In this document: positions 1 to 64,000 of the stretch, in pieces | Numbering within the stretch: the stretch's first letter is position 1 | Layout of the letters: each line of letters begins with the position of its first letter | Virus record (IMG/VR): IMGVR_UViG_3300010165_000001 | Coordinates: 76,165-140,164 of that record | DNA from: a virus | Direction: 5' to 3' (one strand) | Length of the DNA: 64,000 nucleotides | The notes under the pieces: model-generated | Database searches by the model: none | The model's input: the letters and a program-made list of their open reading frames with translations, nothing else | What the model was told of the DNA's origin: nothing | Made by a program: the position numbers and the translations under genes

Positions 1-194
1 GTATCTACTGAATTACGTTTGTGGAACAAATCTCCTCCAAATATAACTTTAGCTTTTTCTTCTCTAGCAATATTAAACACTTTCTGTAATGCCTCTATTT
101 GCTCTTTAAATCTATCATTTACATAATATTCATCAGGTTTTGCATAGTTTGTAAATAAATGAAAATGACTATCAGTAAAAAATATAAATTTCAT
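1..194 (-). CDS. Mre11/SbcD-like metallophosphoesterase (recombination exonuclease), N-terminal part; gene runs off the window
   Basis: Minus-strand ATG at 192-194 overlaps the upstream stop (TAATG). Translation MKFIFFTDSHFH...VIFGGDLFHKRN carries phosphoesterase motifs I (DxH) and II (GD). Confidence 0.7.
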   Translation of the reverse strand, partial: MKFIFFTDSHFHLFTNYAKPDEYYVNDRFKEQIEALQKVFNIAREEKAKVIFGGDLFHKRNSVD

Positions 195-508
195 TATTTA
201 TCCTCCAAATCCTCTTCAACAAGTTTGTGTATATGTTTTTCTAGTTCGTCAGATGAAGTATCTACATCATTTACATAAGTAGTTATTTTATTATTGTTAT
301 CTGTTAAAATAATTGTATTTGGTTTATATTCAAGCTCAAACACTCTATCTTCTGGACTTGCTACTTCAATTGTCATCCCTTTAGTTTCTGACTCACTTGT
401 TAGAAATACTACATATCCTTCTGGTTTACTTCTATTAAAAAATCTAAAGTTAATTATTGGGTCAAAATTTCTCATTATAAATCTCTCCTTTTTTTGTTTG
501 TAAACCAA
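194..508 (-). CDS. hypothetical protein (104 aa)
   Basis: ORF track; tightly packed and co-directional with neighbours; no recognisable motif. Confidence 0.55.
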   Translation of the reverse strand: MVYKQKKERFIMRNFDPIINFRFFNRSKPEGYVVFLTSESETKGMTIEVASPEDRVFELEYKPNTIILTDNNNKITTYVNDVDTSSDELEKHIHKLVEEDLEDK

Positions 509-513
509 GTATA

Positions 514-882
514 CTATAATACTTGGTCATTGTCAATATTTAAATACATTGTGCATACAATTGTTTCTGAACTGTTATTTAGTTTTTCTTCCAAATGGAA
601 TATCCCCATTTCATCTAGTACTCTAGGTACAAAGTGTGCATATTCCCATCCTTCTGTATACCATGTATCAACAAAGTCTTCTCCTTTTTTAATACCTTCT
701 AATACTTTAATTGTCATTTCTAGTTTTATTAGATTATATTCATCCTCGTCACCTTTTTGTTCATCTAAAACAATATCAATTGCACCTTCTAATGTTTCTA
801 TTAGACTTTCAATACTTTCCTCTGATAATTCTTTTATGTAATTAATATTCATATAAAACCTCTCCTTTATTTGTAATCTCAT
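514..882 (-). CDS. hypothetical acidic protein (122 aa)
   Basis: ORF track; co-directional packing; no motif recognised. Confidence 0.55.
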   Translation of the reverse strand: MRLQIKERFYMNINYIKELSEESIESLIETLEGAIDIVLDEQKGDEDEYNLIKLEMTIKVLEGIKKGEDFVDTWYTEGWEYAHFVPRVLDEMGIFHLEEKLNNSSETIVCTMYLNIDNDQVL

Positions 883-922
883 TATACAATAAAAAACTAC
901 CTAAGTCAATAGGTAGTTTAAA

Positions 923-1195
923 TTATTTTTCCTTTAATTTTATTTCTATAGCTTCTATTACCTCATCTAAAGAATTACAAGGTATTGCAGGTTTTTTATC
1001 AGACATAACATTGTATTTATATCCTGAGGGGTTCCCTTCTTTACCTTGTAGTTTAGCCGACTCATCTAAGTCAATTACTCCTATACTTGTTCCTTTTAAA
1101 TAAAAAGCTTTAATATTTCCTTTATCTTCCCATGTTGCTTTATGTCTTGTGAATATACGTCTTGCTTTTTTATAAATCTTTTTAAAATCATCCAA
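923..1195 (-). CDS. hypothetical protein (90 aa)
   Basis: ORF track; start overlaps the end of the upstream helicase gene. Confidence 0.55.
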   Translation of the reverse strand: MDDFKKIYKKARRIFTRHKATWEDKGNIKAFYLKGTSIGVIDLDESAKLQGKEGNPSGYKYNVMSDKKPAIPCNSLDEVIEAIEIKLKEK

Positions 1196-2633
1196 TGGAC
1201 ATACCTCCGAATTTATTATTTAAAGCTTCTCTTTTATTTTCAGTCTTCTCAAATTTACTGTTATTCGGTTTGCTGTCTGAATCATTAATTAAGGATTTAT
1301 GTTCAATTAATTCATCTTCAGTCTCATCTCTAATTCTCATTTTCTCTGGTTCTACTTTCAGATGTACGAATGGGTCTCCTGTTCTTGTACCGTTACGAAC
1401 TTTATCTAGATAAAGTCTCATAAATCCAGATTTAAATTCCTCACTTGTTTGGTTAAGAACTAAAGCTACTTCTACAGTGTTAAGTATTTTCCTAGAACCT
1501 TCTACATGTTCACTTGTAATTACTTCTGCACTATATGCAGTTCTATTTGTTTGAGCTAGTGTCCAACATACAAAATCATATTTCTGTGCTAGACTTCGTA
1601 TTTCTTCAAACATCTTACCACCTGACTCACTTATATCATAGTATCTATCAAATTGGTTTCTCATAAGTTTAGGATAGTCAATTACAACTACATCTATATT
1701 TTTACCTTTTTTAATTGTTGTATCTATAATCAATTGTTCCAAGTTACCAATTGAAAGTTCATTAGGTTGGTATTTAGCAATATAATAATCACCAAACATA
1801 TGTCCATCTCTTTTATAAATACTTTGGATACCTTCAAATAAGTCTTCGTTTAGTTGCATCTCAGAGTTCATTAAAGTCTTCTTATCTATACCAGCAAATT
1901 GTTGCTCTGCTCTTAGTACTAATCTGTTTTCTAATTCCTCTAATGCTACATACAAAACATTAAGTCCTTGCTTAACATAATTTCTTGCTAAGTTAGAAGC
2001 AAAGAAAGATTTACCTTTACCTGTAGGTGCAATGAATACTCCAACTTCCCCTCTTGCAATCCCACCTTCAATTTCTCTATCTAAAGCATGATATCCTGTA
2101 GAGAATTTATTTTGATTGATTGTATTTAAGAGTTCACGTTTTTTATCTACATCATTAAAGAAGTCAATAAAAGAACCATTTGTTCCTGCTATATCTTTAA
2201 TGTCTATTTGTTTTAACTCATCTATAAGTTCATTCAAGTTCTCTGAATCTTCTTGTTTGTTTTCAGATAAGAATTTAGCTAGAGCATTTTTAGATAATTC
2301 TGTTTTAACATATCTCTCTATCTCTTTATTTAATCCTTTATCTTGACTATCTACCTCAACATTATATAATTCATCTAAATATTGAATTGTTTGTGTTACT
2401 TCTTCAGGGTCTTTTTTACTTCTATCTAATAGTTCTTCAATCTTAGCTGATAATGCTTGCTGAGATAATGGTTCAGAGTTAGTCACAGCATTTCTTTTAA
2501 GAACTGTAAATATTGTACTCATATTATCATTATCTGTAAATAACTTACCAGGTAAAGTTGTAAGAACATCCTTCGCAAACCCAATATCTTTAATAGATTT
2601 ACTTAAGATAGAATCTTTAATCGTTTTACTCAT
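1188..2633 (-). CDS. DnaB-like replicative helicase (RecA-fold ATPase)
   Basis: Walker A GVFIAPTGKGKSFFA and Walker B-like VVVIDYPKLM in the C-terminal half. Size and position match the roughly 480-aa helicase of phage K-type replication modules. Confidence 0.7.
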   Translation of the reverse strand: MSKTIKDSILSKSIKDIGFAKDVLTTLPGKLFTDNDNMSTIFTVLKRNAVTNSEPLSQQALSAKIEELLDRSKKDPEEVTQTIQYLDELYNVEVDSQDKGLNKEIERYVKTELSKNALAKFLSENKQEDSENLNELIDELKQIDIKDIAGTNGSFIDFFNDVDKKRELLNTINQNKFSTGYHALDREIEGGIARGEVGVFIAPTGKGKSFFASNLARNYVKQGLNVLYVALEELENRLVLRAEQQFAGIDKKTLMNSEMQLNEDLFEGIQSIYKRDGHMFGDYYIAKYQPNELSIGNLEQLIIDTTIKKGKNIDVVVIDYPKLMRNQFDRYYDISESGGKMFEEIRSLAQKYDFVCWTLAQTNRTAYSAEVITSEHVEGSRKILNTVEVALVLNQTSEEFKSGFMRLYLDKVRNGTRTGDPFVHLKVEPEKMRIRDETEDELIEHKSLINDSDSKPNNSKFEKTENKREALNNKFGGMSIG

Positions 2634-2648
2634 CTTAGTACTCCTTTC

Positions 2649-4193
2649 CTATATATTTAACATACCATATTTTGTGAATGGAATCAAATGTTTTTTATTA
2701 TATTTTTCTAGTATGTGTTTTATATCTCTCATATCTATGTCTAACCCTGTGTAGTAACCAAACATTCTTAAAGTATTATAGTCTATAATATCATTATAAG
2801 CATTTACAAAGTCTGCTCCTAATCGTATATCTGCTTCAGTATCAGTCAAACCTTCAATCTCTAAGACGTTGTTATTAAGAGGTCGGATTAACCCTATCCT
2901 TCTTAGATGTGCTACAGATAAAACTCTAGTTTGTTCTGAAAGAATTAAATCAATTAAATACATTCTTTGTAGAGGGAACATAGATAATCTATAAGTATTA
3001 GTAATTGTTTTAGGTGCATAACTATCTATAATTAGTAGCTTAACAAACCTATCTATCTTTTCTTTGTCCTCTTGTTCAAATTGTTTTATTTCTTCTTTGA
3101 ACGTTTGGTAATAATTAAGTAAGTGTTGTTGTTTCTGCTCGATTAATCCTATTTGATAATCTTCTAAATCCATAGCTACATTAAATACTGTATTAATATC
3201 ATAAGTTAAATGATGATAGTCTTTAATTAATAATAGCTTTAATTGTTGTAAGATTGTATCTTCATTATATTCAACTTCACTATTCATTCGTTGTGTGTAG
3301 TTAGTGAGTTGTCTATTATCACTATTCATACGATTTCTAATTGCATCCAGATATTTATAATAATTATCTATCTTTCTTTGTTCTGTAAACTCTACAGGTT
3401 GAGGTACAGGTTTATCTTCTTTACCTTGCTCAAACATAAAACTATGTGTACTAAATACATTTATCATAAATTTAATTATATCTATTTCATAAGATAGATG
3501 ATACAGGTATAGGAAATAACCATAAGTTGTGTTACCAAAGAAATCATCATTAAGAGTTTGTTGTCTTTCGTACTTAACAACTTGTTCTGCATAATAATTA
3601 GATTTAGCTTCTAAAGAAGAAATGTATTCTGGATATTCATTATTCTTAATTGCTTTCTCTGTTTGTTCTTTAAACTTTCTTTTTCTAACCTTTAAATGTA
3701 TTGTACAAAGCTTATCATATATTTTTGAAAGTATATAAGTCTTAAAATGTTTCTCTGGGTCTGAGGATACTTCAAAGACTTCTTTGGTTGGAAATCTACT
3801 ATATCTCATTCTAAAGTTCATTTCTTGAATTATTTTTCTTTCCTCATCTTTAATCGAATCAAAGACAACTTGTTCTTTAGGTGTTCTCTTATTCTCTTTT
3901 CTGTAAAATACCCTAGACCTCAAGTCTTTTGCATAATCACTATCAGATTCTATAATATTTTCGTTAGTATTGAGAAAATCTTGAAGGTCTACTTCTGTAT
4001 TAATAATAATATCTAAACCTTGTTTCTTCTTTTCTACTTTAATTTTATTCTCTTCTTCTAGTTGTTTTAGTCTACTATTTAATATAGGTATAGAGATACT
4101 TAATTTTTCAGCTAGTAATTTCTTAGTTCTTATATTAAATAATCTTTGCTTACTGTTTTCTTTTAAATATTTAAGTACTTCTTGCTTATCCAC
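2649..4193 (-). CDS. replication-associated (Rep-like) protein with N-terminal HTH
   Basis: 514-aa ORF between two helicase genes, as in K-like phages. N-terminal LLAEKLSISIPILNSRLKQLEE looks like a winged HTH. Confidence 0.45.
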   Translation of the reverse strand: MDKQEVLKYLKENSKQRLFNIRTKKLLAEKLSISIPILNSRLKQLEEENKIKVEKKKQGLDIIINTEVDLQDFLNTNENIIESDSDYAKDLRSRVFYRKENKRTPKEQVVFDSIKDEERKIIQEMNFRMRYSRFPTKEVFEVSSDPEKHFKTYILSKIYDKLCTIHLKVRKRKFKEQTEKAIKNNEYPEYISSLEAKSNYYAEQVVKYERQQTLNDDFFGNTTYGYFLYLYHLSYEIDIIKFMINVFSTHSFMFEQGKEDKPVPQPVEFTEQRKIDNYYKYLDAIRNRMNSDNRQLTNYTQRMNSEVEYNEDTILQQLKLLLIKDYHHLTYDINTVFNVAMDLEDYQIGLIEQKQQHLLNYYQTFKEEIKQFEQEDKEKIDRFVKLLIIDSYAPKTITNTYRLSMFPLQRMYLIDLILSEQTRVLSVAHLRRIGLIRPLNNNVLEIEGLTDTEADIRLGADFVNAYNDIIDYNTLRMFGYYTGLDIDMRDIKHILEKYNKKHLIPFTKYGMLNI

Positions 4194-4209
4194 ATTAACC
4201 CACCACTTT

Positions 4210-5955
4210 CTATTTTATTTCTCTTACTTCAAAGTTTTCGTTATCATAAATACTTCTTCTCTCTAAATAATGTTTATAGAGGAATTTGTTTGTCATGTCT
4301 ATAAAATCGTATATCTGTGTTGTATTATCTTCTTCTTTACGTCTTAAAGCACGACCTATTCTTTGTAATACTTGCCTTAAGGACTTTCCTCCTGCTGCAA
4401 TAATTAAAGTATTAATTCCAGAAATATCCACACCTTCATCTATAAGTGAAGTAGCAATAAGAACTTTAAGTTTACCTGACTTCATATCAGATAAATACTG
4501 TTTACGTTTATCTGTTTCTAAATCACCGTAAATAAATTCATGAGGAATATCATAACTTTCTAGTAATTCCGATATATTATTACCATGTTGTAAGAAATTA
4601 ACAATAATTAAAATACCTTTATTATCATAATAACACTTTTCTGTTATTTTTGCAACTAATGTATTTCTAAATTCATTATTCACAATACCTTTATCATATG
4701 CTACTTGGTATTGATTTTCTTCCTCTAAGTCAGTTGGGTTAGCTATAGGTATTGAATTGATTGTTGGTCTAGCTGATATTCCTCTTTCTATTAGATAATC
4801 ATTAGATACTTTAATAAGTATTTCTCCACATAATGCTTTTAGTCTCTGTACTGTTAGAGGGTCACTGTGGTCAATAGAACCTGTCAGTCCTATTTTGTAT
4901 AGAGCATTTTCACATTGTAATAAACTTGTATACCAAGTATCAGATTTAGCATGATGGAACTCATCACCAATGAAACATACAATACTCTGTAAGAAGTCTT
5001 TCATCTTGTAGTACTTATCATACTTCTTTTCATTTTTCTTTCTAAGGATTTCTTGGTACTTAACATTATACGTATTTAATTTCATCATTAATTCTGAATC
5101 TGATTTGTGGTCTTGATATATTTTAGTTAGTTCTTCTTTAAATGCTTGGTCTGCTTTTGTTTTAACTTTCATTTGTTCTAATATTAAGAATAACATTGTT
5201 CTCTTGTTAGGTGTTGTAGATAGTTTAGGTAATACCTGTAAAGCAACCTTCTTATAAATCATTTGTTTCTGGGTTAAAGTTACACCCTCACTTGGGTCTT
5301 TAAGATTTGCATTAACTGTAGGTATCATTACCACATTTACTTGTTTTATATCAAATGAACCTGCACCTATTTTACCTATAGGAATATTTAGCCTTTCTTT
5401 CATTCTGTCTGCTGTTTGATGGAATATTTCTTTACTGTGTGTGAAGAAAGCAATCGTTTCTCCTTTTTCTAAGTAAGGTAGAAGTTCTTGTATAATTCCT
5501 GCTGCTATCTCACTTTTCCCTGCATTAGTGGCTGCATTTAATATGCCATTATACTTAACTAGGGATTCTTCTACACCTTCTTGTTGATAGTCTCTTAGTG
5601 TAATTGTTCCTATCTTGTTATCTAATAACTTTATTTCTTTAGTTATATCTTCTGGTTCTAAGAAAGCTTCACTTCTTTCATCCACAACATCAAATTGGAA
5701 TGTATATCTATTCTGTAAATCGTATAATAATTCCTTTACTTGTTCTAAGAGACCACTAGGAAATCTATCTTTATCGAATTCATAGAAGTCTGTATATCCA
5801 TCCCATTTCTTAAGTTTAAATGCTTTAACAAACTGATAACCTTGTGCTCTTACGCCTATATGTGTATGAACCCTTTTTCTAAAAACCTCCCTTAACGTTT
5901 CTTCATTACCACCAAACTCCACGTAAGTATAAATATTTTGTAAATATAATTTCAT
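4210..5955 (-). CDS. superfamily 2 DNA helicase (DExH box)
   Basis: Motif I ATNAGKSEIAAG, motif II GDEFHH, motif VI QRIGRALRR. Start placed at the ATG at 5955 because AAAGGAG lies 5 nt upstream; the track TTG at 5970 overlaps that RBS. Confidence 0.8.
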   Translation of the reverse strand: MKLYLQNIYTYVEFGGNEETLREVFRKRVHTHIGVRAQGYQFVKAFKLKKWDGYTDFYEFDKDRFPSGLLEQVKELLYDLQNRYTFQFDVVDERSEAFLEPEDITKEIKLLDNKIGTITLRDYQQEGVEESLVKYNGILNAATNAGKSEIAAGIIQELLPYLEKGETIAFFTHSKEIFHQTADRMKERLNIPIGKIGAGSFDIKQVNVVMIPTVNANLKDPSEGVTLTQKQMIYKKVALQVLPKLSTTPNKRTMLFLILEQMKVKTKADQAFKEELTKIYQDHKSDSELMMKLNTYNVKYQEILRKKNEKKYDKYYKMKDFLQSIVCFIGDEFHHAKSDTWYTSLLQCENALYKIGLTGSIDHSDPLTVQRLKALCGEILIKVSNDYLIERGISARPTINSIPIANPTDLEEENQYQVAYDKGIVNNEFRNTLVAKITEKCYYDNKGILIIVNFLQHGNNISELLESYDIPHEFIYGDLETDKRKQYLSDMKSGKLKVLIATSLIDEGVDISGINTLIIAAGGKSLRQVLQRIGRALRRKEEDNTTQIYDFIDMTNKFLYKHYLERRSIYDNENFEVREIK

Positions 5956-6020
5956 TTGTTCTCCTTTCAATATTCATACCCACCATGTATTTATTATACC
6001 ATATAAGTTAAATTAAGTCA

Positions 6021-6050
6021 AAAAAAAAGATGCCTTTATTAAAAGGCATC
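6021..6050 (-). terminator. rho-independent terminator after the tail fibre genes
   Basis: GATGCCTTT/AAAGGCATC 9-bp stem (6029-6037/6042-6050) followed on the minus strand by T8 (6021-6028); overlaps the stop codon at 6039. Confidence 0.8.
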
Positions 6051-7424
6051 TATCATATTATAACCAATGATTCTGGTTACATATTGAGGTTTAGGGTTGT
6101 TTATAGCACTATCTTTAAGTTGGAAAGTATCATTTTTAAATTCCACACCAACTCTGTAGATGTTTTGTTCTGGTGGGCTTTCTCCTCCTACCATAGTTCC
6201 AGTTACTGCGTAATAACTTTCCCCGTCTCTGTAGAATTTGTGTGCTTTATTTTGAATATAGTCTTTACCTTTAGTAGCTTTATCTGTTCTCATTTTAGTA
6301 TATATTTCAACATAATCATAATTATTGATTGTATCTCTCATTGTTTGAGTTTTACCAACTGTAGTGAAACTCAAAGCCCCTTGCCATAAGACGTTTCCAC
6401 TTGGTGTAGTATTTGGAGTGGTGAAAGTGGAACTACTTATAGCTCCTGTAAATAATCGCCCACCATTGGTAATTGCGTAATAAATACCGTAACCACCTTC
6501 TGGTGTATCAGAAATTACCATTCCTCGGCTACTATACTTACCGGCAGGTGACTTATCTACGCCACCTTGACAATAGAAGGTAAACATTGTTTTACCTGTT
6601 TTTAACTTATTTAATACCGCTGTTTCCCAATCAATATCATCTGATTTATAAACAAATAAACCAAAGTTTGAATACTCTTTACCTGTCTCTGTAACACCTA
6701 CATCCCCTAATAAGAGGTTCTGTATTTCACTTGCATCTGTTTTATTTGTCTTCCAACCTATTGATGATTGAGATGAAGTTTTATACCCTGTATAGAACAT
6801 TCCTAATTCATTATTATAATATTCATAGTATTTATTATTATTGTTATCTACAAATATTTTAACAACACCTTCAGGATTTTTAATTTCTTCAGGTAAACCA
6901 GTACTATTATTTGTTAAGAAATAAGTACCAGGTTCAGCTGTATTTGATAAGTCTAAAGACTTACTAAAATATCTATTATTAGATAACGCATTAAAGTATA
7001 CCCACTCTGAGTTACCTTCTTGTGTAATAAACCTATAAACAACTTTACCATCTTCTAAGTTTTTACCTAATGTTGTGATTTGCTGAATAACTTCAGCTTC
7101 TCTTCTTGTAGGTTTTATTTCTATAATAGAATCACTTGTAATTAGAGATTTAGGTTTATCTGGTAATGTTGCTAATACAGATGCTGTCACATAATAAGTA
7201 CCTGCTTGAGTTAAGTCTGACAAGTATCTTATTGTCTTGCTTAAAGCTAATCCTGTATCTGTTGTTAGTTTGTATCTTTGTGAGTTTCCTAAAGAAGATT
7301 TTAAGTCATTAACTTGGGTGAAGATATTGCCTGATTTAGACAACTCCCCACCTATTTTATTAAGTTCTTCTGTGTATTTAAGGAAGGTATCAGTTTCTGT
7401 TATTCTGTTAAATTCTACAGCCAT
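6039..7424 (-). CDS. receptor-binding/tail fibre protein (461 aa), paralogue of 7852-9834
   Basis: Last structural gene before the replication module, as for the roughly 458-aa RBP of K-like phages. Shares N-terminal MA(V/F)EFN and C-terminal TFY(C/A)QGG blocks with the 660-aa ORF. Confidence 0.6.
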   Translation of the reverse strand: MAVEFNRITETDTFLKYTEELNKIGGELSKSGNIFTQVNDLKSSLGNSQRYKLTTDTGLALSKTIRYLSDLTQAGTYYVTASVLATLPDKPKSLITSDSIIEIKPTRREAEVIQQITTLGKNLEDGKVVYRFITQEGNSEWVYFNALSNNRYFSKSLDLSNTAEPGTYFLTNNSTGLPEEIKNPEGVVKIFVDNNNNKYYEYYNNELGMFYTGYKTSSQSSIGWKTNKTDASEIQNLLLGDVGVTETGKEYSNFGLFVYKSDDIDWETAVLNKLKTGKTMFTFYCQGGVDKSPAGKYSSRGMVISDTPEGGYGIYYAITNGGRLFTGAISSSTFTTPNTTPSGNVLWQGALSFTTVGKTQTMRDTINNYDYVEIYTKMRTDKATKGKDYIQNKAHKFYRDGESYYAVTGTMVGGESPPEQNIYRVGVEFKNDTFQLKDSAINNPKPQYVTRIIGYNMIDAF

Positions 7425-7837
7425 TATTTAGATTCTCCCTTACCTAATATTAATTTTTTAAGTTCTTCTAATTCTTTAGCTAGTTTATCATATTCTTCTC
7501 TAGATACTGTTTCAACTTGTTGTTGTTGTTCTTCTCTTTTACGTTGTTCTTCTTCTCTACGTTTTACAATTTCCCCATATTCGGTATTTTCTCTAACCTC
7601 GTAAGGTTCTGTAAGTAAAACAAACCTATCTGTATCATAGTCTTTAAAGAAATTATCGGGTAAAAGTAGGCTTGCATTTTCAAAGTAAAAACTTCTAGGG
7701 TCATCTTCTCCTGTTATACCTCCGAATGTTGTATACCCTGTAATAATCCCTGTTTCAGTATCAACGTTTAAGGTTATATTATCATTATTTCTATAGTCTA
7801 CATTTCTAAAACTAGGTTCAATTGTTTTAGTCATCAT
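7424..7837 (-). CDS. hypothetical protein with Glu/Gln/Lys-rich coiled-coil tail (possible fibre chaperone)
   Basis: ORF track; ATGA-type overlap with the downstream gene; REEEQRKREEQQQQ coiled-coil segment. Confidence 0.5.
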   Translation of the reverse strand: MMTKTIEPSFRNVDYRNNDNITLNVDTETGIITGYTTFGGITGEDDPRSFYFENASLLLPDNFFKDYDTDRFVLLTEPYEVRENTEYGEIVKRREEEQRKREEQQQQVETVSREEYDKLAKELEELKKLILGKGESK

Positions 7838-7851
7838 AAATCTCTCCTTTT

Positions 7852-9834
7852 CTACAATGTATTAATTCCTGTTATACGTTTTATTGATATATCACCTTTT
7901 TCATTAAATCTATTTACTTTTTTATCTGTAACACTTAAATTTTTAGACATTCCAGATACAGCCTCTATAGGATTATCATTAGATACAATAAAATAGCCCT
8001 CGAAAGCATCGAATCCTGTTCTTGTAGAACTATTACTTAAGTTAAAGTCTCTTATATAATAGTATTCAGAGAAATCAGGAGAAACTCTAACTCTTCTAGT
8101 AGCAAGATGTCCTGCTGCATTTGTATAATAAGTTACATCTAAAAACTCATAATTGTGTATACTATCAGATAATTTAACTTTAGCTCCTATTTCTCCTAAG
8201 TCTAGGGTACCATCCCACAAGTATGTTGCTTGTTCTGTCTTTCTTAAAGGAGACCACCCTTCTTGACTGTCTGCTTCACTGAATCTATTATCATCGTAAT
8301 ACAAATTATAGTTTAACCCATCGTAATCTGTAAATTGTGCATTAATAAACTTACGACCTGATTTTGTATCTCCATTATCATTATCTACTTGAACTGTTCC
8401 TCTTACAGAATTACCTTTTGGAGTCCCTTCTATACCACCTTGAGCGTAAAAAGTATGGAAACCTTGAGGTAGTGTTTGTATTAAATCTTGTAAAGTCATA
8501 TTTCCTACTTCGTTCTTCCAAAACGTATATTTGAAATAGTTATCATTGTTAATATCTGTTGGGTAGTTATTTAATATAGATTGTTCATCAGGGTTTTCTA
8601 ACCAATTTGTATAGATTTCATCAAATTGTTTCTTATCATCTACATGTGTAATAAATGGGGTAACTTTATCTCCCTTTTCCAATTTAGGTAGTGCGAAATA
8701 AGCTGTCCAACTGTTTGATGGGGCTGTTCTAGTTAAATTCCCTCTTAAGTTACCTGTAATGTACTTAACTCCTGAAGGAACTGTTTGTGTATTGGTTATT
8801 CTTACCCACTCACCTGGTTTAATTATTTCTATAGCATTAGTTCCATTAACCGTTGTAGCACTACCTATTTGATTATTTATGTCTGAATTTATACTATCAT
8901 ATTTAGCAATTTGTATATAAACCCAGTTATCTTTCATAGCATCTACATTATCAACCATAACGTAAGAAGAGAACGTAATTTCGTCTCCCACTTTAACATC
9001 TTTACCTACTTCTAAATAATTACTTCTTATTAATGGATGATTATATGAAGTAGTATCCGAAATACCTACTGTTTTTTGACCTTGAAATTTAACTCCTGTA
9101 TCAAAATCTATACCTCTTGATACACCAATTATTTGAGAGCTCCAAGCTTTATCTACTGTTTCTTCTGTGTACCTCTGAGGTATTTTTGTAAATAAAGCAT
9201 CTTTAATTAAGTTAGGGTTTTGTACTTCCCTAGCTCTTTTTTGCATTTTTGTATATGTTGTAGTAGAATTAACAGGATTGAATGTTGTGATACTTGTATT
9301 ACCATTCTCATGAACTTTTGTCTCTAACCATCCTTCATTCATTTCAGGTTTTGGAGGGTCTACTAAGTTCTTAACATATATTGTTTTACTATTATTTAAT
9401 TCTCTAATATCTATATCTTCTTGTGTAGTATATTGACCTTGTTCATTGGTAAATTTATATTTTTGCCAATTATTTGTTTCTTCGTCCAATACAAACTTTT
9501 TCCAATCAGATAGTACTCCATTACGGTAGGTTCTTAAATATAAGTTTTCATTATTATAAGGATTAAAATATATTTTGTAGGAGTTATTATTTCTCTTTTC
9601 AAAGAAAACAAAACCATTCCAATTTGAATCTTTAGGTTGGTTTTTAGAGGTTGTTACATAATAATTTCCTGTTACATTTATATATTTTAAAATATCTTCA
9701 AAGTCAGGAGAATCTACGGTCTCTACATCTTCTTTAGTTAGTTCATTCTTTAGGTATTCTCCTACCTTATTTACTTCCTTAGTCATATCAGATAAATATT
9801 GCTTTTCAGTTAAGCTATTAAATTCAAATGCCAT
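7852..9834 (-). CDS. receptor-binding/tail fibre protein (660 aa)
   Basis: Position and size as the roughly 640-aa RBP of K-like phages; paralogous ends with 6039-7424. Confidence 0.6.
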   Translation of the reverse strand: MAFEFNSLTEKQYLSDMTKEVNKVGEYLKNELTKEDVETVDSPDFEDILKYINVTGNYYVTTSKNQPKDSNWNGFVFFEKRNNNSYKIYFNPYNNENLYLRTYRNGVLSDWKKFVLDEETNNWQKYKFTNEQGQYTTQEDIDIRELNNSKTIYVKNLVDPPKPEMNEGWLETKVHENGNTSITTFNPVNSTTTYTKMQKRAREVQNPNLIKDALFTKIPQRYTEETVDKAWSSQIIGVSRGIDFDTGVKFQGQKTVGISDTTSYNHPLIRSNYLEVGKDVKVGDEITFSSYVMVDNVDAMKDNWVYIQIAKYDSINSDINNQIGSATTVNGTNAIEIIKPGEWVRITNTQTVPSGVKYITGNLRGNLTRTAPSNSWTAYFALPKLEKGDKVTPFITHVDDKKQFDEIYTNWLENPDEQSILNNYPTDINNDNYFKYTFWKNEVGNMTLQDLIQTLPQGFHTFYAQGGIEGTPKGNSVRGTVQVDNDNGDTKSGRKFINAQFTDYDGLNYNLYYDDNRFSEADSQEGWSPLRKTEQATYLWDGTLDLGEIGAKVKLSDSIHNYEFLDVTYYTNAAGHLATRRVRVSPDFSEYYYIRDFNLSNSSTRTGFDAFEGYFIVSNDNPIEAVSGMSKNLSVTDKKVNRFNEKGDISIKRITGINTL

Positions 9835-9837
9835 ATT

Positions 9838-10008
9838 CTATTTACCTTCTCTCAATTTGTTTAATTCTTTCATATATTCTTCTTTTATTTTTTTAACTTC
9901 GTCTAGTTCACTTCTCAAATCTTCTTTAAGCTTTTTTGTTGTTCTTTCTTCTCGTGTAGGTACAAATAATAATGCACCTGAATAATAATCTCTTTTTTCT
10001 GTAGGCAT
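9838..10008 (-). CDS. small hypothetical protein (56 aa), below the ORF-track cutoff
   Basis: ATG at 10006-10008 preceded by GAGGTGA. Reads MPTEKRDYYSGALLFVPTREERTTKK...LREGK with TAG at 9838-9840, 3 nt before the next start. Confidence 0.5.
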   Translation of the reverse strand: MPTEKRDYYSGALLFVPTREERTTKKLKEDLRSELDEVKKIKEEYMKELNKLREGK

Positions 10009-10039
10009 TTCTTTCACCTCTTAAGTATTTTTTGTATGT

Positions 10040-10065
10040 AAGAAAAAGGGCTTGATAGCCCTTTT
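10040..10065 (-). terminator. rho-independent terminator-like hairpin
   Basis: AAAAGGGCT/AGCCCTTTT stem directly after the stop at 10067, followed by a T-rich run on the minus strand. Confidence 0.55.
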
Positions 10066-10066
10066 A

Positions 10067-13000
10067 TTATTCTTCTCTCATCGTACACATAAGTCTTCTA
10101 ATTCTTGGTCTTAAGAAGCTATTTTGTGTTTCTAAATCTAAACGAACTTTAAAGTTATCATATGTTCCACTAGATTTAACTTTTTCTTCTATAACATATC
10201 TATAGAATTCTGTGTTTGCTCTTCTAACATCTGGTGTCTCAGTGAACGTTTTCCATGTAGAACCATTATCTGTAGAATATTTAGGTGTTACTTTTGTTCC
10301 TTGTGGTAAGAAAGCTTCATAACTTATTCTAATAGTGTTGTATGGTGCTTCTGACATGTCGATTGCTCTACCTACATAACTACCTGTTAATTCAGTTAAG
10401 AATGTAGTAAATGTTAAGTCACTTGAGCTTAGTAATGGGGAAATATATCTATTAGATTTAAATGTAGCTCTAAGTTTAATCTGTCTAGCTTTTGCCCCTA
10501 AGTCAATATCTTGATAGTTACCAATTGGTTGCCAAGTAAGCATATCGAACGTTACACCTTCATCCATGTCTTCAAAAATAATCTTAGCTTCCCAGAAACA
10601 ACCTGTATTTTCTGGAGTTAGATAAGAAGACATAAGCACTACTCTATCTGCTTCTACATTCTCAATAGGGTCAAATTCTATAGTACCGTTTTCTTCATAT
10701 CTAGAAGTATATACGCCAAATTTCATATCAGAGTTTTGGTGAACAGACCATGTACTTGCGTTGGATGAACTGAATAGTACACCTTCTAAATAAGGGTTAC
10801 CAGATATTGTTTCTTTAGGTTTATCTATTTTCGGTTGTGTTCTTGTCCCTATCCACATAGTATAATCATCATTCTCTGTAATAACTACAATTGCATACTC
10901 TTTACCTGCTTGAGCCATCATTGGGTCATCAAAGTAAACTCTTGTTTCTGCACTTGCATCATTAGAGATTTTAATGTCGTCAGCATTTAATACTGTTTCA
11001 GCACAAATTACTTTTGTTGGGAAACCTTGGTCTCCCATTTCACGAATTTGAATTGTTACGTTAGAATTCTTATCCCCTTTACTAGCAAAGTATAATCCTA
11101 GAGAACTTATCGTTCTATTATCTAAGAATTGGAATGATTGTGCTAGTGGGTCTACTAAGTTAATCGTAACTCGTGTACGAATAATAACATCTTGTACTGT
11201 TTTCTTACGTCCATGTGCTGAGTATGAAGTAGAAGCTACAGATTCATCGTTTCTTATTGTAACCTCTCTTGTACCACAACGTACACCTGCTGGAATTGTA
11301 AAGTGACCTTCAGCTCTTCCTTTAGCATTTGTTCTAATTGTACCAGATTCAGAACCTTTTGTGAACCCTCTATCTGTATGTGGAACAATAGGACAACGAA
11401 TTCCATCGAACAGTACGTATAAGTTATCAGCATTAGGATGTAATCCTGTAACTGTAAAATTAATATCTCTTACACGAATAAATTCAATAGCTTCTTCTAG
11501 TGTTCTAGTTCCACCTGCTTCAAGCATTGTACCAGTACGACCATATTTAGTATCATATCTGTAAGCAGCACCTGCTGTTCGTCCTTGATTACCCCATGAT
11601 TGCCCTGCATCTAATTTAATATTATTAAATGCTGCTTGTTCATTAGAACCGAACCTGTTAGGGTCATCTAAGTGTCTCCACCAACGATTAACGGTCATTG
11701 TTTTTGTTTTTTGGTCTGTAACTGTAATACGTTCCTCATCAATCCAGTTATCCTCACTTGGTGTAATTCGTAATACGCCTTGTTTATTTGGAATGTTATA
11801 AGGGTTAACGTTCATTGTTTCACTTGCTTGTGATTGGAAAAGTGCCCTCTCTTCTGTAAATGGAGCAGAAACTAATCTTCCCCATATATGAGCATTTGTT
11901 TTGTTCTTGTCAATACTAGGTTCATTAACTGCTGTAGTAAACTGTAATGTAGCCTCAGCATCTTCAAAACTAAAGGATACACCAAAATTAGAGTTAGTGA
12001 TGTCTGCTTTATCAAGACTAATAAAACCTTCTGAAAAAACAGAACGTAGTGTAAGAGGGTCTTGCCCTTCCATTGCATCTTGGTCTAAAGCATTAACAGC
12101 TTGGTTATATTCTACGTTTTCTAGTCTTGTTTTAAGTTTCTGTAATTCAGACATTGATAAACGTTTAACAGAATCTTCTTCACAATAAGCTTCATCTGAA
12201 TTAGGTAATACAGTTACGATACCTAATTTTAAGTTTAATGGGTCTGTTTGTTGTGGTGCAACTGCCATTCTTAGAATATCAGGTTCACCTTCAAGTCTAG
12301 TAATATCCCCATATTTATTTAACATAAGAACATCTTTACGTGCTAAGTAGTAAGTATAGTCTACTAAAATAACGGATTGGTCAATTGGTTTAACACCATT
12401 TAGATTGAAGTCTAAGTATGTTCTTTCTAATACACCTTCACCTTCATTTACATTGACTACTTTGTAATCTGTTCCTTCACGCATAGTTCTTGTGTATTTA
12501 TATGATACATAGTAACTTGTACCACCTTGAGGTTCTTGACCTTGAGGAGACCAATTAATTTCTTGTCCATTGGTTAACACATAATCTTGACCTTGTTTAT
12601 ATTCTTTAAGTGTATTACCTGGGCTTGATTCTGTCCATACTTTTACAACTTCAAAAGCTGTGTTGTTTTTTAGGTAGTCTGCACTATCTCCTGCACTTGC
12701 TCTACCTACTTCTTCTTTAGTAACTAACACTTGACCAGATACTCTATCTACTGATTTAACAGGTGCATTTGCTAGAGTGATTTTATTGTCAGATTTATTA
12801 AATACTGTAGATTCATTTGTACCTTTTTTCGTTGCTGTAGACTTTGGTACAGATATTCGAGTTGAGGTTGGTTTATCTACTTTAAAACCTTCTACATAAG
12901 CTTTACCTGCATCAATAACTACAGGTACAGTATCTTTACCTTTATCTTCTGGTCTTTCCTCAGAGAAGATATTAAATCCTTCTACTTTATACGAACCTGA

Positions 13001-13564
13001 TTCGTCATATGTTCTTTCAGCTAGTATAGTATGGAACTTCTCGGCTTCAGGGTTAAGTGAACGAATATATAATTTTCCATCTTGGAAAACATGTATTGGT
13101 GCTGAAGTAGGGTCATTTAGTGCTATTGATAATTTTTCTTCGAGCCTATCAGCACCTCTAGAGAAGTAACTAGGTACACCATTTGTTTGGTCTAATAAAC
13201 TAGAATCTTCATCAGGTGTTATAATTGTTTGTGTTAATTTCAATCCTATTGTCTCTTTACCTACACCTGATAATTGAATAGAATCATCACCATCATAGTA
13301 ACGAATTCTTCCTCCTATATATACATAACCTGGGTTTAAGGTTAGGACATTATCTTGTGTTAATGTAAAGTTTAATCCTGATTGAATATCTCCGTCTTTG
13401 AAGATTGAATCTCCAAAATTCTTTTGGTAATATTCTATGATAGATTGCATTTCATTTAATTCAGCTTGTTGTAATGGTCTATCAGGATTAAACAATAACT
13501 TGACCCTATCTTTTCTAGGGTCAAATCTATCATTATAAGGAGAAGTCCTTAAATTAATTGCCAT
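10067..13564 (-). CDS. large baseplate/adsorption-associated tail protein (1165 aa)
   Basis: Size and position correspond to the roughly 1150-aa tail protein downstream of the baseplate genes in K-like phages; no enzymatic motif seen. Confidence 0.55.
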   Translation of the reverse strand: MAINLRTSPYNDRFDPRKDRVKLLFNPDRPLQQAELNEMQSIIEYYQKNFGDSIFKDGDIQSGLNFTLTQDNVLTLNPGYVYIGGRIRYYDGDDSIQLSGVGKETIGLKLTQTIITPDEDSSLLDQTNGVPSYFSRGADRLEEKLSIALNDPTSAPIHVFQDGKLYIRSLNPEAEKFHTILAERTYDESGSYKVEGFNIFSEERPEDKGKDTVPVVIDAGKAYVEGFKVDKPTSTRISVPKSTATKKGTNESTVFNKSDNKITLANAPVKSVDRVSGQVLVTKEEVGRASAGDSADYLKNNTAFEVVKVWTESSPGNTLKEYKQGQDYVLTNGQEINWSPQGQEPQGGTSYYVSYKYTRTMREGTDYKVVNVNEGEGVLERTYLDFNLNGVKPIDQSVILVDYTYYLARKDVLMLNKYGDITRLEGEPDILRMAVAPQQTDPLNLKLGIVTVLPNSDEAYCEEDSVKRLSMSELQKLKTRLENVEYNQAVNALDQDAMEGQDPLTLRSVFSEGFISLDKADITNSNFGVSFSFEDAEATLQFTTAVNEPSIDKNKTNAHIWGRLVSAPFTEERALFQSQASETMNVNPYNIPNKQGVLRITPSEDNWIDEERITVTDQKTKTMTVNRWWRHLDDPNRFGSNEQAAFNNIKLDAGQSWGNQGRTAGAAYRYDTKYGRTGTMLEAGGTRTLEEAIEFIRVRDINFTVTGLHPNADNLYVLFDGIRCPIVPHTDRGFTKGSESGTIRTNAKGRAEGHFTIPAGVRCGTREVTIRNDESVASTSYSAHGRKKTVQDVIIRTRVTINLVDPLAQSFQFLDNRTISSLGLYFASKGDKNSNVTIQIREMGDQGFPTKVICAETVLNADDIKISNDASAETRVYFDDPMMAQAGKEYAIVVITENDDYTMWIGTRTQPKIDKPKETISGNPYLEGVLFSSSNASTWSVHQNSDMKFGVYTSRYEENGTIEFDPIENVEADRVVLMSSYLTPENTGCFWEAKIIFEDMDEGVTFDMLTWQPIGNYQDIDLGAKARQIKLRATFKSNRYISPLLSSSDLTFTTFLTELTGSYVGRAIDMSEAPYNTIRISYEAFLPQGTKVTPKYSTDNGSTWKTFTETPDVRRANTEFYRYVIEEKVKSSGTYDNFKVRLDLETQNSFLRPRIRRLMCTMREE

Positions 13565-13582
13565 TCATTTTCTCTCCTTTTA

Positions 13583-14101
13583 TTAAAATTCTACAACCAT
13601 TCGCTCTGTTGTAGTTACTTGTTCAGTTCTGTTTTGGAATTGTTTGTTATCATAGAACATTAAAGTACCTTGTGAATTTAACTCACTAGGCAATAATGCC
13701 TGTTTACCGATACCTGTTTTAGGTTCTACATCGATTGCGATTCCTGCTTGTCTATGTGTACCTGTAGGTAGTTCATCTCCAACTACTTTACTTTCAAAGT
13801 ACACCCATTTAGCTCCTTCTGCTATAGCTTCTCCCTCACCAATCACTGTCCATGATTTGTTTCCGTAAGATATAATTTCTCTGTTTGAATCACTGTCTTT
13901 AGTTGGTCTAACTAATACAGCTTTTGTTACTTTCTTATATCCGATTATATCATCTAATTTTGTTGTTCTTTCAGTAGGCTCAGGTGGTGCTTGTTCATTT
14001 GACCAAGGTGTTGGTCTACCGATTACTAAGTAAGTTGTATTAATCTTACTTATGATAAACTTAGCTAGTTCTACCCTAGCATTATAGGTTGTAATTGCCA
14101 T
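13583..14101 (-). CDS. baseplate/tail structural protein (172 aa)
   Basis: Synteny with the 173-aa structural ORF of K-like phages. Confidence 0.5.
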   Translation of the reverse strand: MAITTYNARVELAKFIISKINTTYLVIGRPTPWSNEQAPPEPTERTTKLDDIIGYKKVTKAVLVRPTKDSDSNREIISYGNKSWTVIGEGEAIAEGAKWVYFESKVVGDELPTGTHRQAGIAIDVEPKTGIGKQALLPSELNSQGTLMFYDNKQFQNRTEQVTTTERMVVEF

Positions 14102-14175
14102 TTTGTTATTTCCCTTCTTTATAAGTTTTCTATCTGTTCTAATATAATATTATTATATCATATTATTGTGTTTTT

Positions 14176-17100
14176 TTAAAGTTCAATTATATCTAAACTA
14201 TAAATTGTGCTTTCATTACCATCATAAGGTCTGACATTTAATATTATAGTTTCATTTAGTCTAGGTTTATCACTTGTTTCATCTCTTGCTATAATTTCTC
14301 TTGTACCTACACCATTAATAACCTGTTCTGGATAAATAAATGTTTCATTAAAGTTAGTATTCGAATTATATACAGAGATAAATACATTATCTTTGAAATC
14401 ACCTTCAACAATAACTCTATATCTCTTACCTGTTTCTATAGGTTTAATTAAAGGATATTCAGCAAATTGTGATTGTGTTACTTTCTTCTCTTTATAACTA
14501 TCTCTAATAATTAAGTCTCTTGTAGTTGTTTCTGTAGTAACTTGAGGTACATGAGTAATATTTATCTCTTTTGTACTTAGTTTTGTATCTGCTAATTCAC
14601 CTAATGTTAAGTTAGAGTCTAATGTAAGTGATTGTTTATATACTGAAGGTACTAATGTTTTTATATCTACATCTGTATAGGTATTAATACTTTGTTTAGG
14701 TATCTTTATAACATCTCCTGTAGAGTTATCTATAGTTCCGTTTGCTACATCTTTTAATACTTTAGGTGTTGGGTTTTTATGCTCAGAGTAAATATCTACT
14801 TCTTGCCATAACGCATTAAAGAACCCATTAGGTAAGTCTACAATATTACCTATATCTTCCATCAATTTAGTTATTGTGAAATCTAAGAATGGTCTTATGA
14901 TTACTTGACTAAATGGATTTAATGTTTGGTATGTTAAGTTCTTAATACCATACAAGTCAATTGTATCATTTTCTACGTGTGTTTCTCCTACTGGTAATGT
15001 AGTAAACTTCTTCATATTAAGGAAATCATTTCCATATACTCCGTATTGTAAATTAACATTATTTAAGTCTGTTGTAGTTCTTAAACCTATAGATTGTATA
15101 TCATTGTAGACCCCTGTGAACCTGATTGTCTTATCTAGAAATGACACCATATCTTCTGGGGAAGTGTTATAAGGTGTTGCTTTAGTTTCGTATTGTAATA
15201 CAGTTTTACTAGGTTTTATATTACCTTCTATATCTTTAGCTATAATGTCTACATATTTATTGGGGTCATTAGCTCCATATATATCTTCAGGGTTAGGTTG
15301 GTAGGGTGTTGCCTTATTACCTAACTCCATTTTAACATCTTTCATTTCAAAGTCAAGGTCTTCGCTACCATTTGGTCTAAACTGTATGTGGGGCGAGCCT
15401 CCTGTATAAGAATATCCCTCTGCTTTAAAATAAACAGTTTCGTTTTCGTTATAATAAAAGTTATTACCGTCTTGTGAATAAAATCCATTCAGTGTTATCT
15501 TTAAAGGTTTTTTTGTCTTTAACTTAAATGATATAGATATTTCTTCTAACATATAGCTAAATATTTCATTTAATTCATAAAAGGCTTTAACATCCCAGTC
15601 ACCACCAGTAAGTTTTACTCGTGTATACCCATTAGAACTCTTCTCTATCGTTTTTGTAGCTCCTCGAAAAGTGTTTATATGGTTATCTATATCTTGTGAG
15701 TTAAAAACTAAGTTTCTGTTAATACTATTATCATACCCATCTGTTAACCTTAAATATTGCGTAGGTTGATAACCAGATTTAGTAATAATATCTCCATTAT
15801 CTAATTCTATATCTTTTATAGCATCTAACTCTGCTAAGTAATCTGTTTCTTGATGGTTTTCTATTAATCCTTTAAATGGTTTTATTGTATAAACATCTTT
15901 TTCATATCTTCTAAATGTTAAATCAAAGTAACCTATCCTTAATTCTGTATCTTCTTTAACAGGCTCAACTTCTAACTTAATAAATATAGTTAAGTTATCA
16001 TTTAAATAATCTACTAAGTTACCTATTTTATTACCTATATTTTTTTCTGTTAAAGTTAAAGTTTCCCTAGATACTATAACCCAAGAGTAAGACTCAAAAT
16101 CGTAGATACAAAGTTTTACAGATACAGGATTTGAAGGTGAAACCATGGCTTGTATATCTAAGTCTAAACTAACTTCCCCAAAATAATTACTAACATAGTT
16201 AGTTAGTTCTCGTTCACTCATCCCTAAATTAGAAACAACAATACCTTTTCTTCTTAAATATTCTATTGTATCTAAGTTAAAATGTATATTTGTTCGTTTA
16301 TTATTTCCTTTAAGTACCAACTCTGGTTTTATATTATCCCTAACTGATGTTTCTGTATAAAAGTCTTTAGCTAATTCTTCTCCTATGGCTTGGTTAAACA
16401 TAGTAGATATTGTTGTGACGTAATCTTCCTTTGTTGGCTCATATTTACGTTGTGTTTGATAAGCGTAGTTATAAAATTCCCTACCAACCGTAGCAGAACC
16501 TGACAAAACGTCTAAACTATTAATTAAACTATTATTTGTTTTAAAAACATCTGTAATATCTTTAACTTTAGCTATACCTAAATTTAAATGCCCGTATAAA
16601 ATTCTCCCATATCCTCTAAATATATCTACATCTTGGTATGTTGTTACTTTAGGATAACCTTTATAAAACACAGGTGTAATTATTTTATCTTCACCTAAGT
16701 CATAACTGCCATCATACGTAAAGTAAACTTTAACTCCAGCAGGTTTAAACTTGTTAATTTCATCAATAATTTCTAAAGGGAATGATTTACCGATTGTAAT
16801 ATCTATAACCGCAAACCTATAATAGTTACCCATTAAGTGGTCTTCACCATTTAAATGAGATTTATTTGTATAGAATATATTTTTAAAAGGCTCATATATA
16901 TCTACATAAACATCTTCATCCTCTAAAAACCTTTTAATAGCTCCTATAATAGAATTGTTTGTTCCTCTTTTTAAAAGTACATACTCAATAATTCTATCTC
17001 TATAAGTATCATCAAGTTCATTTTTCTTTCTAACTAATCCGTACCAATCTCCATAAATATCTAAGTACTTTCCTGTAGCAGTACCTAAACTAGATTGTAT

Positions 17101-17241
17101 TTTACTATCAATCGTTTCTTGTTCTAAATTATCTAACTCTTCACTAAACATATTAATAATTGCATAGTGAGGGTCTTTATTGTCTTTTGGGTTTTTCTTA
17201 CGTTTTAATAAAGGATGTAAGTTTTTTAAAAAGTTACTCAA
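14176..17241 (-). CDS. large baseplate protein (1021 aa)
   Basis: Follows the baseplate J-like gene; size matches the roughly 1019-aa baseplate component of K-like phages. Confidence 0.55.
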   Translation of the reverse strand: MSNFLKNLHPLLKRKKNPKDNKDPHYAIINMFSEELDNLEQETIDSKIQSSLGTATGKYLDIYGDWYGLVRKKNELDDTYRDRIIEYVLLKRGTNNSIIGAIKRFLEDEDVYVDIYEPFKNIFYTNKSHLNGEDHLMGNYYRFAVIDITIGKSFPLEIIDEINKFKPAGVKVYFTYDGSYDLGEDKIITPVFYKGYPKVTTYQDVDIFRGYGRILYGHLNLGIAKVKDITDVFKTNNSLINSLDVLSGSATVGREFYNYAYQTQRKYEPTKEDYVTTISTMFNQAIGEELAKDFYTETSVRDNIKPELVLKGNNKRTNIHFNLDTIEYLRRKGIVVSNLGMSERELTNYVSNYFGEVSLDLDIQAMVSPSNPVSVKLCIYDFESYSWVIVSRETLTLTEKNIGNKIGNLVDYLNDNLTIFIKLEVEPVKEDTELRIGYFDLTFRRYEKDVYTIKPFKGLIENHQETDYLAELDAIKDIELDNGDIITKSGYQPTQYLRLTDGYDNSINRNLVFNSQDIDNHINTFRGATKTIEKSSNGYTRVKLTGGDWDVKAFYELNEIFSYMLEEISISFKLKTKKPLKITLNGFYSQDGNNFYYNENETVYFKAEGYSYTGGSPHIQFRPNGSEDLDFEMKDVKMELGNKATPYQPNPEDIYGANDPNKYVDIIAKDIEGNIKPSKTVLQYETKATPYNTSPEDMVSFLDKTIRFTGVYNDIQSIGLRTTTDLNNVNLQYGVYGNDFLNMKKFTTLPVGETHVENDTIDLYGIKNLTYQTLNPFSQVIIRPFLDFTITKLMEDIGNIVDLPNGFFNALWQEVDIYSEHKNPTPKVLKDVANGTIDNSTGDVIKIPKQSINTYTDVDIKTLVPSVYKQSLTLDSNLTLGELADTKLSTKEINITHVPQVTTETTTRDLIIRDSYKEKKVTQSQFAEYPLIKPIETGKRYRVIVEGDFKDNVFISVYNSNTNFNETFIYPEQVINGVGTREIIARDETSDKPRLNETIILNVRPYDGNESTIYSLDIIEL

Positions 17242-17255
17242 GGTTAACCTCCTTT

Positions 17256-18302
17256 CTATTTAAGAGTTACATTTATTTCACCTGAACGAATAATTTCGTG
17301 AGGCTCTGTTATAATATTCTCATGATTTATATTATATGTCAAGTCATAAATGAGTGAATCATCTATATTCATAATGACTTGTGTTAAGTCTGCAAGTATT
17401 AAATCTTTATTTACTGTAAAATCGTTTAAATAGTTTCTAATGACATTCTCAATATGTTCTTTAAGTGTATCATTAATTCTTTGTTTGTTTGTGATTTCTA
17501 CATCAACATTCACATCTACACTTATTTTGTCTACAGGTTGAACATCTAATTTAATACCACTTGGTCTATAGTCTTCTATATTTTCATATATTTCTTTAAC
17601 CATGATATTGGATAGGTTACCATTACGGTCATGGGCGTAAACTAAAACTCTTCCTACTTGTTCATATACATATACGCCCTCAACATCTAGAACACTCAAT
17701 ACTCCATATTGAATAGCTTTGTTAGTAGCTCTTCCTCTAGATTCAATAAATAAATGGAATCTTTCTTTTAAATCTTCTAAACTTTCTAAATCTTGTCCTG
17801 TATTAAATGATGTTTCATTATCTACTTCTTTAATCACTGAGCTTGCACTTGACATACTATCAATAGTATGTTCAGGTATATTTCCATAAGTTCCTGCTTC
17901 TAAACAATACACTTCAATTTCAGCTTCAGTTGAACCTTGCTCTATATAATAGTCTACAAGAGTTTCGTATTGCTGACTGAATTGATTATTGCTAGAGGTA
18001 AATATTGTTCCTCTTGGTATATAATATCTTTGTTCTAAAGGGTTATACATTCTTAAGGTAACATCACCATATGCTTTACGATTCTTTTTCCTTTCAAAAT
18101 CAAAAGCTTCCGTTGTCCCTTCTGCAATACCCCACTCAATATTCTCTTTTGTTAAAATATAAAATTGCTCTATCTCTAAAGATACAGCTTCTAGTAATGA
18201 ACGGATTGCTGAACCTGGTGAAAAATCTGTTACTCGGTCAGTTCCTATCATTACTTTATCTATCATACGTGTTAGTATTTCAGATAGCTTTCTCGTCTTC
18301 AT
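17256..18302 (-). CDS. baseplate J-like (gp6-like) wedge protein
   Basis: 348 aa directly after the gp25-like gene; typical order and size for Baseplate_J family proteins. Confidence 0.6.
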   Translation of the reverse strand: MKTRKLSEILTRMIDKVMIGTDRVTDFSPGSAIRSLLEAVSLEIEQFYILTKENIEWGIAEGTTEAFDFERKKNRKAYGDVTLRMYNPLEQRYYIPRGTIFTSSNNQFSQQYETLVDYYIEQGSTEAEIEVYCLEAGTYGNIPEHTIDSMSSASSVIKEVDNETSFNTGQDLESLEDLKERFHLFIESRGRATNKAIQYGVLSVLDVEGVYVYEQVGRVLVYAHDRNGNLSNIMVKEIYENIEDYRPSGIKLDVQPVDKISVDVNVDVEITNKQRINDTLKEHIENVIRNYLNDFTVNKDLILADLTQVIMNIDDSLIYDLTYNINHENIITEPHEIIRSGEINVTLK

Positions 18303-18311
18303 ATTATCCCC

Positions 18312-19010
18312 CTACTCAAAAATAGCGAATACACCGCTATCGTCTGCTCCAAGAACGAAATTTAAGGATTGGTCTACCGATATGATACTAACAGAAAATT
18401 CTCCTCTAAATAAGTTACCATCAATAACCCAATTATTCAAATTCACTTCAGTAACTCTTGAATCTTCTAGTAATGTTCTGTTAATTTCATTTTGTATTTT
18501 CATTCCTTGTTCAGGTGTATTCAATTCAAATAATTTGTGTAAATCAGAACCGTAGTTAGGATGTAGTAATAAAGAACCTCTCCTAGTTAACATTCTGGTT
18601 TGTAATTGTTGTTTTAAATTCTCTATACCTCTTACTGTATCTAAATCTCTATGTCCATTATCTTTAAGAGAAAGTATTTCATCACTTGTACCACTTATTT
18701 TCATATCATCATTCGTAATATTTAAGTCTCTTCCCAAAGATAATTCAACAATTTTATCTCTATCTCTTTTATTAATTTCTTGTGCCTGAAGGTTTTTTAA
18801 GTCGTCTTGTATAGGTATGATTATGTAATCACCATAAGTAACTAACTCTTCAGGTCTCTTTTGTTTCTCTTCATCAGTATCTACAATGTACGGATATTTT
18901 AAATTATTATGTTCAATTAAATCTAACCAATGTTCTGGTGTGTCAAAATAAGATTGCGAAATGCTTTGTAACGTCTCTCCATATTGTATATAATGTTTTC
19001 TTAATCTCAT
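18312..19010 (-). CDS. baseplate wedge protein with N-terminal LysM and gp25/GPW-like C-terminal half
   Basis: YIQYGETLQSISQSYFDTPEHWLDLIEHNNL is LysM-like. RMLTRRGSLLLHPNYGSDL resembles the gp25/GPW lysozyme-like fold signature. Confidence 0.6.
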   Translation of the reverse strand: MRLRKHYIQYGETLQSISQSYFDTPEHWLDLIEHNNLKYPYIVDTDEEKQKRPEELVTYGDYIIIPIQDDLKNLQAQEINKRDRDKIVELSLGRDLNITNDDMKISGTSDEILSLKDNGHRDLDTVRGIENLKQQLQTRMLTRRGSLLLHPNYGSDLHKLFELNTPEQGMKIQNEINRTLLEDSRVTEVNLNNWVIDGNLFRGEFSVSIISVDQSLNFVLGADDSGVFAIFE

Positions 19011-19534
19011 GTCTCACCATATTCTTTCTTAATTAATGGTAATTGTAATTTTATAAAATCTATATCTAAACTTATATTTCTTAAATCTTGTATAATACTA
19101 TTATAGTCATCTATTTCACCTAAATAATCACATACATAATTAATATTATCACTTAAAATATTTAAATCTTTCTCAGTTAAATGTTTTACATTTTCTGGGT
19201 TTTCAGTTAAAGCATTTATTGTAGAATACACCTCTAAAACAATCAGTTGCATTAAACGATAAACTTTAGAATTTTGCCTTTTTAATCCTGATTTTATAAC
19301 TCTTCTTACAAAACTATTTTCCCCTAAATCTTGGGAAGTAAGTTGTACATTACCATTTTTTAAATATTTTAAATTTTCTTCTGCTAATAAACTAATTTGT
19401 AAATTAGGTGTATAATAGAAAGAAATAAAATCTAATTCATCATCTAACATATTCGTGCTTAAGAAACTATTCTTAACTTCTATACTTGTTAAAAATTTAA
19501 CCAATTCAGGTGGTTGTGGTATAATTTGATTCAT
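19007..19534 (-). CDS. hypothetical baseplate-module protein (175 aa)
   Basis: ORF track; 4-nt overlaps on both sides suggest translational coupling. Confidence 0.5.
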   Translation of the reverse strand: MNQIIPQPPELVKFLTSIEVKNSFLSTNMLDDELDFISFYYTPNLQISLLAEENLKYLKNGNVQLTSQDLGENSFVRRVIKSGLKRQNSKVYRLMQLIVLEVYSTINALTENPENVKHLTEKDLNILSDNINYVCDYLGEIDDYNSIIQDLRNISLDIDFIKLQLPLIKKEYGET

Positions 19535-20343
19535 TAAAATCCTCCTAATCCATAACCAATAGCTAAGGACATATTGCTTAAAGAACCCTCTAAACCATTT
19601 GTATTTACTCTTGGATTATATATTGTTCTTCCTTTACTATCTACGCCTAATGAGCCTACACCTTCTGGTGACGTTGAACCTTTTCCTCTAGCTCTATCTA
19701 TCGTATCCATAGCTTGTTTATTTCTAGCATTTTGTTCTTCCTCTGCTCTTGTTTGGTCTTGTATATACCTATCACTTGTATATCCAGAACTCTTATTGTT
19801 ATTTCCAATATTAGAAGAATCTATTGTATCAAACTCAGGTTCTCCTGCATCTCCTAAGATAACTAAAGAAATTTGGTATTTGTATAATAGAGATTGTTCA
19901 CTTGAACGTTCTATCTTAAATCCTTGTGGAGATAAATGTACTTTGTAAGATTCATCATCTGTTAAGTTATAAAACACCATGTCATAAGAACTCTTATTAC
20001 CACTACCTGCAGTATTACCATATTTATTAATTATATCTTCTAGCTCATCTAATTTATCTTTACCATTTTTCATTTTCCCATCAAAATCTTTACGTCTTTT
20101 TAATCCTGTTTGACCAGAGAATTGAATTGTTTTTACATCTTGTCCGTAATCTTCATAAAGAATACTTGATTGTGTTTTTAGTACTGAAGTTCTATGTGGT
20201 ATTTCTTTACTATAATCTTCAGGGTTTACTCTGAACCTATATATTTTTGTTGTACCATCACTCTTATGTTTTAATTCTAATACAAAACGTTTTAAAGTAT
20301 TTCTATCTTTTGTCGTATAATCTGCTTGTGGCACAATTTTCAC
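19534..20343 (-). CDS. baseplate-module protein (269 aa)
   Basis: GTG start at 20343 lies inside a GAGAGGTG Shine-Dalgarno-like string, so the GTG 9 nt downstream is an alternative start. First gene after the internal terminator at 20422-20448. Confidence 0.55.
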   Translation of the reverse strand: MKIVPQADYTTKDRNTLKRFVLELKHKSDGTTKIYRFRVNPEDYSKEIPHRTSVLKTQSSILYEDYGQDVKTIQFSGQTGLKRRKDFDGKMKNGKDKLDELEDIINKYGNTAGSGNKSSYDMVFYNLTDDESYKVHLSPQGFKIERSSEQSLLYKYQISLVILGDAGEPEFDTIDSSNIGNNNKSSGYTSDRYIQDQTRAEEEQNARNKQAMDTIDRARGKGSTSPEGVGSLGVDSKGRTIYNPRVNTNGLEGSLSNMSLAIGYGLGGF

Positions 20344-20421
20344 CTCTCTATATTATAACATATTTTTTATGTATCTCCAATCTATACACAACTAATATAG
20401 CACGACCTAGTTATTTTTATT

Positions 20422-20448
20422 AAAAAAAGACCTATATAAATAGGTCTT
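20422..20448 (-). terminator. rho-independent terminator inside the tail/baseplate cluster
   Basis: AAGACCTA/TAGGTCTT stem followed by T7 on the minus strand, immediately after the stop at 20454. Confidence 0.75.
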
Positions 20449-20453
20449 AATAA

Positions 20454-20924
20454 CTAATAGGCTATTATTCTAATTAATTCTTGATTTTCATTTCCTCCAG
20501 AAGAATTAGTGCGAAATCCTTCTATATAATTATCTTGAATGTATATATATTTTTGTACAAAAGCTCCTCCTTGAGCCCCTAATATAAATTTAGTAGCTTT
20601 TTCTGATTCTGTTACGTAAGGGTGAACTTTAGGAACGTACTGATAGTTGTAATTATGTGAACTACCTGTTTGTTTAAATAGAAATATCCATCCATTTTTA
20701 CACTCAGTCAGTTTTTTATCTATATCTATTCTTTCTCCATCACCTAAAATAGACTTACCTTCCCACAATATAGTATATAGTGGTTCTCTTGTATCATTCA
20801 TTATATCCTCAACATCATATTTCCACTGTTCTAAAGTCTGACCATTATTAAATGTAACGTTACCTGATAATGTTTTAGGGTACAGTTGTTGGTATTTACC
20901 ATTATTATTTCCATTCATTTGCAT
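20454..20924 (-). CDS. hypothetical protein (156 aa), last gene of the accessory trio
   Basis: ORF abuts the subtilase gene with no spacer (20924/20925); no motif recognised. Confidence 0.55.
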   Translation of the reverse strand: MQMNGNNNGKYQQLYPKTLSGNVTFNNGQTLEQWKYDVEDIMNDTREPLYTILWEGKSILGDGERIDIDKKLTECKNGWIFLFKQTGSSHNYNYQYVPKVHPYVTESEKATKFILGAQGGAFVQKYIYIQDNYIEGFRTNSSGGNENQELIRIIAY

Positions 20925-22019
20925 TTAGTTATTACCCCTTATTTGTATATTGTCATATTCATTTGTCGGGTACTTAGGTAAACCTGCTCCATATTTCTCA
21001 ACTTCTCCAAGATTTTCAGCATTAACAGACATTCTCTGCAATATTTTTTCCCTATCTTCACCATATTTTTGTTTATATAGTATATATATTCCTAATGTAG
21101 CTGGTGCAGCATAAGAAGTTCCTGTTCCTGAATTATATGATTGACTTACTTCTTTTGTCTTATCTATAGTTGTAGATAATATACTCGTTCCTCCGTTTGA
21201 AAAATCTATATTTCTTCCTACAGAACTATTTAGATTCTTCTCTTTATTATCTTTAATATTAGCACAAGTTACTACAAAAGGATATTTAGACGGGTATACT
21301 ACATTATGAGATTCTTGGTCATCTGAAGGTTGGGTATTACCTGCACTACAAAAAATAGCTACCCCTGCTTCATAAGCAGCTCGAAAAGCTTCTTTTCTTG
21401 CATAGGATTCTGTGGTACTAGAGAAAGAACAATTTACAGCATCCATACCATTTTCTATAGCCCAATTTATTCCTTTTATTTGGGAACTCCATATTGTCCT
21501 ATTTATACCACCTTTACCATCATCTATTCTTATAGCGTATAAATCTACATCAGGAGCTATACCTAAAACTTTATTATCTAAACCTTTAGATGCTATAATA
21601 CCTCCAACTCTTGTTCCATGACTACTCACTAAGTCTTTATCGTAAGGTACACTTGAATCATAAGCATTATATCCACCCGCTAAAACTATATTTTCATGTT
21701 TTTGTATACCTGTATCCATAACCCCTACCTTAAACCCTTTACCTGTAATTCCTTCTTTATGAAATTCCTTAATATTCATCATATCAAAAGCATAGGTTGT
21801 TTCTGTAGATTCTAAATTAGTTTCATCTGTAGTATCATTACTATCTTTTTCTATGCTTAATATACTAGGTTCTTTATATAATTCCTTAACATCTTCCTCT
21901 TCCATATAACAAATACAAATTCTTTTTATGTGTTTTAATTTTTCTATTTTTATTGCTCCATGATTTGAAAGTAACTCTTCGTTACCTTCTCTATTAAAAG
22001 TTATTAAATATTTATTCAT
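20925..22019 (-). CDS. subtilisin-like serine protease (peptidase S8) with N-terminal I9-like propeptide
   Basis: Catalytic triad contexts VGVMDTGI (Asp), HGTRVGGIIAS (His) and GTSYAAPA (Ser), in canonical order. Confidence 0.8.
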   Translation of the reverse strand: MNKYLITFNREGNEELLSNHGAIKIEKLKHIKRICICYMEEEDVKELYKEPSILSIEKDSNDTTDETNLESTETTYAFDMMNIKEFHKEGITGKGFKVGVMDTGIQKHENIVLAGGYNAYDSSVPYDKDLVSSHGTRVGGIIASKGLDNKVLGIAPDVDLYAIRIDDGKGGINRTIWSSQIKGINWAIENGMDAVNCSFSSTTESYARKEAFRAAYEAGVAIFCSAGNTQPSDDQESHNVVYPSKYPFVVTCANIKDNKEKNLNSSVGRNIDFSNGGTSILSTTIDKTKEVSQSYNSGTGTSYAAPATLGIYILYKQKYGEDREKILQRMSVNAENLGEVEKYGAGLPKYPTNEYDNIQIRGNN

Positions 22020-22801
22020 TAGTCAGTCACCTCAAACCAAATCATTGCTTCTTGTGGTTCTTCTTTAGATACTACGATAGGATTCCTAGTTATTAGTTTA
22101 TCTTTGACCTTATCATTAACTTTTAGACTTTCTAAGAATGGGTAGTACATTAAGTTTTCTTTTTCAACTGTTTCTCTCTTTTGATATTCTTCTACAGCCT
22201 TAACTACAGCATCTGCATAATCATATAACTTCTGAGTCCAGTTGTTTTTATTTTCTCTATTCGACCTTGACCAATTTCCACCTAAAAAGAAATCTTTTCG
22301 TTGTTGTGTAGAAAGTTCTAATTGTACACCCATGCCTAAAGTTGTTCTATTAGCAATATTCATTGGTTCTACACCTGCTAGATTTCCTGGTGATTCTCTA
22401 CAGTCAAAACCTTTTTCTGCTAAATTTTTCCAAATCAGGTTTTTAAGGGCAGTATTTCCACCACCCATATATGTGTAACTTCCATCTCCTGCTGCTCCAT
22501 GTACAGATATAGAATGTTTTGAATCTTGTATCTTAGATATAATTCTAGGTGCATCATACCTTGTACTCGTTACATGTAGTTGTGTATTGTTACTAGATAA
22601 TTTAGCTACAAAAGAGAAATAATTATATCCACCTTTTTCGGCTATCACTCTCGCTAATTCAGTACTACCTATCTCAATACCGCCACCATGTACAGCCATA
22701 GATATAATATCACTAGGTGCATCAATTGTTTCTATATCCCAATCTGTTCCTTCTGTTGTTTTACTCATAAGGTCAGTCATAGAATTATATAAGTCTGCCA
22801 A
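22019..22801 (-). CDS. PghP-like poly-gamma-glutamate hydrolase family protein
   Basis: AVHGGGIEIGSTELA, LHVTSTRYD, SVHG and GVQLELSTQQRKDFF match the signature blocks I remember from phage PghP/DUF867 zinc hydrolases. TTG start at 22801 sits 5 nt after AAAGGAGGG. Confidence 0.7.
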   Translation of the reverse strand: MADLYNSMTDLMSKTTEGTDWDIETIDAPSDIISMAVHGGGIEIGSTELARVIAEKGGYNYFSFVAKLSSNNTQLHVTSTRYDAPRIISKIQDSKHSISVHGAAGDGSYTYMGGGNTALKNLIWKNLAEKGFDCRESPGNLAGVEPMNIANRTTLGMGVQLELSTQQRKDFFLGGNWSRSNRENKNNWTQKLYDYADAVVKAVEEYQKRETVEKENLMYYPFLESLKVNDKVKDKLITRNPIVVSKEEPQEAMIWFEVTD

Positions 22802-25800
22802 CTATAGACCCTCCTTTATTTTATACGTAGGTAATGGTTTATCTACAAAATATAAATCTTTAATAACTGAGTCTACCGTTGTTGATAATTTAATTGTATC
22901 TGAAATAGTTCCTGTATAGGATATATAATTAGTTACATTATCTACTTCATTATCTATCATAATACATAACACTTTAGTATTTGTAGACCATTTAACTGTT
23001 ACTTTATTAAATGTATTTTCTTTAATTTTTTTAGAACTTTGTATTGTTACCCCACCTACCGTAGCCTTAACTTGACCACTATTAACCGTTTGTACTAAAA
23101 TACCTCCACCATCAATAATTGTATTATTAGATAAAGTTGTAGGTTCTATTTGAATACTTAATGTTCCTTCATTTAAGTTTAACACACTATTAGGAACTTG
23201 TAAAGTCTCACTTAAAGACTTAAATACTTCTATACCTCCATCTTTATAAATAGGTTCATTATTATTAAATGTTACTCCTCTATCAGTAATACTACTATTC
23301 CTTGTGAATATCGCTGTGTAATCTTTTGGTTTTTCTGTATCAGATATCGGGCTACTTAAATCTTTAATGTCATCTTTCGTAGCATATTCATATTTAGGAG
23401 TATATTTAGTTAATTCACCTGTACTTCTCTTATAACTTACTTGATAGAAGTAATCATAATTTAATCCTTTTATTTTAACATAATAAGTTAAATTATTCAT
23501 ATTCTCTACCTCTACTCTACAACCTGTTGGTATAGAACCTCCACCAAAATCTTTAATTGTTATTTTACTTGAGTAAAAAACAATATTATCTTGGAATGTA
23601 TCTTTCATATAAATGATAAGCTCTTCTATTGTATTTATGAATTCTCCTGTATATTCATTCACTAATTTGTTATCAATATTTGTCTTATAAGGATTATAAT
23701 TAGCTGTAGGTGCTAAGAATGGTTCACCTATTGCATTAAACGTATAGTCTTTTTCTTTAGGTTTATATTCTACAAGTAATACACCTTGTTTATTAGCATT
23801 AGCATTTGTTCTACCTTTATATACAATAATACTGAATAGTCTATTGTTGTACGAGAAAGCACCTTCATGTTCAATAATATCTGCTGTTTTCCCTTGTGCA
23901 CTTAAATAATCTTTCAGTTCTTGTGGGTGATAAGTGTAATCATTCATAATATCCCCACTAGGGCTTATCTCTTGTACACCTTGTAAATGGTATGTGTGTA
24001 TTTCTGTATCTCTAGAAGGATTGTAGTTACCTCCTAATGTTTGTACTATTGTGTTATTAACTAAAGTCATACCTTGTTTCTTAGCTGAATTATTCGTAAC
24101 CCCAGTTAATAAATCATCAGACCATAAAGTTGAGTTAGAAGGGTTTATCCATAAGTAACCTGTTCGTTTACTAAAGTCTTTATTGAAGAATACAATTGTA
24201 TCTCTTTGTAAATATACTCCTTTGGTTTGATTATAATATTCTACTCCCCAACCATCTTTAGTTCTAAAGAAGTTCATGTAAGCATTTAAATTAAACTCTT
24301 TAATTGGTGTTAAAGTAGATTTCTCTTGTATATTTCTTAGGCTTGTAACATCAAACTTACCAATATTAAAACTATCTGTTCTAGCATAAAGATATGTTTT
24401 ATTACCTTCTGTTTCTACATGTAATCCTTCTCCACCTGTAGTTCCTGCGAAGAACATGTTTACATATTTAAAGAATTCATCGTATACAACAATCAGTCTT
24501 TTACTCCCTGATTCTGGTGCTGAGTGTATAATATACGTATAACCGTTATGAATTGCTAATCCTTGTGGGAATAAATAAGATAAATTTTCAGATGTTATAA
24601 TACTATCATAATCTTTAAATTTAAAAGGTAAATCTGCATGTATCTTTATATCTCTAAATGTTGTTTGTCTATATTTCTCTTCTGTTTGTTTAATCTCTGG
24701 AATACTATCTACATTCAAATCATCTTTAAATGTTACTAACTCTCGAATAATCTCATCATTTGTTTTTACGTATTTATTAATGTTACTCATAAAATTATTT
24801 AAGTTAGTAATATTACCCTCTACTCTTGAAGATACTTGTTGAACTTGAGTATTAAGTCCTGTAACTTGTTCTAAAGCACTTTTAGAACGTTGTTCAGACC
24901 TTTCAGAAGCATCTATAACTTCTAATAGGTTTTGTTTACCTGCACCATCTAAAAGGTTATTCACACCTTCTAAAGATTCTTGGATTGCTTTTAATTTAGA
25001 TAACTGTTCATCTATCTGATTATCTATATCATCTATCATAGGTTTACCATCTAAAAGTAATCCTTGGTCAGTAAATCTTAAATCATGATTACCGTTTTTT
25101 ATATAGAAATCGTTATGTTCTTTATCTATACCGTATTCTACATAATCTTGTCCGTTATCAAGTATTAAATCATCTTTCTGGGATAATGTACGTTGGTTTC
25201 CTTGGTCGTCAATCTCCCAAGAAGTTCTACTATTCGTTTCAGTATTAAGTACAGAGAACCTAAGCGTACCTTGTTCTGTTAGCTGTAACATTGTAATATG
25301 GTTATTTGTATTTAAATCTCCTTGGTGTTTAAATAACATATCAGGTGCTCTTTGGTTTCTAGATTCAATGATTTCACCATTACCATATTTAGAAGACATT
25401 AAGTCTTCATATTCTGTACCTATACCAAAATCAGTTGCCATTGGTTTTTCATCGTCTTCAGATGTTATTGATAGGAAAGAGTTACCATTTAAACTTCTAA
25501 CAATTGTACCATTACCATTTTGGAATGAGTAATTTAAAGAAGGGAAGATAGAAAACATCATACTACCGTAAGTATAAATATCATCGTTTCTAATGTCTCC
25601 ACTCTCTAATGGATTAGGTGTTAGCATCTTACTATCCTCTGGATTAGAATAAATAGATAAGACAATAGGGTTTCCACTTTCACCTTCTATAAATCCTAAT
25701 AAAACTAGCATACCTGGAATAATTAATGGTGTAGAACCAAAAGGTCTTCCTTCTGGTGTTCTACCTGTAAATCCTCTTGGAAATGGTATAGAATATTGTC

Positions 25801-25972
25801 CATCTGTACCATTTACTCTTCCTGCATATGTTCTACTTGTTCTTACTTCTACAGTACTGTATTGATAATTGACTTTCGTTATTGTACCATAAGTTAAACT
25901 ATTAATTTTAAAATCATCTGAATCTGTTTTCTTTAAGTTACTACCTAAAGAAGATTGCATTTGTATTGCCAT
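22802..25972 (-). CDS. baseplate hub/tail tip protein (1056 aa)
   Basis: Follows the two tail-associated hydrolases, where K-like phages carry the hub protein. Central coiled-coil region; no GDPD motif seen. Confidence 0.5.
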   Translation of the reverse strand: MAIQMQSSLGSNLKKTDSDDFKINSLTYGTITKVNYQYSTVEVRTSRTYAGRVNGTDGQYSIPFPRGFTGRTPEGRPFGSTPLIIPGMLVLLGFIEGESGNPIVLSIYSNPEDSKMLTPNPLESGDIRNDDIYTYGSMMFSIFPSLNYSFQNGNGTIVRSLNGNSFLSITSEDDEKPMATDFGIGTEYEDLMSSKYGNGEIIESRNQRAPDMLFKHQGDLNTNNHITMLQLTEQGTLRFSVLNTETNSRTSWEIDDQGNQRTLSQKDDLILDNGQDYVEYGIDKEHNDFYIKNGNHDLRFTDQGLLLDGKPMIDDIDNQIDEQLSKLKAIQESLEGVNNLLDGAGKQNLLEVIDASERSEQRSKSALEQVTGLNTQVQQVSSRVEGNITNLNNFMSNINKYVKTNDEIIRELVTFKDDLNVDSIPEIKQTEEKYRQTTFRDIKIHADLPFKFKDYDSIITSENLSYLFPQGLAIHNGYTYIIHSAPESGSKRLIVVYDEFFKYVNMFFAGTTGGEGLHVETEGNKTYLYARTDSFNIGKFDVTSLRNIQEKSTLTPIKEFNLNAYMNFFRTKDGWGVEYYNQTKGVYLQRDTIVFFNKDFSKRTGYLWINPSNSTLWSDDLLTGVTNNSAKKQGMTLVNNTIVQTLGGNYNPSRDTEIHTYHLQGVQEISPSGDIMNDYTYHPQELKDYLSAQGKTADIIEHEGAFSYNNRLFSIIVYKGRTNANANKQGVLLVEYKPKEKDYTFNAIGEPFLAPTANYNPYKTNIDNKLVNEYTGEFINTIEELIIYMKDTFQDNIVFYSSKITIKDFGGGSIPTGCRVEVENMNNLTYYVKIKGLNYDYFYQVSYKRSTGELTKYTPKYEYATKDDIKDLSSPISDTEKPKDYTAIFTRNSSITDRGVTFNNNEPIYKDGGIEVFKSLSETLQVPNSVLNLNEGTLSIQIEPTTLSNNTIIDGGGILVQTVNSGQVKATVGGVTIQSSKKIKENTFNKVTVKWSTNTKVLCIMIDNEVDNVTNYISYTGTISDTIKLSTTVDSVIKDLYFVDKPLPTYKIKEGL

Positions 25973-26875
25973 TTATTTACCCTCCACGTAAAAATCAAAT
26001 ATAGGGTCTTTATATCTCATAACTCTTCCGTTAAAAGCTTCCCAAAGTTCTTCTAACTTATAAGTTTTCACTTTTCCAGATTCGTCTATAGGGAAGTGAC
26101 CTATAATAGTTGCTACTTCTCCATCTCCCATATAAATACCTACATTATCGTCATTAATACCAAAGAATATTAAATCTCCTTCATTAATTTTTGAAATGTC
26201 ATCTTTATATTTATGACCCTTTTCTAGTATAGTATTAAAATTCTCTCCTGTCAAGACATTAACACTTCTTAATGGATATTCTAATTCTACATCTACATTA
26301 TAGTATAGCCAATAGATAAAGTTATATGAATCACAAGGAAGTTGTTTATCATCATTCACTAATGGATTCTGAAAGGGATAACCTTTATACATATAATAAA
26401 TATTATCTAAATTAACGTTACCTATCATATATTCATAGTAAGCTTGTTCTGACTTTCTAAGTTCAGGTTGTAGGTCTTCATAATCCATATAGGTAGCATA
26501 TATTTGCTGTATGTCTGAAGATAAGGAACTTATAAAATAACTTGATTTAAGTGTTCTTTCTACTTTTATTTGTTCAGTATGTTCTGATTCAGCCTTCTTA
26601 CCATCATAAGTATGTGTTAAGGTTCTTACCTTAATATTTACTTCATATAATCCTGTTTGTATTTCTTTTATATCATAGTTAGAGTTTGTTATTATCATTT
26701 GTTGAATTACATTAGAGTAAGGTCTTAAATGTGAAGCTGAATCTACTGTATCTGTTTCTGCTATTTGTTCTAATTCTTTTTGTTTATCAAATATTGTATC
26801 TTCATCAAAATCTTTTTCATATTCATATATATTTTTAATATACATCTCTACTATTTTATTAATATCTGTATCCAA
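25973..26875 (-). CDS. NlpC/P60-like tail-associated peptidase (300 aa)
   Basis: C-terminal half has the Cys...His arrangement (PCDSYNFIYWLYY ... GDLIFFG ... VGIYMGDGEVATIIGH). TTG start after TAAGGAGG. Confidence 0.6.
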   Translation of the reverse strand: MDTDINKIVEMYIKNIYEYEKDFDEDTIFDKQKELEQIAETDTVDSASHLRPYSNVIQQMIITNSNYDIKEIQTGLYEVNIKVRTLTHTYDGKKAESEHTEQIKVERTLKSSYFISSLSSDIQQIYATYMDYEDLQPELRKSEQAYYEYMIGNVNLDNIYYMYKGYPFQNPLVNDDKQLPCDSYNFIYWLYYNVDVELEYPLRSVNVLTGENFNTILEKGHKYKDDISKINEGDLIFFGINDDNVGIYMGDGEVATIIGHFPIDESGKVKTYKLEELWEAFNGRVMRYKDPIFDFYVEGK

Positions 26876-26887
26876 AATAGAACCTCC

Positions 26888-29332
26888 TTAATCGTAAATA
26901 AACTTAGCATTTTTCCCTTCAGGTGAACTCATTTGTATTGTTCTTTCACCATAACCTTTTGGTGTATCATAGTTGTATTCAGAAACATGGAAAGATTTAC
27001 CATCACTTGATACAGATTCAACAAAAGCTACGTGACCATATTGACCTGAACCACCTGCTACCCCTCTTTGCCAAACACCAACTGCACCTTGTTTAGGTGT
27101 ACTTCCTGTTTTAACTCCTGCTGCTTTAGCTGTTCCTATCCATTCGGCAGCATCTCCTGCAAATGGTGTGCTTAATCCTAGTTCATATCGTCTATTGTAA
27201 CAATACCAAGTACATTGTCTAGCCCATTGACCTGTGTTAGGGTTTCCTGGTGCTATCCATGAAGTATTTGATTTATTTTTAGGTGTCGGTAGTTTACCTT
27301 TATATTTTTTAAGACCTGATAGTGTTCCCCCACCATGTTCACTTCCACCATCACCATCTCCATCACCAGATTTCTTCTTCTTAGAAGCTACACCTTCTTC
27401 TTTAAGTTGTGTTAAAGTTTTCTCTCCTAAATATCCACCTAAGAAATCTACACTTTGACCCCATAAGAAAGCAAATCTATTAGATGAACCTGATTCATTT
27501 TTATCATTAGGTTCCATTCTTAAACCTCTTGTTACTCCTAGAGTTGTTGTGTACCCTTGTTGCATATCAAAGTTATGTTCAACAGATTCTATATAATATT
27601 CCCAACGTTCATTATTCTGTCTATTGTGCATGATTAATCTTTTACCTAAATCATAATCTCCACTACCTAATACTGTTAGTGTACCGTTAGAGAAGTTTTG
27701 GTTTGCATGATACCAATTAAATAATTTTTTAGAGAATATAGAAAAAGCATTATCACCTGCAGCTGCTCCTGTTTCTTGAGCATTTTGAACTCTTTGTTTA
27801 GCTCTATCTGTAAACTTCTTATAGTCTTCTGAAGTTAAAGCACCTTTTTTCTTCTTAAAATCTGCTGTTAATTGTGCTATATGTGTTTCTTTAATCATAG
27901 GGTATTTTTCTTTAATTGCTTTAGTTAATTTCTTATAATCACTATCTTCTTTAAAAGTTTCTTTGAATTTACTTTGAGGATATTTACCTTCTACAAAACT
28001 TTGTACGTCTTTTGCTGAAGGGAATTTACTAATTGCATCTTCAGTTACTTTTCTATTAGGGTCTATTCCTGTTACTTCTTGGAAGTATTCAGGAGGTAAA
28101 CTGTTTGTTTTAATATATTTCTCTACAAGTTTCTTAGCTTTAGGTTTATCTAATCCTCTATATTTAGAAGACATTCTCTTGACAATTCCATCTTTATCTC
28201 TAGAAACACGTTTTTGTCCTAAGTCTTCAAGTTCGTTAAATATTTGGTCGTATGTTATTTCAACATTACCTTTATCGTCATTTTCTTGACTATCTCCTTC
28301 TTCAGAGTTACTATCTGAATCAGTCATAGGTAAGAACATGTATTCTGCTTCTAGTTTCTTATACCCATACCTATTTCTTAAAGCTCTATGAGTTTGTGGT
28401 TTAGAAGATACTGTAGAAGATAATTCTTTAGTTTGTTGTGGTGTTACAACATTAAATACTGCGTATGATTCAACATCAGATTTACCTAAGTCTTCATTAA
28501 TTAATCTTCCAGTGTCTTCATGAACAATTTCTAAAGCTCTCCAGTCACTTGGGTCAAATGGGGTTCTCCTTAATACTAATTCTGACTTGCCTTCTTCTCC
28601 ATTTCTAAAGAATAATTCATTAAATGGTTTACAAGTAATTAAATCTAACATCTGTTTGAAATTACCGTCAAAATTAATTAAGTTTGAATGGTCTTGTAAG
28701 TTTTCATATTCTTCCCAACTAGCTAAGTTTCTAGTAAAGTTACTCTTAAGTGTTTTATCTACATTACCATTCTCACCTGAGTAATCATATTTCATATATT
28801 CTAAAAATCTATCTAAAGCTGAATTCATAACTTCTTTTGCTGTTTTACCAGTAAATTCAATACCATGTTCTTTATCATCTGGTAACCATCCTACACTAGA
28901 AGAAAGAACTGCACTTACTTCTTGTATAATACCTAAACCAAAGTTTAAAAATGGTTTAGAGAATGATTGTCCTGTTACTCTGTATACTGCTTTATCATTA
29001 GAGTGTTCTCCAACTGTAGATACTTGACTTACCATTCCGTTTAGTATTAAGTGCTCTTTTCCATCTATAATTGTTTCATCTTCTATTACGTATATTTTAA
29101 TAATATCATTTGCTTGTAGCACTCTATCCCATTGAACATCTCCGTAGAGGATAATTTGGAATACTGCACTATCATCAGACATTGAGTTTTTTGTTTGAAA
29201 TTGTATAGCACGACTTGTTTTTTCTTTATCAGTAGCTGAAGCTCTTGCTTCATATTCAAAAGATACAGCATTAGTATCGTTAATAGCCTCTACTCTGAAT
29301 CTTGGTCGTCTTACGTGATAGCTTTTAGTCAA
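26888..29332 (-). CDS. tail-associated murein hydrolase with C-terminal CHAP domain (814 aa)
   Basis: C-terminal WARQCTWYCYNRRYELG ... GHVAFVESV ... SEYNY is a CHAP Cys/His signature. Size and position match the roughly 808-aa tail lysin of phage K. TTG start after AAGGAGTGA. Confidence 0.75.
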   Translation of the reverse strand: MTKSYHVRRPRFRVEAINDTNAVSFEYEARASATDKEKTSRAIQFQTKNSMSDDSAVFQIILYGDVQWDRVLQANDIIKIYVIEDETIIDGKEHLILNGMVSQVSTVGEHSNDKAVYRVTGQSFSKPFLNFGLGIIQEVSAVLSSSVGWLPDDKEHGIEFTGKTAKEVMNSALDRFLEYMKYDYSGENGNVDKTLKSNFTRNLASWEEYENLQDHSNLINFDGNFKQMLDLITCKPFNELFFRNGEEGKSELVLRRTPFDPSDWRALEIVHEDTGRLINEDLGKSDVESYAVFNVVTPQQTKELSSTVSSKPQTHRALRNRYGYKKLEAEYMFLPMTDSDSNSEEGDSQENDDKGNVEITYDQIFNELEDLGQKRVSRDKDGIVKRMSSKYRGLDKPKAKKLVEKYIKTNSLPPEYFQEVTGIDPNRKVTEDAISKFPSAKDVQSFVEGKYPQSKFKETFKEDSDYKKLTKAIKEKYPMIKETHIAQLTADFKKKKGALTSEDYKKFTDRAKQRVQNAQETGAAAGDNAFSIFSKKLFNWYHANQNFSNGTLTVLGSGDYDLGKRLIMHNRQNNERWEYYIESVEHNFDMQQGYTTTLGVTRGLRMEPNDKNESGSSNRFAFLWGQSVDFLGGYLGEKTLTQLKEEGVASKKKKSGDGDGDGGSEHGGGTLSGLKKYKGKLPTPKNKSNTSWIAPGNPNTGQWARQCTWYCYNRRYELGLSTPFAGDAAEWIGTAKAAGVKTGSTPKQGAVGVWQRGVAGGSGQYGHVAFVESVSSDGKSFHVSEYNYDTPKGYGERTIQMSSPEGKNAKFIYD

Positions 29333-29380
29333 TCAGTGTCACTCCTTTTTTTATATGTATACATAGTAGGTTTTACCCTA

Positions 29381-32300
29381 CTATGTTCTTCGATAGTTAT
29401 TTTGGAAAATATCAAAATCACTTGAATCAAAGTAACTATCTAATCTCTCTCTAACAGCTTGTGCTGTTTCTGCTGGACTATCCCCGCCATTAATATTTAT
29501 ACTTACTGATACGTTAGCAGTATTACCTGAGGTTGGTTGAGTCATTGTTGCTTGCTGACTTTGTAAAGTAGCCATGGAGCGGTTTGTGTATGTTGGTTCA
29601 GATGACCAATCTTTACCGCCTCCACCACCTCCATATTTTTTCTTAAAGGATTTAGCATTGTTAACTCTAGTACCCATCATAGCTTCATGTGCACCCATAC
29701 GTTCAAATCCTGTAGCAAATGCTTGAGTATTTTTCTCAAGACTAGCATTTTTACTCCATCCTGCATTTTTAAGACTGTTACTCTCATAATCTGATTGCAT
29801 TTCTTTCCATAGATAATCTAATTGAACATCTAAATCACTTGATTTTTTTCCTTTAGATTTAGCAAAATTATCTAGTCCCGTTTTTCTAGAACCTAGCCAT
29901 TGAGCTATACCAAAAGCTCCGCTAGAAGGGTTTTTAGCATTAGGGTCAAGATTAGATTCTTGTTTTAGGTTACCCATAATAGCTCCTACCTGATTATCAG
30001 ATAGTCCTTTAGATTTTAAGAAATTATATATTTTCTTAGAACCACTACCTCCAACGTCTGATGCACTGCCTCCTGAGTCCTCTGAATCACTATCTCCTCC
30101 AGCATCTAAACCTTTAGCTTCTTGGATAGATTGTTCCCAACGTGTTAGTAGGTTTTTGAACATGTTTAAATTCTCAGATTCAGATTTATTGTTTTTCTGT
30201 CTTAGTTCTTCAGCAGTCATTTTTTTCTTCTTATTTTCTGAGCCTTTGATACTATTTTCTTGTCCTCCTGAATTTTCAGTATTATCATAAGCTCCTGCAA
30301 TTCCAGTGGAATCTTGTCCTCCACCGCCACCACCTTTAGCTTCATTTCCTCCACCAAAGAGTGACTTGATTCCATTAATAGCTCCCATAACAGGTTTACC
30401 TACAACAGAATCTCCGAAACCACCTTTACCATCTTTATCTCCGTTACCCCAACTAAAGTCTACAAGTCCACCTTTTCCAACGATATTTCCTTTTTTAATA
30501 GCTTCATTGTTTTTCTTAGTAGTATCATAAGCGTATTCTCCTACAGAGCCACCTAAAAGTCCTCCTGCAGTCGCTCCAATAGCTGTACCTATTCCAGGTA
30601 CTACAGAACCTAGAGTTCCTCCTATAGTAGCTCCTGCTGTTGCTCCTACACCACCACTAGCACCTTTCATATCTCCTTGCATTAAGGAACTTCCAATTCC
30701 TAAAGCACTTAAGGCTCCTCCTACAAGAGGTATTCCTTTACCGAATTTACCAACCTTACCTAGCTTACCTAGCATACCTGAACCTTTACCTAAAGTTTTA
30801 CTCATATTACCTGTAGGTGATTGTCCACCAAAGCTAGATAGTTTTCCAAATCCTTTTTGGGAAAATCCTTTAGATTTATCAAAACCCTTACCTAATATAG
30901 ATTCAGTTTTAGATACTTTTTCGGACTTAGCTAAATCACTTAGTTTACCTTTAGCCATATTAGGGAATCCTCTTAAAGCTTTATCCCCTTTAAGGAATTT
31001 AATTCCAGCTCTTTTACCTAGTCGTTTAGTTCCACCTTTTTTATAACTGTCTTTACCTTTACCGTAGATACCTTTACCTTTTTCAAATCCTTTTTTACCT
31101 AGGTCTCCTAATTTACCTATTCCACCATTCATAAGAGCTTCCATAGCCATCATTTGCATCATCATAGAACCCATAGAACCCATAGATGAACCGCCTGTAG
31201 GATTTCCTTCTTCATCGGTTTGTCCACCACTCATCATGGAACCCATCATCATAGGCATCATACCAAATCTAGCCATTCGTCCTCCTGCTTGACCGATTTT
31301 ACCTAACATACCTTTACGTTTTCCACCTTCTTGAGTGTCCCCACCTCCAAATGGGCTTCCCATCATTCCGCCCATCATCATTCCAGACATCATTCCGTTA
31401 TCTACAATACCACTAGAACCTGAGCTTTTTTCATTAGATTTTCCACTTGCTCGTTTTCTTCCTCTAGGAGTACCTCCTAAGTTTGTACCTTTTCCTGATT
31501 TGTTATCTTTATCTGCTCTTTGACGAGTCATAGAGGAACCTCTTCTATTCATTGCTCCTCCTGCACGTTTCATTCCATAAGCTCCACCCATCATTGCAGC
31601 AGATGAAGCCATACTTGCTGCTAGTGCTTCTCCAGCAACCATTATTTGATAAAAAACTGGATTTAATCCAGCTAACATTCCTTGGAAGTTTCTTAAAGCT
31701 CCTAATGATTCATATAAAGCTTGTGATTGAGCTTCTTGTCTAGATTGTGTTGTGTTATCTTTACCTTGTTGTTGTTCTGATTGGTCTTTGTTGTTTTTGT
31801 CTATCTCACTAGAGTCTTGGTATTCTTTTACTTTCTTACCTAATTCTTCCTCAGATAATTCACCTTTGTCATACAACTTCATGATTTCTTCAGCTTGTTG
31901 TCCACTAAGTCCAAAATTATCCATGAGACCCATACCAGTAGCAGCTTCTTGTTCAGATGTTGCTGTACCATAGAATCCCATGAATTGACTTAAGTTCTCC
32001 CCTAGTTTACTAGGGTCTCCTAAATCTTTTCTTTGTTGCCATGCTCCTGTAACACCTGTGTATTCAGAACCGAACCCCATTATATTTCTCATTGAAGGGT
32101 CTTGGTATGCTCCCGCAATACCTTGTTGGATTTGGTTTAAAGCATTTGCACCTTTTTCACCTTGTAATGCTTTATTACCTGATTCTGCAAAAGTACCCTG
32201 TAAACTAGCAATAGAATTTAAATCAGCAGTTGAAAGTTCACGTTGAGCTCCCATTGTATTAGACATAGAAGATAAAGCTTTTAGTTGTTCATCTGCTTGG

Positions 32301-33721
32301 GCTTTCATACCTGATTCTTTAATACCGCCAGATACTGTTTTTTGGAATTGTTTTAAATCTACATCATCACCAATTCCACCACTGTGCATAATATCTGTCA
32401 TAGATTTTAAGTAAGATTCTGTATCAGCTACACCCATACCTCTAGCTCCTGTAGCTAGTTCTGTTGTGATTTCTTCTTGGTTTGGTAATCCTTTATCTCC
32501 AATTGCTTGCATAGCTTGCGAAGACATTTTAACAAGTTCAGAAGGTTTAAATCCTAACCCTCTATCATCGGATGCTCGGAATAAGTTTTTTCTTAGAGAA
32601 GAATAATCACTTGCACCTGTTTGTTGTCCTAGTGCTATTTCTTCCCCTCTAATACCTTCTAGAGAGCTTTTACCTTGAGCGTATTGTAAACCTAGTGCTC
32701 CACCTACTCCCATAGTAGCATGAGATGCGATGGATGGTGCACGTTCTAAAGCAGTACCTAGTAACGTATCTCGACTTCTAGCTACTCTTCCTTGTTCAAA
32801 TTGTTGTCTTGTTGCTCCAGTTTTACCTAAGTCGTTAGTCATACTTTTTAAGTTAGAGACATATTTTTCTCTCTCTTTAATTTCTTTATCGTATTGACTT
32901 GATAAGGTAGAATTATAAGCTGTTTGCTCTCTATGTTCTTCTTTTCCAATTTTATTACTTGAGTAGTCTGTATTTGTTTTCTCTTGATTTTTAGCAATAT
33001 CTTCTTGTTTTTTTCTTAACTCTTTTAAAGAGGCTTTAGCTTTCTTAAGCTCATTTCTATATTGGTCATAATCTTGGTTTAAAGCTTTAGCTACTTCTGC
33101 ACCATCTCTAGCAGAGTATTTACCATCTCTACGTTCTCTTTCATTTGCAGATGTAATTCTGTTTCTTTGTTTATTTAAAGTCTTGTTAGCTTCTTTTGTT
33201 TGGTTTATATTTTTCACAGACTTTTCATATTCTTTAGGCATTTTACCTAAACGTTCCCAATCTTTAATCATTGCTTGAACGTTAGGGTCTCTTGTTGTTT
33301 TTAAACCATTAAACTCTTTTTGTTGTTTAATTGTCTGACTCATTGTTCCATTCAAACCATTTAATGTTTGATGTAACATATCATAATCAGCTTTAATACC
33401 TTTAGATAATCCAGTCTTCTGAACATCTTGTAATACACCTTGTAAGTCTTTCATATGTTTAGTCATTTCTTGTGTTATCTTTAATGAACTATTCATATCT
33501 TTAGAAGATACAATTGTATTACCTTCGTTTTTACTCATTATCTTTTGTAATTGTTTGTTTAAATCTACAGCTTTTCTAATCTTTTGTTCATAGTCTTTTA
33601 AAGGCTTAGACATATTTTGATTTTCAATAGCTTTTAGATTTGTAAGTATTGTCTCCAGTTCCTTGTTTAGTTTGGAACCATCACCATTTATGGTTAAATT
33701 ATAAGTCTCATTCATTGCCAT
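29381..33721 (-). CDS. tape measure protein (1446 aa) with Gly/Met-rich low-complexity core and C-terminal lysozyme-like domain
   Basis: Longest ORF of the tail module, downstream of the chaperone pair. The C-terminal GAIMGNLKQESNLDPNAKNPSSGAFGIAQW block resembles phage tail lysozyme domains. Confidence 0.8.
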   Translation of the reverse strand: MAMNETYNLTINGDGSKLNKELETILTNLKAIENQNMSKPLKDYEQKIRKAVDLNKQLQKIMSKNEGNTIVSSKDMNSSLKITQEMTKHMKDLQGVLQDVQKTGLSKGIKADYDMLHQTLNGLNGTMSQTIKQQKEFNGLKTTRDPNVQAMIKDWERLGKMPKEYEKSVKNINQTKEANKTLNKQRNRITSANERERRDGKYSARDGAEVAKALNQDYDQYRNELKKAKASLKELRKKQEDIAKNQEKTNTDYSSNKIGKEEHREQTAYNSTLSSQYDKEIKEREKYVSNLKSMTNDLGKTGATRQQFEQGRVARSRDTLLGTALERAPSIASHATMGVGGALGLQYAQGKSSLEGIRGEEIALGQQTGASDYSSLRKNLFRASDDRGLGFKPSELVKMSSQAMQAIGDKGLPNQEEITTELATGARGMGVADTESYLKSMTDIMHSGGIGDDVDLKQFQKTVSGGIKESGMKAQADEQLKALSSMSNTMGAQRELSTADLNSIASLQGTFAESGNKALQGEKGANALNQIQQGIAGAYQDPSMRNIMGFGSEYTGVTGAWQQRKDLGDPSKLGENLSQFMGFYGTATSEQEAATGMGLMDNFGLSGQQAEEIMKLYDKGELSEEELGKKVKEYQDSSEIDKNNKDQSEQQQGKDNTTQSRQEAQSQALYESLGALRNFQGMLAGLNPVFYQIMVAGEALAASMASSAAMMGGAYGMKRAGGAMNRRGSSMTRQRADKDNKSGKGTNLGGTPRGRKRASGKSNEKSSGSSGIVDNGMMSGMMMGGMMGSPFGGGDTQEGGKRKGMLGKIGQAGGRMARFGMMPMMMGSMMSGGQTDEEGNPTGGSSMGSMGSMMMQMMAMEALMNGGIGKLGDLGKKGFEKGKGIYGKGKDSYKKGGTKRLGKRAGIKFLKGDKALRGFPNMAKGKLSDLAKSEKVSKTESILGKGFDKSKGFSQKGFGKLSSFGGQSPTGNMSKTLGKGSGMLGKLGKVGKFGKGIPLVGGALSALGIGSSLMQGDMKGASGGVGATAGATIGGTLGSVVPGIGTAIGATAGGLLGGSVGEYAYDTTKKNNEAIKKGNIVGKGGLVDFSWGNGDKDGKGGFGDSVVGKPVMGAINGIKSLFGGGNEAKGGGGGGQDSTGIAGAYDNTENSGGQENSIKGSENKKKKMTAEELRQKNNKSESENLNMFKNLLTRWEQSIQEAKGLDAGGDSDSEDSGGSASDVGGSGSKKIYNFLKSKGLSDNQVGAIMGNLKQESNLDPNAKNPSSGAFGIAQWLGSRKTGLDNFAKSKGKKSSDLDVQLDYLWKEMQSDYESNSLKNAGWSKNASLEKNTQAFATGFERMGAHEAMMGTRVNNAKSFKKKYGGGGGGKDWSSEPTYTNRSMATLQSQQATMTQPTSGNTANVSVSININGGDSPAETAQAVRERLDSYFDSSDFDIFQNNYRRT

Positions 33722-33741
33722 TTGTATACCACCACTTTTCT

Positions 33742-33776
33742 AAAAAAATAAGGTAGTGGATTTTAACCACCACCTT
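33742..33776 (-). terminator. terminator-like hairpin/attenuator between chaperone and tape measure genes
   Basis: AAGGTAGTGG/CCACCACCTT stem with one mismatch, then T7 on the minus strand. Confidence 0.4.
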
Positions 33777-34405
33777 TAAATATCGAAGAAATCATCTGTC
33801 TCTTCTTCTGTACCATTAAATAAGCTTATTGCACTTTCTAAATCATCTTTAGTCATATCTTCTGGAACTGTTGTAGAAGGTTTTTCTTCTTTAATTTTTC
33901 CATTGTTTACTTCATCATCAAGTTCTTCTAATTGTTTATTAATATGTTCTCTAATTTCATCTTGATGGTTTTGTTTAATCATTTCTTGTTCTTCTTCTGA
34001 ATAATCATCAGCCTTAATACGTTCTGCTTTCTTACGTCTTTCTGTTTCAGAAAGTAAAGCATCTACTTGTTTAGCTAAATCATCTTCATCATGGTCTTCA
34101 CGTAATGGGTCAAACGTTTCAGAATCTTCGTTCCACCATGAATCATCATCATCTTCAACTGTATTTTTAAGTCCTTTAGCCATTCTTTGTTGTTCTTTCA
34201 TATCCATTTCCATATTAGCAAATATGTACTCTATTTGGTCAGGGGATAGATTTTGGAATCTTTCATCTGTAGGTAGTACTTGGAACTTTTCCATAATTCT
34301 CCACATATTACGACCATAGTTATTCTTCGCAACATGCTTCATACCTCCTAATTCTTGTATATCTCTTCTAGTAACGAAAGGTTGATTGAAATTCCATCCA
34401 ATCAT
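33776..34405 (-). CDS. acidic tail assembly chaperone-like protein (209 aa)
   Basis: Between tail tube and tape measure; overlaps the upstream ORF by 38 nt in another frame; no Shine-Dalgarno before its ATG. Confidence 0.55.
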   Translation of the reverse strand: MIGWNFNQPFVTRRDIQELGGMKHVAKNNYGRNMWRIMEKFQVLPTDERFQNLSPDQIEYIFANMEMDMKEQQRMAKGLKNTVEDDDDSWWNEDSETFDPLREDHDEDDLAKQVDALLSETERRKKAERIKADDYSEEEQEMIKQNHQDEIREHINKQLEELDDEVNNGKIKEEKPSTTVPEDMTKDDLESAISLFNGTEEETDDFFDI

Positions 34406-34913
34406 TATACATTTGAATTAATGGGGCAGGGTTATACACATCTTCCTCATTCTTGAAATACTTAGGAACTTCATCACCTACAACTTGTATTGTAGCTAAC
34501 ATTTCAAAAGCATAATAAATATATGCTGGTTGGTCTACATCCGTACCTCCAAGGTATTTGGAGCGTAGAGCATTAATTTGACCTTGTTCAATCATGTTAG
34601 GTAAGTGTAATTTAATTGTGAATGTTAAACCTAACTCTCTAAAGTCATAGTGTTTAATGAATGAATCATTATACCCTCTTATAACCTTATCCAATACTTT
34701 TTGTTTCTCTTGTTCTTGTTTGTATTTGATTTCTTCTATTTCTTCTTTAGTCATTTCAGAAACAGGTTTTTGTTTTTCTTCTTTTTCTTTAGAATCCTCT
34801 TCTTTAGATTCTTCTTTTTTATCTTCTGTTTCTTTAGTATCTTTTTTATATTTTAATTCATCTATCTCTTCTTCGGTCATTTCAGATAAATCTTTTTTAG
34901 TTTCTTCAGCCAT
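34368..34913 (-). CDS. tail assembly chaperone-like protein (181 aa)
   Basis: First gene after the tail tube; Glu/Lys-rich N-terminus with duplicated EMT(E/K)EEI(D/E)E(L/I)KYK segments. Confidence 0.55.
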   Translation of the reverse strand: MAEETKKDLSEMTEEEIDELKYKKDTKETEDKKEESKEEDSKEKEEKQKPVSEMTKEEIEEIKYKQEQEKQKVLDKVIRGYNDSFIKHYDFRELGLTFTIKLHLPNMIEQGQINALRSKYLGGTDVDQPAYIYYAFEMLATIQVVGDEVPKYFKNEEDVYNPAPLIQMYNDWMEFQSTFRY

Positions 34914-35045
34914 AATATAAACACTTTCTCCTCTTCTTAGTAATTAATTTTTTCCTTTTACATATCTAATATAGCACGCAATAATATTATTCTATCCTAT
35001 TTATATTAATTATATCATATTATTTATGTATAACAAAATAGGAAT

Positions 35046-35076
35046 AAAAAAAAGACCTAGAAATTAATCTAGGTCT
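35046..35076 (-). terminator. rho-independent terminator after the tail tube gene
   Basis: AGACCTAGA/TCTAGGTCT stem plus T8 on the minus strand, 17 nt after the reconstructed stop at 35093. Confidence 0.8.
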
Positions 35077-35092
35077 AAAATATTCTAAAATA

Positions 35093-36098
35093 TTATGAGG
35101 CTTTATCTGATGCTGTAAGATAAGAAACAATTTTGTTACGAATAGAATCGTTATTTCTATCCTTCTATATGTTTCCATATAGTTCAGACTATATCATCAC
35201 CTTAAAATTGAAGGTGTCTCCCATTTCCAATCACTTGATTGTACGTCCGCAGACTAGTCGTTGCACGTTCTCTTGTTTTAAGAGCTTCGCTCATGATTGC
35301 CCTCAACATTACTTGTTAGGGGTTTCCATGAATTAGAGAGATTTGCTATAACCATTTCTGATTATAGGAGCTTTTTACCTACTCAATACTTTCTGTAATC
35401 ATTTCATTGGTATTAATTTCTTCGTCCAATATCTTCATACAAGGTCGTTAATCTTGTACAGTTCTCTAATGAACTTCTCTATGTTTCCATAGATGATGAG
35501 ACTATATCACAATCCTATAAGGATTCTTTTCTTTTCCATTTAACAAGGGTTTATTTGGTAATTACCCAACACCTTGACCACTTGGTTGTACACTTACTCC
35601 CTTTGAATAATCAATTAGGTTTCTGTTAGTCGTTTGGCATTTATGATTCTAGGAATCAATTTAGCACAGGATTGCCATATACTTAATGTACTTAGGTTTC
35701 CCTGTTTAGAAAAGTTTTTCGATAAGGATTACTCCTTAAAGCTACAACTTATTATAGTTATTTGCGCTGCAACCATGATAAGCTATGATTACACTCTTAG
35801 TTAAGTTATCTACAACTAAAATGTCGATAACATCTTTTTTAAGGATTTCTTCACCTAAAGAAGCATATCCTAATTTTGCGAAGTTTTCTTTTTTCATTCG
35901 TAATCTTTCTATCGTCACTGTACCTTCATATCTAAGGTAAACGTGTTCTTGTGGCATGATAGAACCAATTTCATATACGCCCTCAGTACCGTATTCACGT
36001 GTACCTGAAGCTGATTGAGCTCTGCCTACAATTTTACCCTTAATCATTAGATAGACGGTATTACCAGTGTGAATACTTTGTTTAGCTTCACTTGCCAT
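35093..36098 (-). CDS. tail tube protein (Twort orf142 homologue), three exons: 36098-35751, 35426-35381, 35127-35093
   Basis: The exons join in frame to exactly 142 aa (...SANNYN/DEEINTNEMITESIE/FSYLTASDKAS). Both 5' exons end in U and both introns end in G. The gene is immediately downstream of the sheath gene. Confidence 0.8.
35128..35380 (-). ncRNA. group I intron 2 of the tail tube gene (253 nt, no ORF)
   Basis: Segment by segment it resembles the crystallised Twort orf142-I2 ribozyme as I recall it: GGAAACCCCUAAC, GGGCAAUCAUGAGCGAAGCUCUUA, GUGCAACGACUAGUC, GAUAUAGUCUGAAC, CGUAACAAAAUUG with terminal G. Confidence 0.8.
35427..35750 (-). ncRNA. group I intron 1 of the tail tube gene (324 nt, no ORF)
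   Basis: P1 pairing: exon CUAUAAU with intron GUUGUAG. Core strings GGAAACCUAAG, GGCAAUCCUGUGCUAAAUU, AAAUGCCAAACGACUAA and GUGAUAUAGUCU match the Twort orf142 intron family. Confidence 0.75.
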
Positions 36099-36138
36099 CT
36101 ATATTCACTCTCCTATTTTGTTTAACTTTTTCATAATA

Positions 36139-36161
36139 GGAGTACCTAATCTAGGTACTCC
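36139..36161 (-). other. 10-bp perfect hairpin between sheath and tube genes (no U-tract)
   Basis: GGAGTACCTA atc TAGGTACTCC. Possible processing or stability element, or a weak attenuator. Confidence 0.5.
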
Positions 36162-36167
36162 ACTAGA

Positions 36168-37937
36168 TTAGGCTTGTAATTGTTGTTCTTTATAAACCAA
36201 TGATACAGTAATTTTTTTCAATGTTCTGATTGGGAATACTGTCATTGAGATACGTGCTTCTTTACCTTCAATAATAACTTGTACGTCTTCTGGTGTGAAA
36301 TCTTGGATTTCATGGTCACGTTTTTTACGTTCAAGATAAGACTGAATAAAGTCTTTGATAATTGAAGGACTTGTTTCTGTTGTTCTAGTACCGATGAAGT
36401 TATCATCAAGTAAGATTTTAAGTTCAGAACTTAAGAAGTCGTTTTCTTCACCAATTGCCATTTCAGATTTAACAGGGTCTCTTGTATCATTGTATGTTGT
36501 AACGTCATCTACAATACGGAAACGAGTGTTTAATCTGTCACGAACGAATTCGATAGATACAACACCGTTTTCGTTTAATTGGTCTAAGTCTGAGGATTCA
36601 TAAACTTGGTCTAATGAATTAATACGGAAGTTCTTGAATGTGATTGACTCACCAATATCTAGTCCACTTACTAAACCACCAATAGCTGCTGCTACCATAT
36701 ATGCAGGTACATGGTTTCTACGTCCATCTCCCATCATAAATGTACCAGAGTTAGCTATAAGCGTAACACGTGGATTTACTAGAGCTGAAGCACGACCAAT
36801 TAATTGTTCTTTTGCTTCATTAAACCCTGCACCAACAATAGCTCTCATTGGTTCTCCTGCATCTGAACGTGAAGTTACAAAATGTGCAACCTCTGCGTGT
36901 ACAGATTGTCTAGAACTTAGTGGTACAATGTAGTATCCACCTTCATGAGCAAATTTATCTAATTTTTCTGACCAAGTGCTTGGAGGTGTTCCATTTGTTC
37001 CGCCTTGTAAGTTAGATAATTCAAATGGTTCAATGTCTTGTACAGATACAGTACTTCCTGCTGATACTTCAGCACTACTTTCACCTGCTTCTACACTTAC
37101 ATCGCTTGGAGAATCTTGTTGTCCTTCTGTACGTTCAATTGATATTGCTTGGTCATATTTTGTTTGATTTAAAATATCACCGAAGATTGCTGTTACATAA
37201 ACCCCATCTTCAACTTTAATATCTACATCTTTAGCTTCATCTAAATACTTAGTTTCTAAGTCTTTATTTCCGAATGGTGATAATGTAGCTTTAAAGCTTG
37301 GTAAGTTGTTTACGTCTTTAATGATGTCATTCGTATATTCATATACACCTTCACCTAGTGCATAGTTTCTTACTTCTGAACCATCTTCACTTAAGATTAG
37401 GTTTGTAGCTTCACCAGTTTCTTTATTATGTTTAACTGTATAAGTACCTTGACCTTCTCCTGTATATTCTAATTTGAAGATATTACCAATATTATCGTAA
37501 GTGTTACGAATACGGTCTTTATCAAAGATAACTTTCAAACGGTAAGAATCTGTGATAGTGTTTTCTTCTAAAGCAACTTGAATGTCATTAGAGTCTACAC
37601 CATAGATTTTAGATTTAAAAGTTAATCCACCTTTAGTTAGTGTTGCAGGTTCTGCATCTTCAATACGCATTGCTAAAATAGTTCCTGCTGTAAATTGTGG
37701 GTTTGTAGTCCATGCTAAGTGAATAGCATCTACTAATTCTCCTGAACGGAAAATTTGTTCAGCTTGTGAATAATTTCGTAATTCATATACTGTGTTAGGT
37801 TCCCCACCTTCAGCTTGTCCAATTAAGCAAAGAATCTTCTCACTTGAACTTGCTGAACCACCAATACCTGACGTATCTACATTTATTTCTGTATGTGGAC
37901 GGGTGATAGGGATTCTTGGAAATACACTTTCAGCCAT
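36168..37937 (-). CDS. tail sheath protein (589 aa)
   Basis: PITRPH..I.VDTSGIGGSA.SSEK..CLIGQAEGGEPNTVYELRNYSQA and the C-terminal ISMTV(F/Y)PIR...SLVYK.Q.LQA closely match the phage K sheath sequence as I remember it. Confidence 0.9.
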   Translation of the reverse strand: MAESVFPRIPITRPHTEINVDTSGIGGSASSSEKILCLIGQAEGGEPNTVYELRNYSQAEQIFRSGELVDAIHLAWTTNPQFTAGTILAMRIEDAEPATLTKGGLTFKSKIYGVDSNDIQVALEENTITDSYRLKVIFDKDRIRNTYDNIGNIFKLEYTGEGQGTYTVKHNKETGEATNLILSEDGSEVRNYALGEGVYEYTNDIIKDVNNLPSFKATLSPFGNKDLETKYLDEAKDVDIKVEDGVYVTAIFGDILNQTKYDQAISIERTEGQQDSPSDVSVEAGESSAEVSAGSTVSVQDIEPFELSNLQGGTNGTPPSTWSEKLDKFAHEGGYYIVPLSSRQSVHAEVAHFVTSRSDAGEPMRAIVGAGFNEAKEQLIGRASALVNPRVTLIANSGTFMMGDGRRNHVPAYMVAAAIGGLVSGLDIGESITFKNFRINSLDQVYESSDLDQLNENGVVSIEFVRDRLNTRFRIVDDVTTYNDTRDPVKSEMAIGEENDFLSSELKILLDDNFIGTRTTETSPSIIKDFIQSYLERKKRDHEIQDFTPEDVQVIIEGKEARISMTVFPIRTLKKITVSLVYKEQQLQA

Positions 37938-37958
37938 ATTATTTATGTCTCCTATCTA

Positions 37959-38186
37959 TTATTTTAATTTTTTACCTAAATAACTTTCTAAGTAAGGTAT
38001 AAAATCACGTTCTGAACGTTGATAATATTTACCTTCCATAAAAGCTTTAAATCCTTTAGCTTCTCCATCAGAGAATTTAAAGACTGTTTGTGCTGAGTTA
38101 ATAAAAGTATCTATATCAGCATATCCTGTGAATTTAGGTTTTGTTTGTTTTGTTGTTGGTTTTTTACTAGCCATTGTTATAGTCAT
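37959..38186 (-). CDS. hypothetical head-tail joining module protein (75 aa)
   Basis: ORF track; co-directional; 20-nt overlap with the upstream ORF. Confidence 0.5.
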   Translation of the reverse strand: MTITMASKKPTTKQTKPKFTGYADIDTFINSAQTVFKFSDGEAKGFKAFMEGKYYQRSERDFIPYLESYLGKKLK

Positions 38187-39009
38187 ACCTTCCTTTAAAT
38201 GTTAATTTGTTGATGTCTTGAGTGATTGTATAGTCCATATCTATAGATGTTTCATATGAAATGATTGTTGGTCTACCCCAAATATAAAAATCAGTATCTG
38301 TAATTATAGGGGATAAATCTCCGAACTCTAATCTTTGTAATTGTAAAGATTGTTGTTCTTGTAAGCTATCTCTCATTGATATTAAAATCATTTTTAAAAT
38401 AGCATCTAAACACCTTGCTGTATCTACGTTATCAGATAATCCAACAATCGTTACTTGTTCACTAACAGTAAAACCTTTTACAAGACCTTTAGTATCACCT
38501 GTTTTTTCAACATATTTAACAATAGCCTGATAATTTTCTAAAGATTCATTTCCATCATATCTAAAAGAAATAACATTATCTTCCCACTTCAAATCATCAA
38601 ACTCAGCAAAGGAAATATGTTCTACAACTAATACATCATGAATAGGTTTAGAAACTTTAAGTTTCAATCTATCCCCATCTCTATACACTGTACTATATTC
38701 AGATTGTGTATTACCACTTGCTTCTAAGTAATCAGCTTGTATATTAGAGAAGGATGTATTTGATTCCCTGCCTTGTCCTTGTTGAATGAGATAATGTGCT
38801 TTAGTACCATTTTTAAATTCAGGTGTTTTGAAACTTATAGTGACTTCATAAGGTGCATTTTCTCCACAAAAACCTTCTTTAAAGTTCTCTCTTGTGGATT
38901 CGTTGTAGTCCTTCAAAACCTCGTCTATAATATAACAATTTTTAAGCACTGTCTGTAATCTAGGCTCTATTTCTTCTAGTAAATATGAGTCAGTTGAAGT
39001 GATAGCCAT
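38167..39009 (-). CDS. hypothetical structural protein (280 aa), head-tail module
   Basis: ORF track; synteny between capsid and sheath genes. Confidence 0.5.
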   Translation of the reverse strand: MAITSTDSYLLEEIEPRLQTVLKNCYIIDEVLKDYNESTRENFKEGFCGENAPYEVTISFKTPEFKNGTKAHYLIQQGQGRESNTSFSNIQADYLEASGNTQSEYSTVYRDGDRLKLKVSKPIHDVLVVEHISFAEFDDLKWEDNVISFRYDGNESLENYQAIVKYVEKTGDTKGLVKGFTVSEQVTIVGLSDNVDTARCLDAILKMILISMRDSLQEQQSLQLQRLEFGDLSPIITDTDFYIWGRPTIISYETSIDMDYTITQDINKLTFKGRYDYNNG

Positions 39010-39025
39010 AATAGTCTTTTCTCCT

Positions 39026-39634
39026 TTATAGGTTGTTCATCTTCCATCTCATTAATGATTCAATATCTCTTCTATCTCTTGAAGACATCCCTTCAGTATT
39101 TCCTCTGTTTATTATCCAAGAGTTTGGAGGTGATGTATCAGAAACTGTTCTGAAGAATACATAATGAGATTTGTTTTTAGGTTTATCTACTTTAGTTATA
39201 TTTTTACTAGCTTGTTTTGGTGCTAAGCTAGGGACTGTTGTTTTCTGTCTAGTACCTTCTATATAATCTATTAAAGTATTTGTATACTTACCTTGTTTTT
39301 GAACCTTGTTTAATTTTGTATACATTCTACTACTCATTTGACTTGTTTTTACACGAATAGGTACTATTAAGTACCATCCCCCATCTTTCTTGTCTTTCTT
39401 CTTAGAAGACCTAGCAAAGTATGGTTTTAAGTCAATGATATTGTTTTCTTCCATTTTCTTTTCTATTTGAATTCTGTTATTAACTCTAGTTACCTTTACA
39501 TCGTCCATATCCATTTGGATTTGTTGAGCTTGTAAATGTAATTCATTTGTAGCATCATTCTCTAAACCTTTAGCAATCTTCCTAGATGATTCACTAGGAT
39601 TTGCTAAAAACTTAGGTATTTTATTCTTTGCCAT
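39026..39634 (-). CDS. hypothetical structural protein (202 aa), head-tail module
   Basis: ORF track; synteny. Confidence 0.5.
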   Translation of the reverse strand: MAKNKIPKFLANPSESSRKIAKGLENDATNELHLQAQQIQMDMDDVKVTRVNNRIQIEKKMEENNIIDLKPYFARSSKKKDKKDGGWYLIVPIRVKTSQMSSRMYTKLNKVQKQGKYTNTLIDYIEGTRQKTTVPSLAPKQASKNITKVDKPKNKSHYVFFRTVSDTSPPNSWIINRGNTEGMSSRDRRDIESLMRWKMNNL

Positions 39635-40515
39635 TAGAAAACACCACCAAAGAATCCACCTTTATTTTCTTGACTTGTAGGTTTAGCCTTAGGGTCATCT
39701 ATAACATCATCTATTTGTATATCCTCATTAATACCATCTTTAGGTTTATATGCTTCTGGTTTAACAAAAACGTCTTCTCTTTTTAAGAGTAACTTTTGTG
39801 GTAAATTTTCAAATTTAGTTTGAGGTTCATTGAATTGTGTATATTGATAACGACTTTCTTTAAGTATATCTGAAACAGTATATCTTAAAGTCATATATAT
39901 TTTTAAAGATACATTTTGTCCTATAAATGATTTATCTAAATATAGTCTATTATCTTTTACTGTATAATCTTCTTCATACAAGACACGTTCATCTGTTGTT
40001 ATATATATAATTTCTTTTGTATCATAGACTAATGATATTCCTTTTTTAACTCTATCTTCTGTTATTAAGAAAATCATATGTTGAGGCATTACTACATCTG
40101 GAACTGTAAATCTATCCCTGTAGGATACTCTATGTTCTAATTGTGTTGTTCCTATAGCAGTTCCTGTTTCCATAATACCTAAGTCGAATACACTCACACC
40201 TTTACCTTGTGATTGAATAGCCATTACTGTCTCTTTAGGTGGTAAATAGGCTATACCTGAACCATGGCATCTTGGACAATCTATTCTAGGTGCTCCTGTT
40301 TTTGTATTTAAACAAGGACAGAGGTATGCTTGTTCCCAAAGAACTTTTATACCTCTATGATACATAAACCTACGCATTTCTTTTGTGTCAAATTCTAATC
40401 TTGTTGTTGATGTTTGAGGTTCTTCTTTTTCTAAAGGAGAGTAGGAAGTATCATTGCTTATAGAAGGATTAACTTTATCTACTCTACTACTTGTTAATTT
40501 ATAACTCTTTTCCAA
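39634..40515 (-). CDS. hypothetical structural protein (293 aa) with CxC...CxxC cluster
   Basis: ORF track; CPCLNTKTGAPRIDCPRCHG looks like a zinc-ribbon-like insert. Confidence 0.5.
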   Translation of the reverse strand: MEKSYKLTSSRVDKVNPSISNDTSYSPLEKEEPQTSTTRLEFDTKEMRRFMYHRGIKVLWEQAYLCPCLNTKTGAPRIDCPRCHGSGIAYLPPKETVMAIQSQGKGVSVFDLGIMETGTAIGTTQLEHRVSYRDRFTVPDVVMPQHMIFLITEDRVKKGISLVYDTKEIIYITTDERVLYEEDYTVKDNRLYLDKSFIGQNVSLKIYMTLRYTVSDILKESRYQYTQFNEPQTKFENLPQKLLLKREDVFVKPEAYKPKDGINEDIQIDDVIDDPKAKPTSQENKGGFFGGVF

Positions 40516-40528
40516 ATATATTCCTCCT

Positions 40529-41440
40529 TTAGATAGCTACCATGTTAGTACCAAAGTATGATTGTAGACCTTTTAATAGCTCATCAATATCATCATTTAT
40601 TTGAAGGATTTGAGCACTAGCCCCACCATACATAGCTGTTTGAGTAGTACCAATTGTTTCACTAATACCATCAACATCTAGTGTTTTGTTTGCGATACCT
40701 GCACCAATAATCAAGTTACCCCATACTTGATATATCTCTTTAAGTGCATATTTAATTACTAATTGTTGCAAACTTGTAGGACATTCCCATGGTTTAGTTA
40801 CACCTGCTCTTTTCTGTGGTAACATACCTGAAATATATTCTAAGTGTATCATTTGTGGAGCATAAGTATTACCTTGTGGTGGCATCATACCTGCTAGATA
40901 AGGATAACCACTTACCATACTAGAATAACTAGCTCCTTGCCCTACTTGCATTAAAGCTGTTGGGTATAGTTGTACTTGTCCATCTACATGGTGTACTTTC
41001 CACCAGTTAGCTGGGTATTTATATATTGGTCTACCATTGAAGTGTAATTGTAATCCTTCAACTTGTAAGATTGGTTTCTTATAAGCATGAACAAACATAT
41101 AACTATTGAAATCTTGTTCATAGTAGTCTCTTTGCTCATCTTGGAAATCGGGTAGTATAGATATATCTAATGCTTTTTCTGCTTTATCTATAGCCACTTC
41201 AAATACATGATTGTAGAAGGCATCATCCATTTCTTTACCTGTTTCAGGGTTTTGTACCCTTATACCATACATGTAATGTTCTTTGATAGCTTCAGGTGTC
41301 CATCCATAATCAGCTAGAGTATATGATTCTACTTCTGATTTATCTATCTTCTTAGGATTACCTGCTGGGTGATAAGGATACTCATAATTATCTGTTGTTT
41401 CATACGGGTCTAGATGTCCGCCAAACATAGGGTTAGACAT
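40529..41440 (-). CDS. head-tail connector/head completion-like protein (303 aa)
   Basis: Size and position match the roughly 302-aa ORF after the capsid gene in K-like phages. Confidence 0.5.
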   Translation of the reverse strand: MSNPMFGGHLDPYETTDNYEYPYHPAGNPKKIDKSEVESYTLADYGWTPEAIKEHYMYGIRVQNPETGKEMDDAFYNHVFEVAIDKAEKALDISILPDFQDEQRDYYEQDFNSYMFVHAYKKPILQVEGLQLHFNGRPIYKYPANWWKVHHVDGQVQLYPTALMQVGQGASYSSMVSGYPYLAGMMPPQGNTYAPQMIHLEYISGMLPQKRAGVTKPWECPTSLQQLVIKYALKEIYQVWGNLIIGAGIANKTLDVDGISETIGTTQTAMYGGASAQILQINDDIDELLKGLQSYFGTNMVAI

Positions 41441-41452
41441 TCTTTATCACCT

Positions 41453-41746
41453 TTATTTCTCTTCAGTTTTTTTAGTTGTTTTACGTGCAGTTGTTTTTCT
41501 AGTAGTTCCTGTTGTCTTTTTAGTTGTTGAAGTTTTTCCCTCTTCTTTAGAATCTTCTTTATTCTCTGACTTAGATTGTGATTTATTAGTAGATTTTGAC
41601 TCTTCTGCTTGTTCAAAATTAAATCCATTTAAAAGAATATCTTCATCTGCTTTCTTTAATCCTTTAACTAATCCAAATTCATCAACTGTAACTTCTCCTA
41701 CTACAGTTTGAACTTTTTTATTAAATGAGCCTTTATATTTTAGCAT
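41453..41746 (-). CDS. hypothetical protein (97 aa) with Lys/Thr-rich basic tail
   Basis: ORF track; first gene after the capsid terminator. Confidence 0.5.
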   Translation of the reverse strand: MLKYKGSFNKKVQTVVGEVTVDEFGLVKGLKKADEDILLNGFNFEQAEESKSTNKSQSKSENKEDSKEEGKTSTTKKTTGTTRKTTARKTTKKTEEK

Positions 41747-41773
41747 ATATTAGTATCCTTTCTTTTATTATAA

Positions 41774-41804
41774 TAAAAAAAGCTAAGGTTATATGACCTT
41801 AGCT
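41774..41804 (-). terminator. rho-independent terminator after the major capsid gene
   Basis: AGCTAAGGT/ACCTTAGCT stem plus T7 on the minus strand. Confidence 0.8.
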
Positions 41805-41845
41805 TATTGAGTTGTATTAAATTGTTATTTAAAGTGTTTATTAAA

Positions 41846-43270
41846 TTAGTGTGCGTATGGGTTAACTGCTGTGTAACGAACGTTTTTAATACGAGCCCAT
41901 TTTTTAGGTGCACGTAATGCTAAAGCACCATACCATAATACTGCAAATGTAATTGAAGCATTAATTTGAGCTAATGGTAATCTCATCATTGGAAGTAACT
42001 CGAATAAGTGAATTACTGTTGGAGTTAATTCACCAACGAATACATCTGCTGTTTCTGGTAAGTTTTCGTTACGGTCTAAGTACACAATGTTTCCTTCTTC
42101 GTTTTGTTGAGAAACTGCTACTCTATCGATTAGGTAGAATAAACCAGTGTTTTTACCTTGACGGTAAATAGAAACGAATTGAGGTTGAGATTGATACATA
42201 GATTGTAATTGAATAGTTAATTCAACTGCATCTGTAGCATTTGAAACTTGTGCTTGTACTTCTTCACTAGCATAAGATTTAGCTTCATCTGAGTTTACTA
42301 CTACTTTGTAGTTAACTTCAGTTTCTTGTGGGTCGTCAAATTTACCTTTTTGGTCTGTTTGAACAGTAGCACTTACTTTAGCTGGTTGAGGTGCATTTGG
42401 TTTTGGTTGAACTGATTCGTCTAAAATTAAGTCATTTTCCATTACAGTAGAACCATGTAAAGCAATGTGTCCACGTACTGAGTTAAATCCTTGTACGTTG
42501 TAACCTGCTGTTAAGTTACCACTGTTGTCTGACATTAATTGACGTTGGTTAGAAAGCATATCGTTTACGAATTCTGCATGTACACCTAAAGGCATGAAAG
42601 CATCTGTAGGTTGTCCGAAACCTTTAGAAATGTGAACTGCTGCATCATTTAATAATAATTGGTCTAATGCTTTACCTTTTGCATCAATTACGTTTTCTTT
42701 AGAAATTAATTTAACTAAACCATCAAATTCAAGTCCGCCTTCGTTAGTTGGTTCACTTGATAATGAAGCATCACCATAGAATGAAGCCCACTCAATGTTT
42801 TTAGCAACTGTTACAATTGCATCTTCTGTCAAGATTTGAGCAGGGTCTTCAACGTTGTTTACTAACGTTGTAGCGATTGACATGTTACGAGTAGAACTTA
42901 CGTATTTCATGTTAACGGTCTTTTGACGGATGTTAGGGTCTGATACAGGTGCTACGCCGATTTCACGAACGAAACCTGAGTGACCTACTTCACCATGGTT
43001 TAAGTAAACGTCATATTTCATAACTGTTGATTGAGCTGGACGTTTAGTAATTTGTCTGAAGAAAATCAAGTCTTCATTAGTATAAGTAAGCATTGTAATT
43101 TGGTCATCTAAAATTTCTCTACGTAAAGCTCCTGCATCAATTTGTGTATCAGGAGTAATTCCGTATCCTGTTTGGAATGATTTTGACAATTGTTCTTGCA
43201 AGTTTTCAGCGAATTCACGTTGACTTGGTTTTAACTTTTGTTCAAAACCGTTTTTATTTTCTTCGGTCAT
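41846..43270 (-). CDS. major capsid protein (474 aa)
   Basis: Protease, acidic scaffold-like protein, then this ORF is the canonical order. Size is close to the roughly 463-aa K-type capsid protein, and it has its own strong terminator. Confidence 0.75.
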   Translation of the reverse strand: MTEENKNGFEQKLKPSQREFAENLQEQLSKSFQTGYGITPDTQIDAGALRREILDDQITMLTYTNEDLIFFRQITKRPAQSTVMKYDVYLNHGEVGHSGFVREIGVAPVSDPNIRQKTVNMKYVSSTRNMSIATTLVNNVEDPAQILTEDAIVTVAKNIEWASFYGDASLSSEPTNEGGLEFDGLVKLISKENVIDAKGKALDQLLLNDAAVHISKGFGQPTDAFMPLGVHAEFVNDMLSNQRQLMSDNSGNLTAGYNVQGFNSVRGHIALHGSTVMENDLILDESVQPKPNAPQPAKVSATVQTDQKGKFDDPQETEVNYKVVVNSDEAKSYASEEVQAQVSNATDAVELTIQLQSMYQSQPQFVSIYRQGKNTGLFYLIDRVAVSQQNEEGNIVYLDRNENLPETADVFVGELTPTVIHLFELLPMMRLPLAQINASITFAVLWYGALALRAPKKWARIKNVRYTAVNPYAH

Positions 43271-43355
43271 TTATTATTCACCTTTCATTTATATGTTTTT
43301 TAAAAGTTTAAATTTTATTTCACTTCGTACTATAATATAACATAAGTTTTACTGT

Positions 43356-44375
43356 TTACTCTAAACCTGCAAAACGTTTGATATTTTGTACTTGGTCTTC
43401 AGTTGCTACACCATTTTGCCAATTGATATAGTCTTGACGAGCAATTTCAATTTCGTTGTTACGTGGTGATTTTGAAGCACGTTCAGTAAATTGTTTCATG
43501 AAAGCACTTCTAAGTTTAGCATTTTCTTCATCTTTGTTATCTTGTGCTTGTTCTTCAGTAACTTGTTCTTGTGGAGCATCTTCTACAGAGCTATCTCCTT
43601 CTACTGATTTAGAAACAATACCTTCAGCTTTTTCACCTTTAGCAACTGTTTCAGCAGTAGCTGATTTTTGAACTACATCTTCTTCATTAGATTCTTCATT
43701 CATGTAGTCAGTTGATTTAGAAATTGGAGCTTCTTCTTTAGCTTCAATTTTTTCATTTAACTCTTGAATAGAATCTTGAATTTTTTCTAAGTCTGATTTA
43801 GTAACAAATTCTTTTCTGTCTTCATTTAATGATTCTAAGTTTTTAAGAATAGAATTAAATCCTTTTAATACTTGTTCATCAGAGATTGATTTTTTAGCTT
43901 CTTCTTTTTTGTTCTTACGTTTCTCGTTGTCTTTATCTTCTGTGTTAGTATCTGTATGGTCTACAGGGTCTTTAGATTCTTTTTTAGATTTCTCTTTATC
44001 TTCTGAATCTTCATCTTCTGAATCATCAGAGTCTTCATCATCTTTTTCGTTCTTACGTTTCTTGTTGTCTTTATCTTCAGTGTTAGTGTCTTTTTGGTCT
44101 ACTGGGTCGTTAGATTCTTTTTTAGATTTCTCTACTTCTTCTGAATCTTCACCTTCAACATGTTGTTCTTCTAAGTTCTTTTGGTCTTCTTTATTTTTCT
44201 CATCTTGCTCTTCAGTACCTTCTACTTTAGTAGGTTCTTTAGGTTCTTCTTGTGCATCAGCAGGTACTTGTTCATCTTCACCTTGTGCTTTGGTTACGTC
44301 TTCCGACTTAGTAACCTCTTCTTTATTTAGATTTTCGTACTTATCTAAAATATTATCAAATTCTGTACTAGCCAT
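43356..44375 (-). CDS. highly acidic scaffold-like protein (339 aa)
   Basis: Asp/Glu/Lys-rich and located between protease and capsid genes; ATGA overlap with the protease stop. Confidence 0.6.
   Translation of the reverse strand: MASTEFDNILDKYENLNKEEVTKSEDVTKAQGEDEQVPADAQEEPKEPTKVEGTEEQDEKNKEDQKNLEEQHVEGEDSEEVEKSKKESNDPVDQKDTNTEDKDNKKRKNEKDDEDSDDSEDEDSEDKEKSKKESKDPVDHTDTNTEDKDNEKRKNKKEEAKKSISDEQVLKGFNSILKNLESLNEDRKEFVTKSDLEKIQDSIQELNEKIEAKEEAPISKSTDYMNEESNEEDVVQKSATAETVAKGEKAEGIVSKSVEGDSSVEDAPQEQVTEEQAQDNKDEENAKLRSAFMKQFTERASKSPRNNEIEIARQDYINWQNGVATEDQVQNIKRFAGLE
43911..44133 (-). repeat. in-frame duplication (two roughly 85-nt units, period 138 nt) inside the scaffold-like gene
   Basis: gttcttacgtttct.gttgtctttatcttc.gtgttagt.tct...ggtctac.gggtc.ttagattcttttttagatttctc occurs at 43911 and 44049. 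It encodes KSKKES(N/K)DPVD..DTNTEDKDN.KRKN twice. Confidence 0.7.
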
Positions 44376-45163
44376 TATTTTTCTCCTTCCGAATCTAATT
44401 CGTTTCGTCTTATATCTAAAACTGCTTTTTCAGCATCTTTTCTTGATAATCCTTTTGCTAACTGTAATGTAACAATAGATTCCTCATAACCTAGTTTATT
44501 ATTTTTAGACATGTAATTAACTACATCTTTCCATAATTTATCTAAGTCTTTAGGATTTTGAAGGCTTGTAGAATATGTTAGGTTAGAAATACTACTTGAA
44601 ATTTGTTCTCTTCTTAATGCTCCTGCATCTTGTTGTGTTTCTGGTGTTGTACCATAACCTGTAACAAATGATTTAACAAATTTCTCCCATGTAGCTTCAG
44701 GATTTGCAGGATGTGCAGTTAAAGCTACACCACTAATCATAACAGAATCTATAATTCTATTATCATTAACATTTCTACTCTTCACTGCTCCTTCTATAGA
44801 GAATCCTAATCTACGTCCTGAGCCTGTCTTTTGTAATTTCTCTGCTAAATCTAACATCTTAATAACTTTATCATTATCCTTAAACAATTTAGCTTCAATG
44901 TATAATCCTTTATTCATATCTACATAACAATTTTCTGAAGGAATACCTACGATTTGGTCAGGTTGATGTTCATAGTTAACATATCCATGCTTTTTGAAGT
45001 ATTCTATATCTATCCCTTTAGGGTTTACAATATCATTTTGTAAATCTAAGTTAGGTGTTGAAGCCCAACCAGATACTGTAGAGAATTCTCTAGTGTCATT
45101 TTCTACCTCTGTAGACTTCTCTAAATCTAAAGGAACAAAAGTATTAAATTTTGTCTCTTCCAA
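44375..45163 (-). CDS. prohead maturation protease (HK97/U35-like)
   Basis: The pattern VSGWASTPNLDLQNDIV ... YEHQPDQIVG ... GFSIEG fits prohead serine proteases. TTG start at 45163. Confidence 0.75.
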   Translation of the reverse strand: MEETKFNTFVPLDLEKSTEVENDTREFSTVSGWASTPNLDLQNDIVNPKGIDIEYFKKHGYVNYEHQPDQIVGIPSENCYVDMNKGLYIEAKLFKDNDKVIKMLDLAEKLQKTGSGRRLGFSIEGAVKSRNVNDNRIIDSVMISGVALTAHPANPEATWEKFVKSFVTGYGTTPETQQDAGALRREQISSSISNLTYSTSLQNPKDLDKLWKDVVNYMSKNNKLGYEESIVTLQLAKGLSRKDAEKAVLDIRRNELDSEGEK

Positions 45164-45321
45164 AAGGTTTTACACCTCTCTTATGCTATATTTTTCAAAT
45201 ACATATGTGTACTCTCTACATAATATAACATTATTAACTTTCTTGTTGATTTTATTATGTATATTTATCTTATACATTTGCTATACATTTATTATAGCAT
45301 ATAATCCTTTTTTTACAAAAT

Positions 45322-45348
45322 AAAAAAAAGACTACTTTAATAGTAGTC
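45322..45348 (-). terminator. rho-independent terminator upstream of the protease gene
   Basis: GACTACT/AGTAGTC stem plus T8 on the minus strand, directly after the stop at 45352. Confidence 0.75.
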
Positions 45349-45351
45349 AAT

Positions 45352-45786
45352 TTATTCTAAATTAATATCTTTTTCATTTTGTTTACTCATATGTTTTTCA
45401 TAATCATTAATATATGTTATTTGGTATCCTGTGTAATTTTTAATACATGTTGTTTTATACTCACTTTCTACGTATACATTTTTACCTTCTTCTAACTGAT
45501 TAAATACAGTATTAAGTTGTTCATTTGTATAATGTTCATTATTTAAATTAACTACACATGCTTGTATATATATTTCTATATACTTTATAGGGTTAGGTTC
45601 TTCTTTACCCAAAAGTTTGTCAATCCTTTCTAAGATACTTTTATTAAACTTTTCTCGTTCTTTCATTATCTTTTGTACCTCACTAGGTATTAATACAGTA
45701 TTTGCATATTGCATATGCCATAAATATCCATTATCTAATAAATAATAGACAAGATTGTAAATTTCTCGTTTGTTGTAGTCACTCAC
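45352..45786 (-). CDS. hypothetical protein (144 aa)
   Basis: GTG start 9 nt after AAAGGAG; flanked by terminators on both sides. Confidence 0.55.
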   Translation of the reverse strand: MSDYNKREIYNLVYYLLDNGYLWHMQYANTVLIPSEVQKIMKEREKFNKSILERIDKLLGKEEPNPIKYIEIYIQACVVNLNNEHYTNEQLNTVFNQLEEGKNVYVESEYKTTCIKNYTGYQITYINDYEKHMSKQNEKDINLE

Positions 45787-45830
45787 ATAGCAATACTCCT
45801 TTCACGTATTATATTTCTAATATAATAAAG

Positions 45831-45858
45831 AAAAAAGACTAGGATATTATCCTAGTCT
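45831..45858 (-). terminator. rho-independent terminator after the IsaA-like gene
   Basis: AGACTAGGAT/ATCCTAGTCT 10-bp stem plus a T-run on the minus strand. Confidence 0.8.
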
Positions 45859-45864
45859 TAGATA

Positions 45865-46599
45865 TTAATAATAGTTATGAGCATCATGGTAAGAAAGGGC
45901 TGCACTTGTTGAACCATAACGGTCAATCATATATTGTTTAGCTCCTTTAGTTTGTTCAGCTACTGAACCATTAGCCCAATTTTTGCCAAGACCTTGGAAA
46001 AGTCCAGTCGCACCAGATGAAGCATTAACAGCATTTGGATTTAATGTAGATTCTCTTTTAGCAATTTCTACCATTGCTTGGTCTCCACCTGCTGCTAAGA
46101 TTTGAGCTTCAATTGAACCGTTACTTGCAGTTGATTTAGATGAAGTTTCTTGTTTAACTTCTTGCTTAGGTGCTTCTACCTTTTTAGGTGCTTCTACCTT
46201 TTTAGGTTGTTCATTTGAACTTGTTGCTTTATTAGTATTGATTTCATTTTGAGTATCAAATTGTGATTGTTGTTGGTCTACTTTTTGTTTAGGTGCATTA
46301 TAAGCTTGTTCTTGTGCTGCTAATTGTGAACTTGTATTATTTACCTGTGTTCCTACATGATACTCATAACCAAAGTAACCATTATAACTGTAGAAATGAT
46401 AAGTAAATTCCCCATCGCTGAATGAGAAATCATAGTTTCCTTCTTGGATAGGTTCGTTGTTAATTTCTGGTGCATTTGTTTTAGCTTGTTCTGCTAATTT
46501 ATTATAATCAATTTCGTCTGCACTAGCTTCGTTTGAAGCAAAACCTCCAAAAGTAATAGCTGTACCTAATGCTAATGTTGCAAAAATTGTTTTCTTCAT
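45865..46599 (-). CDS. secreted IsaA/SceD-like lytic transglycosylase (244 aa)
   Basis: Signal peptide MKKTIFATLALGTAITFGGFASNEASA. The N-terminal PIQEGNYDFSFSDGEFTYHF block and C-terminal IAKRESTLNPNAVNASSGATGLFQ (ES...GLFQ transglycosylase motif) parallel S. aureus IsaA as I recall it. Confidence 0.75.
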   Translation of the reverse strand: MKKTIFATLALGTAITFGGFASNEASADEIDYNKLAEQAKTNAPEINNEPIQEGNYDFSFSDGEFTYHFYSYNGYFGYEYHVGTQVNNTSSQLAAQEQAYNAPKQKVDQQQSQFDTQNEINTNKATSSNEQPKKVEAPKKVEAPKQEVKQETSSKSTASNGSIEAQILAAGGDQAMVEIAKRESTLNPNAVNASSGATGLFQGLGKNWANGSVAEQTKGAKQYMIDRYGSTSAALSYHDAHNYY

Positions 46600-46763
46600 A
46601 ATTCTTAAAACTCCTTAATTAATTTTTTTTATTACATAAGTAATCATAACATACTTATGATTTTCTCACAAGCTATAATATACCACTAAATAGTGTAATA
46701 ATATTAAGGTTTAGTTACAAAAGTTACAGTATGTAATTATTCAGAATATTATAACAGACAAAT

Positions 46764-46791
46764 AAAAAAAAGAGACCTGTAAATAGGTCTC
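46764..46791 (-). terminator. rho-independent terminator after the endolysin gene
   Basis: GAGACCT/AGGTCTC stem plus T8 on the minus strand. Confidence 0.8.
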
Positions 46792-46803
46792 TCTTAATTT
46801 CTA

Positions 46804-49569
46804 TTATTTAATTGAACCCCAAAGCTTTCCTAAGCCTTGATTTGGAGGAGCTACGCCATTCCATGTACGTATAGGAAGATAATATCTTTTCCCTTTCCAA
46901 GTATAACCTACCCACACTAAAAAATCTTGCAACATAACTTCATCATAATCACAGTAACCTCCTGGTTGGAAGTTATAAGCTACTGGACAACTTCTAAATG
47001 GACCAGTTGTTCTAACTACAATAGGTTGATTACCATTAGTAAATCTAGCTTTCTCACTCATATACCACGTACCATAACTATTACGTTTCCATTTTCCTGC
47101 TACAGTTGATTTAGTATTACTTGCAGAACCTGTTTTATTAGATACAGTAGCTGTTGGTACTTTACCTGCTTGATAAGCTCTGATTTGCTTGATGAAATAA
47201 TCTTTAAGTTTAAGTTGTATTGCTTTTGAAGGTACGCCTTGTGTCACAGGGTCGAAACCAGTGTGTAGTTTCATACTTCTGTGAGGGCAGCTAGTCTGTG
47301 AAAATTCCATATGGAGTCTCACTGTATTACGGTTGGCTTTTAACCCCCACTTATTTAATAAACGTGCAGTTTCTTGAAATGCTGCTTGTTCATTTGCTAG
47401 GAATACTTTATCACTTGCACCAATAGATTGACATATCTCTATACCATAATAATTTTTATTACCATTTTGGTTAGCTGTATGCCATGCTATACGACTTTCT
47501 GGTAGTGCTTGATATACTGTATTACCACTGATATATGAATGAGCTACACCTGCTTCTAATCGAGATAAAGGTGCATTTACTAATCCATTATGATACGCTT
47601 CTGCTGTTGCACCTACACTACCCGCATCATTGTGTAGAACAATGCCTTTAGGTGTATATCCACGATTAGGTAAACGATAACCTTTTACTTCATCACGAAT
47701 ATAAGTTAGTTTTTTAGCTTTTTTCTTAGCTGTTGATTTTTTAGTTGTTGTTTTTTTAGTTGTTGTTTTTTTAGTTGTTGTTTTTTTACTTGGAGTTTTC
47801 GTTTTTGCCTCTTCTTTGTAATATGGTCTAATGAACCATTGAGGAAAATCGTATGTGTGTGTTACTCTTGTTGCTGCTTCCCAACCTGTTCCTCCTTTAG
47901 CTGAACCGCTTGTCCAACCTCCGCCTTGCCAATTCTGGTCAAGACTTACAAACTTCATTAAGTTTCCGTCAGCATTTCCATTTAAAACTATAGATACGTG
48001 ACCATACCCGCCACCGTAGGATGAGTTAAAAATTGCCAAGTCACCTGGTTTAGCTTTAAATGAAGATGTATTATTATATACCTTAGCTATACCTTTAAAA
48101 TTATTTGAGTTAGGTATGTCTTTTGCTCCTACACCTTTAAGACTTAAACCAAATAATTTATTCCAATATTCGTTAGCTAGGTCAAAACACTGGTACCCGT
48201 ACCCGATATGTTTACTAAGAACCCTTTCCATTTATATATTTCTATATAAACTTGTATAAATTCATAGTGATTATTAATTAATCCTTATAGGTTTCCTATA
48301 AGACCAGACTATATCATTATATAGGTTAAATAAATTTAAAAGTATACTTTTTTCCCTCTATGTTTTTACAGAATTCCCTTTTTCCTTCTGCTACTTCTTT
48401 AATATGACTTAGTGTAGCTATATTTAAAGACCTTTTTACCTCAGCCATAGATTTATATTCTTTATTTGTCTCAAAACAATAAAATTTAAGTGTTCCTCTA
48501 CCATCTTTATAATACTTATCATATATATTATACCTTTTTGCTAAAGTTATTACATAACCTAGGTCTACATTATATTTTTTAGATATTTGAAAAGCATTTA
48601 TACCTTTTTTGTAATCTTCTAGTATTTTCAATATATTCATATCTTTACCTTCTATTATAAGTTCTAGTATACTTTCTTTTCTTTTTCATCTATCGAAGGT
48701 AAAATACTCTCTTTTATTGAATCCTCTATATATTTAAAATAACTTTTAGAACAATCGAGTTCAACTAATTTTATATTATTTTCTTCACAATACTGTCTTT
48801 TTTCTTCATCAGATTGTTTAGTATTTTTATAAGAATCTACCCAATTAGAACTAATATTATTTGTATAATGTTGTTCACCATGTGTTTCGATTGCTATGTT
48901 TAGTTTTGGTAAATAAAAATCTATAAATCTATTTTTATTGTGAAGTTTATATTGATGTTCAAATTCTATATCTTTAGTCTTTAAATAAGAATATATAAAT
49001 CTTTCAGGGTAGCTCATGTAGTCTTTACAGTAAGGACAAGAAAAACCATTATTATATAAGTTATGTGCCCGAACCTTCTTTTCATATTTACAAATAGGAC
49101 ATACACAATCTATATACCTATCACTACCTCTACTGTAGTATTTTGCATCATTTTTATTTTTAAAATATTTTAATAAATGTGTTTCATTATAGAGGGAATT
49201 TTCTTTTTTTTACTCTTATGTTTTCACCTTTAAATTTCATTTTACATTTCTCCTATATACTCATCACTGTCCGTCAATTGACGATACTTAGTCGTTGAAC
49301 CTTATTCTTCTTTCACTATATCATGAGAATAAATTAATGTCAATAGTTAATCCAAAGAATCTTGGCTGCTGATTGCCTAATCCTTAGTATTTTTGAACTA
49401 TCACGCTTACCGTTACCAGTTACGTTGTAGTTACTAAGGCTCTAAAGGGTTCCCAGCAATTCAATGAGTTTTACATGGACTCGTAAGTTAATCCATCAAA
49501 ATCTATTTTCTTACCTTCTAAACTTTTGACAAATGCTACTGCTTCTTTTTCTGTGAGTTTTGCAACCAT
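46804..49569 (-). CDS. endolysin (CHAP, amidase_2, SH3b), two exons: 49569-49491 and 48203-46804
   Basis: Exon 1 ([26 protein letters not shown]) starts 1 nt after the holin stop. Splicing gives [23 protein letters not shown], parallel to the phi11-type lysin N-terminus as I recall it. Amidase (HNDAGS...) and SH3_5-like C-terminus follow; predicted length 492 aa. Confidence 0.8.
48326..49240 (-). pseudogene. zinc-finger plus Vsr/PD-(D/E)XK-like homing endonuclease gene broken into three reading frames
   Basis: ATG at 49240 after GGAGA. The frame is lost in an A8 run (49204-49211) and resumes through CPICK...CPYCK into ORF 48664-49017 (DFYLP...IETHGEQH). A stop follows, then ORF 48326-48640 (HTH plus C-terminal DNA-binding module) in a third frame. 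Confidence 0.65.
49315..49343 (-). promoter_or_regulatory. SigA-type promoter inside the lysin intron, upstream of the endonuclease gene
   Basis: On the minus strand: TTGACA (49343-49338), 17 nt, TATAGT (49320-49315), in the shared context ctATTGACATTa. Confidence 0.65.
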
Positions 49570-49570
49570 C

Positions 49571-50128
49571 TTATTTATCATCCCTTTCTAAATTGTCAGG
49601 GTCAATTGTAGTATCTAATGGTGTATCATCATGAAGTTTACTTCCACCTAAAGGTGTACTATCGTCATCTTCATACTCAGAAACATCATATTCTACCTCG
49701 TCTGAATCATCTGTAAAAGGTTCAGAAGTATCGAATTCTTCTGGTTCTTTTTCTTTACGCTCTGGAGCTACATCTGCAAGTGAACTATCATTTTGCCATT
49801 GAACAAATTCGTTAGGGTCTTTATCATTTCTAGGTTTTGTGTAATCAGTTCTTACAATCTCACTATCTTTTGCACCCTTACTGTTAGGGTCTACTGAAAC
49901 ACCTAACAATCCAAGGATTAAGAAAATAAACTCAATAATTTTACTTGAGTTAGCTGTGATATCGTCTACTTGAGCTGATAAGTCTACACCTATTAATCCA
50001 CCGAATGATACAGCAGCACTACCTAAAATACCTACAACACCTGTCCAAAAATAAGGACTACGTACACGTGTAGATAAGTTTTGACCTAAAAATACTTTAG
50101 GCTTTTTCTGTTTAGTATCTTTTGACAC
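49571..50128 (-). CDS. large holin (185 aa), HolTW-like
   Basis: Two hydrophobic segments (WTGVVGILGSAAVSFGGLIGV; IIEFIFLILGLLGVSV) and an acidic C-terminal tail. Immediately precedes the lysin. GTG start after AGGAGTGA. Same length as the published Twort holin. Confidence 0.75.
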   Translation of the reverse strand: MSKDTKQKKPKVFLGQNLSTRVRSPYFWTGVVGILGSAAVSFGGLIGVDLSAQVDDITANSSKIIEFIFLILGLLGVSVDPNSKGAKDSEIVRTDYTKPRNDKDPNEFVQWQNDSSLADVAPERKEKEPEEFDTSEPFTDDSDEVEYDVSEYEDDDSTPLGGSKLHDDTPLDTTIDPDNLERDDK

Positions 50129-50154
50129 TATCTATCACTCCTATAATATTATAT

Positions 50155-50191
50155 AAAAAAATCCATTAAAGACTTTTAATCTTCAATGGAT
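50155..50191 (-). terminator. rho-independent terminator upstream of the lysis cassette
   Basis: ATCCATT/AATGGAT stem plus T7 on the minus strand, after the stop at 50204. Confidence 0.6.
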
Positions 50192-50203
50192 AATATAGCA
50201 ATT

Positions 50204-50389
50204 TTATTCTACTATTGTATTTAATTTTTTAATAATATCGGAAGTCTCTTTTGTATCAAAATCTGATAGACTAACTCCATCAAGGATTTCTAACTTATCT
50301 AATAAGTCTTGTTTGTCTTTAATTTTATCTTCCATTAAACCTTTTACAATTAAACTATTTACATAGTTAGTTTGTTTATAACTAGCCAT
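50204..50389 (-). CDS. hypothetical protein (61 aa)
   Basis: ORF track; overlaps the upstream ORF by 8 nt. Confidence 0.45.
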   Translation of the reverse strand: MASYKQTNYVNSLIVKGLMEDKIKDKQDLLDKLEILDGVSLSDFDTKETSDIIKKLNTIVE

Positions 50390-50618
50390 TTAAAATAACT
50401 TCCTCATTCACTTTTATTTCTTTTAATTTACAATCAATATTAATTACATATTTATATTGACTAATATATTTCTGTGCTAATTCTTTAGTGCTAAAGTAAT
50501 ATTCTTCTTTTGATATAGAAACATTTCCTTCTTCTTTCGAGTTATCTACTTGAATATCAGAAACTTTTTTATACTTAGTTACTTTAAATATACTAAACTT
50601 AGGTAATTTTTTATCCAT
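50382..50618 (-). CDS. hypothetical protein (78 aa)
   Basis: ORF track; AGAGGGGA Shine-Dalgarno-like string upstream of the ATG. Confidence 0.5.
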   Translation of the reverse strand: MDKKLPKFSIFKVTKYKKVSDIQVDNSKEEGNVSISKEEYYFSTKELAQKYISQYKYVINIDCKLKEIKVNEEVILNG

Positions 50619-50639
50619 ATTAAATCCCCTCTCATCAGA

Positions 50640-51860
50640 TAAGTTATATGTAATTTCCTATACATTCGTATAGTTTTCTCCTTTTAATATATGTAAAAGA
50701 GAATTGATAAAGCTTGAAACAGGGGCAATTCAAGACTCGGTATCTCAAGCCATCACTTTATATTCTATGACACTTCTTCTGAATATAAAGCTGTCCGATA
50801 GCTTGTATGTAAGAGAGTTATTGTTAGCCAAGGGGAACTCTCAAAACCCTCAATCACTTTTCACGAACGGAAAGACTTAATGAAAAGTCTAAATTTCAAA
50901 TATACCCTTACCTTTAGTTATTGTTTTATACTGGAAAACAGGGTAAGGACTAAAAAACAGTCATATGTTAAAATGTTTATGTATGGTATGGAGCCCACTA
51001 TTCATCCATACTAATTATTTAAAGTGGGTTTATAGGTATATTACTTCGATTTGTCTGTAGAATGAATCTATACAAAAAACAAAGGGAAAGGAGGATTTAT
51101 ATGATTTAAATTTTGATAACTACAATATCTTTTCATATACCTAGGACTTAATATAACAATAAAAAATGTAAGGAATAAAACGAAGGAATTATTGTTATTA
51201 GATTACTAATGTAATCAAAGCACCTGTTATAACTCATCTCACCGAGAACCTGATTATAAGACCTATTATTAAGTGAATCACTACGCTTGACTCTATTAAG
51301 GAGCTACCTTAAGTCCATCTAACGCAATCCAAAAGGATAATGTGATACTAACATAATAGTTAGTAACGTTCACATGGTTGAAGAAATAATTTATTTGGTT
51401 TCACTTTTATATTTACCAAATATAGTTTTTGAAATGTAGATTTATGCTACTTGTACTGATAACCTCTATTATCAAACACATTTCTGTGCTCCAACTACAA
51501 TAAGTCGTTATAGCGTATCTTCATAGGATTCCGCTAAGACCCTAAGAAGAAGTTAAACTCTAGCTGTTATCATACTCTACAGTCCTTATAATCAAGTACC
51601 AAGTATACCAATCGTATTAAACAATACTCATGACGACCTACCCTACCGATTGACTAATCCGATAGGTTTTAGTTCGTTTGATTATCTTGTACCTTATGGG
51701 TACCAATCCATTATTCAGTCATTATAACAAGTGCTTTCAATACACTAATATTTATGTATGAACAGAGAGAACTTAATCCCTCTGAACATATAGGGTGGGT
51801 ATGTGGTTTAAGTAGTGTATCTCAACTACTTAAGTACATTATAACACATAAGTCCATTTC
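50640..51860. ncRNA. candidate large structured RNA region (1.2 kb, ORF-free); strand and identity unknown
   Basis: No ORF of 60 aa or more in any frame. Visibly less AT-rich than true spacers. Many perfect local stems (for example 50756-50765/50781-50790, 10 bp; 50906-50912/50942-50948) and an interleaved pseudoknot-like pair (50981-50986/51006-51011 with 50994-50999/51023-51028). Confidence 0.35.
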
Positions 51861-51867
51861 TACAAAA

Positions 51868-52170
51868 TCAAATTGACTTCTTCTTTAAACATTGTTGATA
51901 AATCTTATTTAAGTGTCCAGGAAGAGCGTACATTGTAATTAACCTATCTGTATTAAAGTCAAATATATAAATGTTAGATTTATATACTCTGAAGTAACCA
52001 CTCTTATGAATAAACCATAATCTGTCTAAGTATTTCTTAAGTTTTCCTTTACAGTCTCCATGACTTAACCCTTCATCTAACACTTTATCTATTTCATCTT
52101 CTAAATTACTTTTTTTAACACCTTGTCTTTTACGTATTCTTTTCTGTCCATGTTTTGTATAGTTACTCAT
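51868..52170 (-). CDS. hypothetical basic protein (100 aa)
   Basis: ORF track; N-terminal TKHGQKRIRKRQGV and later LITMYALP are faintly reminiscent of DUF4258-type small toxin-like proteins (weak). Confidence 0.5.
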   Translation of the reverse strand: MSNYTKHGQKRIRKRQGVKKSNLEDEIDKVLDEGLSHGDCKGKLKKYLDRLWFIHKSGYFRVYKSNIYIFDFNTDRLITMYALPGHLNKIYQQCLKKKSI

Positions 52171-52184
52171 AATACACCATCTCC

Positions 52185-52394
52185 TTAGTTAAATTGTGCT
52201 TGCCATTGTTCCCAAAAATCATATGACTTATCTTTATTTGTTTCTACAAATCCTGTTGTTGATTGGCATGTAGGACAATACATATGTTTAATGTGTCCTT
52301 CACTTCTTTTCTTAGCTCTTTTTCTAGGAATACTTAAATCAGTTCCGCATTCTTGACATTCTAATTTACTATAAACCATTACTTGTTTTTTCAT
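52185..52394 (-). CDS. zinc-ribbon protein (69 aa)
   Basis: CQEC...CPTC four-cysteine arrangement; first gene downstream of two consensus promoters. Confidence 0.55.
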   Translation of the reverse strand: MKKQVMVYSKLECQECGTDLSIPRKRAKKRSEGHIKHMYCPTCQSTTGFVETNKDKSYDFWEQWQAQFN

Positions 52395-52433
52395 ATTATC
52401 ATTTCCTTTTCTTTAATTTATTTTATATATCTA

Positions 52434-52462
52434 ATTATAATATATTGATTAATGTTTGTCAA
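52434..52462 (-). promoter_or_regulatory. consensus SigA-type promoter P1 for the leftward operon
   Basis: On the minus strand: TTGACA (52462-52457), 17 nt, TATAAT (52439-52434), about 40 nt upstream of the ATG at 52394. Confidence 0.75.
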
Positions 52463-52504
52463 TAACTTTTTTTAATTAATACCTTGAATAATTAGTATAG
52501 TTTA

Positions 52505-52533
52505 ACTATATCTTATAAATCATAATATGTCAA
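52505..52533 (-). promoter_or_regulatory. second SigA-type promoter P2, in tandem with P1
   Basis: On the minus strand: TTGACA (52533-52528), 17 nt, TATAGT (52510-52505). Confidence 0.65.
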
Positions 52534-52693
52534 CACTTATTTAAAAAATATAATAAGTTATTTTATCTAGTATATCTTAATATTTATGTATGTATATGTA
52601 TATAATTAAGTTGTAAAGATTCGCTCTAATTCTTCACTACAATTACTTACTTAAATTAATATATGTTTATTAAGTTTATTTTTATATTGTATA

Positions 52694-52852
52694 TTTATTT
52701 AGTTTTCTGTATATATTATTTAGTTACTTTCTATGTACTCTCTAATTTATTATATATCTTATTCTCTTTTTTAAGTCTATATATTTATTATTTAATTTAT
52801 TTAGTTATTAGATAAGTCTACAGTAAATAATAAGTTATTAATTATTTAGGTT
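52694..52852. repeat. four copies of a TTATTTAG(T/G)T motif in an extremely AT-rich spacer (iteron-like)
   Basis: Copies at 52694-52704, 52715-52725, 52796-52806 and 52841-52852; the first two are 21 nt apart. Confidence 0.45.
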
Positions 52853-52859
52853 ATTTGTT

Positions 52860-53340
52860 TTGTGTTTTATTGGTTTAGGTTTGCGTAGCATTACGGGTAG
52901 ACTTATCCCCTAGGTACAACAGAATTGTAACTAGAAAGATATAATCATAGTGTATAAAATATGTATAGATTACGGTCTAGTGCTAACCTTGTTTTACGTT
53001 AATTCTTGTCCTAACAACCTATACTGCTTCGTTTAGCCTTTAGTTATAATGTTTAAAGAGGGGATAGCTACCGCCCCTCGTGAAGTCTGTATATGGGAAC
53101 AAGGCTCCCCTGTGCAAAGCACAACAAGAAACCTCCCTGACCTTTTTAGTACATTGGTAGTCATCACCAAATCTGGAAATATATGCACCATTGTACTATT
53201 TATTTACATATATACCCATCGAATTTTCATGGTGATGCTCGAAGCTCCGATTTAACTTCATCATTGTCGCTATCCCTACACATCTCACCGTTATGTGTAC
53301 TCATCAGCTCTTTATTTAATTGTTATGTATTTCTAACTAA
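52860..53340. ncRNA. second ORF-free, hairpin-rich block; candidate structured RNA or degenerate intron-like relic
   Basis: GC-rich stems GAGGGG/CCCCTC (53058-53063/53074-53079) and a long-range CATCACCA/TGGTGATG pair (53162-53169/53230-53237). The two track ORFs here lack an RBS. A leftward promoter sits at 53345-53373. Confidence 0.3.
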
Positions 53341-53344
53341 ATAT

Positions 53345-53373
53345 AGTATATCATACTTTTACTAATTTGTAAA
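53345..53373 (-). promoter_or_regulatory. candidate leftward promoter reading into the 52860-53340 block
   Basis: On the minus strand: TTTACA (53373-53368), 17 nt, TATACT (53350-53345). Confidence 0.45.
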
Positions 53374-53467
53374 ATAAAATTAACTATATTTTTTCTAGAT
53401 ATTCACACTATAACATACTTTTTTATCTCTATCAAGTAAAAAAATATATAAAAAATAAAAAATAACC

Positions 53468-53496
53468 TTGACATTAAAAATGATTAATAGTATAAT
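53468..53496 (+). promoter_or_regulatory. consensus SigA-type promoter of the free-standing endonuclease gene
   Basis: TTGACA (53468-53473), 17 nt, TATAAT (53491-53496), then GAGGTGA and the ATG at 53516. Confidence 0.75.
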
Positions 53497-53515
53497 TTAC
53501 TTAGAGGTGATATAA

Positions 53516-54763
53516 ATGAAAAAAATTAATTTTTTATATAAAGAGAATGAAATTGTAAACGAAAGTTTAAAAATAGTAAAACAAACAACAAAGTATTATG
53601 GAAAATATAAAACTAAAGCTTATGAAGTTCAATCTTTAACTTACCCTAAGGCACCTACATATATAATTGCAGAAACATCTTTAAGGAAAGGTGTAAGGGA
53701 TTCGTACGTTTATGGAAACAGGGTTTGTGAGTATAATTCTTTATGGTCGATAAAAAGATTGAGAAAATATATTGTGGATAAGGATAAAGCAAAAACTGTA
53801 CTACCGAGAAGTCACAAAAAAATAAAAGTCAAATGTCTTGAGTGTTCTAATGAAAAATATATAAGAATATCTACATTAACAGATAGAGGGGTAGGTTGTC
53901 ATTTTTGTTCAACTAATATATCCTATCCTGAAATATTTATGATAGCTTATCTACAAGTGAAAGGGATTGAATTTGAATACCAAAAAACATTTAAAGATTT
54001 GACAAATAGAAAATTTGATTTTTATATAAAGAATTTAGGTGTTATAGAAACACATGGAGAACAACATTATAAAAATAATAAAACTTCAACAAAAGAATGG
54101 GAAAATGCTTTTAAAAAAGCAAAAATTTCAGATGAAGAAAAAGAAGAATTTTGTAAAAGTAATAATATTCCTTATATTGTAATAAATTGTGAGAAAAGTG
54201 AATTCGATTATATAAAGAAAGAAATATCTAAATGTCATTATTTAGAAAATATAACAAAAAAAGAAGAAGAAGTAATGTTAAAAACAATAGAAGATAATAA
54301 AAAATATCCTGTTAAAGAGATAATAAAACTATACGAAGAACTAGGAAGCTGTAAAAAAGTAGGTGAAAGATTTAACTTAAGTTCTGATATAATAAGAAAT
54401 GTGTTAAAAAGGAATAATATTATTATTAGTAAAGAAATAAAAAAAGAATACCCTGTTAAAGAAATAATAAAACTATATGAAAAACTGGGAAGTTGTAAAA
54501 AAGTAGGCGAAAGACTTAATTTGAATGAAAATACTATAAGAAATGTATTAAAAAGAAACAAAGTAAAAATAAAAAAGTATAATAATAGTAAAGTTAGGTG
54601 TATAACAACAAACAAGGAATTTAATTCTATTAAAGAAGCTTCAGAATATTATAAAATAAATCATGCTACAAGTATATCTTCGTGTTGTAGAAAAAAAAGA
54701 AAAACAGCAGGAAAACATCCTGAAAGTTTAGAACCTTTAGAATGGGAATATGTAAATGAATAA
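53516..54763 (+). CDS. free-standing homing endonuclease-like protein: zinc finger, Vsr/PD-(D/E)XK-like nuclease, duplicated HTH, C-terminal DNA-binding module (415 aa)
   Basis: CLECS...CHFCS zinc finger. [18 protein letters not shown] core (D...E-x-x-G-x-x-H, DUF559/Vsr-like). Tandem YPVKEIIKLYE(E/K)LGSCKKVGER.NL....IRNVLKRN repeats. C-terminal V.CITTNKEFNSIKEASEYY...ISSCCR.KRKTAG resembles NUMOD-type modules. Confidence 0.65.
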   Translation: MKKINFLYKENEIVNESLKIVKQTTKYYGKYKTKAYEVQSLTYPKAPTYIIAETSLRKGVRDSYVYGNRVCEYNSLWSIKRLRKYIVDKDKAKTVLPRSHKKIKVKCLECSNEKYIRISTLTDRGVGCHFCSTNISYPEIFMIAYLQVKGIEFEYQKTFKDLTNRKFDFYIKNLGVIETHGEQHYKNNKTSTKEWENAFKKAKISDEEKEEFCKSNNIPYIVINCEKSEFDYIKKEISKCHYLENITKKEEEVMLKTIEDNKKYPVKEIIKLYEELGSCKKVGERFNLSSDIIRNVLKRNNIIISKEIKKEYPVKEIIKLYEKLGSCKKVGERLNLNENTIRNVLKRNKVKIKKYNNSKVRCITTNKEFNSIKEASEYYKINHATSISSCCRKKRKTAGKHPESLEPLEWEYVNE

Positions 54764-54777
54764 GTAAAAAAATATAT

Positions 54778-54806
54778 AAAAAATAAGGGTAAACTTAATT
54801 ACCCTT
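54778..54806 (-). terminator. hairpin terminator (T-run on the minus strand) shared by convergent genes
   Basis: AAGGGTAA/TTACCCTT stem (54785-54792/54799-54806), followed on the minus strand by a T-rich run. Confidence 0.6.
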
Positions 54807-54824
54807 ACTTACTTACTTAACATA

Positions 54825-55028
54825 TTACAAGATAATACGGAATGATTCAATATTAAAAGGACTTAGAAATACTTTATCTTCTTGGTTAAAACTTTCAGTG
54901 CTGTATGCTTCTACAGCATTACCCTTACCTGACATTAGTTTTTGCATATCTCCTACATTACTTCTCTCTGTACTTTGTTCCATTTTTTTATAATATATCT
55001 TTCCGCTAATCATAGTTATCTCTATCAT
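54825..55028 (-). CDS. hypothetical protein (67 aa)
   Basis: ORF track; last gene of a four-gene minus-strand island. Confidence 0.45.
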   Translation of the reverse strand: MIEITMISGKIYYKKMEQSTERSNVGDMQKLMSGKGNAVEAYSTESFNQEDKVFLSPFNIESFRIIL

Positions 55029-55047
55029 TTCATTTTCTCCTTATCAA

Positions 55048-55374
55048 TTATAATTTATTAAACACGAAAGAAATTATTCCACCTATAATTAAAAGTAAAA
55101 CTTTTTCGATAGTGTCTTTCTTTTTATCTTCTTTGGTTGATGTTGAGGTTTTCATTTCTTTAATCAATTCATCTAACCTATCAATTTGAATATATATCTG
55201 TGCTTGCTTTTCTTGTTTAATAGCAATATCTTTATCCAAATCTTTTACAGCATCACTCAATAAATTAACCCTATTTTCCAACTCCTTAAAAGTAGCACTA
55301 TCTATATAACCTTTATCTTGTATATTTTCTTTCAGTGTTTCTACTTTTTGTGACAAGTCTTCATAATTTTCCAC
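55048..55374 (-). CDS. coiled-coil protein with C-terminal transmembrane anchor (108 aa), XhlA-like architecture
   Basis: GTG start. N-terminal heptad-like region and C-terminal VLLLIIGGIISFVF hydrophobic helix. Confidence 0.5.
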   Translation of the reverse strand: MENYEDLSQKVETLKENIQDKGYIDSATFKELENRVNLLSDAVKDLDKDIAIKQEKQAQIYIQIDRLDELIKEMKTSTSTKEDKKKDTIEKVLLLIIGGIISFVFNKL

Positions 55375-55386
55375 TATATAACACCT

Positions 55387-55710
55387 CTAATTCTTTCCAA
55401 GGTGTTTTGATTCTACGTCATAATTTTCTATAAATTTATTTATGACATCATTGTAATCATCACTAATTATTTTTCCATAGGAATTAGTAACATCTATTTC
55501 AAAAGTTAATTTACCATAATCTTTTAAATCTATTTCTTGTATTACTCTCTCAGGGTCTTGAGAAGGTAAAAAATAAAAATCGAAGTTGATAAGTGTACCA
55601 TTAGACATAAGACGGTTTATTCTGTATATGTGATACACATTACGATTTCTGAGAAAGTGCCTAATAGCATCTTTAAATTCTACTTTCAACACATCTCTGT
55701 ATTTAGTCAT
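55387..55710 (-). CDS. hypothetical protein (107 aa)
   Basis: ORF track; co-directional packing. Confidence 0.5.
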   Translation of the reverse strand: MTKYRDVLKVEFKDAIRHFLRNRNVYHIYRINRLMSNGTLINFDFYFLPSQDPERVIQEIDLKDYGKLTFEIDVTNSYGKIISDDYNDVINKFIENYDVESKHLGKN

Positions 55711-55741
55711 TAGTTCTAACCCCCTATTAATTGAATTTGTA

Positions 55742-56008
55742 TTACCTCGTAAAGTATGTTATAATAGTAATAGTAAGAGATATAAGTAAGATTGTTAGGA
55801 TAGATAGTAAAGCTATAGTATTATTTTGCAAAGTTAATATTATAGTGGACACATAGAACAGAAATATTATTATAATAATTAGCCCATATTTTAAAATATT
55901 ATCTGTTCTTTTGAAATATATAGAAGATGATAAATTCCTTGTAACAATGATAAGGCAATAAAGATAAAAGAGAATGATAACTATAGAGATAGAGGTTGTT
56001 AATATCAT
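55742..56008 (-). CDS. small integral membrane protein (88 aa, about 3 TM)
   Basis: Three long Ile/Leu-rich hydrophobic stretches. Confidence 0.5.
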   Translation of the reverse strand: MILTTSISIVIILFYLYCLIIVTRNLSSSIYFKRTDNILKYGLIIIIIFLFYVSTIILTLQNNTIALLSILTILLISLTITIITYFTR

Positions 56009-56205
56009 TCATAACACACCATTCTTAGTCTAGTATAAATACCTAGTAATAATATAACATAGTAGTTAATTACAGTAACGATATAATAGTGCACAACTAA
56101 ATTGTATGTGTTATTTCTATTGTGTTATTATATTAGTAATAGTATCACTAAAAGTTTTTACGTGTGACACACATAAATTAAAATGAATTTAGGTGAAAAA
56201 GAAAT

Positions 56206-56595
56206 ATGAAAGTGAATGAATTCTTTCTTAAACTAATATTAGGAATGGTAGTGTTATTATGCTTTTTATCCTTTGCTGACATTATGGCTCTTACTTTCAG
56301 TATCCGACCATTATCTGTATTAGTTTACGTGAGCGTAGGTGTGTTTGCTTACTATACAGGTAATAAGATACACGAAAAAGTTATACAGAGAAGAGAAGAC
56401 CCTCTACCAGAATATATACTAAGAAAAACAAGAGAAACATCTGAAGAAGTAGAAGTCATGAAAGAATTAATAGAAGAATATGGTATATCAAAAGAGGAGA
56501 TTCGAATGCGAGCTAAAGTTCGTGAGGAGAGTGGAAGAAAACTTGAAAGAAAAGATAAAACTGACGAGGAACAAGTTAAAGAGAAGAGCATCTAA
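56206..56595 (+). CDS. membrane protein (129 aa, 2 TM, charged C-terminus)
   Basis: AGGTGAAAAAG RBS-like string before the ATG; two hydrophobic helices, then a Glu/Lys/Arg-rich tail. Confidence 0.55.
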   Translation: MKVNEFFLKLILGMVVLLCFLSFADIMALTFSIRPLSVLVYVSVGVFAYYTGNKIHEKVIQRREDPLPEYILRKTRETSEEVEVMKELIEEYGISKEEIRMRAKVREESGRKLERKDKTDEEQVKEKSI

Positions 56596-56803
56596 AGTTA
56601 CACACATAAAAAGAGGCGATAAAAGAATATCGAGTTCTTCAAGGGTATGCTCTATTTGTGGGAGAAGCTTATCAACATATGATAAACTAACAGGTAAAGC
56701 CTTTGCTTCACATGACCACCTACACTTAGTTTTCAGTGAAGTATTACAACTAGATATATGTCACAAACTAAGTGATTGTTATAAATACAAGAAAGAGGAG
56801 TGA
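56480..56803 (+). CDS. possible Cys/His-containing small protein; true start uncertain
   Basis: The track ORF overlaps the previous gene by 116 nt. The non-overlapping part (from about 56600) has CSICG...H.H..H...C but no canonical start after the AAGAGG at 56610. Confidence 0.3.
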   Translation: MVYQKRRFECELKFVRRVEENLKEKIKLTRNKLKRRASKVTHIKRGDKRISSSSRVCSICGRSLSTYDKLTGKAFASHDHLHLVFSEVLQLDICHKLSDCYKYKKEE

Positions 56804-56810
56804 TTTACTT

Positions 56811-57242
56811 TTGAAGTCAAGAGTAGATACGATGAGAAACCAACTCAAGCAAAAAAAGCGAGAGAATGAAGATGCTAATGAAGCTATATCCAATGGTTTT
56901 TTAAGTGTCATACAAAAACTTATGATTAAACTAGAAGATAAAGTCGAGCGTGGAGAAATCAATGTAAACGACACAAACGACATCTATAAATTATTAGTCA
57001 TGTACGGACAAATTAGTGAAATGAATGGTAACTCTTCAGGTGGTATGGGTACGCTACCTGCATTAGGAGAAAAAGAACGTGCTGTACTAAGTAACTTCGT
57101 TGAAACTACAGGTGAAGTAGATGAAGACGGAAATGAATATGTGGACTTAGATAAGTTATCTGAAATGACTGCCGATGAGGTAGCAGAAATGGTTACAGAA
57201 AAAGAGAAGCTTATGAATAAACAAAATGCGGAGACATTTTAA
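56811..57242 (+). CDS. hypothetical protein immediately upstream of terL (small terminase candidate by position only)
   Basis: TTG at 56811 lies 10 nt after GAAAGAGGAG. The track GTG at 56772 and the ATG at 56832 are alternative starts. The stop is 2 nt before the terL ATG. Confidence 0.45.
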   Translation: MKSRVDTMRNQLKQKKRENEDANEAISNGFLSVIQKLMIKLEDKVERGEINVNDTNDIYKLLVMYGQISEMNGNSSGGMGTLPALGEKERAVLSNFVETTGEVDEDGNEYVDLDKLSEMTADEVAEMVTEKEKLMNKQNAETF

Positions 57243-57244
57243 TT

Positions 57245-60200
57245 ATGAAAATGGATGGAAAACAATTAAAAGACTTACTCATATCCACATATGGAACTAC
57301 AAATGTTACCCAAGAACAATTAGATTATGTATTAACAATGTCTAGTACTACTGCTTATATGTTGAAACACAATTTAATACGTGGTCATAATATTACTTTT
57401 TCTATACCAAATAGAGATAAAAGTAAAGCTCAAGCTCATAGACCATAAATTTGCTGTGGTCTTTAAACTCTTCTTAAAATTGGAAACTCCTAACGTAAAG
57501 ACGAGGACAATCAATTGCTAAATTGACTTAATAAGTCATAAATGCCTAGAGACTAAAATTACTGGTAAGCTCATAAATGGTTGAGTGTAGAACAGTATAA
57601 GAAAGCTCTTTTTAAGAGAAGTAACAGAAGAGGGTTACTTACCTAAGAAAGTAACTATGAGATAGTCCAAACCCTTTAAATACTAGGAAACTAGGGGTAT
57701 AAAACGGGCAGATTGCCATAATAAATGATAAACACCCTAACATAGCAGTACTTAAATCGAGACAACTTGGATAAAAATTTGTTCAAGTAAAACCTTGTTA
57801 AACAGGGAAACTCCTAACAAGTAAAGTTGAGGACAATCCTGTGCTAAATTCAGTTACTAACTGATAAATGCCGAACGACTAAAATTACTGGTAAGCTCAT
57901 AAATGGTTGAGTGTAGAACAGTATAAAAGATTAATTTCGTAAAGCAAGGGGTTGTATAAACCGTAATTAAAATTATCTTTATACAATCAAGATATAGTCT
58001 AGTCCGTATATAAATATCACGAAAGTGACGGTATAAACGTAAGTGAAGTTGGATACAATAAGATGTTGCATTTTGCAGATACGCATAGTAAAGATTCGGT
58101 CAAGTGTATGTTCACCTTCAAGTAATTAGGGGAGGCTTTATACAGTAATGTATATCGAATAACTCTACTAAAATTGGAAACTCCTAACATGTAATGATGA
58201 GGACAATCAATTGCTAAATTCAGTTTAAACTGATAAATGCCTAACGACTAATCTTCTAGGTAAATATTCAAAAGGGAATATTGAGAACTAGATAAAAGGA
58301 TATTTAATCCGTAACGTAGAGAGTCCTTAACCAAAAATAAGGATTATGATATAGTCTACTCCGACTTTTAATTAAGTGTTAAAATACTAGGAAACTAGCG
58401 GTATACCCTAGACCCGACCAGTGACCAAATGCAGAAATTCGTACAAAGTAGGATAAATCCTACATTGCAACAACCTTATTTTGCAAGCATCATTAACCAA
58501 GATAATGACTCATTAAAATATAAACAAATAAGAAATTCAAGTATGTTCTTTAGAACAAGTTCTACACCTAAAGCTTTAGAGGGTGTTGATATTGATTACC
58601 TTTCCCTAATGTCTGGGGCTTTATACAGTAATGTATATCGAACAACCTTACTAAAATTGGAAACTCTAAACAGGTAAAGCTGTAGACAATCAATTGCTAA
58701 ATTGACTTAATAAGTCATAAATGCCTAACGACTAAGTTTACTAATAGTTATCTAAATGGAGATAATGAGAATAGTATAAGAAAACCTTTAATAGGAAGTA
58801 ACGTAAGGAATCCTTAACCAAAACTAAGGATTATAAGATAGTCTAATCCCTTTAAATACTAGGAAACTAGGGGTAAAAAACTTTAGAGACGAGTATGATA
58901 GAGTACCTTCATCATCAGAATCATCAGCAATGGAATCAATGTCAAGTTCACCTTTCAAGGTTATAAGACGGTGGTCAACACCAACCACACCAAATATGGG
59001 AATTCATAAACTCTATATGCAATCTGACCAATGGTATTATGGTCATAGATGTACACATTGTGATTACTTAAATGAAATGAGTTATGAAGACTATGACCCA
59101 GATAACTTAGAGAAGAGTGGAAATATCCTATTAGTCAATCCTGAAGGTGTTGACGAAATGGCTAAAACAGTGCAAGAAGGAAGTTACCAATTTGTTTGTC
59201 AAAAATGTGGTAAACTTCTAGATAGATGGTATAACGGAGAATGGCATAGTAAGTTTAGTGAAAGAACTAAAGGTGGAAAAGGAACAAGAGGTTATTTTAT
59301 TTCGCAGCTTAATGCTGTGTGGATAAGTGCTTCAGAACTCAAAGAAAAAGAAATGAACACTGAATCAACGCAATTATTTTATAACTATACATTGGGTTAG
59401 AGGAATAGCCCCTTTATACAGTAATGTATATCGAATAACTCTACTAAAATTGGGAACCCCTAACAGATAATGCTGAGGGCAATCAATTGCTAAATATTTA
59501 TTTTAACTATTGACATTACCTAAATAATGATATATAATTAAGATAGATTAAATGCCTAACGACTAAGTTTATAGGTAACTTACTAAATGAAGTAAGGTAG
59601 AACTATAAGAGAAGGTTAACGACCTGTAAAGTAGAGATTCCTTAGTCAAAATTAAGGAATATGATATAGTCTAGTCCGTATATAAATATCACGAAAGTGA
59701 CGGTAGTAACGTTTCCATACGAAGACCAGAAAATGAAAGTATTACAAGAAGATATTTACAACAATCAATCTCCTATTGCTAAGAAACAAATGTTTGATAG
59801 GGGAGATTATAAATTTATCGCAGCATCAGTGGATTGGGGTAATACTCACTGGTGTACTGTACATGGAATGACTGAAGATGGTAAGATAGACCTCATTAGA
59901 TTATTTAATGTTAAACGAAATAAAAACCCTAACATGGTTGAATCGGATATAGAAAAAATACGTGTAGAATTTTCTAAATATAACCCAGATATTATTGTAG
60001 CAGATACAGGAGACTCAGGAAACAACTTACTAAGACTCCAACAATACTTCGGTGAAGATATTGTGTTTGGTTGTACTTACAAATCATCTCCTAAATCTAC
60101 TGGACAAATTAAACCTGTGTTTAACGAGAATTCAAATATTGTTACTGTAGATAAATTGATGCAGAACAAAATTTATATCCAAGATTTAAAAACAGGTAGA

Positions 60201-61806
60201 ATAAGAATTTACCAAGAAAATGATAATGATAAAGCTATACTTCTTAAACATTGGCAAAATGTGGTCATCAGAGATGAAGAAGATAGCAAGACAGAAGAAA
60301 TGTATCAAGTAATCAAGAGAAAAGGTGACGATTTTTTAACACAATGGTCGTCAATAAACAGTGTTAAACGGGCGTAGTAAAATAATGTATAGATAAACAA
60401 TATACTGGTAAGAAACCCTAAACCTGACTATACACAGACAGTGGGAACCTACCGTGCTAAATTTTTAATTTAATTATTGACATTATATTTTTTTAATGTT
60501 ATTATTAAATTAGGATAAAAGCCTAACGACTAAATTTCTAGGTAGGTGTCTAAATGGAGACACTGAGAACTAGATAAAAGACTAAAACAATACAACCCAA
60601 AACAGGAGGTGAACAATAACAAATGACAGCTTTTAATACGGAATGGTTTTTAAATAGAATAAAAGAGGTAAGACCTAACGATTATCATGAATATGAGTTT
60701 TTAACTCCATACACTAAGTCAAGGGAGCCTATGAAAGCTAAACATATACCTTGTGGAAATATTGTAGATATGATACCTAACTCTTTTATAAGTAGAAACT
60801 CATCGTGCCCTATATGCAGTAGAAAATCTTCAACTGAAAAACAAAGAAAGACTCAAAAAGATTTTGAAGCATGGCTTCCTGAAGGTGTTATAAATATGGA
60901 AAAATATAAAGGTATGAATAAAGAAATAACATTTCATTGTTTCTTTTGTGATAGCACCTATAAAGTAAAACCAAGTAACTTAAGGGGTAGCGGTGGAGAA
61001 GGTACTAGATGTTCTAGATGTTCCAATAGATATAATAGAACTATAAAAGAGGTTGAAGATGAAATAAGAATAGAAACTAATGGTAAATACTCTCTAGTAT
61101 CTAAAAAGTATAAAAATGCTAACACTCCTATAGAAGTAAAACACCACGAATGTGGTAAAACTTATATGGTTTCTATGCACAACTTTAGAAAAGGTAGAAG
61201 ATGCCCTCATTGTAATTTGTCTATAGGTGAACAACTTGTAATAAATATATTACAAAAGAACGAAATACCTTATGAAGGTCAGAAAACATTTAAAGACTTA
61301 AGAAAAATAAATAACCTATCTTATGATTTCTATTTACCTGAATATAATGTTCTTATTGAGTATCAAGGAGAACAACACTTTAAACCCATTAAACATTTCG
61401 GAGGTCAAAAATCTTTTGAAGTACAAAAGGAAATAGATAATATAAAAAGGAATTATGCTTATGATAATGGATATAATCTTATAGAAATTCCATACACTTT
61501 AAGAGACCAAGAAGATATTTCCAAATTTTTATTTAAGGAATTAAAAGAAGTGTTTTAGTCGTAACACACTGAATTACTAACCAAAAATAGTAATTATGAT
61601 ATAGTCTAAACCCACTACTCTAAAAGTAGTGTTAAAGTATTACGAAAGTAAGGGTAATATTGCATTATAGTCAAGCAAGTATATATGCGAGAATTGGTCT
61701 ATCACGTCTAGAAGACTTGTACATTAAAAATAATGAAAATGAATTTGATTCTGTATTTATTAATACAAGTTATGAAGACAATAACGAATTCTTTTTAGAT
61801 GATTAA
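57245..61806 (+). CDS. terL: terminase large subunit, seven exons: 57245-57446, 57707-57772, 58040-58117, 58412-58607, 58887-59397, 59712-60332, 61663-61806
   Basis: The exons sum to 1818 nt, giving 605 aa in one frame. Splicing restores LKSRQLG/LSEVG (Walker A-like), IDYLSL/DEYD (Walker B) and RKGDD/HYSQASIYA (nuclease motif). Every 5' exon ends in U and every intron ends in G. Confidence 0.85.
57447..57706 (+). ncRNA. terL group I intron 1 (260 nt, no ORF)
   Basis: P1 pairing: exon AGACCAU with intron GUGGUCU (7 bp, U.G at the splice site). Core GGAAACUCCUAAC, GAGGACAAUCAAUUGCUAAAUU, AAAUGCCUAGAGACUAA. 3' hairpin CUAGGAAACUAG, then GGGUAUAAAACG. Confidence 0.8.
57773..58039 (+). ncRNA. terL group I intron 2 (267 nt, no ORF), splits the Walker A codons
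   Basis: P1 pairing: exon CUUGGAU with intron GUUCAAG (7 bp). Core GGGAAACUCCUAAC, AAAUGCCGAACGACUAA, GAUAUAGUCUAGUCC. Ends ...GACGGUAUAAACG. Confidence 0.8.
58118..58411 (+). ncRNA. terL group I intron 3 (294 nt, no ORF)
   Basis: P1 pairing: exon CCU with intron GGG. P2 module CUUUAUACAGUAAUGUAUAUCGAA is identical to the start of the Twort orf142-I2 ribozyme as I recall it. Core AAAUGCCUAACGACUAA, AUGAUAUAGUCUAC. Ends ...CCCUAG. Confidence 0.75.
58608..58886 (+). ncRNA. terL group I intron 4 (279 nt, no ORF), splits the Walker B codons
   Basis: P1 pairing: exon CCCU with intron GGGG. Same P2 module and the same core strings. Ends ...AACUUUAG. Confidence 0.75.
59398..59711 (+). ncRNA. terL group I intron 5 (314 nt, no ORF but with an internal consensus promoter)
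   Basis: P1 pairing: exon GGGU with intron (A)GCCC. Same P2 module. Its 3' 43 nt are identical to intron 2. Ends ...GACGGUAGUAACG. Confidence 0.75.
59510..59538 (+). promoter_or_regulatory. orphan consensus promoter inside ORF-less intron 5
   Basis: TTGACA (59510-59515), 17 nt, TATAAT (59533-59538), in the same ctATTGACATTa context as the endonuclease gene promoters. The intron core (AAAUGCCUAACGACUA) resumes a few nucleotides downstream. Confidence 0.6.
60477..60505 (+). promoter_or_regulatory. promoter of the intron 6 endonuclease gene
   Basis: TTGACA (60477-60482), 17 nt, TATTAT (60500-60505). AGGAGGTGA precedes the ATG at 60623. Confidence 0.65.
60623..61558 (+). CDS. intron-encoded homing endonuclease-like protein: three zinc-finger modules plus a Vsr/PD-(D/E)XK-like nuclease domain (311 aa)
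   Basis: C..(x)..CPIC, CFFC...CSRC and ECG...CPHC fingers, followed by YDFYLPEYNVLIEYQGEQH, paralogous to 53516-54763 and 48664-49017. Confidence 0.7.
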   Translation: MTAFNTEWFLNRIKEVRPNDYHEYEFLTPYTKSREPMKAKHIPCGNIVDMIPNSFISRNSSCPICSRKSSTEKQRKTQKDFEAWLPEGVINMEKYKGMNKEITFHCFFCDSTYKVKPSNLRGSGGEGTRCSRCSNRYNRTIKEVEDEIRIETNGKYSLVSKKYKNANTPIEVKHHECGKTYMVSMHNFRKGRRCPHCNLSIGEQLVINILQKNEIPYEGQKTFKDLRKINNLSYDFYLPEYNVLIEYQGEQHFKPIKHFGGQKSFEVQKEIDNIKRNYAYDNGYNLIEIPYTLRDQEDISKFLFKELKEVF

Positions 61807-61810
61807 AACT

Positions 61811-61840
61811 AAACCGTAAGTTTAAGGCTTACGGTTTTTA
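61811..61840 (+). terminator. rho-independent terminator after terL
   Basis: AAACCGTAAG/CTTACGGTTT 10-bp stem running into a T-run, 5 nt after the reconstructed TAA at 61804-61806. Confidence 0.8.
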
Positions 61841-62015
61841 TAAAGGAAAAATTTAGGTGGCGGTTGACATTGATATTATTTGGGTGTATAATAGGTTTTG
61901 TACTAATATTTTTAGTTACTCTATTTAAAAACCTATTACAATTAAAAAGAAAAGGGAAAATAGAATATAAACTAAGAGATATACAAAGAAAACTAAAATA
62001 AGGAGATTTATTATT

Positions 62016-62513
62016 ATGGAGAAAGTTTTAAACAATAACACATTAGAATCATTAATTAAGGGCTCAGACAATAAGGAAAAGGCTGTTGAAGAGTTTGTAA
62101 CAAACTTATCTGAGGTAGCTTATAATCTTTATTCTGAATATAAAGTATTATGGCAAGCACCTCAATCAGAAGAGCAAAAATACTATAGTCATCAATTACT
62201 TTTCCAAAGTCATCAAAATGACCCTCTAACTACAAAAGAACACAATAAAATGTTTAAGTTAGCTTTTGATAATAACTTAAATATTTATGAGATTAACGTT
62301 AAGTTCCGAGAAGAGGTTGAAAAAGGAAATGTACTACCTTTAGGTTCAAATATTAAAATCACAGATACAGCAGTAGGTAATATTTTATCTGGTAATGAAT
62401 ATAATTTTACAATTTCATTTATGGACAAAACATTATTTGAAGAAAAAGAACAAAAAGAAAAAGAGGCAGAAGAGAAAATAAAACAAAAATTAGAGGAGAG
62501 AAATAATGGGTAA
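62016..62513 (+). CDS. hypothetical protein (165 aa)
   Basis: AAGGAG RBS 8 nt upstream of the ATG; ORF track. Confidence 0.6.
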   Translation: MEKVLNNNTLESLIKGSDNKEKAVEEFVTNLSEVAYNLYSEYKVLWQAPQSEEQKYYSHQLLFQSHQNDPLTTKEHNKMFKLAFDNNLNIYEINVKFREEVEKGNVLPLGSNIKITDTAVGNILSGNEYNFTISFMDKTLFEEKEQKEKEAEEKIKQKLEERNNG

Positions 62514-62856
62514 TCGTTTTTATGATTCATTGAAAAAGAAACTTGAGAAGATTAACTTTGAAGATACACACTATGAATTTAACGAAATCGCTATCCCTAT
62601 CCCTAATATGTTAATTGATGACTCAGACCCTCTTGTAGACATTGTGGAAGATGAAAAATCAAGAAAAGAAGCTAAAAGTTTTATTAAATTAGCAGGTGTA
62701 ATCAATAGAAAAGAAGAAACAGGTATAAATGTAAGCCTAGAGCATACAACAGAAAAAACTTCAAAAGGAAATATAACGATTATAAATGTTATATTTAAAG
62801 TGAGTAAAAGTTTTGATTTTAAGGAGTTTAAAGATATTATGGGGAATACTAAATAA
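62506..62856 (+). CDS. hypothetical protein (116 aa)
   Basis: Start overlaps the previous stop region (AATAATGGGTAA); ORF track. Confidence 0.55.
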   Translation: MGNRFYDSLKKKLEKINFEDTHYEFNEIAIPIPNMLIDDSDPLVDIVEDEKSRKEAKSFIKLAGVINRKEETGINVSLEHTTEKTSKGNITIINVIFKVSKSFDFKEFKDIMGNTK

Positions 62857-62871
62857 AGAAAGGGTTTCCCA

Positions 62872-64000
62872 ATGAAAAATAAAGAGAGTGGTAAAAGTTT
62901 AATCTTAAATATTTTTATATTCTTTATCATCTTAATTATGATTGGTTTCATTATCTTCTATCAACAAGTTAGAGAGTATCAAAAAGAGATACAAGAAAAA
63001 GAAAGAACAATAGAAATTTATAAAGAAGAAGATAAGAAAGATGATAAAATTTCTGAGAATTATGCTAAGAAATTAAGTCAAGCGAAAGAAGAAATCAAAA
63101 AGGTTAAGAAGGAAACAAATTATAAAGGTTTTAATGAATTAAGTACCAAAGAACAGAATAAGCAATTAGATAAATATAATGAAGGTTCCTCTAAGTATGA
63201 TGACTTAGTTCTAATTAGTAAAGATATTAAAGAGAATAGTAAGATTGATAAACCTAGAATTGTGCAAGGGGATGACGGAATAGGGAAAGTAGAAGTTCCT
63301 AAAGGTATGTTAGATAAGATAGATAAGGAAAAAGTTATAGAAGGAATACAAGGAGATAGTAAAGATTTAAATAGTTCTGAACAGGATATTGTAGAAAGTG
63401 TTAATAATACACCTACAACACCTACAGAACCAACTCAAAGTAACCCTGTAGGAAATCAAGTACAAAATGAACCAATTGTTCCACCACAAGGTAATAATCA
63501 AGGAGAAGCACCTCCTGTTACATCTGTAGAGCAACCACAAGTTCCTCAAGCACAACCAGAAGTACAACAACCTATAACACCCGAAGTTCCACAAATACAA
63601 CCAGAAGTACAACCAGAAGTACAACCAGAAGTACAACCAGAAGTACAACCAACTATTCCTAACACACCAATAGAACCTCAAGACCCTATAGAAGAACCTA
63701 CGATACCTCAAGATAATACAGATAATCAAACAGTTCCAGAGTCTTTTGTTCCTATAGAACCTCAACAACCTATTGAAGATGACAATAATGTACCATATAG
63801 AAAACCTGATGTAACTTTAGAATCTTCTAATAAAGGACAAGAACAACCAATGGTACCTTTAGAACCTGCAATACCTAATGAAGTTATTCCAATGGTACCT
63901 TTAGAACCTGCAATTAAAGAACAACCTCAAGAACAACCTCAAGAACAATATCAAGAGCAACAAACAGAACAATATCAAGAGCAACCTCAAGAACAACAAA
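62872..64000 (+). CDS. membrane-anchored Pro/Gln/Glu-rich repeat protein, partial (open to the end of the window)
   Basis: Hand translation from the ATG at 62872 stays open to 64000. N-terminal TM SLILNIFIFFIILIMIGFIIFY, then a Lys/Glu-rich segment, then P-E-V-Q and QEQP-type repeats. It is absent from the ORF track because no stop lies in the window. Confidence 0.7.
   Translation, partial: MKNKESGKSLILNIFIFFIILIMIGFIIFYQQVREYQKEIQEKERTIEIYKEEDKKDDKISENYAKKLSQAKEEIKKVKKETNYKGFNELSTKEQNKQLDKYNEGSSKYDDLVLISKDIKENSKIDKPRIVQGDDGIGKVEVPKGMLDKIDKEKVIEGIQGDSKDLNSSEQDIVESVNNTPTTPTEPTQSNPVGNQVQNEPIVPPQGNNQGEAPPVTSVEQPQVPQAQPEVQQPITPEVPQIQPEVQPEVQPEVQPEVQPTIPNTPIEPQDPIEEPTIPQDNTDNQTVPESFVPIEPQQPIEDDNNVPYRKPDVTLESSNKGQEQPMVPLEPAIPNEVIPMVPLEPAIKEQPQEQPQEQYQEQQTEQYQEQPQEQQ
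63601..63648 (+). repeat. four perfect tandem copies of ccagaagtacaa (PEVQ) inside the partial CDS
   Basis: 12-nt unit repeated four times with degenerate copies upstream (63555, 63581). The antisense track ORF 63367-63768 is an artefact of this repeat. Confidence 0.85.

Follow-up and report, generated by a model that had tools for sequence, protein, structure and literature searches.

In phage Twort, three self-splicing group I introns interrupt orf142, the tail-tube gene tmpA (Landthaler & Shub 1999, cited in PMC11878797 and PMC5526547), and exon skipping has been reported for this gene. In the Bastillevirinae, a sister subfamily with Bacillus hosts, group I introns are found in the large terminase (TerL) and DNA polymerase genes, with two or three introns per gene at most; phrog_559, a VSR-type endonuclease family, is tied to the TerL introns, and exon skipping in the polymerase gene was demonstrated experimentally (PMC11878797). 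The TerL gene of kayvirus MSA6/fRuSau02 is interrupted after aa 65 by a single intron that encodes I-MsaI (PMC5618024), and TerL of the silviaviruses (Romulus, Remus and KSAP7) is split into orf1-orf6 (PMC7497331). The Twort TerL CDS (GenBank MT151386) is annotated as three joined pieces with IepA and IepB, and our own model found three intron cores in it.

We analyzed a window of viral DNA, the whole stretch being 64,000 nt long. Its TerL region is best explained, with a probability of roughly 0.92, as a single TerL gene that is interrupted by six group I introns of the td/Twort (IA2) type and belongs to a Baoshanvirus-like Staphylococcus myovirus (Herelleviridae, Twortvirinae). The features are listed below; residue numbers are tblastn matches to the uninterrupted 605-aa TerL of phage 812, RF00028 scores are for introns searched singly, and ^ marks a junction.

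56772-57242, + strand: terminase small subunit gene, upstream neighbour given as context (phrog_1063, 142.7 bits; TerS annotated in the same place in phiSA_BS1)
57245-57446, + strand: TerL exon 1, 202 nt, coding for aa 1-67 with 1 nt left over (residues 1-65)
57447-57706, + strand: intron 1, 260 nt, phase 1, no ORF, no P2 (RF00028 32.8 bits, E 6e-7)
57707-57772, + strand: TerL exon 2, 66 nt, WQIAIINDKHPNIAVLKSRQLG (residues 67-87)
57773-58039, + strand: intron 2, 267 nt, phase 1, no ORF, in the Walker A-like KSRQLG^LS (RF00028 55.4 bits, E 1e-13)
58040-58117, + strand: TerL exon 3, 78 nt, or 79 nt if the 5' splice site lies after U58118 (residues 88-114)
58118-58411, + strand: intron 3, 294 nt, no ORF, alternative register 58119-58412 (RF00028 44.2 bits, E 2.8e-10)
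58412-58607, + strand: TerL exon 4, 196 nt (residues 115-179)
58608-58886, + strand: intron 4, 279 nt, phase 2, no ORF, in the Walker B-like YLSL^DE (RF00028 28.0 bits, E 1.9e-5)
58887-59397, + strand: TerL exon 5, 511 nt (residues 180-349, 81% identity)
59398-59711, + strand: intron 5, 314 nt, phase 0, no ORF (RF00028 30.3 bits, E 4.5e-6)
59510-59538: perfect sigma-70 consensus in P6a of intron 5 (TTGACA-17-TATAAT, 12/12 matches)
59712-60332, + strand: TerL exon 6, 621 nt, bulk of the nuclease domain (residues 350-556)
60333-61662, + strand: intron 6, 1330 nt, phase 0, in KGDD^HY (both halves matched by models from introns 1-5)
60477-60505, + strand: promoter-like site 5' of the endonuclease ORF, within P6a of intron 6 (TTGACA-17-TATTAT, extended -10 TG, 11/12 matches)
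60623-61558, + strand: homing endonuclease candidate, 311 aa, with zinc ribbons and a Vsr-like nuclease domain (phrog_559, 263.8 bits)
61663-61806, + strand: TerL exon 7, 144 nt with the stop codon (residues 557-605)
61811-61837, no strand assigned: terminator-like hairpin directly after TerL (10-bp stem, then a T run)

The preliminary description had joined four ORFs, which we located at 57245-57448, 58429-58677, 58930-59400 and 59697-60377, and unassigned pieces into seven exons, two of them only 66 and 78 nt long. This structure was confirmed. The seven blocks cover the phage 812 TerL without a missing residue, and together they give 1818 nt and a 605-aa product with a single terminal stop, which matches Pfam GpA_ATPase (79.5 bits; cutoff 25.6). 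When the joined protein was aligned with three intact TerL proteins, no gap was observed at any junction. At the nucleotide level, contiguous intron-less alleles of close relatives match all six junctions gap-free, nucleotide for nucleotide. Exon 1 runs directly into exon 2 in BS1, BS2 and JDF86, and exon 2 is joined to exon 3 in PSU4 (100% identity); exons 3 and 4 are uninterrupted in BS1, JDF86, RSM-J51Sa and Golestan101, exons 4 and 5 in PSU4, RSM-J51Sa and Golestan101, and exons 6 and 7 in every Baoshanvirus relative.

All six intervening sequences contain a td/Twort-like group I core of the IA2 type. The default whole-window Rfam scan with RF00028 gave no group I match within 57000-62100, so the Rfam check proposed earlier would have misled in that form; introns 1-5 each match when searched singly, although only intron 2 exceeds the RF00028 gathering score of 50 and the other four fall under it. 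RNAalifold on introns 1-5 recovered P4, P5, P6a, P7, P7.1, P7.1a, P8 and P9a, with 29 of 53 pairs kept despite changes on both sides. In the hand-assigned helices (62-81 bp per intron) all pairs are canonical in all six introns, and P3, P5, P7.1 and P8 show two to four pair types per position. The P1 helices previously claimed, AGACCAU/GUGGUCU (intron 1), CUUGGAU/GUUCAAG (intron 2) and GACGAU/GUCGUC (intron 6), are present, each with a terminal U.G wobble. The terminal G is unambiguous in five of the six introns; intron 3 fits the rule that the 5' exon ends in U and the intron in G less cleanly (see below).

Five of the six introns lack an ORF (260-314 nt). Intron 1 (P10 GGCA/UGCU; 66/66 canonical pairs in P1-P9) has an in-frame UAA overlapping its 5' splice site and is 98.5% identical to its counterpart in PSU4 and RSM-J51Sa. 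The P7.1 of intron 2 is 100% identical to that of intron 1, and the 3' 101 nt of intron 2 share 98-99% identity with the same-site endonuclease-bearing intron of RSM-J51Sa and Golestan101. Intron 5 (P1 GGGU/GCCC) is 99.4% identical in Golestan101, and in RSM-J51Sa the same intron has an inserted ORF of ~1 kb.

In the case of intron 6, Rfam applied to the intron alone gave no match, which is expected from its 1-kb insertion. Two models trained on introns 1-5 only matched 60420-60577 (64.3 bits, E 3e-12) and 61560-61663 (74.6 bits, E 6e-12). Its helices include P10 CAUU/AAUG and P3 CAGUGU/ACACUG (81/81 canonical pairs overall); the P4-P5 region is divergent and the fold proposed there is tentative. 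The endonuclease ORF lies in the loop closed by an 8-bp P7.2 stem, with AGGAGG 11 nt ahead of its ATG. It also matches phrog_9084 (homing endonuclease) and phrog_7140 (intron encoded nuclease), and its KSAP7 homologue is annotated as a group I intron-associated VSR homing endonuclease. The same-site intron in Romulus and KSAP7 is ~70% identical.

We propose that TerL is transcribed as a single pre-mRNA in which each intron would fold into a P1-P9 core plus the IA2-specific P7.1 and P7.2 hairpins. The internal guide sequence would pair with the upstream exon end (P1, with its U.G wobble) and usually also with the downstream exon start (P10), and guanosine-initiated self-splicing would then yield the 1818-nt mRNA and the 605-aa TerL. 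A separate promoter-like site and ribosome-binding site would serve the VSR-type endonuclease gene in the P7.2 loop of intron 6. Exon skipping, which the arrangement was earlier said to invite, could in principle occur, given that introns 1-3 share phase 1 and the lengths of exons 2 and 3 are both divisible by three.

Three introns had been placed inside catalytic motifs. Their positions stand, and KSRQLG^LS, LSL^DEYD and KGDD^HY rank with the best-conserved blocks of TerL (permutation P ~0.0008); the names Walker A, Walker B and nuclease motif were given from sequence pattern and the Pfam match, not from a solved structure. Such conserved sequences would be stable targets for homing endonucleases, which may explain the placement. 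Homing and recombination would carry introns from one co-infecting relative to another, and this would account for the presence/absence pattern seen among relatives and for the mosaic introns. In our own mapping, TerL contains two introns in JDF86, three in BS1 and BS2, five in PSU4, RSM-J51Sa, Golestan101 and Romulus, six in the window and seven, with a 21-nt micro-exon (IDYLSLD), in IMG/VR UViG_3300020227_000045. Thus, the description of the window as an extreme case was overstated: TerL introns were documented before, and five are present in each of four GenBank relatives and seven in one IMG/VR genome. The Baoshanvirus relatives and UViG_3300020227_000045 have TerL proteins 87-98% identical to that of the window yet differ in occupancy, with ~15 distinct insertion sites within one 1.8-kb gene. 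Intron 1 is common to the window, PSU4, RSM-J51Sa and Golestan101, intron 3 to the window, BS2 and UViG_3300020227_000045, and intron 5 to the window, Golestan101 and PSU4.

Some introns might instead need a protein cofactor or act together in timing or throttling TerL, and so not be purely selfish; we consider this unlikely. An essential late protein would require the success of six sequential ribozyme reactions, introns as possible on-switches are discussed in PMC11878797, and promoter sequences occur in introns 5 (perfect consensus, no ORF) and 6 (near-consensus). However, closely related viable phages differ in the number (two to seven) and the sites of their introns, and kayviruses lack them; such variable occupancy speaks against the introns being required for regulation. 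The intron 5 promoter is probably left over from the endonuclease-bearing form that RSM-J51Sa carries.

It is very improbable that TerL is decaying or non-functional, with at least one ORF-less intron (especially 3 or 4) mis-splicing and the phage defective or helper-dependent. This reading would draw on intron 3, where the canonical 5' site (after U58118) combined with the canonical 3' site (after G58411) shifts the reading frame. The guide GGG^GAGG pairs with CCUU^CCC, yet the last G is 58411; this one-nucleotide ambiguity gives a Tyr junction if the terminal G is followed and a Phe junction with a terminal A if the guide is followed. As read from the sequence, the canonical P1/P10 register, the terminal G and the kept frame cannot all hold together. 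Against decay, the same arrangement (AGACCC) recurs in the isolated phage phiSA_BS2, whose same-site intron is 96% identical, and in a third genome. Intron 4 could also be cited in favour of decay: its Rfam score is the lowest, and GenBank phages yielded no orthologue at the exact site (nt 542; best match ~80% identical), nor IMG/VR an exact match to the junction; in Romulus and BS1/BS2/JDF86, introns are inserted within a few nucleotides of this site, after aa 175 and after aa 182. Its core is nevertheless complete (67/67 canonical pairs), with P1 CCCU/GGGG and P10 AGAC/GUCU. Isolated viable phages contain identical or near-identical copies of intron 1 (PSU4), 3 (BS2) and 5 (Golestan101); introns 4 and 6 are absent from all cultured same-genus relatives, which therefore give no independent assurance that these two function in a viable phage. 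Every exon is intact and the exons are 98% identical to PSU4 TerL. The 4562-nt region also occurs at 100% identity on two independent contigs from JGI metagenomes, with fragments in three further datasets.

It is scarcely credible that the intervening sequences stay in the RNA and TerL is built by inteins, translational bypassing or associating separate polypeptides: gene callers annotate the exons of relatives as separate 'terminase large subunit' CDSs, but each intervening sequence has in-frame stops 0-23 codons from the junction, intein motifs are found in none of the six and group I cores in all, exons 2 and 3 have neither start codon nor ribosome-binding site, and codons split in phases 1 and 2 are repaired by RNA splicing only.

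The six-intron TerL gene can be compared with known systems. Twort orf142 was previously given as its precedent, which does not apply to TerL as such: both are late structural or packaging genes with several IA2-type introns and short internal exons, whereas orf142 is a tail-tube gene and has three introns. Only two introns, at 35165-35763, interrupt the orf142 homologue in the window, which lies on the minus strand at 35.1-36.1 kb. Introns 3-5 have the CUUUAUACAGUAAUGUAUAUCGAA P2 element in common, which we take to be that of the Twort ribozyme. In the conserved core strings AAAUGCCUAACGACUA and GAUAUAGUCU and in their P7.1/P7.2 architecture of the IA2 type, the introns presumably resemble those of T4 td, nrdB and nrdD (sunY); in phage T4, however, each interrupted gene has a single intron and functions in nucleotide metabolism. 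The Bastillevirinae share TerL introns and a VSR-type endonuclease with the window, but have Bacillus hosts and fewer introns per gene. The other Twortvirinae TerL introns are alike in gene and intron family: MSA6 shares the HRP^W site, Twort the QLG^LS site and Romulus the GDD^HY site, the last with a homologous VSR-type endonuclease (~70% DNA identity), and the window combines six sites. Its striking TerL intron load is an extension of a known habit of Twort-like phages.

The window belongs to a myovirus of the Herelleviridae (Twortvirinae) near Staphylococcus phage vB_SurM-PSU4 of the genus Baoshanvirus, with 97.5 % identity to PSU4 over 20 kb; no identical record was found in the GenBank phage set. 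Two contigs from JGI metagenomes, Ga0116604_10022 and Ga0212155_10030, carry the 4562-nt region of the large terminase (TerL) gene at 100 % identity, and fragments of it were found at 99.8-100 % in three further datasets. Thus, the arrangement of this gene is not a one-off assembly artefact.

When the uninterrupted 605-aa TerL of phage 812 was compared with the window using tblastn, its residues 1-65, 67-87, 88-114, 115-179, 180-349, 350-556 and 557-605 matched seven consecutive blocks, and the TerL of Listeria phage LMSP-25 gave the same tiling. The preliminary description had joined several ORF fragments, all of which are present in the region, into one TerL gene of seven exons and six group I introns. 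This reconstruction was confirmed: the joined exons give an 1818-nt reading frame for 605 aa whose only stop is the terminal one.

TerL exons and introns in the window
57245-57446, plus strand, exon 1 (202 nt)
57447-57706, plus strand, intron 1 (phase 1)
57707-57772, plus strand, exon 2 (66 nt)
57773-58039, plus strand, intron 2 (phase 1)
58040-58117, plus strand, exon 3 (78 nt)
58118-58411 (or 58119-58412), plus strand, intron 3 (phase 1)
58412-58607, plus strand, exon 4 (196 nt)
58608-58886, plus strand, intron 4 (phase 2)
58887-59397, plus strand, exon 5 (511 nt)
59398-59711, plus strand, intron 5 (phase 0)
59712-60332, plus strand, exon 6 (621 nt)
60333-61662, plus strand, intron 6 (phase 0; 1330 nt)
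61663-61806, plus strand, exon 7 (144 nt)

When the spliced TerL was aligned with three intact TerLs (67 %, 59 % and 53 % identity), which the preliminary description had suggested as a check, there were no gaps at the junctions; it matched the 812 protein over the full length (67 % identity). It also matched the Pfam family GpA_ATPase (PF05876) at residues 74-293 with 79.5 bits (cutoff 25.6). This score above the curated cutoff, together with full-length collinearity with annotated TerL, places the protein among the large terminases with a lambda gpA-type ATPase. For every one of the six insertion points, a contiguous allele that lacks the intron exists in at least three close relatives and aligns without gaps to the spliced window sequence across the junction. 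For example, exons 1-4 form a single ORF in phiSA_BS1, and exons 4-5 as well as exons 6-7 are joined in PSU4. This comparison is the strongest evidence for the exon structure. Inteins, frameshifting and a fragmented multi-subunit TerL were rejected because of in-frame stops (0-23 codons past the 5' splice sites), split codons and ribozyme cores. Judged from sequence, the six-intron TerL is real, and six self-splicing reactions would almost certainly produce one TerL mRNA.

The intervening sequences were compared with the Rfam group I intron model (RF00028). When introns 1-5 were scanned singly with laxer Rfam filters, they matched with 32.8, 55.4, 44.2, 28.0 and 30.3 bits, respectively (E-values 6e-7 to 1e-13), and only intron 2 exceeded the gathering score of 50. 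The full model was aligned in introns 2-5; in intron 1 the match was truncated at the 5' end. In a whole-window scan at the gathering threshold, the only group I introns detected were two on the minus strand (35165-35397 and 35477-35763), with none in the TerL region, and a permissive scan (E≤10) of 57000-62100 had no group I match. The preliminary description had suggested such a covariance-model search and would have taken a missing group I core as refutation; the region-wide scans would therefore wrongly refute it, and it is the single-intron scans that agree with it. The low scores are due to a 70-90-nt insertion (P7.1 and P7.2) between P7 and P3', visible in the cmscan alignments, and the empty region-wide scan is an artefact of filter and insertion, not evidence of absence.

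P7.1 and P7.2 hairpins between P7 and P3' are the hallmark of subgroup IA2. P7.1 and P7.1a were found in all six introns, and P7.2 in introns 1, 3, 4, 5 and 6, with a weak version in intron 2. RNAalifold analysis of introns 1-5 recovered P4, P5, P6a, P7, P7.1, P7.1a, P8 and P9a, and 29 of the 53 predicted pairs showed compensatory changes on both sides. P1-P9 were assigned by hand in the six introns (62-81 bp per intron), all assigned pairs being canonical, and P3, P5, P7.1 and P8 had 2-4 pair types per position. Because some of these helices were picked by eye, they serve as supporting evidence only, and the covariation as a whole was measured among paralogous sequences. We assign the introns by these features to group I, subgroup IA2 (td/Twort type), and guanosine-dependent self-splicing is predicted for the six.

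A P1 of 4-7 bp with a terminal U.G pair can be drawn in all six introns. In four of introns 1, 2, 4, 5 and 6, a P10 directly adjoins P1 in the guide (UGCU-GUGGUCU, GUCU-GGGG, GGAA..GCCC and AAUG-GUCGUC; the hyphen separates P10 from P1). The rule of a U.G P1 and a terminal G, as first proposed, applies to introns 1, 2, 4, 5 and 6; in intron 3 the signals conflict (58110-58135 and 58406-58416). In introns 4 and 5, as in the introns that relatives carry at the WSTP site, the eight bases preceding CUUUAUACAG consist of P10 followed by P1. In intron 3, the same place reads A-GGG-GAGG, and the guide 5'-GGG-GAGG-3' is exactly complementary to the ancestral junction CCUU^CCC (^, splice site), which is the intron-less ACC TTC CCN (Phe) of all homologues. 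P1 can be drawn in two registers, as CCUU/GAGG or, with an A.A mismatch, as UCACCU/GGGAGG. In the Phe register predicted by the guide, the intron would end with A58412. In the Tyr register (ACCU^ACCC), which the preliminary description had chosen implicitly, it would end with G58411, the last G of the intron, and stay in frame only if the 5' cut is made after U58117 with a mismatched P1. The sequence AGACCC is found at the junction in the three available sequences (the window, phiSA_BS2 and the IMG/VR contig UViG_3300020227_000045), so no natural variant settles the matter. We lean slightly towards the Tyr junction because every other intron of this P9 type in IMG/VR has a terminal G. The conflict implies that an omega-A intron works in vivo, that the ribozyme uses a shifted P1, or that in-frame splicing is limited to a fraction of the transcripts. 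It seems to us rather unlikely that intron 3, also in phiSA_BS2 and one IMG/VR genome, is a natural group I intron whose splice sites, in an essential gene, depart from the canonical rules.

Intron 6 had no Rfam match when scanned as a single 1366-nt piece. Two half-models built solely from introns 1-5 matched it at 60420-60577 (64.3 bits, E-value 3e-12) and 61560-61663 (74.6 bits, E-value 6e-12), on both sides of an ORF at 60623-61558. Across the 64-kb window, the only other matches of these models were the two Rfam-confirmed introns at 35 kb. The ORF lies within the loop of an 8-bp P7.2 stem (GACUAAAA/UUUUAGUC). Searches of Pfam, NCBIfam and PDB with its product gave only weak zinc-ribbon matches, and PHROGs identified the family as phrog_559 (263.8 bits), a VSR-type endonuclease in TerL introns (PMC11878797). 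The Silviavirus homologue is annotated as a group I intron-associated VSR homing endonuclease. Intron-less GDD^HY alleles are present in all the Baoshanvirus relatives (in PSU4, GGTGATGAC joined directly to CATTATAG). Introns 1-5 have no ORF, and relatives carry endonuclease-bearing versions of introns 2 and 5. With a free-standing ORF placed in a peripheral loop and with relatives that lack the intron at this site, intron 6 alone has the make-up of a mobile intron, whose endonuclease would presumably cleave such alleles and promote homing.

Introns 5 and 6 have enlarged P6a hairpins, 76 % identical to each other, and each of these contains a promoter-like site. Intron 5 has the sigma-70 consensus TTGACA-17-TATAAT at 59510-59538 (12/12), and intron 6 has TTGACA-17-TATTAT with TG at 60477-60505 (11/12), upstream of the endonuclease ORF. 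Because intron 5 has no ORF, its site seems to be left over from the ORF-bearing form in RSM-J51Sa. A transcript begun at this site could not splice intron 5.

The introns differ in their distribution among relatives. Intron 1 was found with 98.5 % identity in PSU4 and RSM-J51Sa, intron 3 with 96 % in phiSA_BS2, and intron 5 with 99.4 % in Golestan101 and as a version with a 1-kb ORF in RSM-J51Sa. In RSM-J51Sa, Golestan101 and Twort, the intron 2 site is occupied by an intron with an endonuclease. Homologues of intron 6 occur only in Silviavirus (about 70 % identity), and no orthologue of intron 4 was found at the exact site. An IMG/VR exact-match search with the 5' junctions of introns 4 and 6 found none.

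Several modules are shared between introns, namely P6a (100 % identical in introns 1 and 4), P7.1 (100 %, introns 1 and 2), P9 (95 %, introns 2 and 5) and a P2 module common to introns 3-5. This mosaic make-up points to recombination among the introns. Intron 2 itself seems to be of recombinant origin. Over its 3' 101 nt it shares 98-99 % identity with the endonuclease-bearing intron that relatives have at this site, and its middle part is intron 1-like. This suggests that intron 2 may have lost its endonuclease by recombining with its neighbour 326 nt upstream.

The introns lie in highly conserved protein blocks, as had been noticed. Within 6 aa on either side of the six sites, the mean fraction of invariant residues was 0.69, compared with 0.45 in random windows (permutation P ~0.0008). 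Three of the sites had been placed inside catalytic motifs. They do lie in strings that are invariant in a four-sequence TerL alignment (KSRQLGLS, YLSLDE and GDDH); the motif labels come from pattern and Pfam domain span. By pattern, KSRQLG^LS fits a deviant Walker A, YLSL^DE a Walker B (hhhhDE) and GDD^HY the DD nuclease of gpA-type terminases. Terminase_6C scored 16.5 bits on the spliced TerL, under its cutoff, and searches of PDB with phmmer and a four-sequence profile gave no terminase match, only spurious matches to de novo TIM barrels.

TerL introns in relatives were counted by protein tiling and two intron-derived models.

Number of TerL introns in the window and its relatives (TerL is uninterrupted in many kayviruses)
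JDF86: 2
phiSA_BS1, phiSA_BS2: 3
Twort: 3
PSU4, RSM-J51Sa, Golestan101, Romulus: 5
Window: 6
IMGVR_UViG_3300020227_000045: 7

Six introns in one packaging gene had been called an extreme case, which is overstated given the seven in UViG_3300020227_000045. Its TerL at 3129-6919 (reverse complement) has seven ORF-less introns of 246-351 nt after aa 73, 89, 115, 175, 182, 213 and 325, and between two of them, in the Walker B region, lies a 21-nt micro-exon, ATTGATTATTTGTCACTGGAT, which encodes IDYLSLD. The 605-aa product of the joined exons is identical to the window TerL at 592 of 605 residues. Pooled over the phages, the occupied sites are (window residues) ~67, 70, 73, 89, 115, 117, 175, 180, 182, 213, 295, ~300, 325, 351 and 558.

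In the GenBank record of Twort (MT151386.1, 2031-6674), TerL is put together from three segments, as two introns would require. Four exons were instead obtained by protein tiling and the 3'-core model, along with three intron cores whose 3' ends lie at 2491, 3806 and 5748. In the record, a small ORF-less intron following aa 70 may have been left unannotated or merged. In relatives, the intron after NAV^WISA (aa 325) was located at 5336-5579 in sequence L001, at 8837-9080 in sequence L011 and at 5830-6075 (reverse complement) in UViG_3300020227_000045. It is of a different, tail-tube-intron-like subtype, with 23 bits for the 5'-core model and no match to the 3'-core model. Therefore, at least two intron lineages occur in the TerL of this clade.

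Twort orf142, with which the TerL gene had been compared, is a tail-tube gene (PMC11878797, PMC5526547); it was ruled out as a part of TerL and is no precedent for it. The window has its own homologue, a gene at 35100-36098 with two introns, compared with three in Twort. These are the two minus-strand introns at 35 kb (RF00028, 96.4 and 75.2 bits). The gene is located just downstream of the tail sheath gene, and its first exon matches phrog_985, a virion structural family of 141 positions. A match to the Staphylococcus sRNA S808 (RF02897) was also obtained inside the phage structural region, at 46985-47239 on the minus strand (80.2 bits; gathering score 76).

Standard gene callers break up such TerL genes and label the pieces 'hypothetical proteins', and the introns are missed entirely by a default Rfam scan, so TerL-based phylogenies and annotation of this clade need intron-aware handling. 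A 1.8-kb essential gene carries six ribozymes, and seven in a relative, and has internal exons as short as 21-78 nt. Among a few near-identical phages, this one gene has 0-7 introns at about 15 insertion sites, the same intron occurs both with and without an endonuclease, and modules are shuffled between introns. The TerL of Twortvirinae is a compact natural system for studying intron invasion, endonuclease loss and recombination, the folding of neighbouring ribozymes, and whether exons are skipped. In the window, the skipping products E1-E3, E2-E4 and E1-E4 would all keep the frame, introns 1-3 being of phase 1.

In the literature searched, we found no paper that reports six or seven introns in a single phage gene or that deals with introns of Baoshanvirus. 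Among the phage and bacterial protein genes for which we found reports, the intron load of TerL is near the upper limit. Kayvirus TerL has been reported with one intron, encoding I-MsaI, after aa 65 (PMC5618024), Silviavirus TerL has been described as split (orf1-orf6; PMC7497331), and Bastillevirinae TerL has up to three introns (PMC11878797). The window TerL is a new and heavily intron-loaded case of this known TerL-intron habit, and not the most extreme one.
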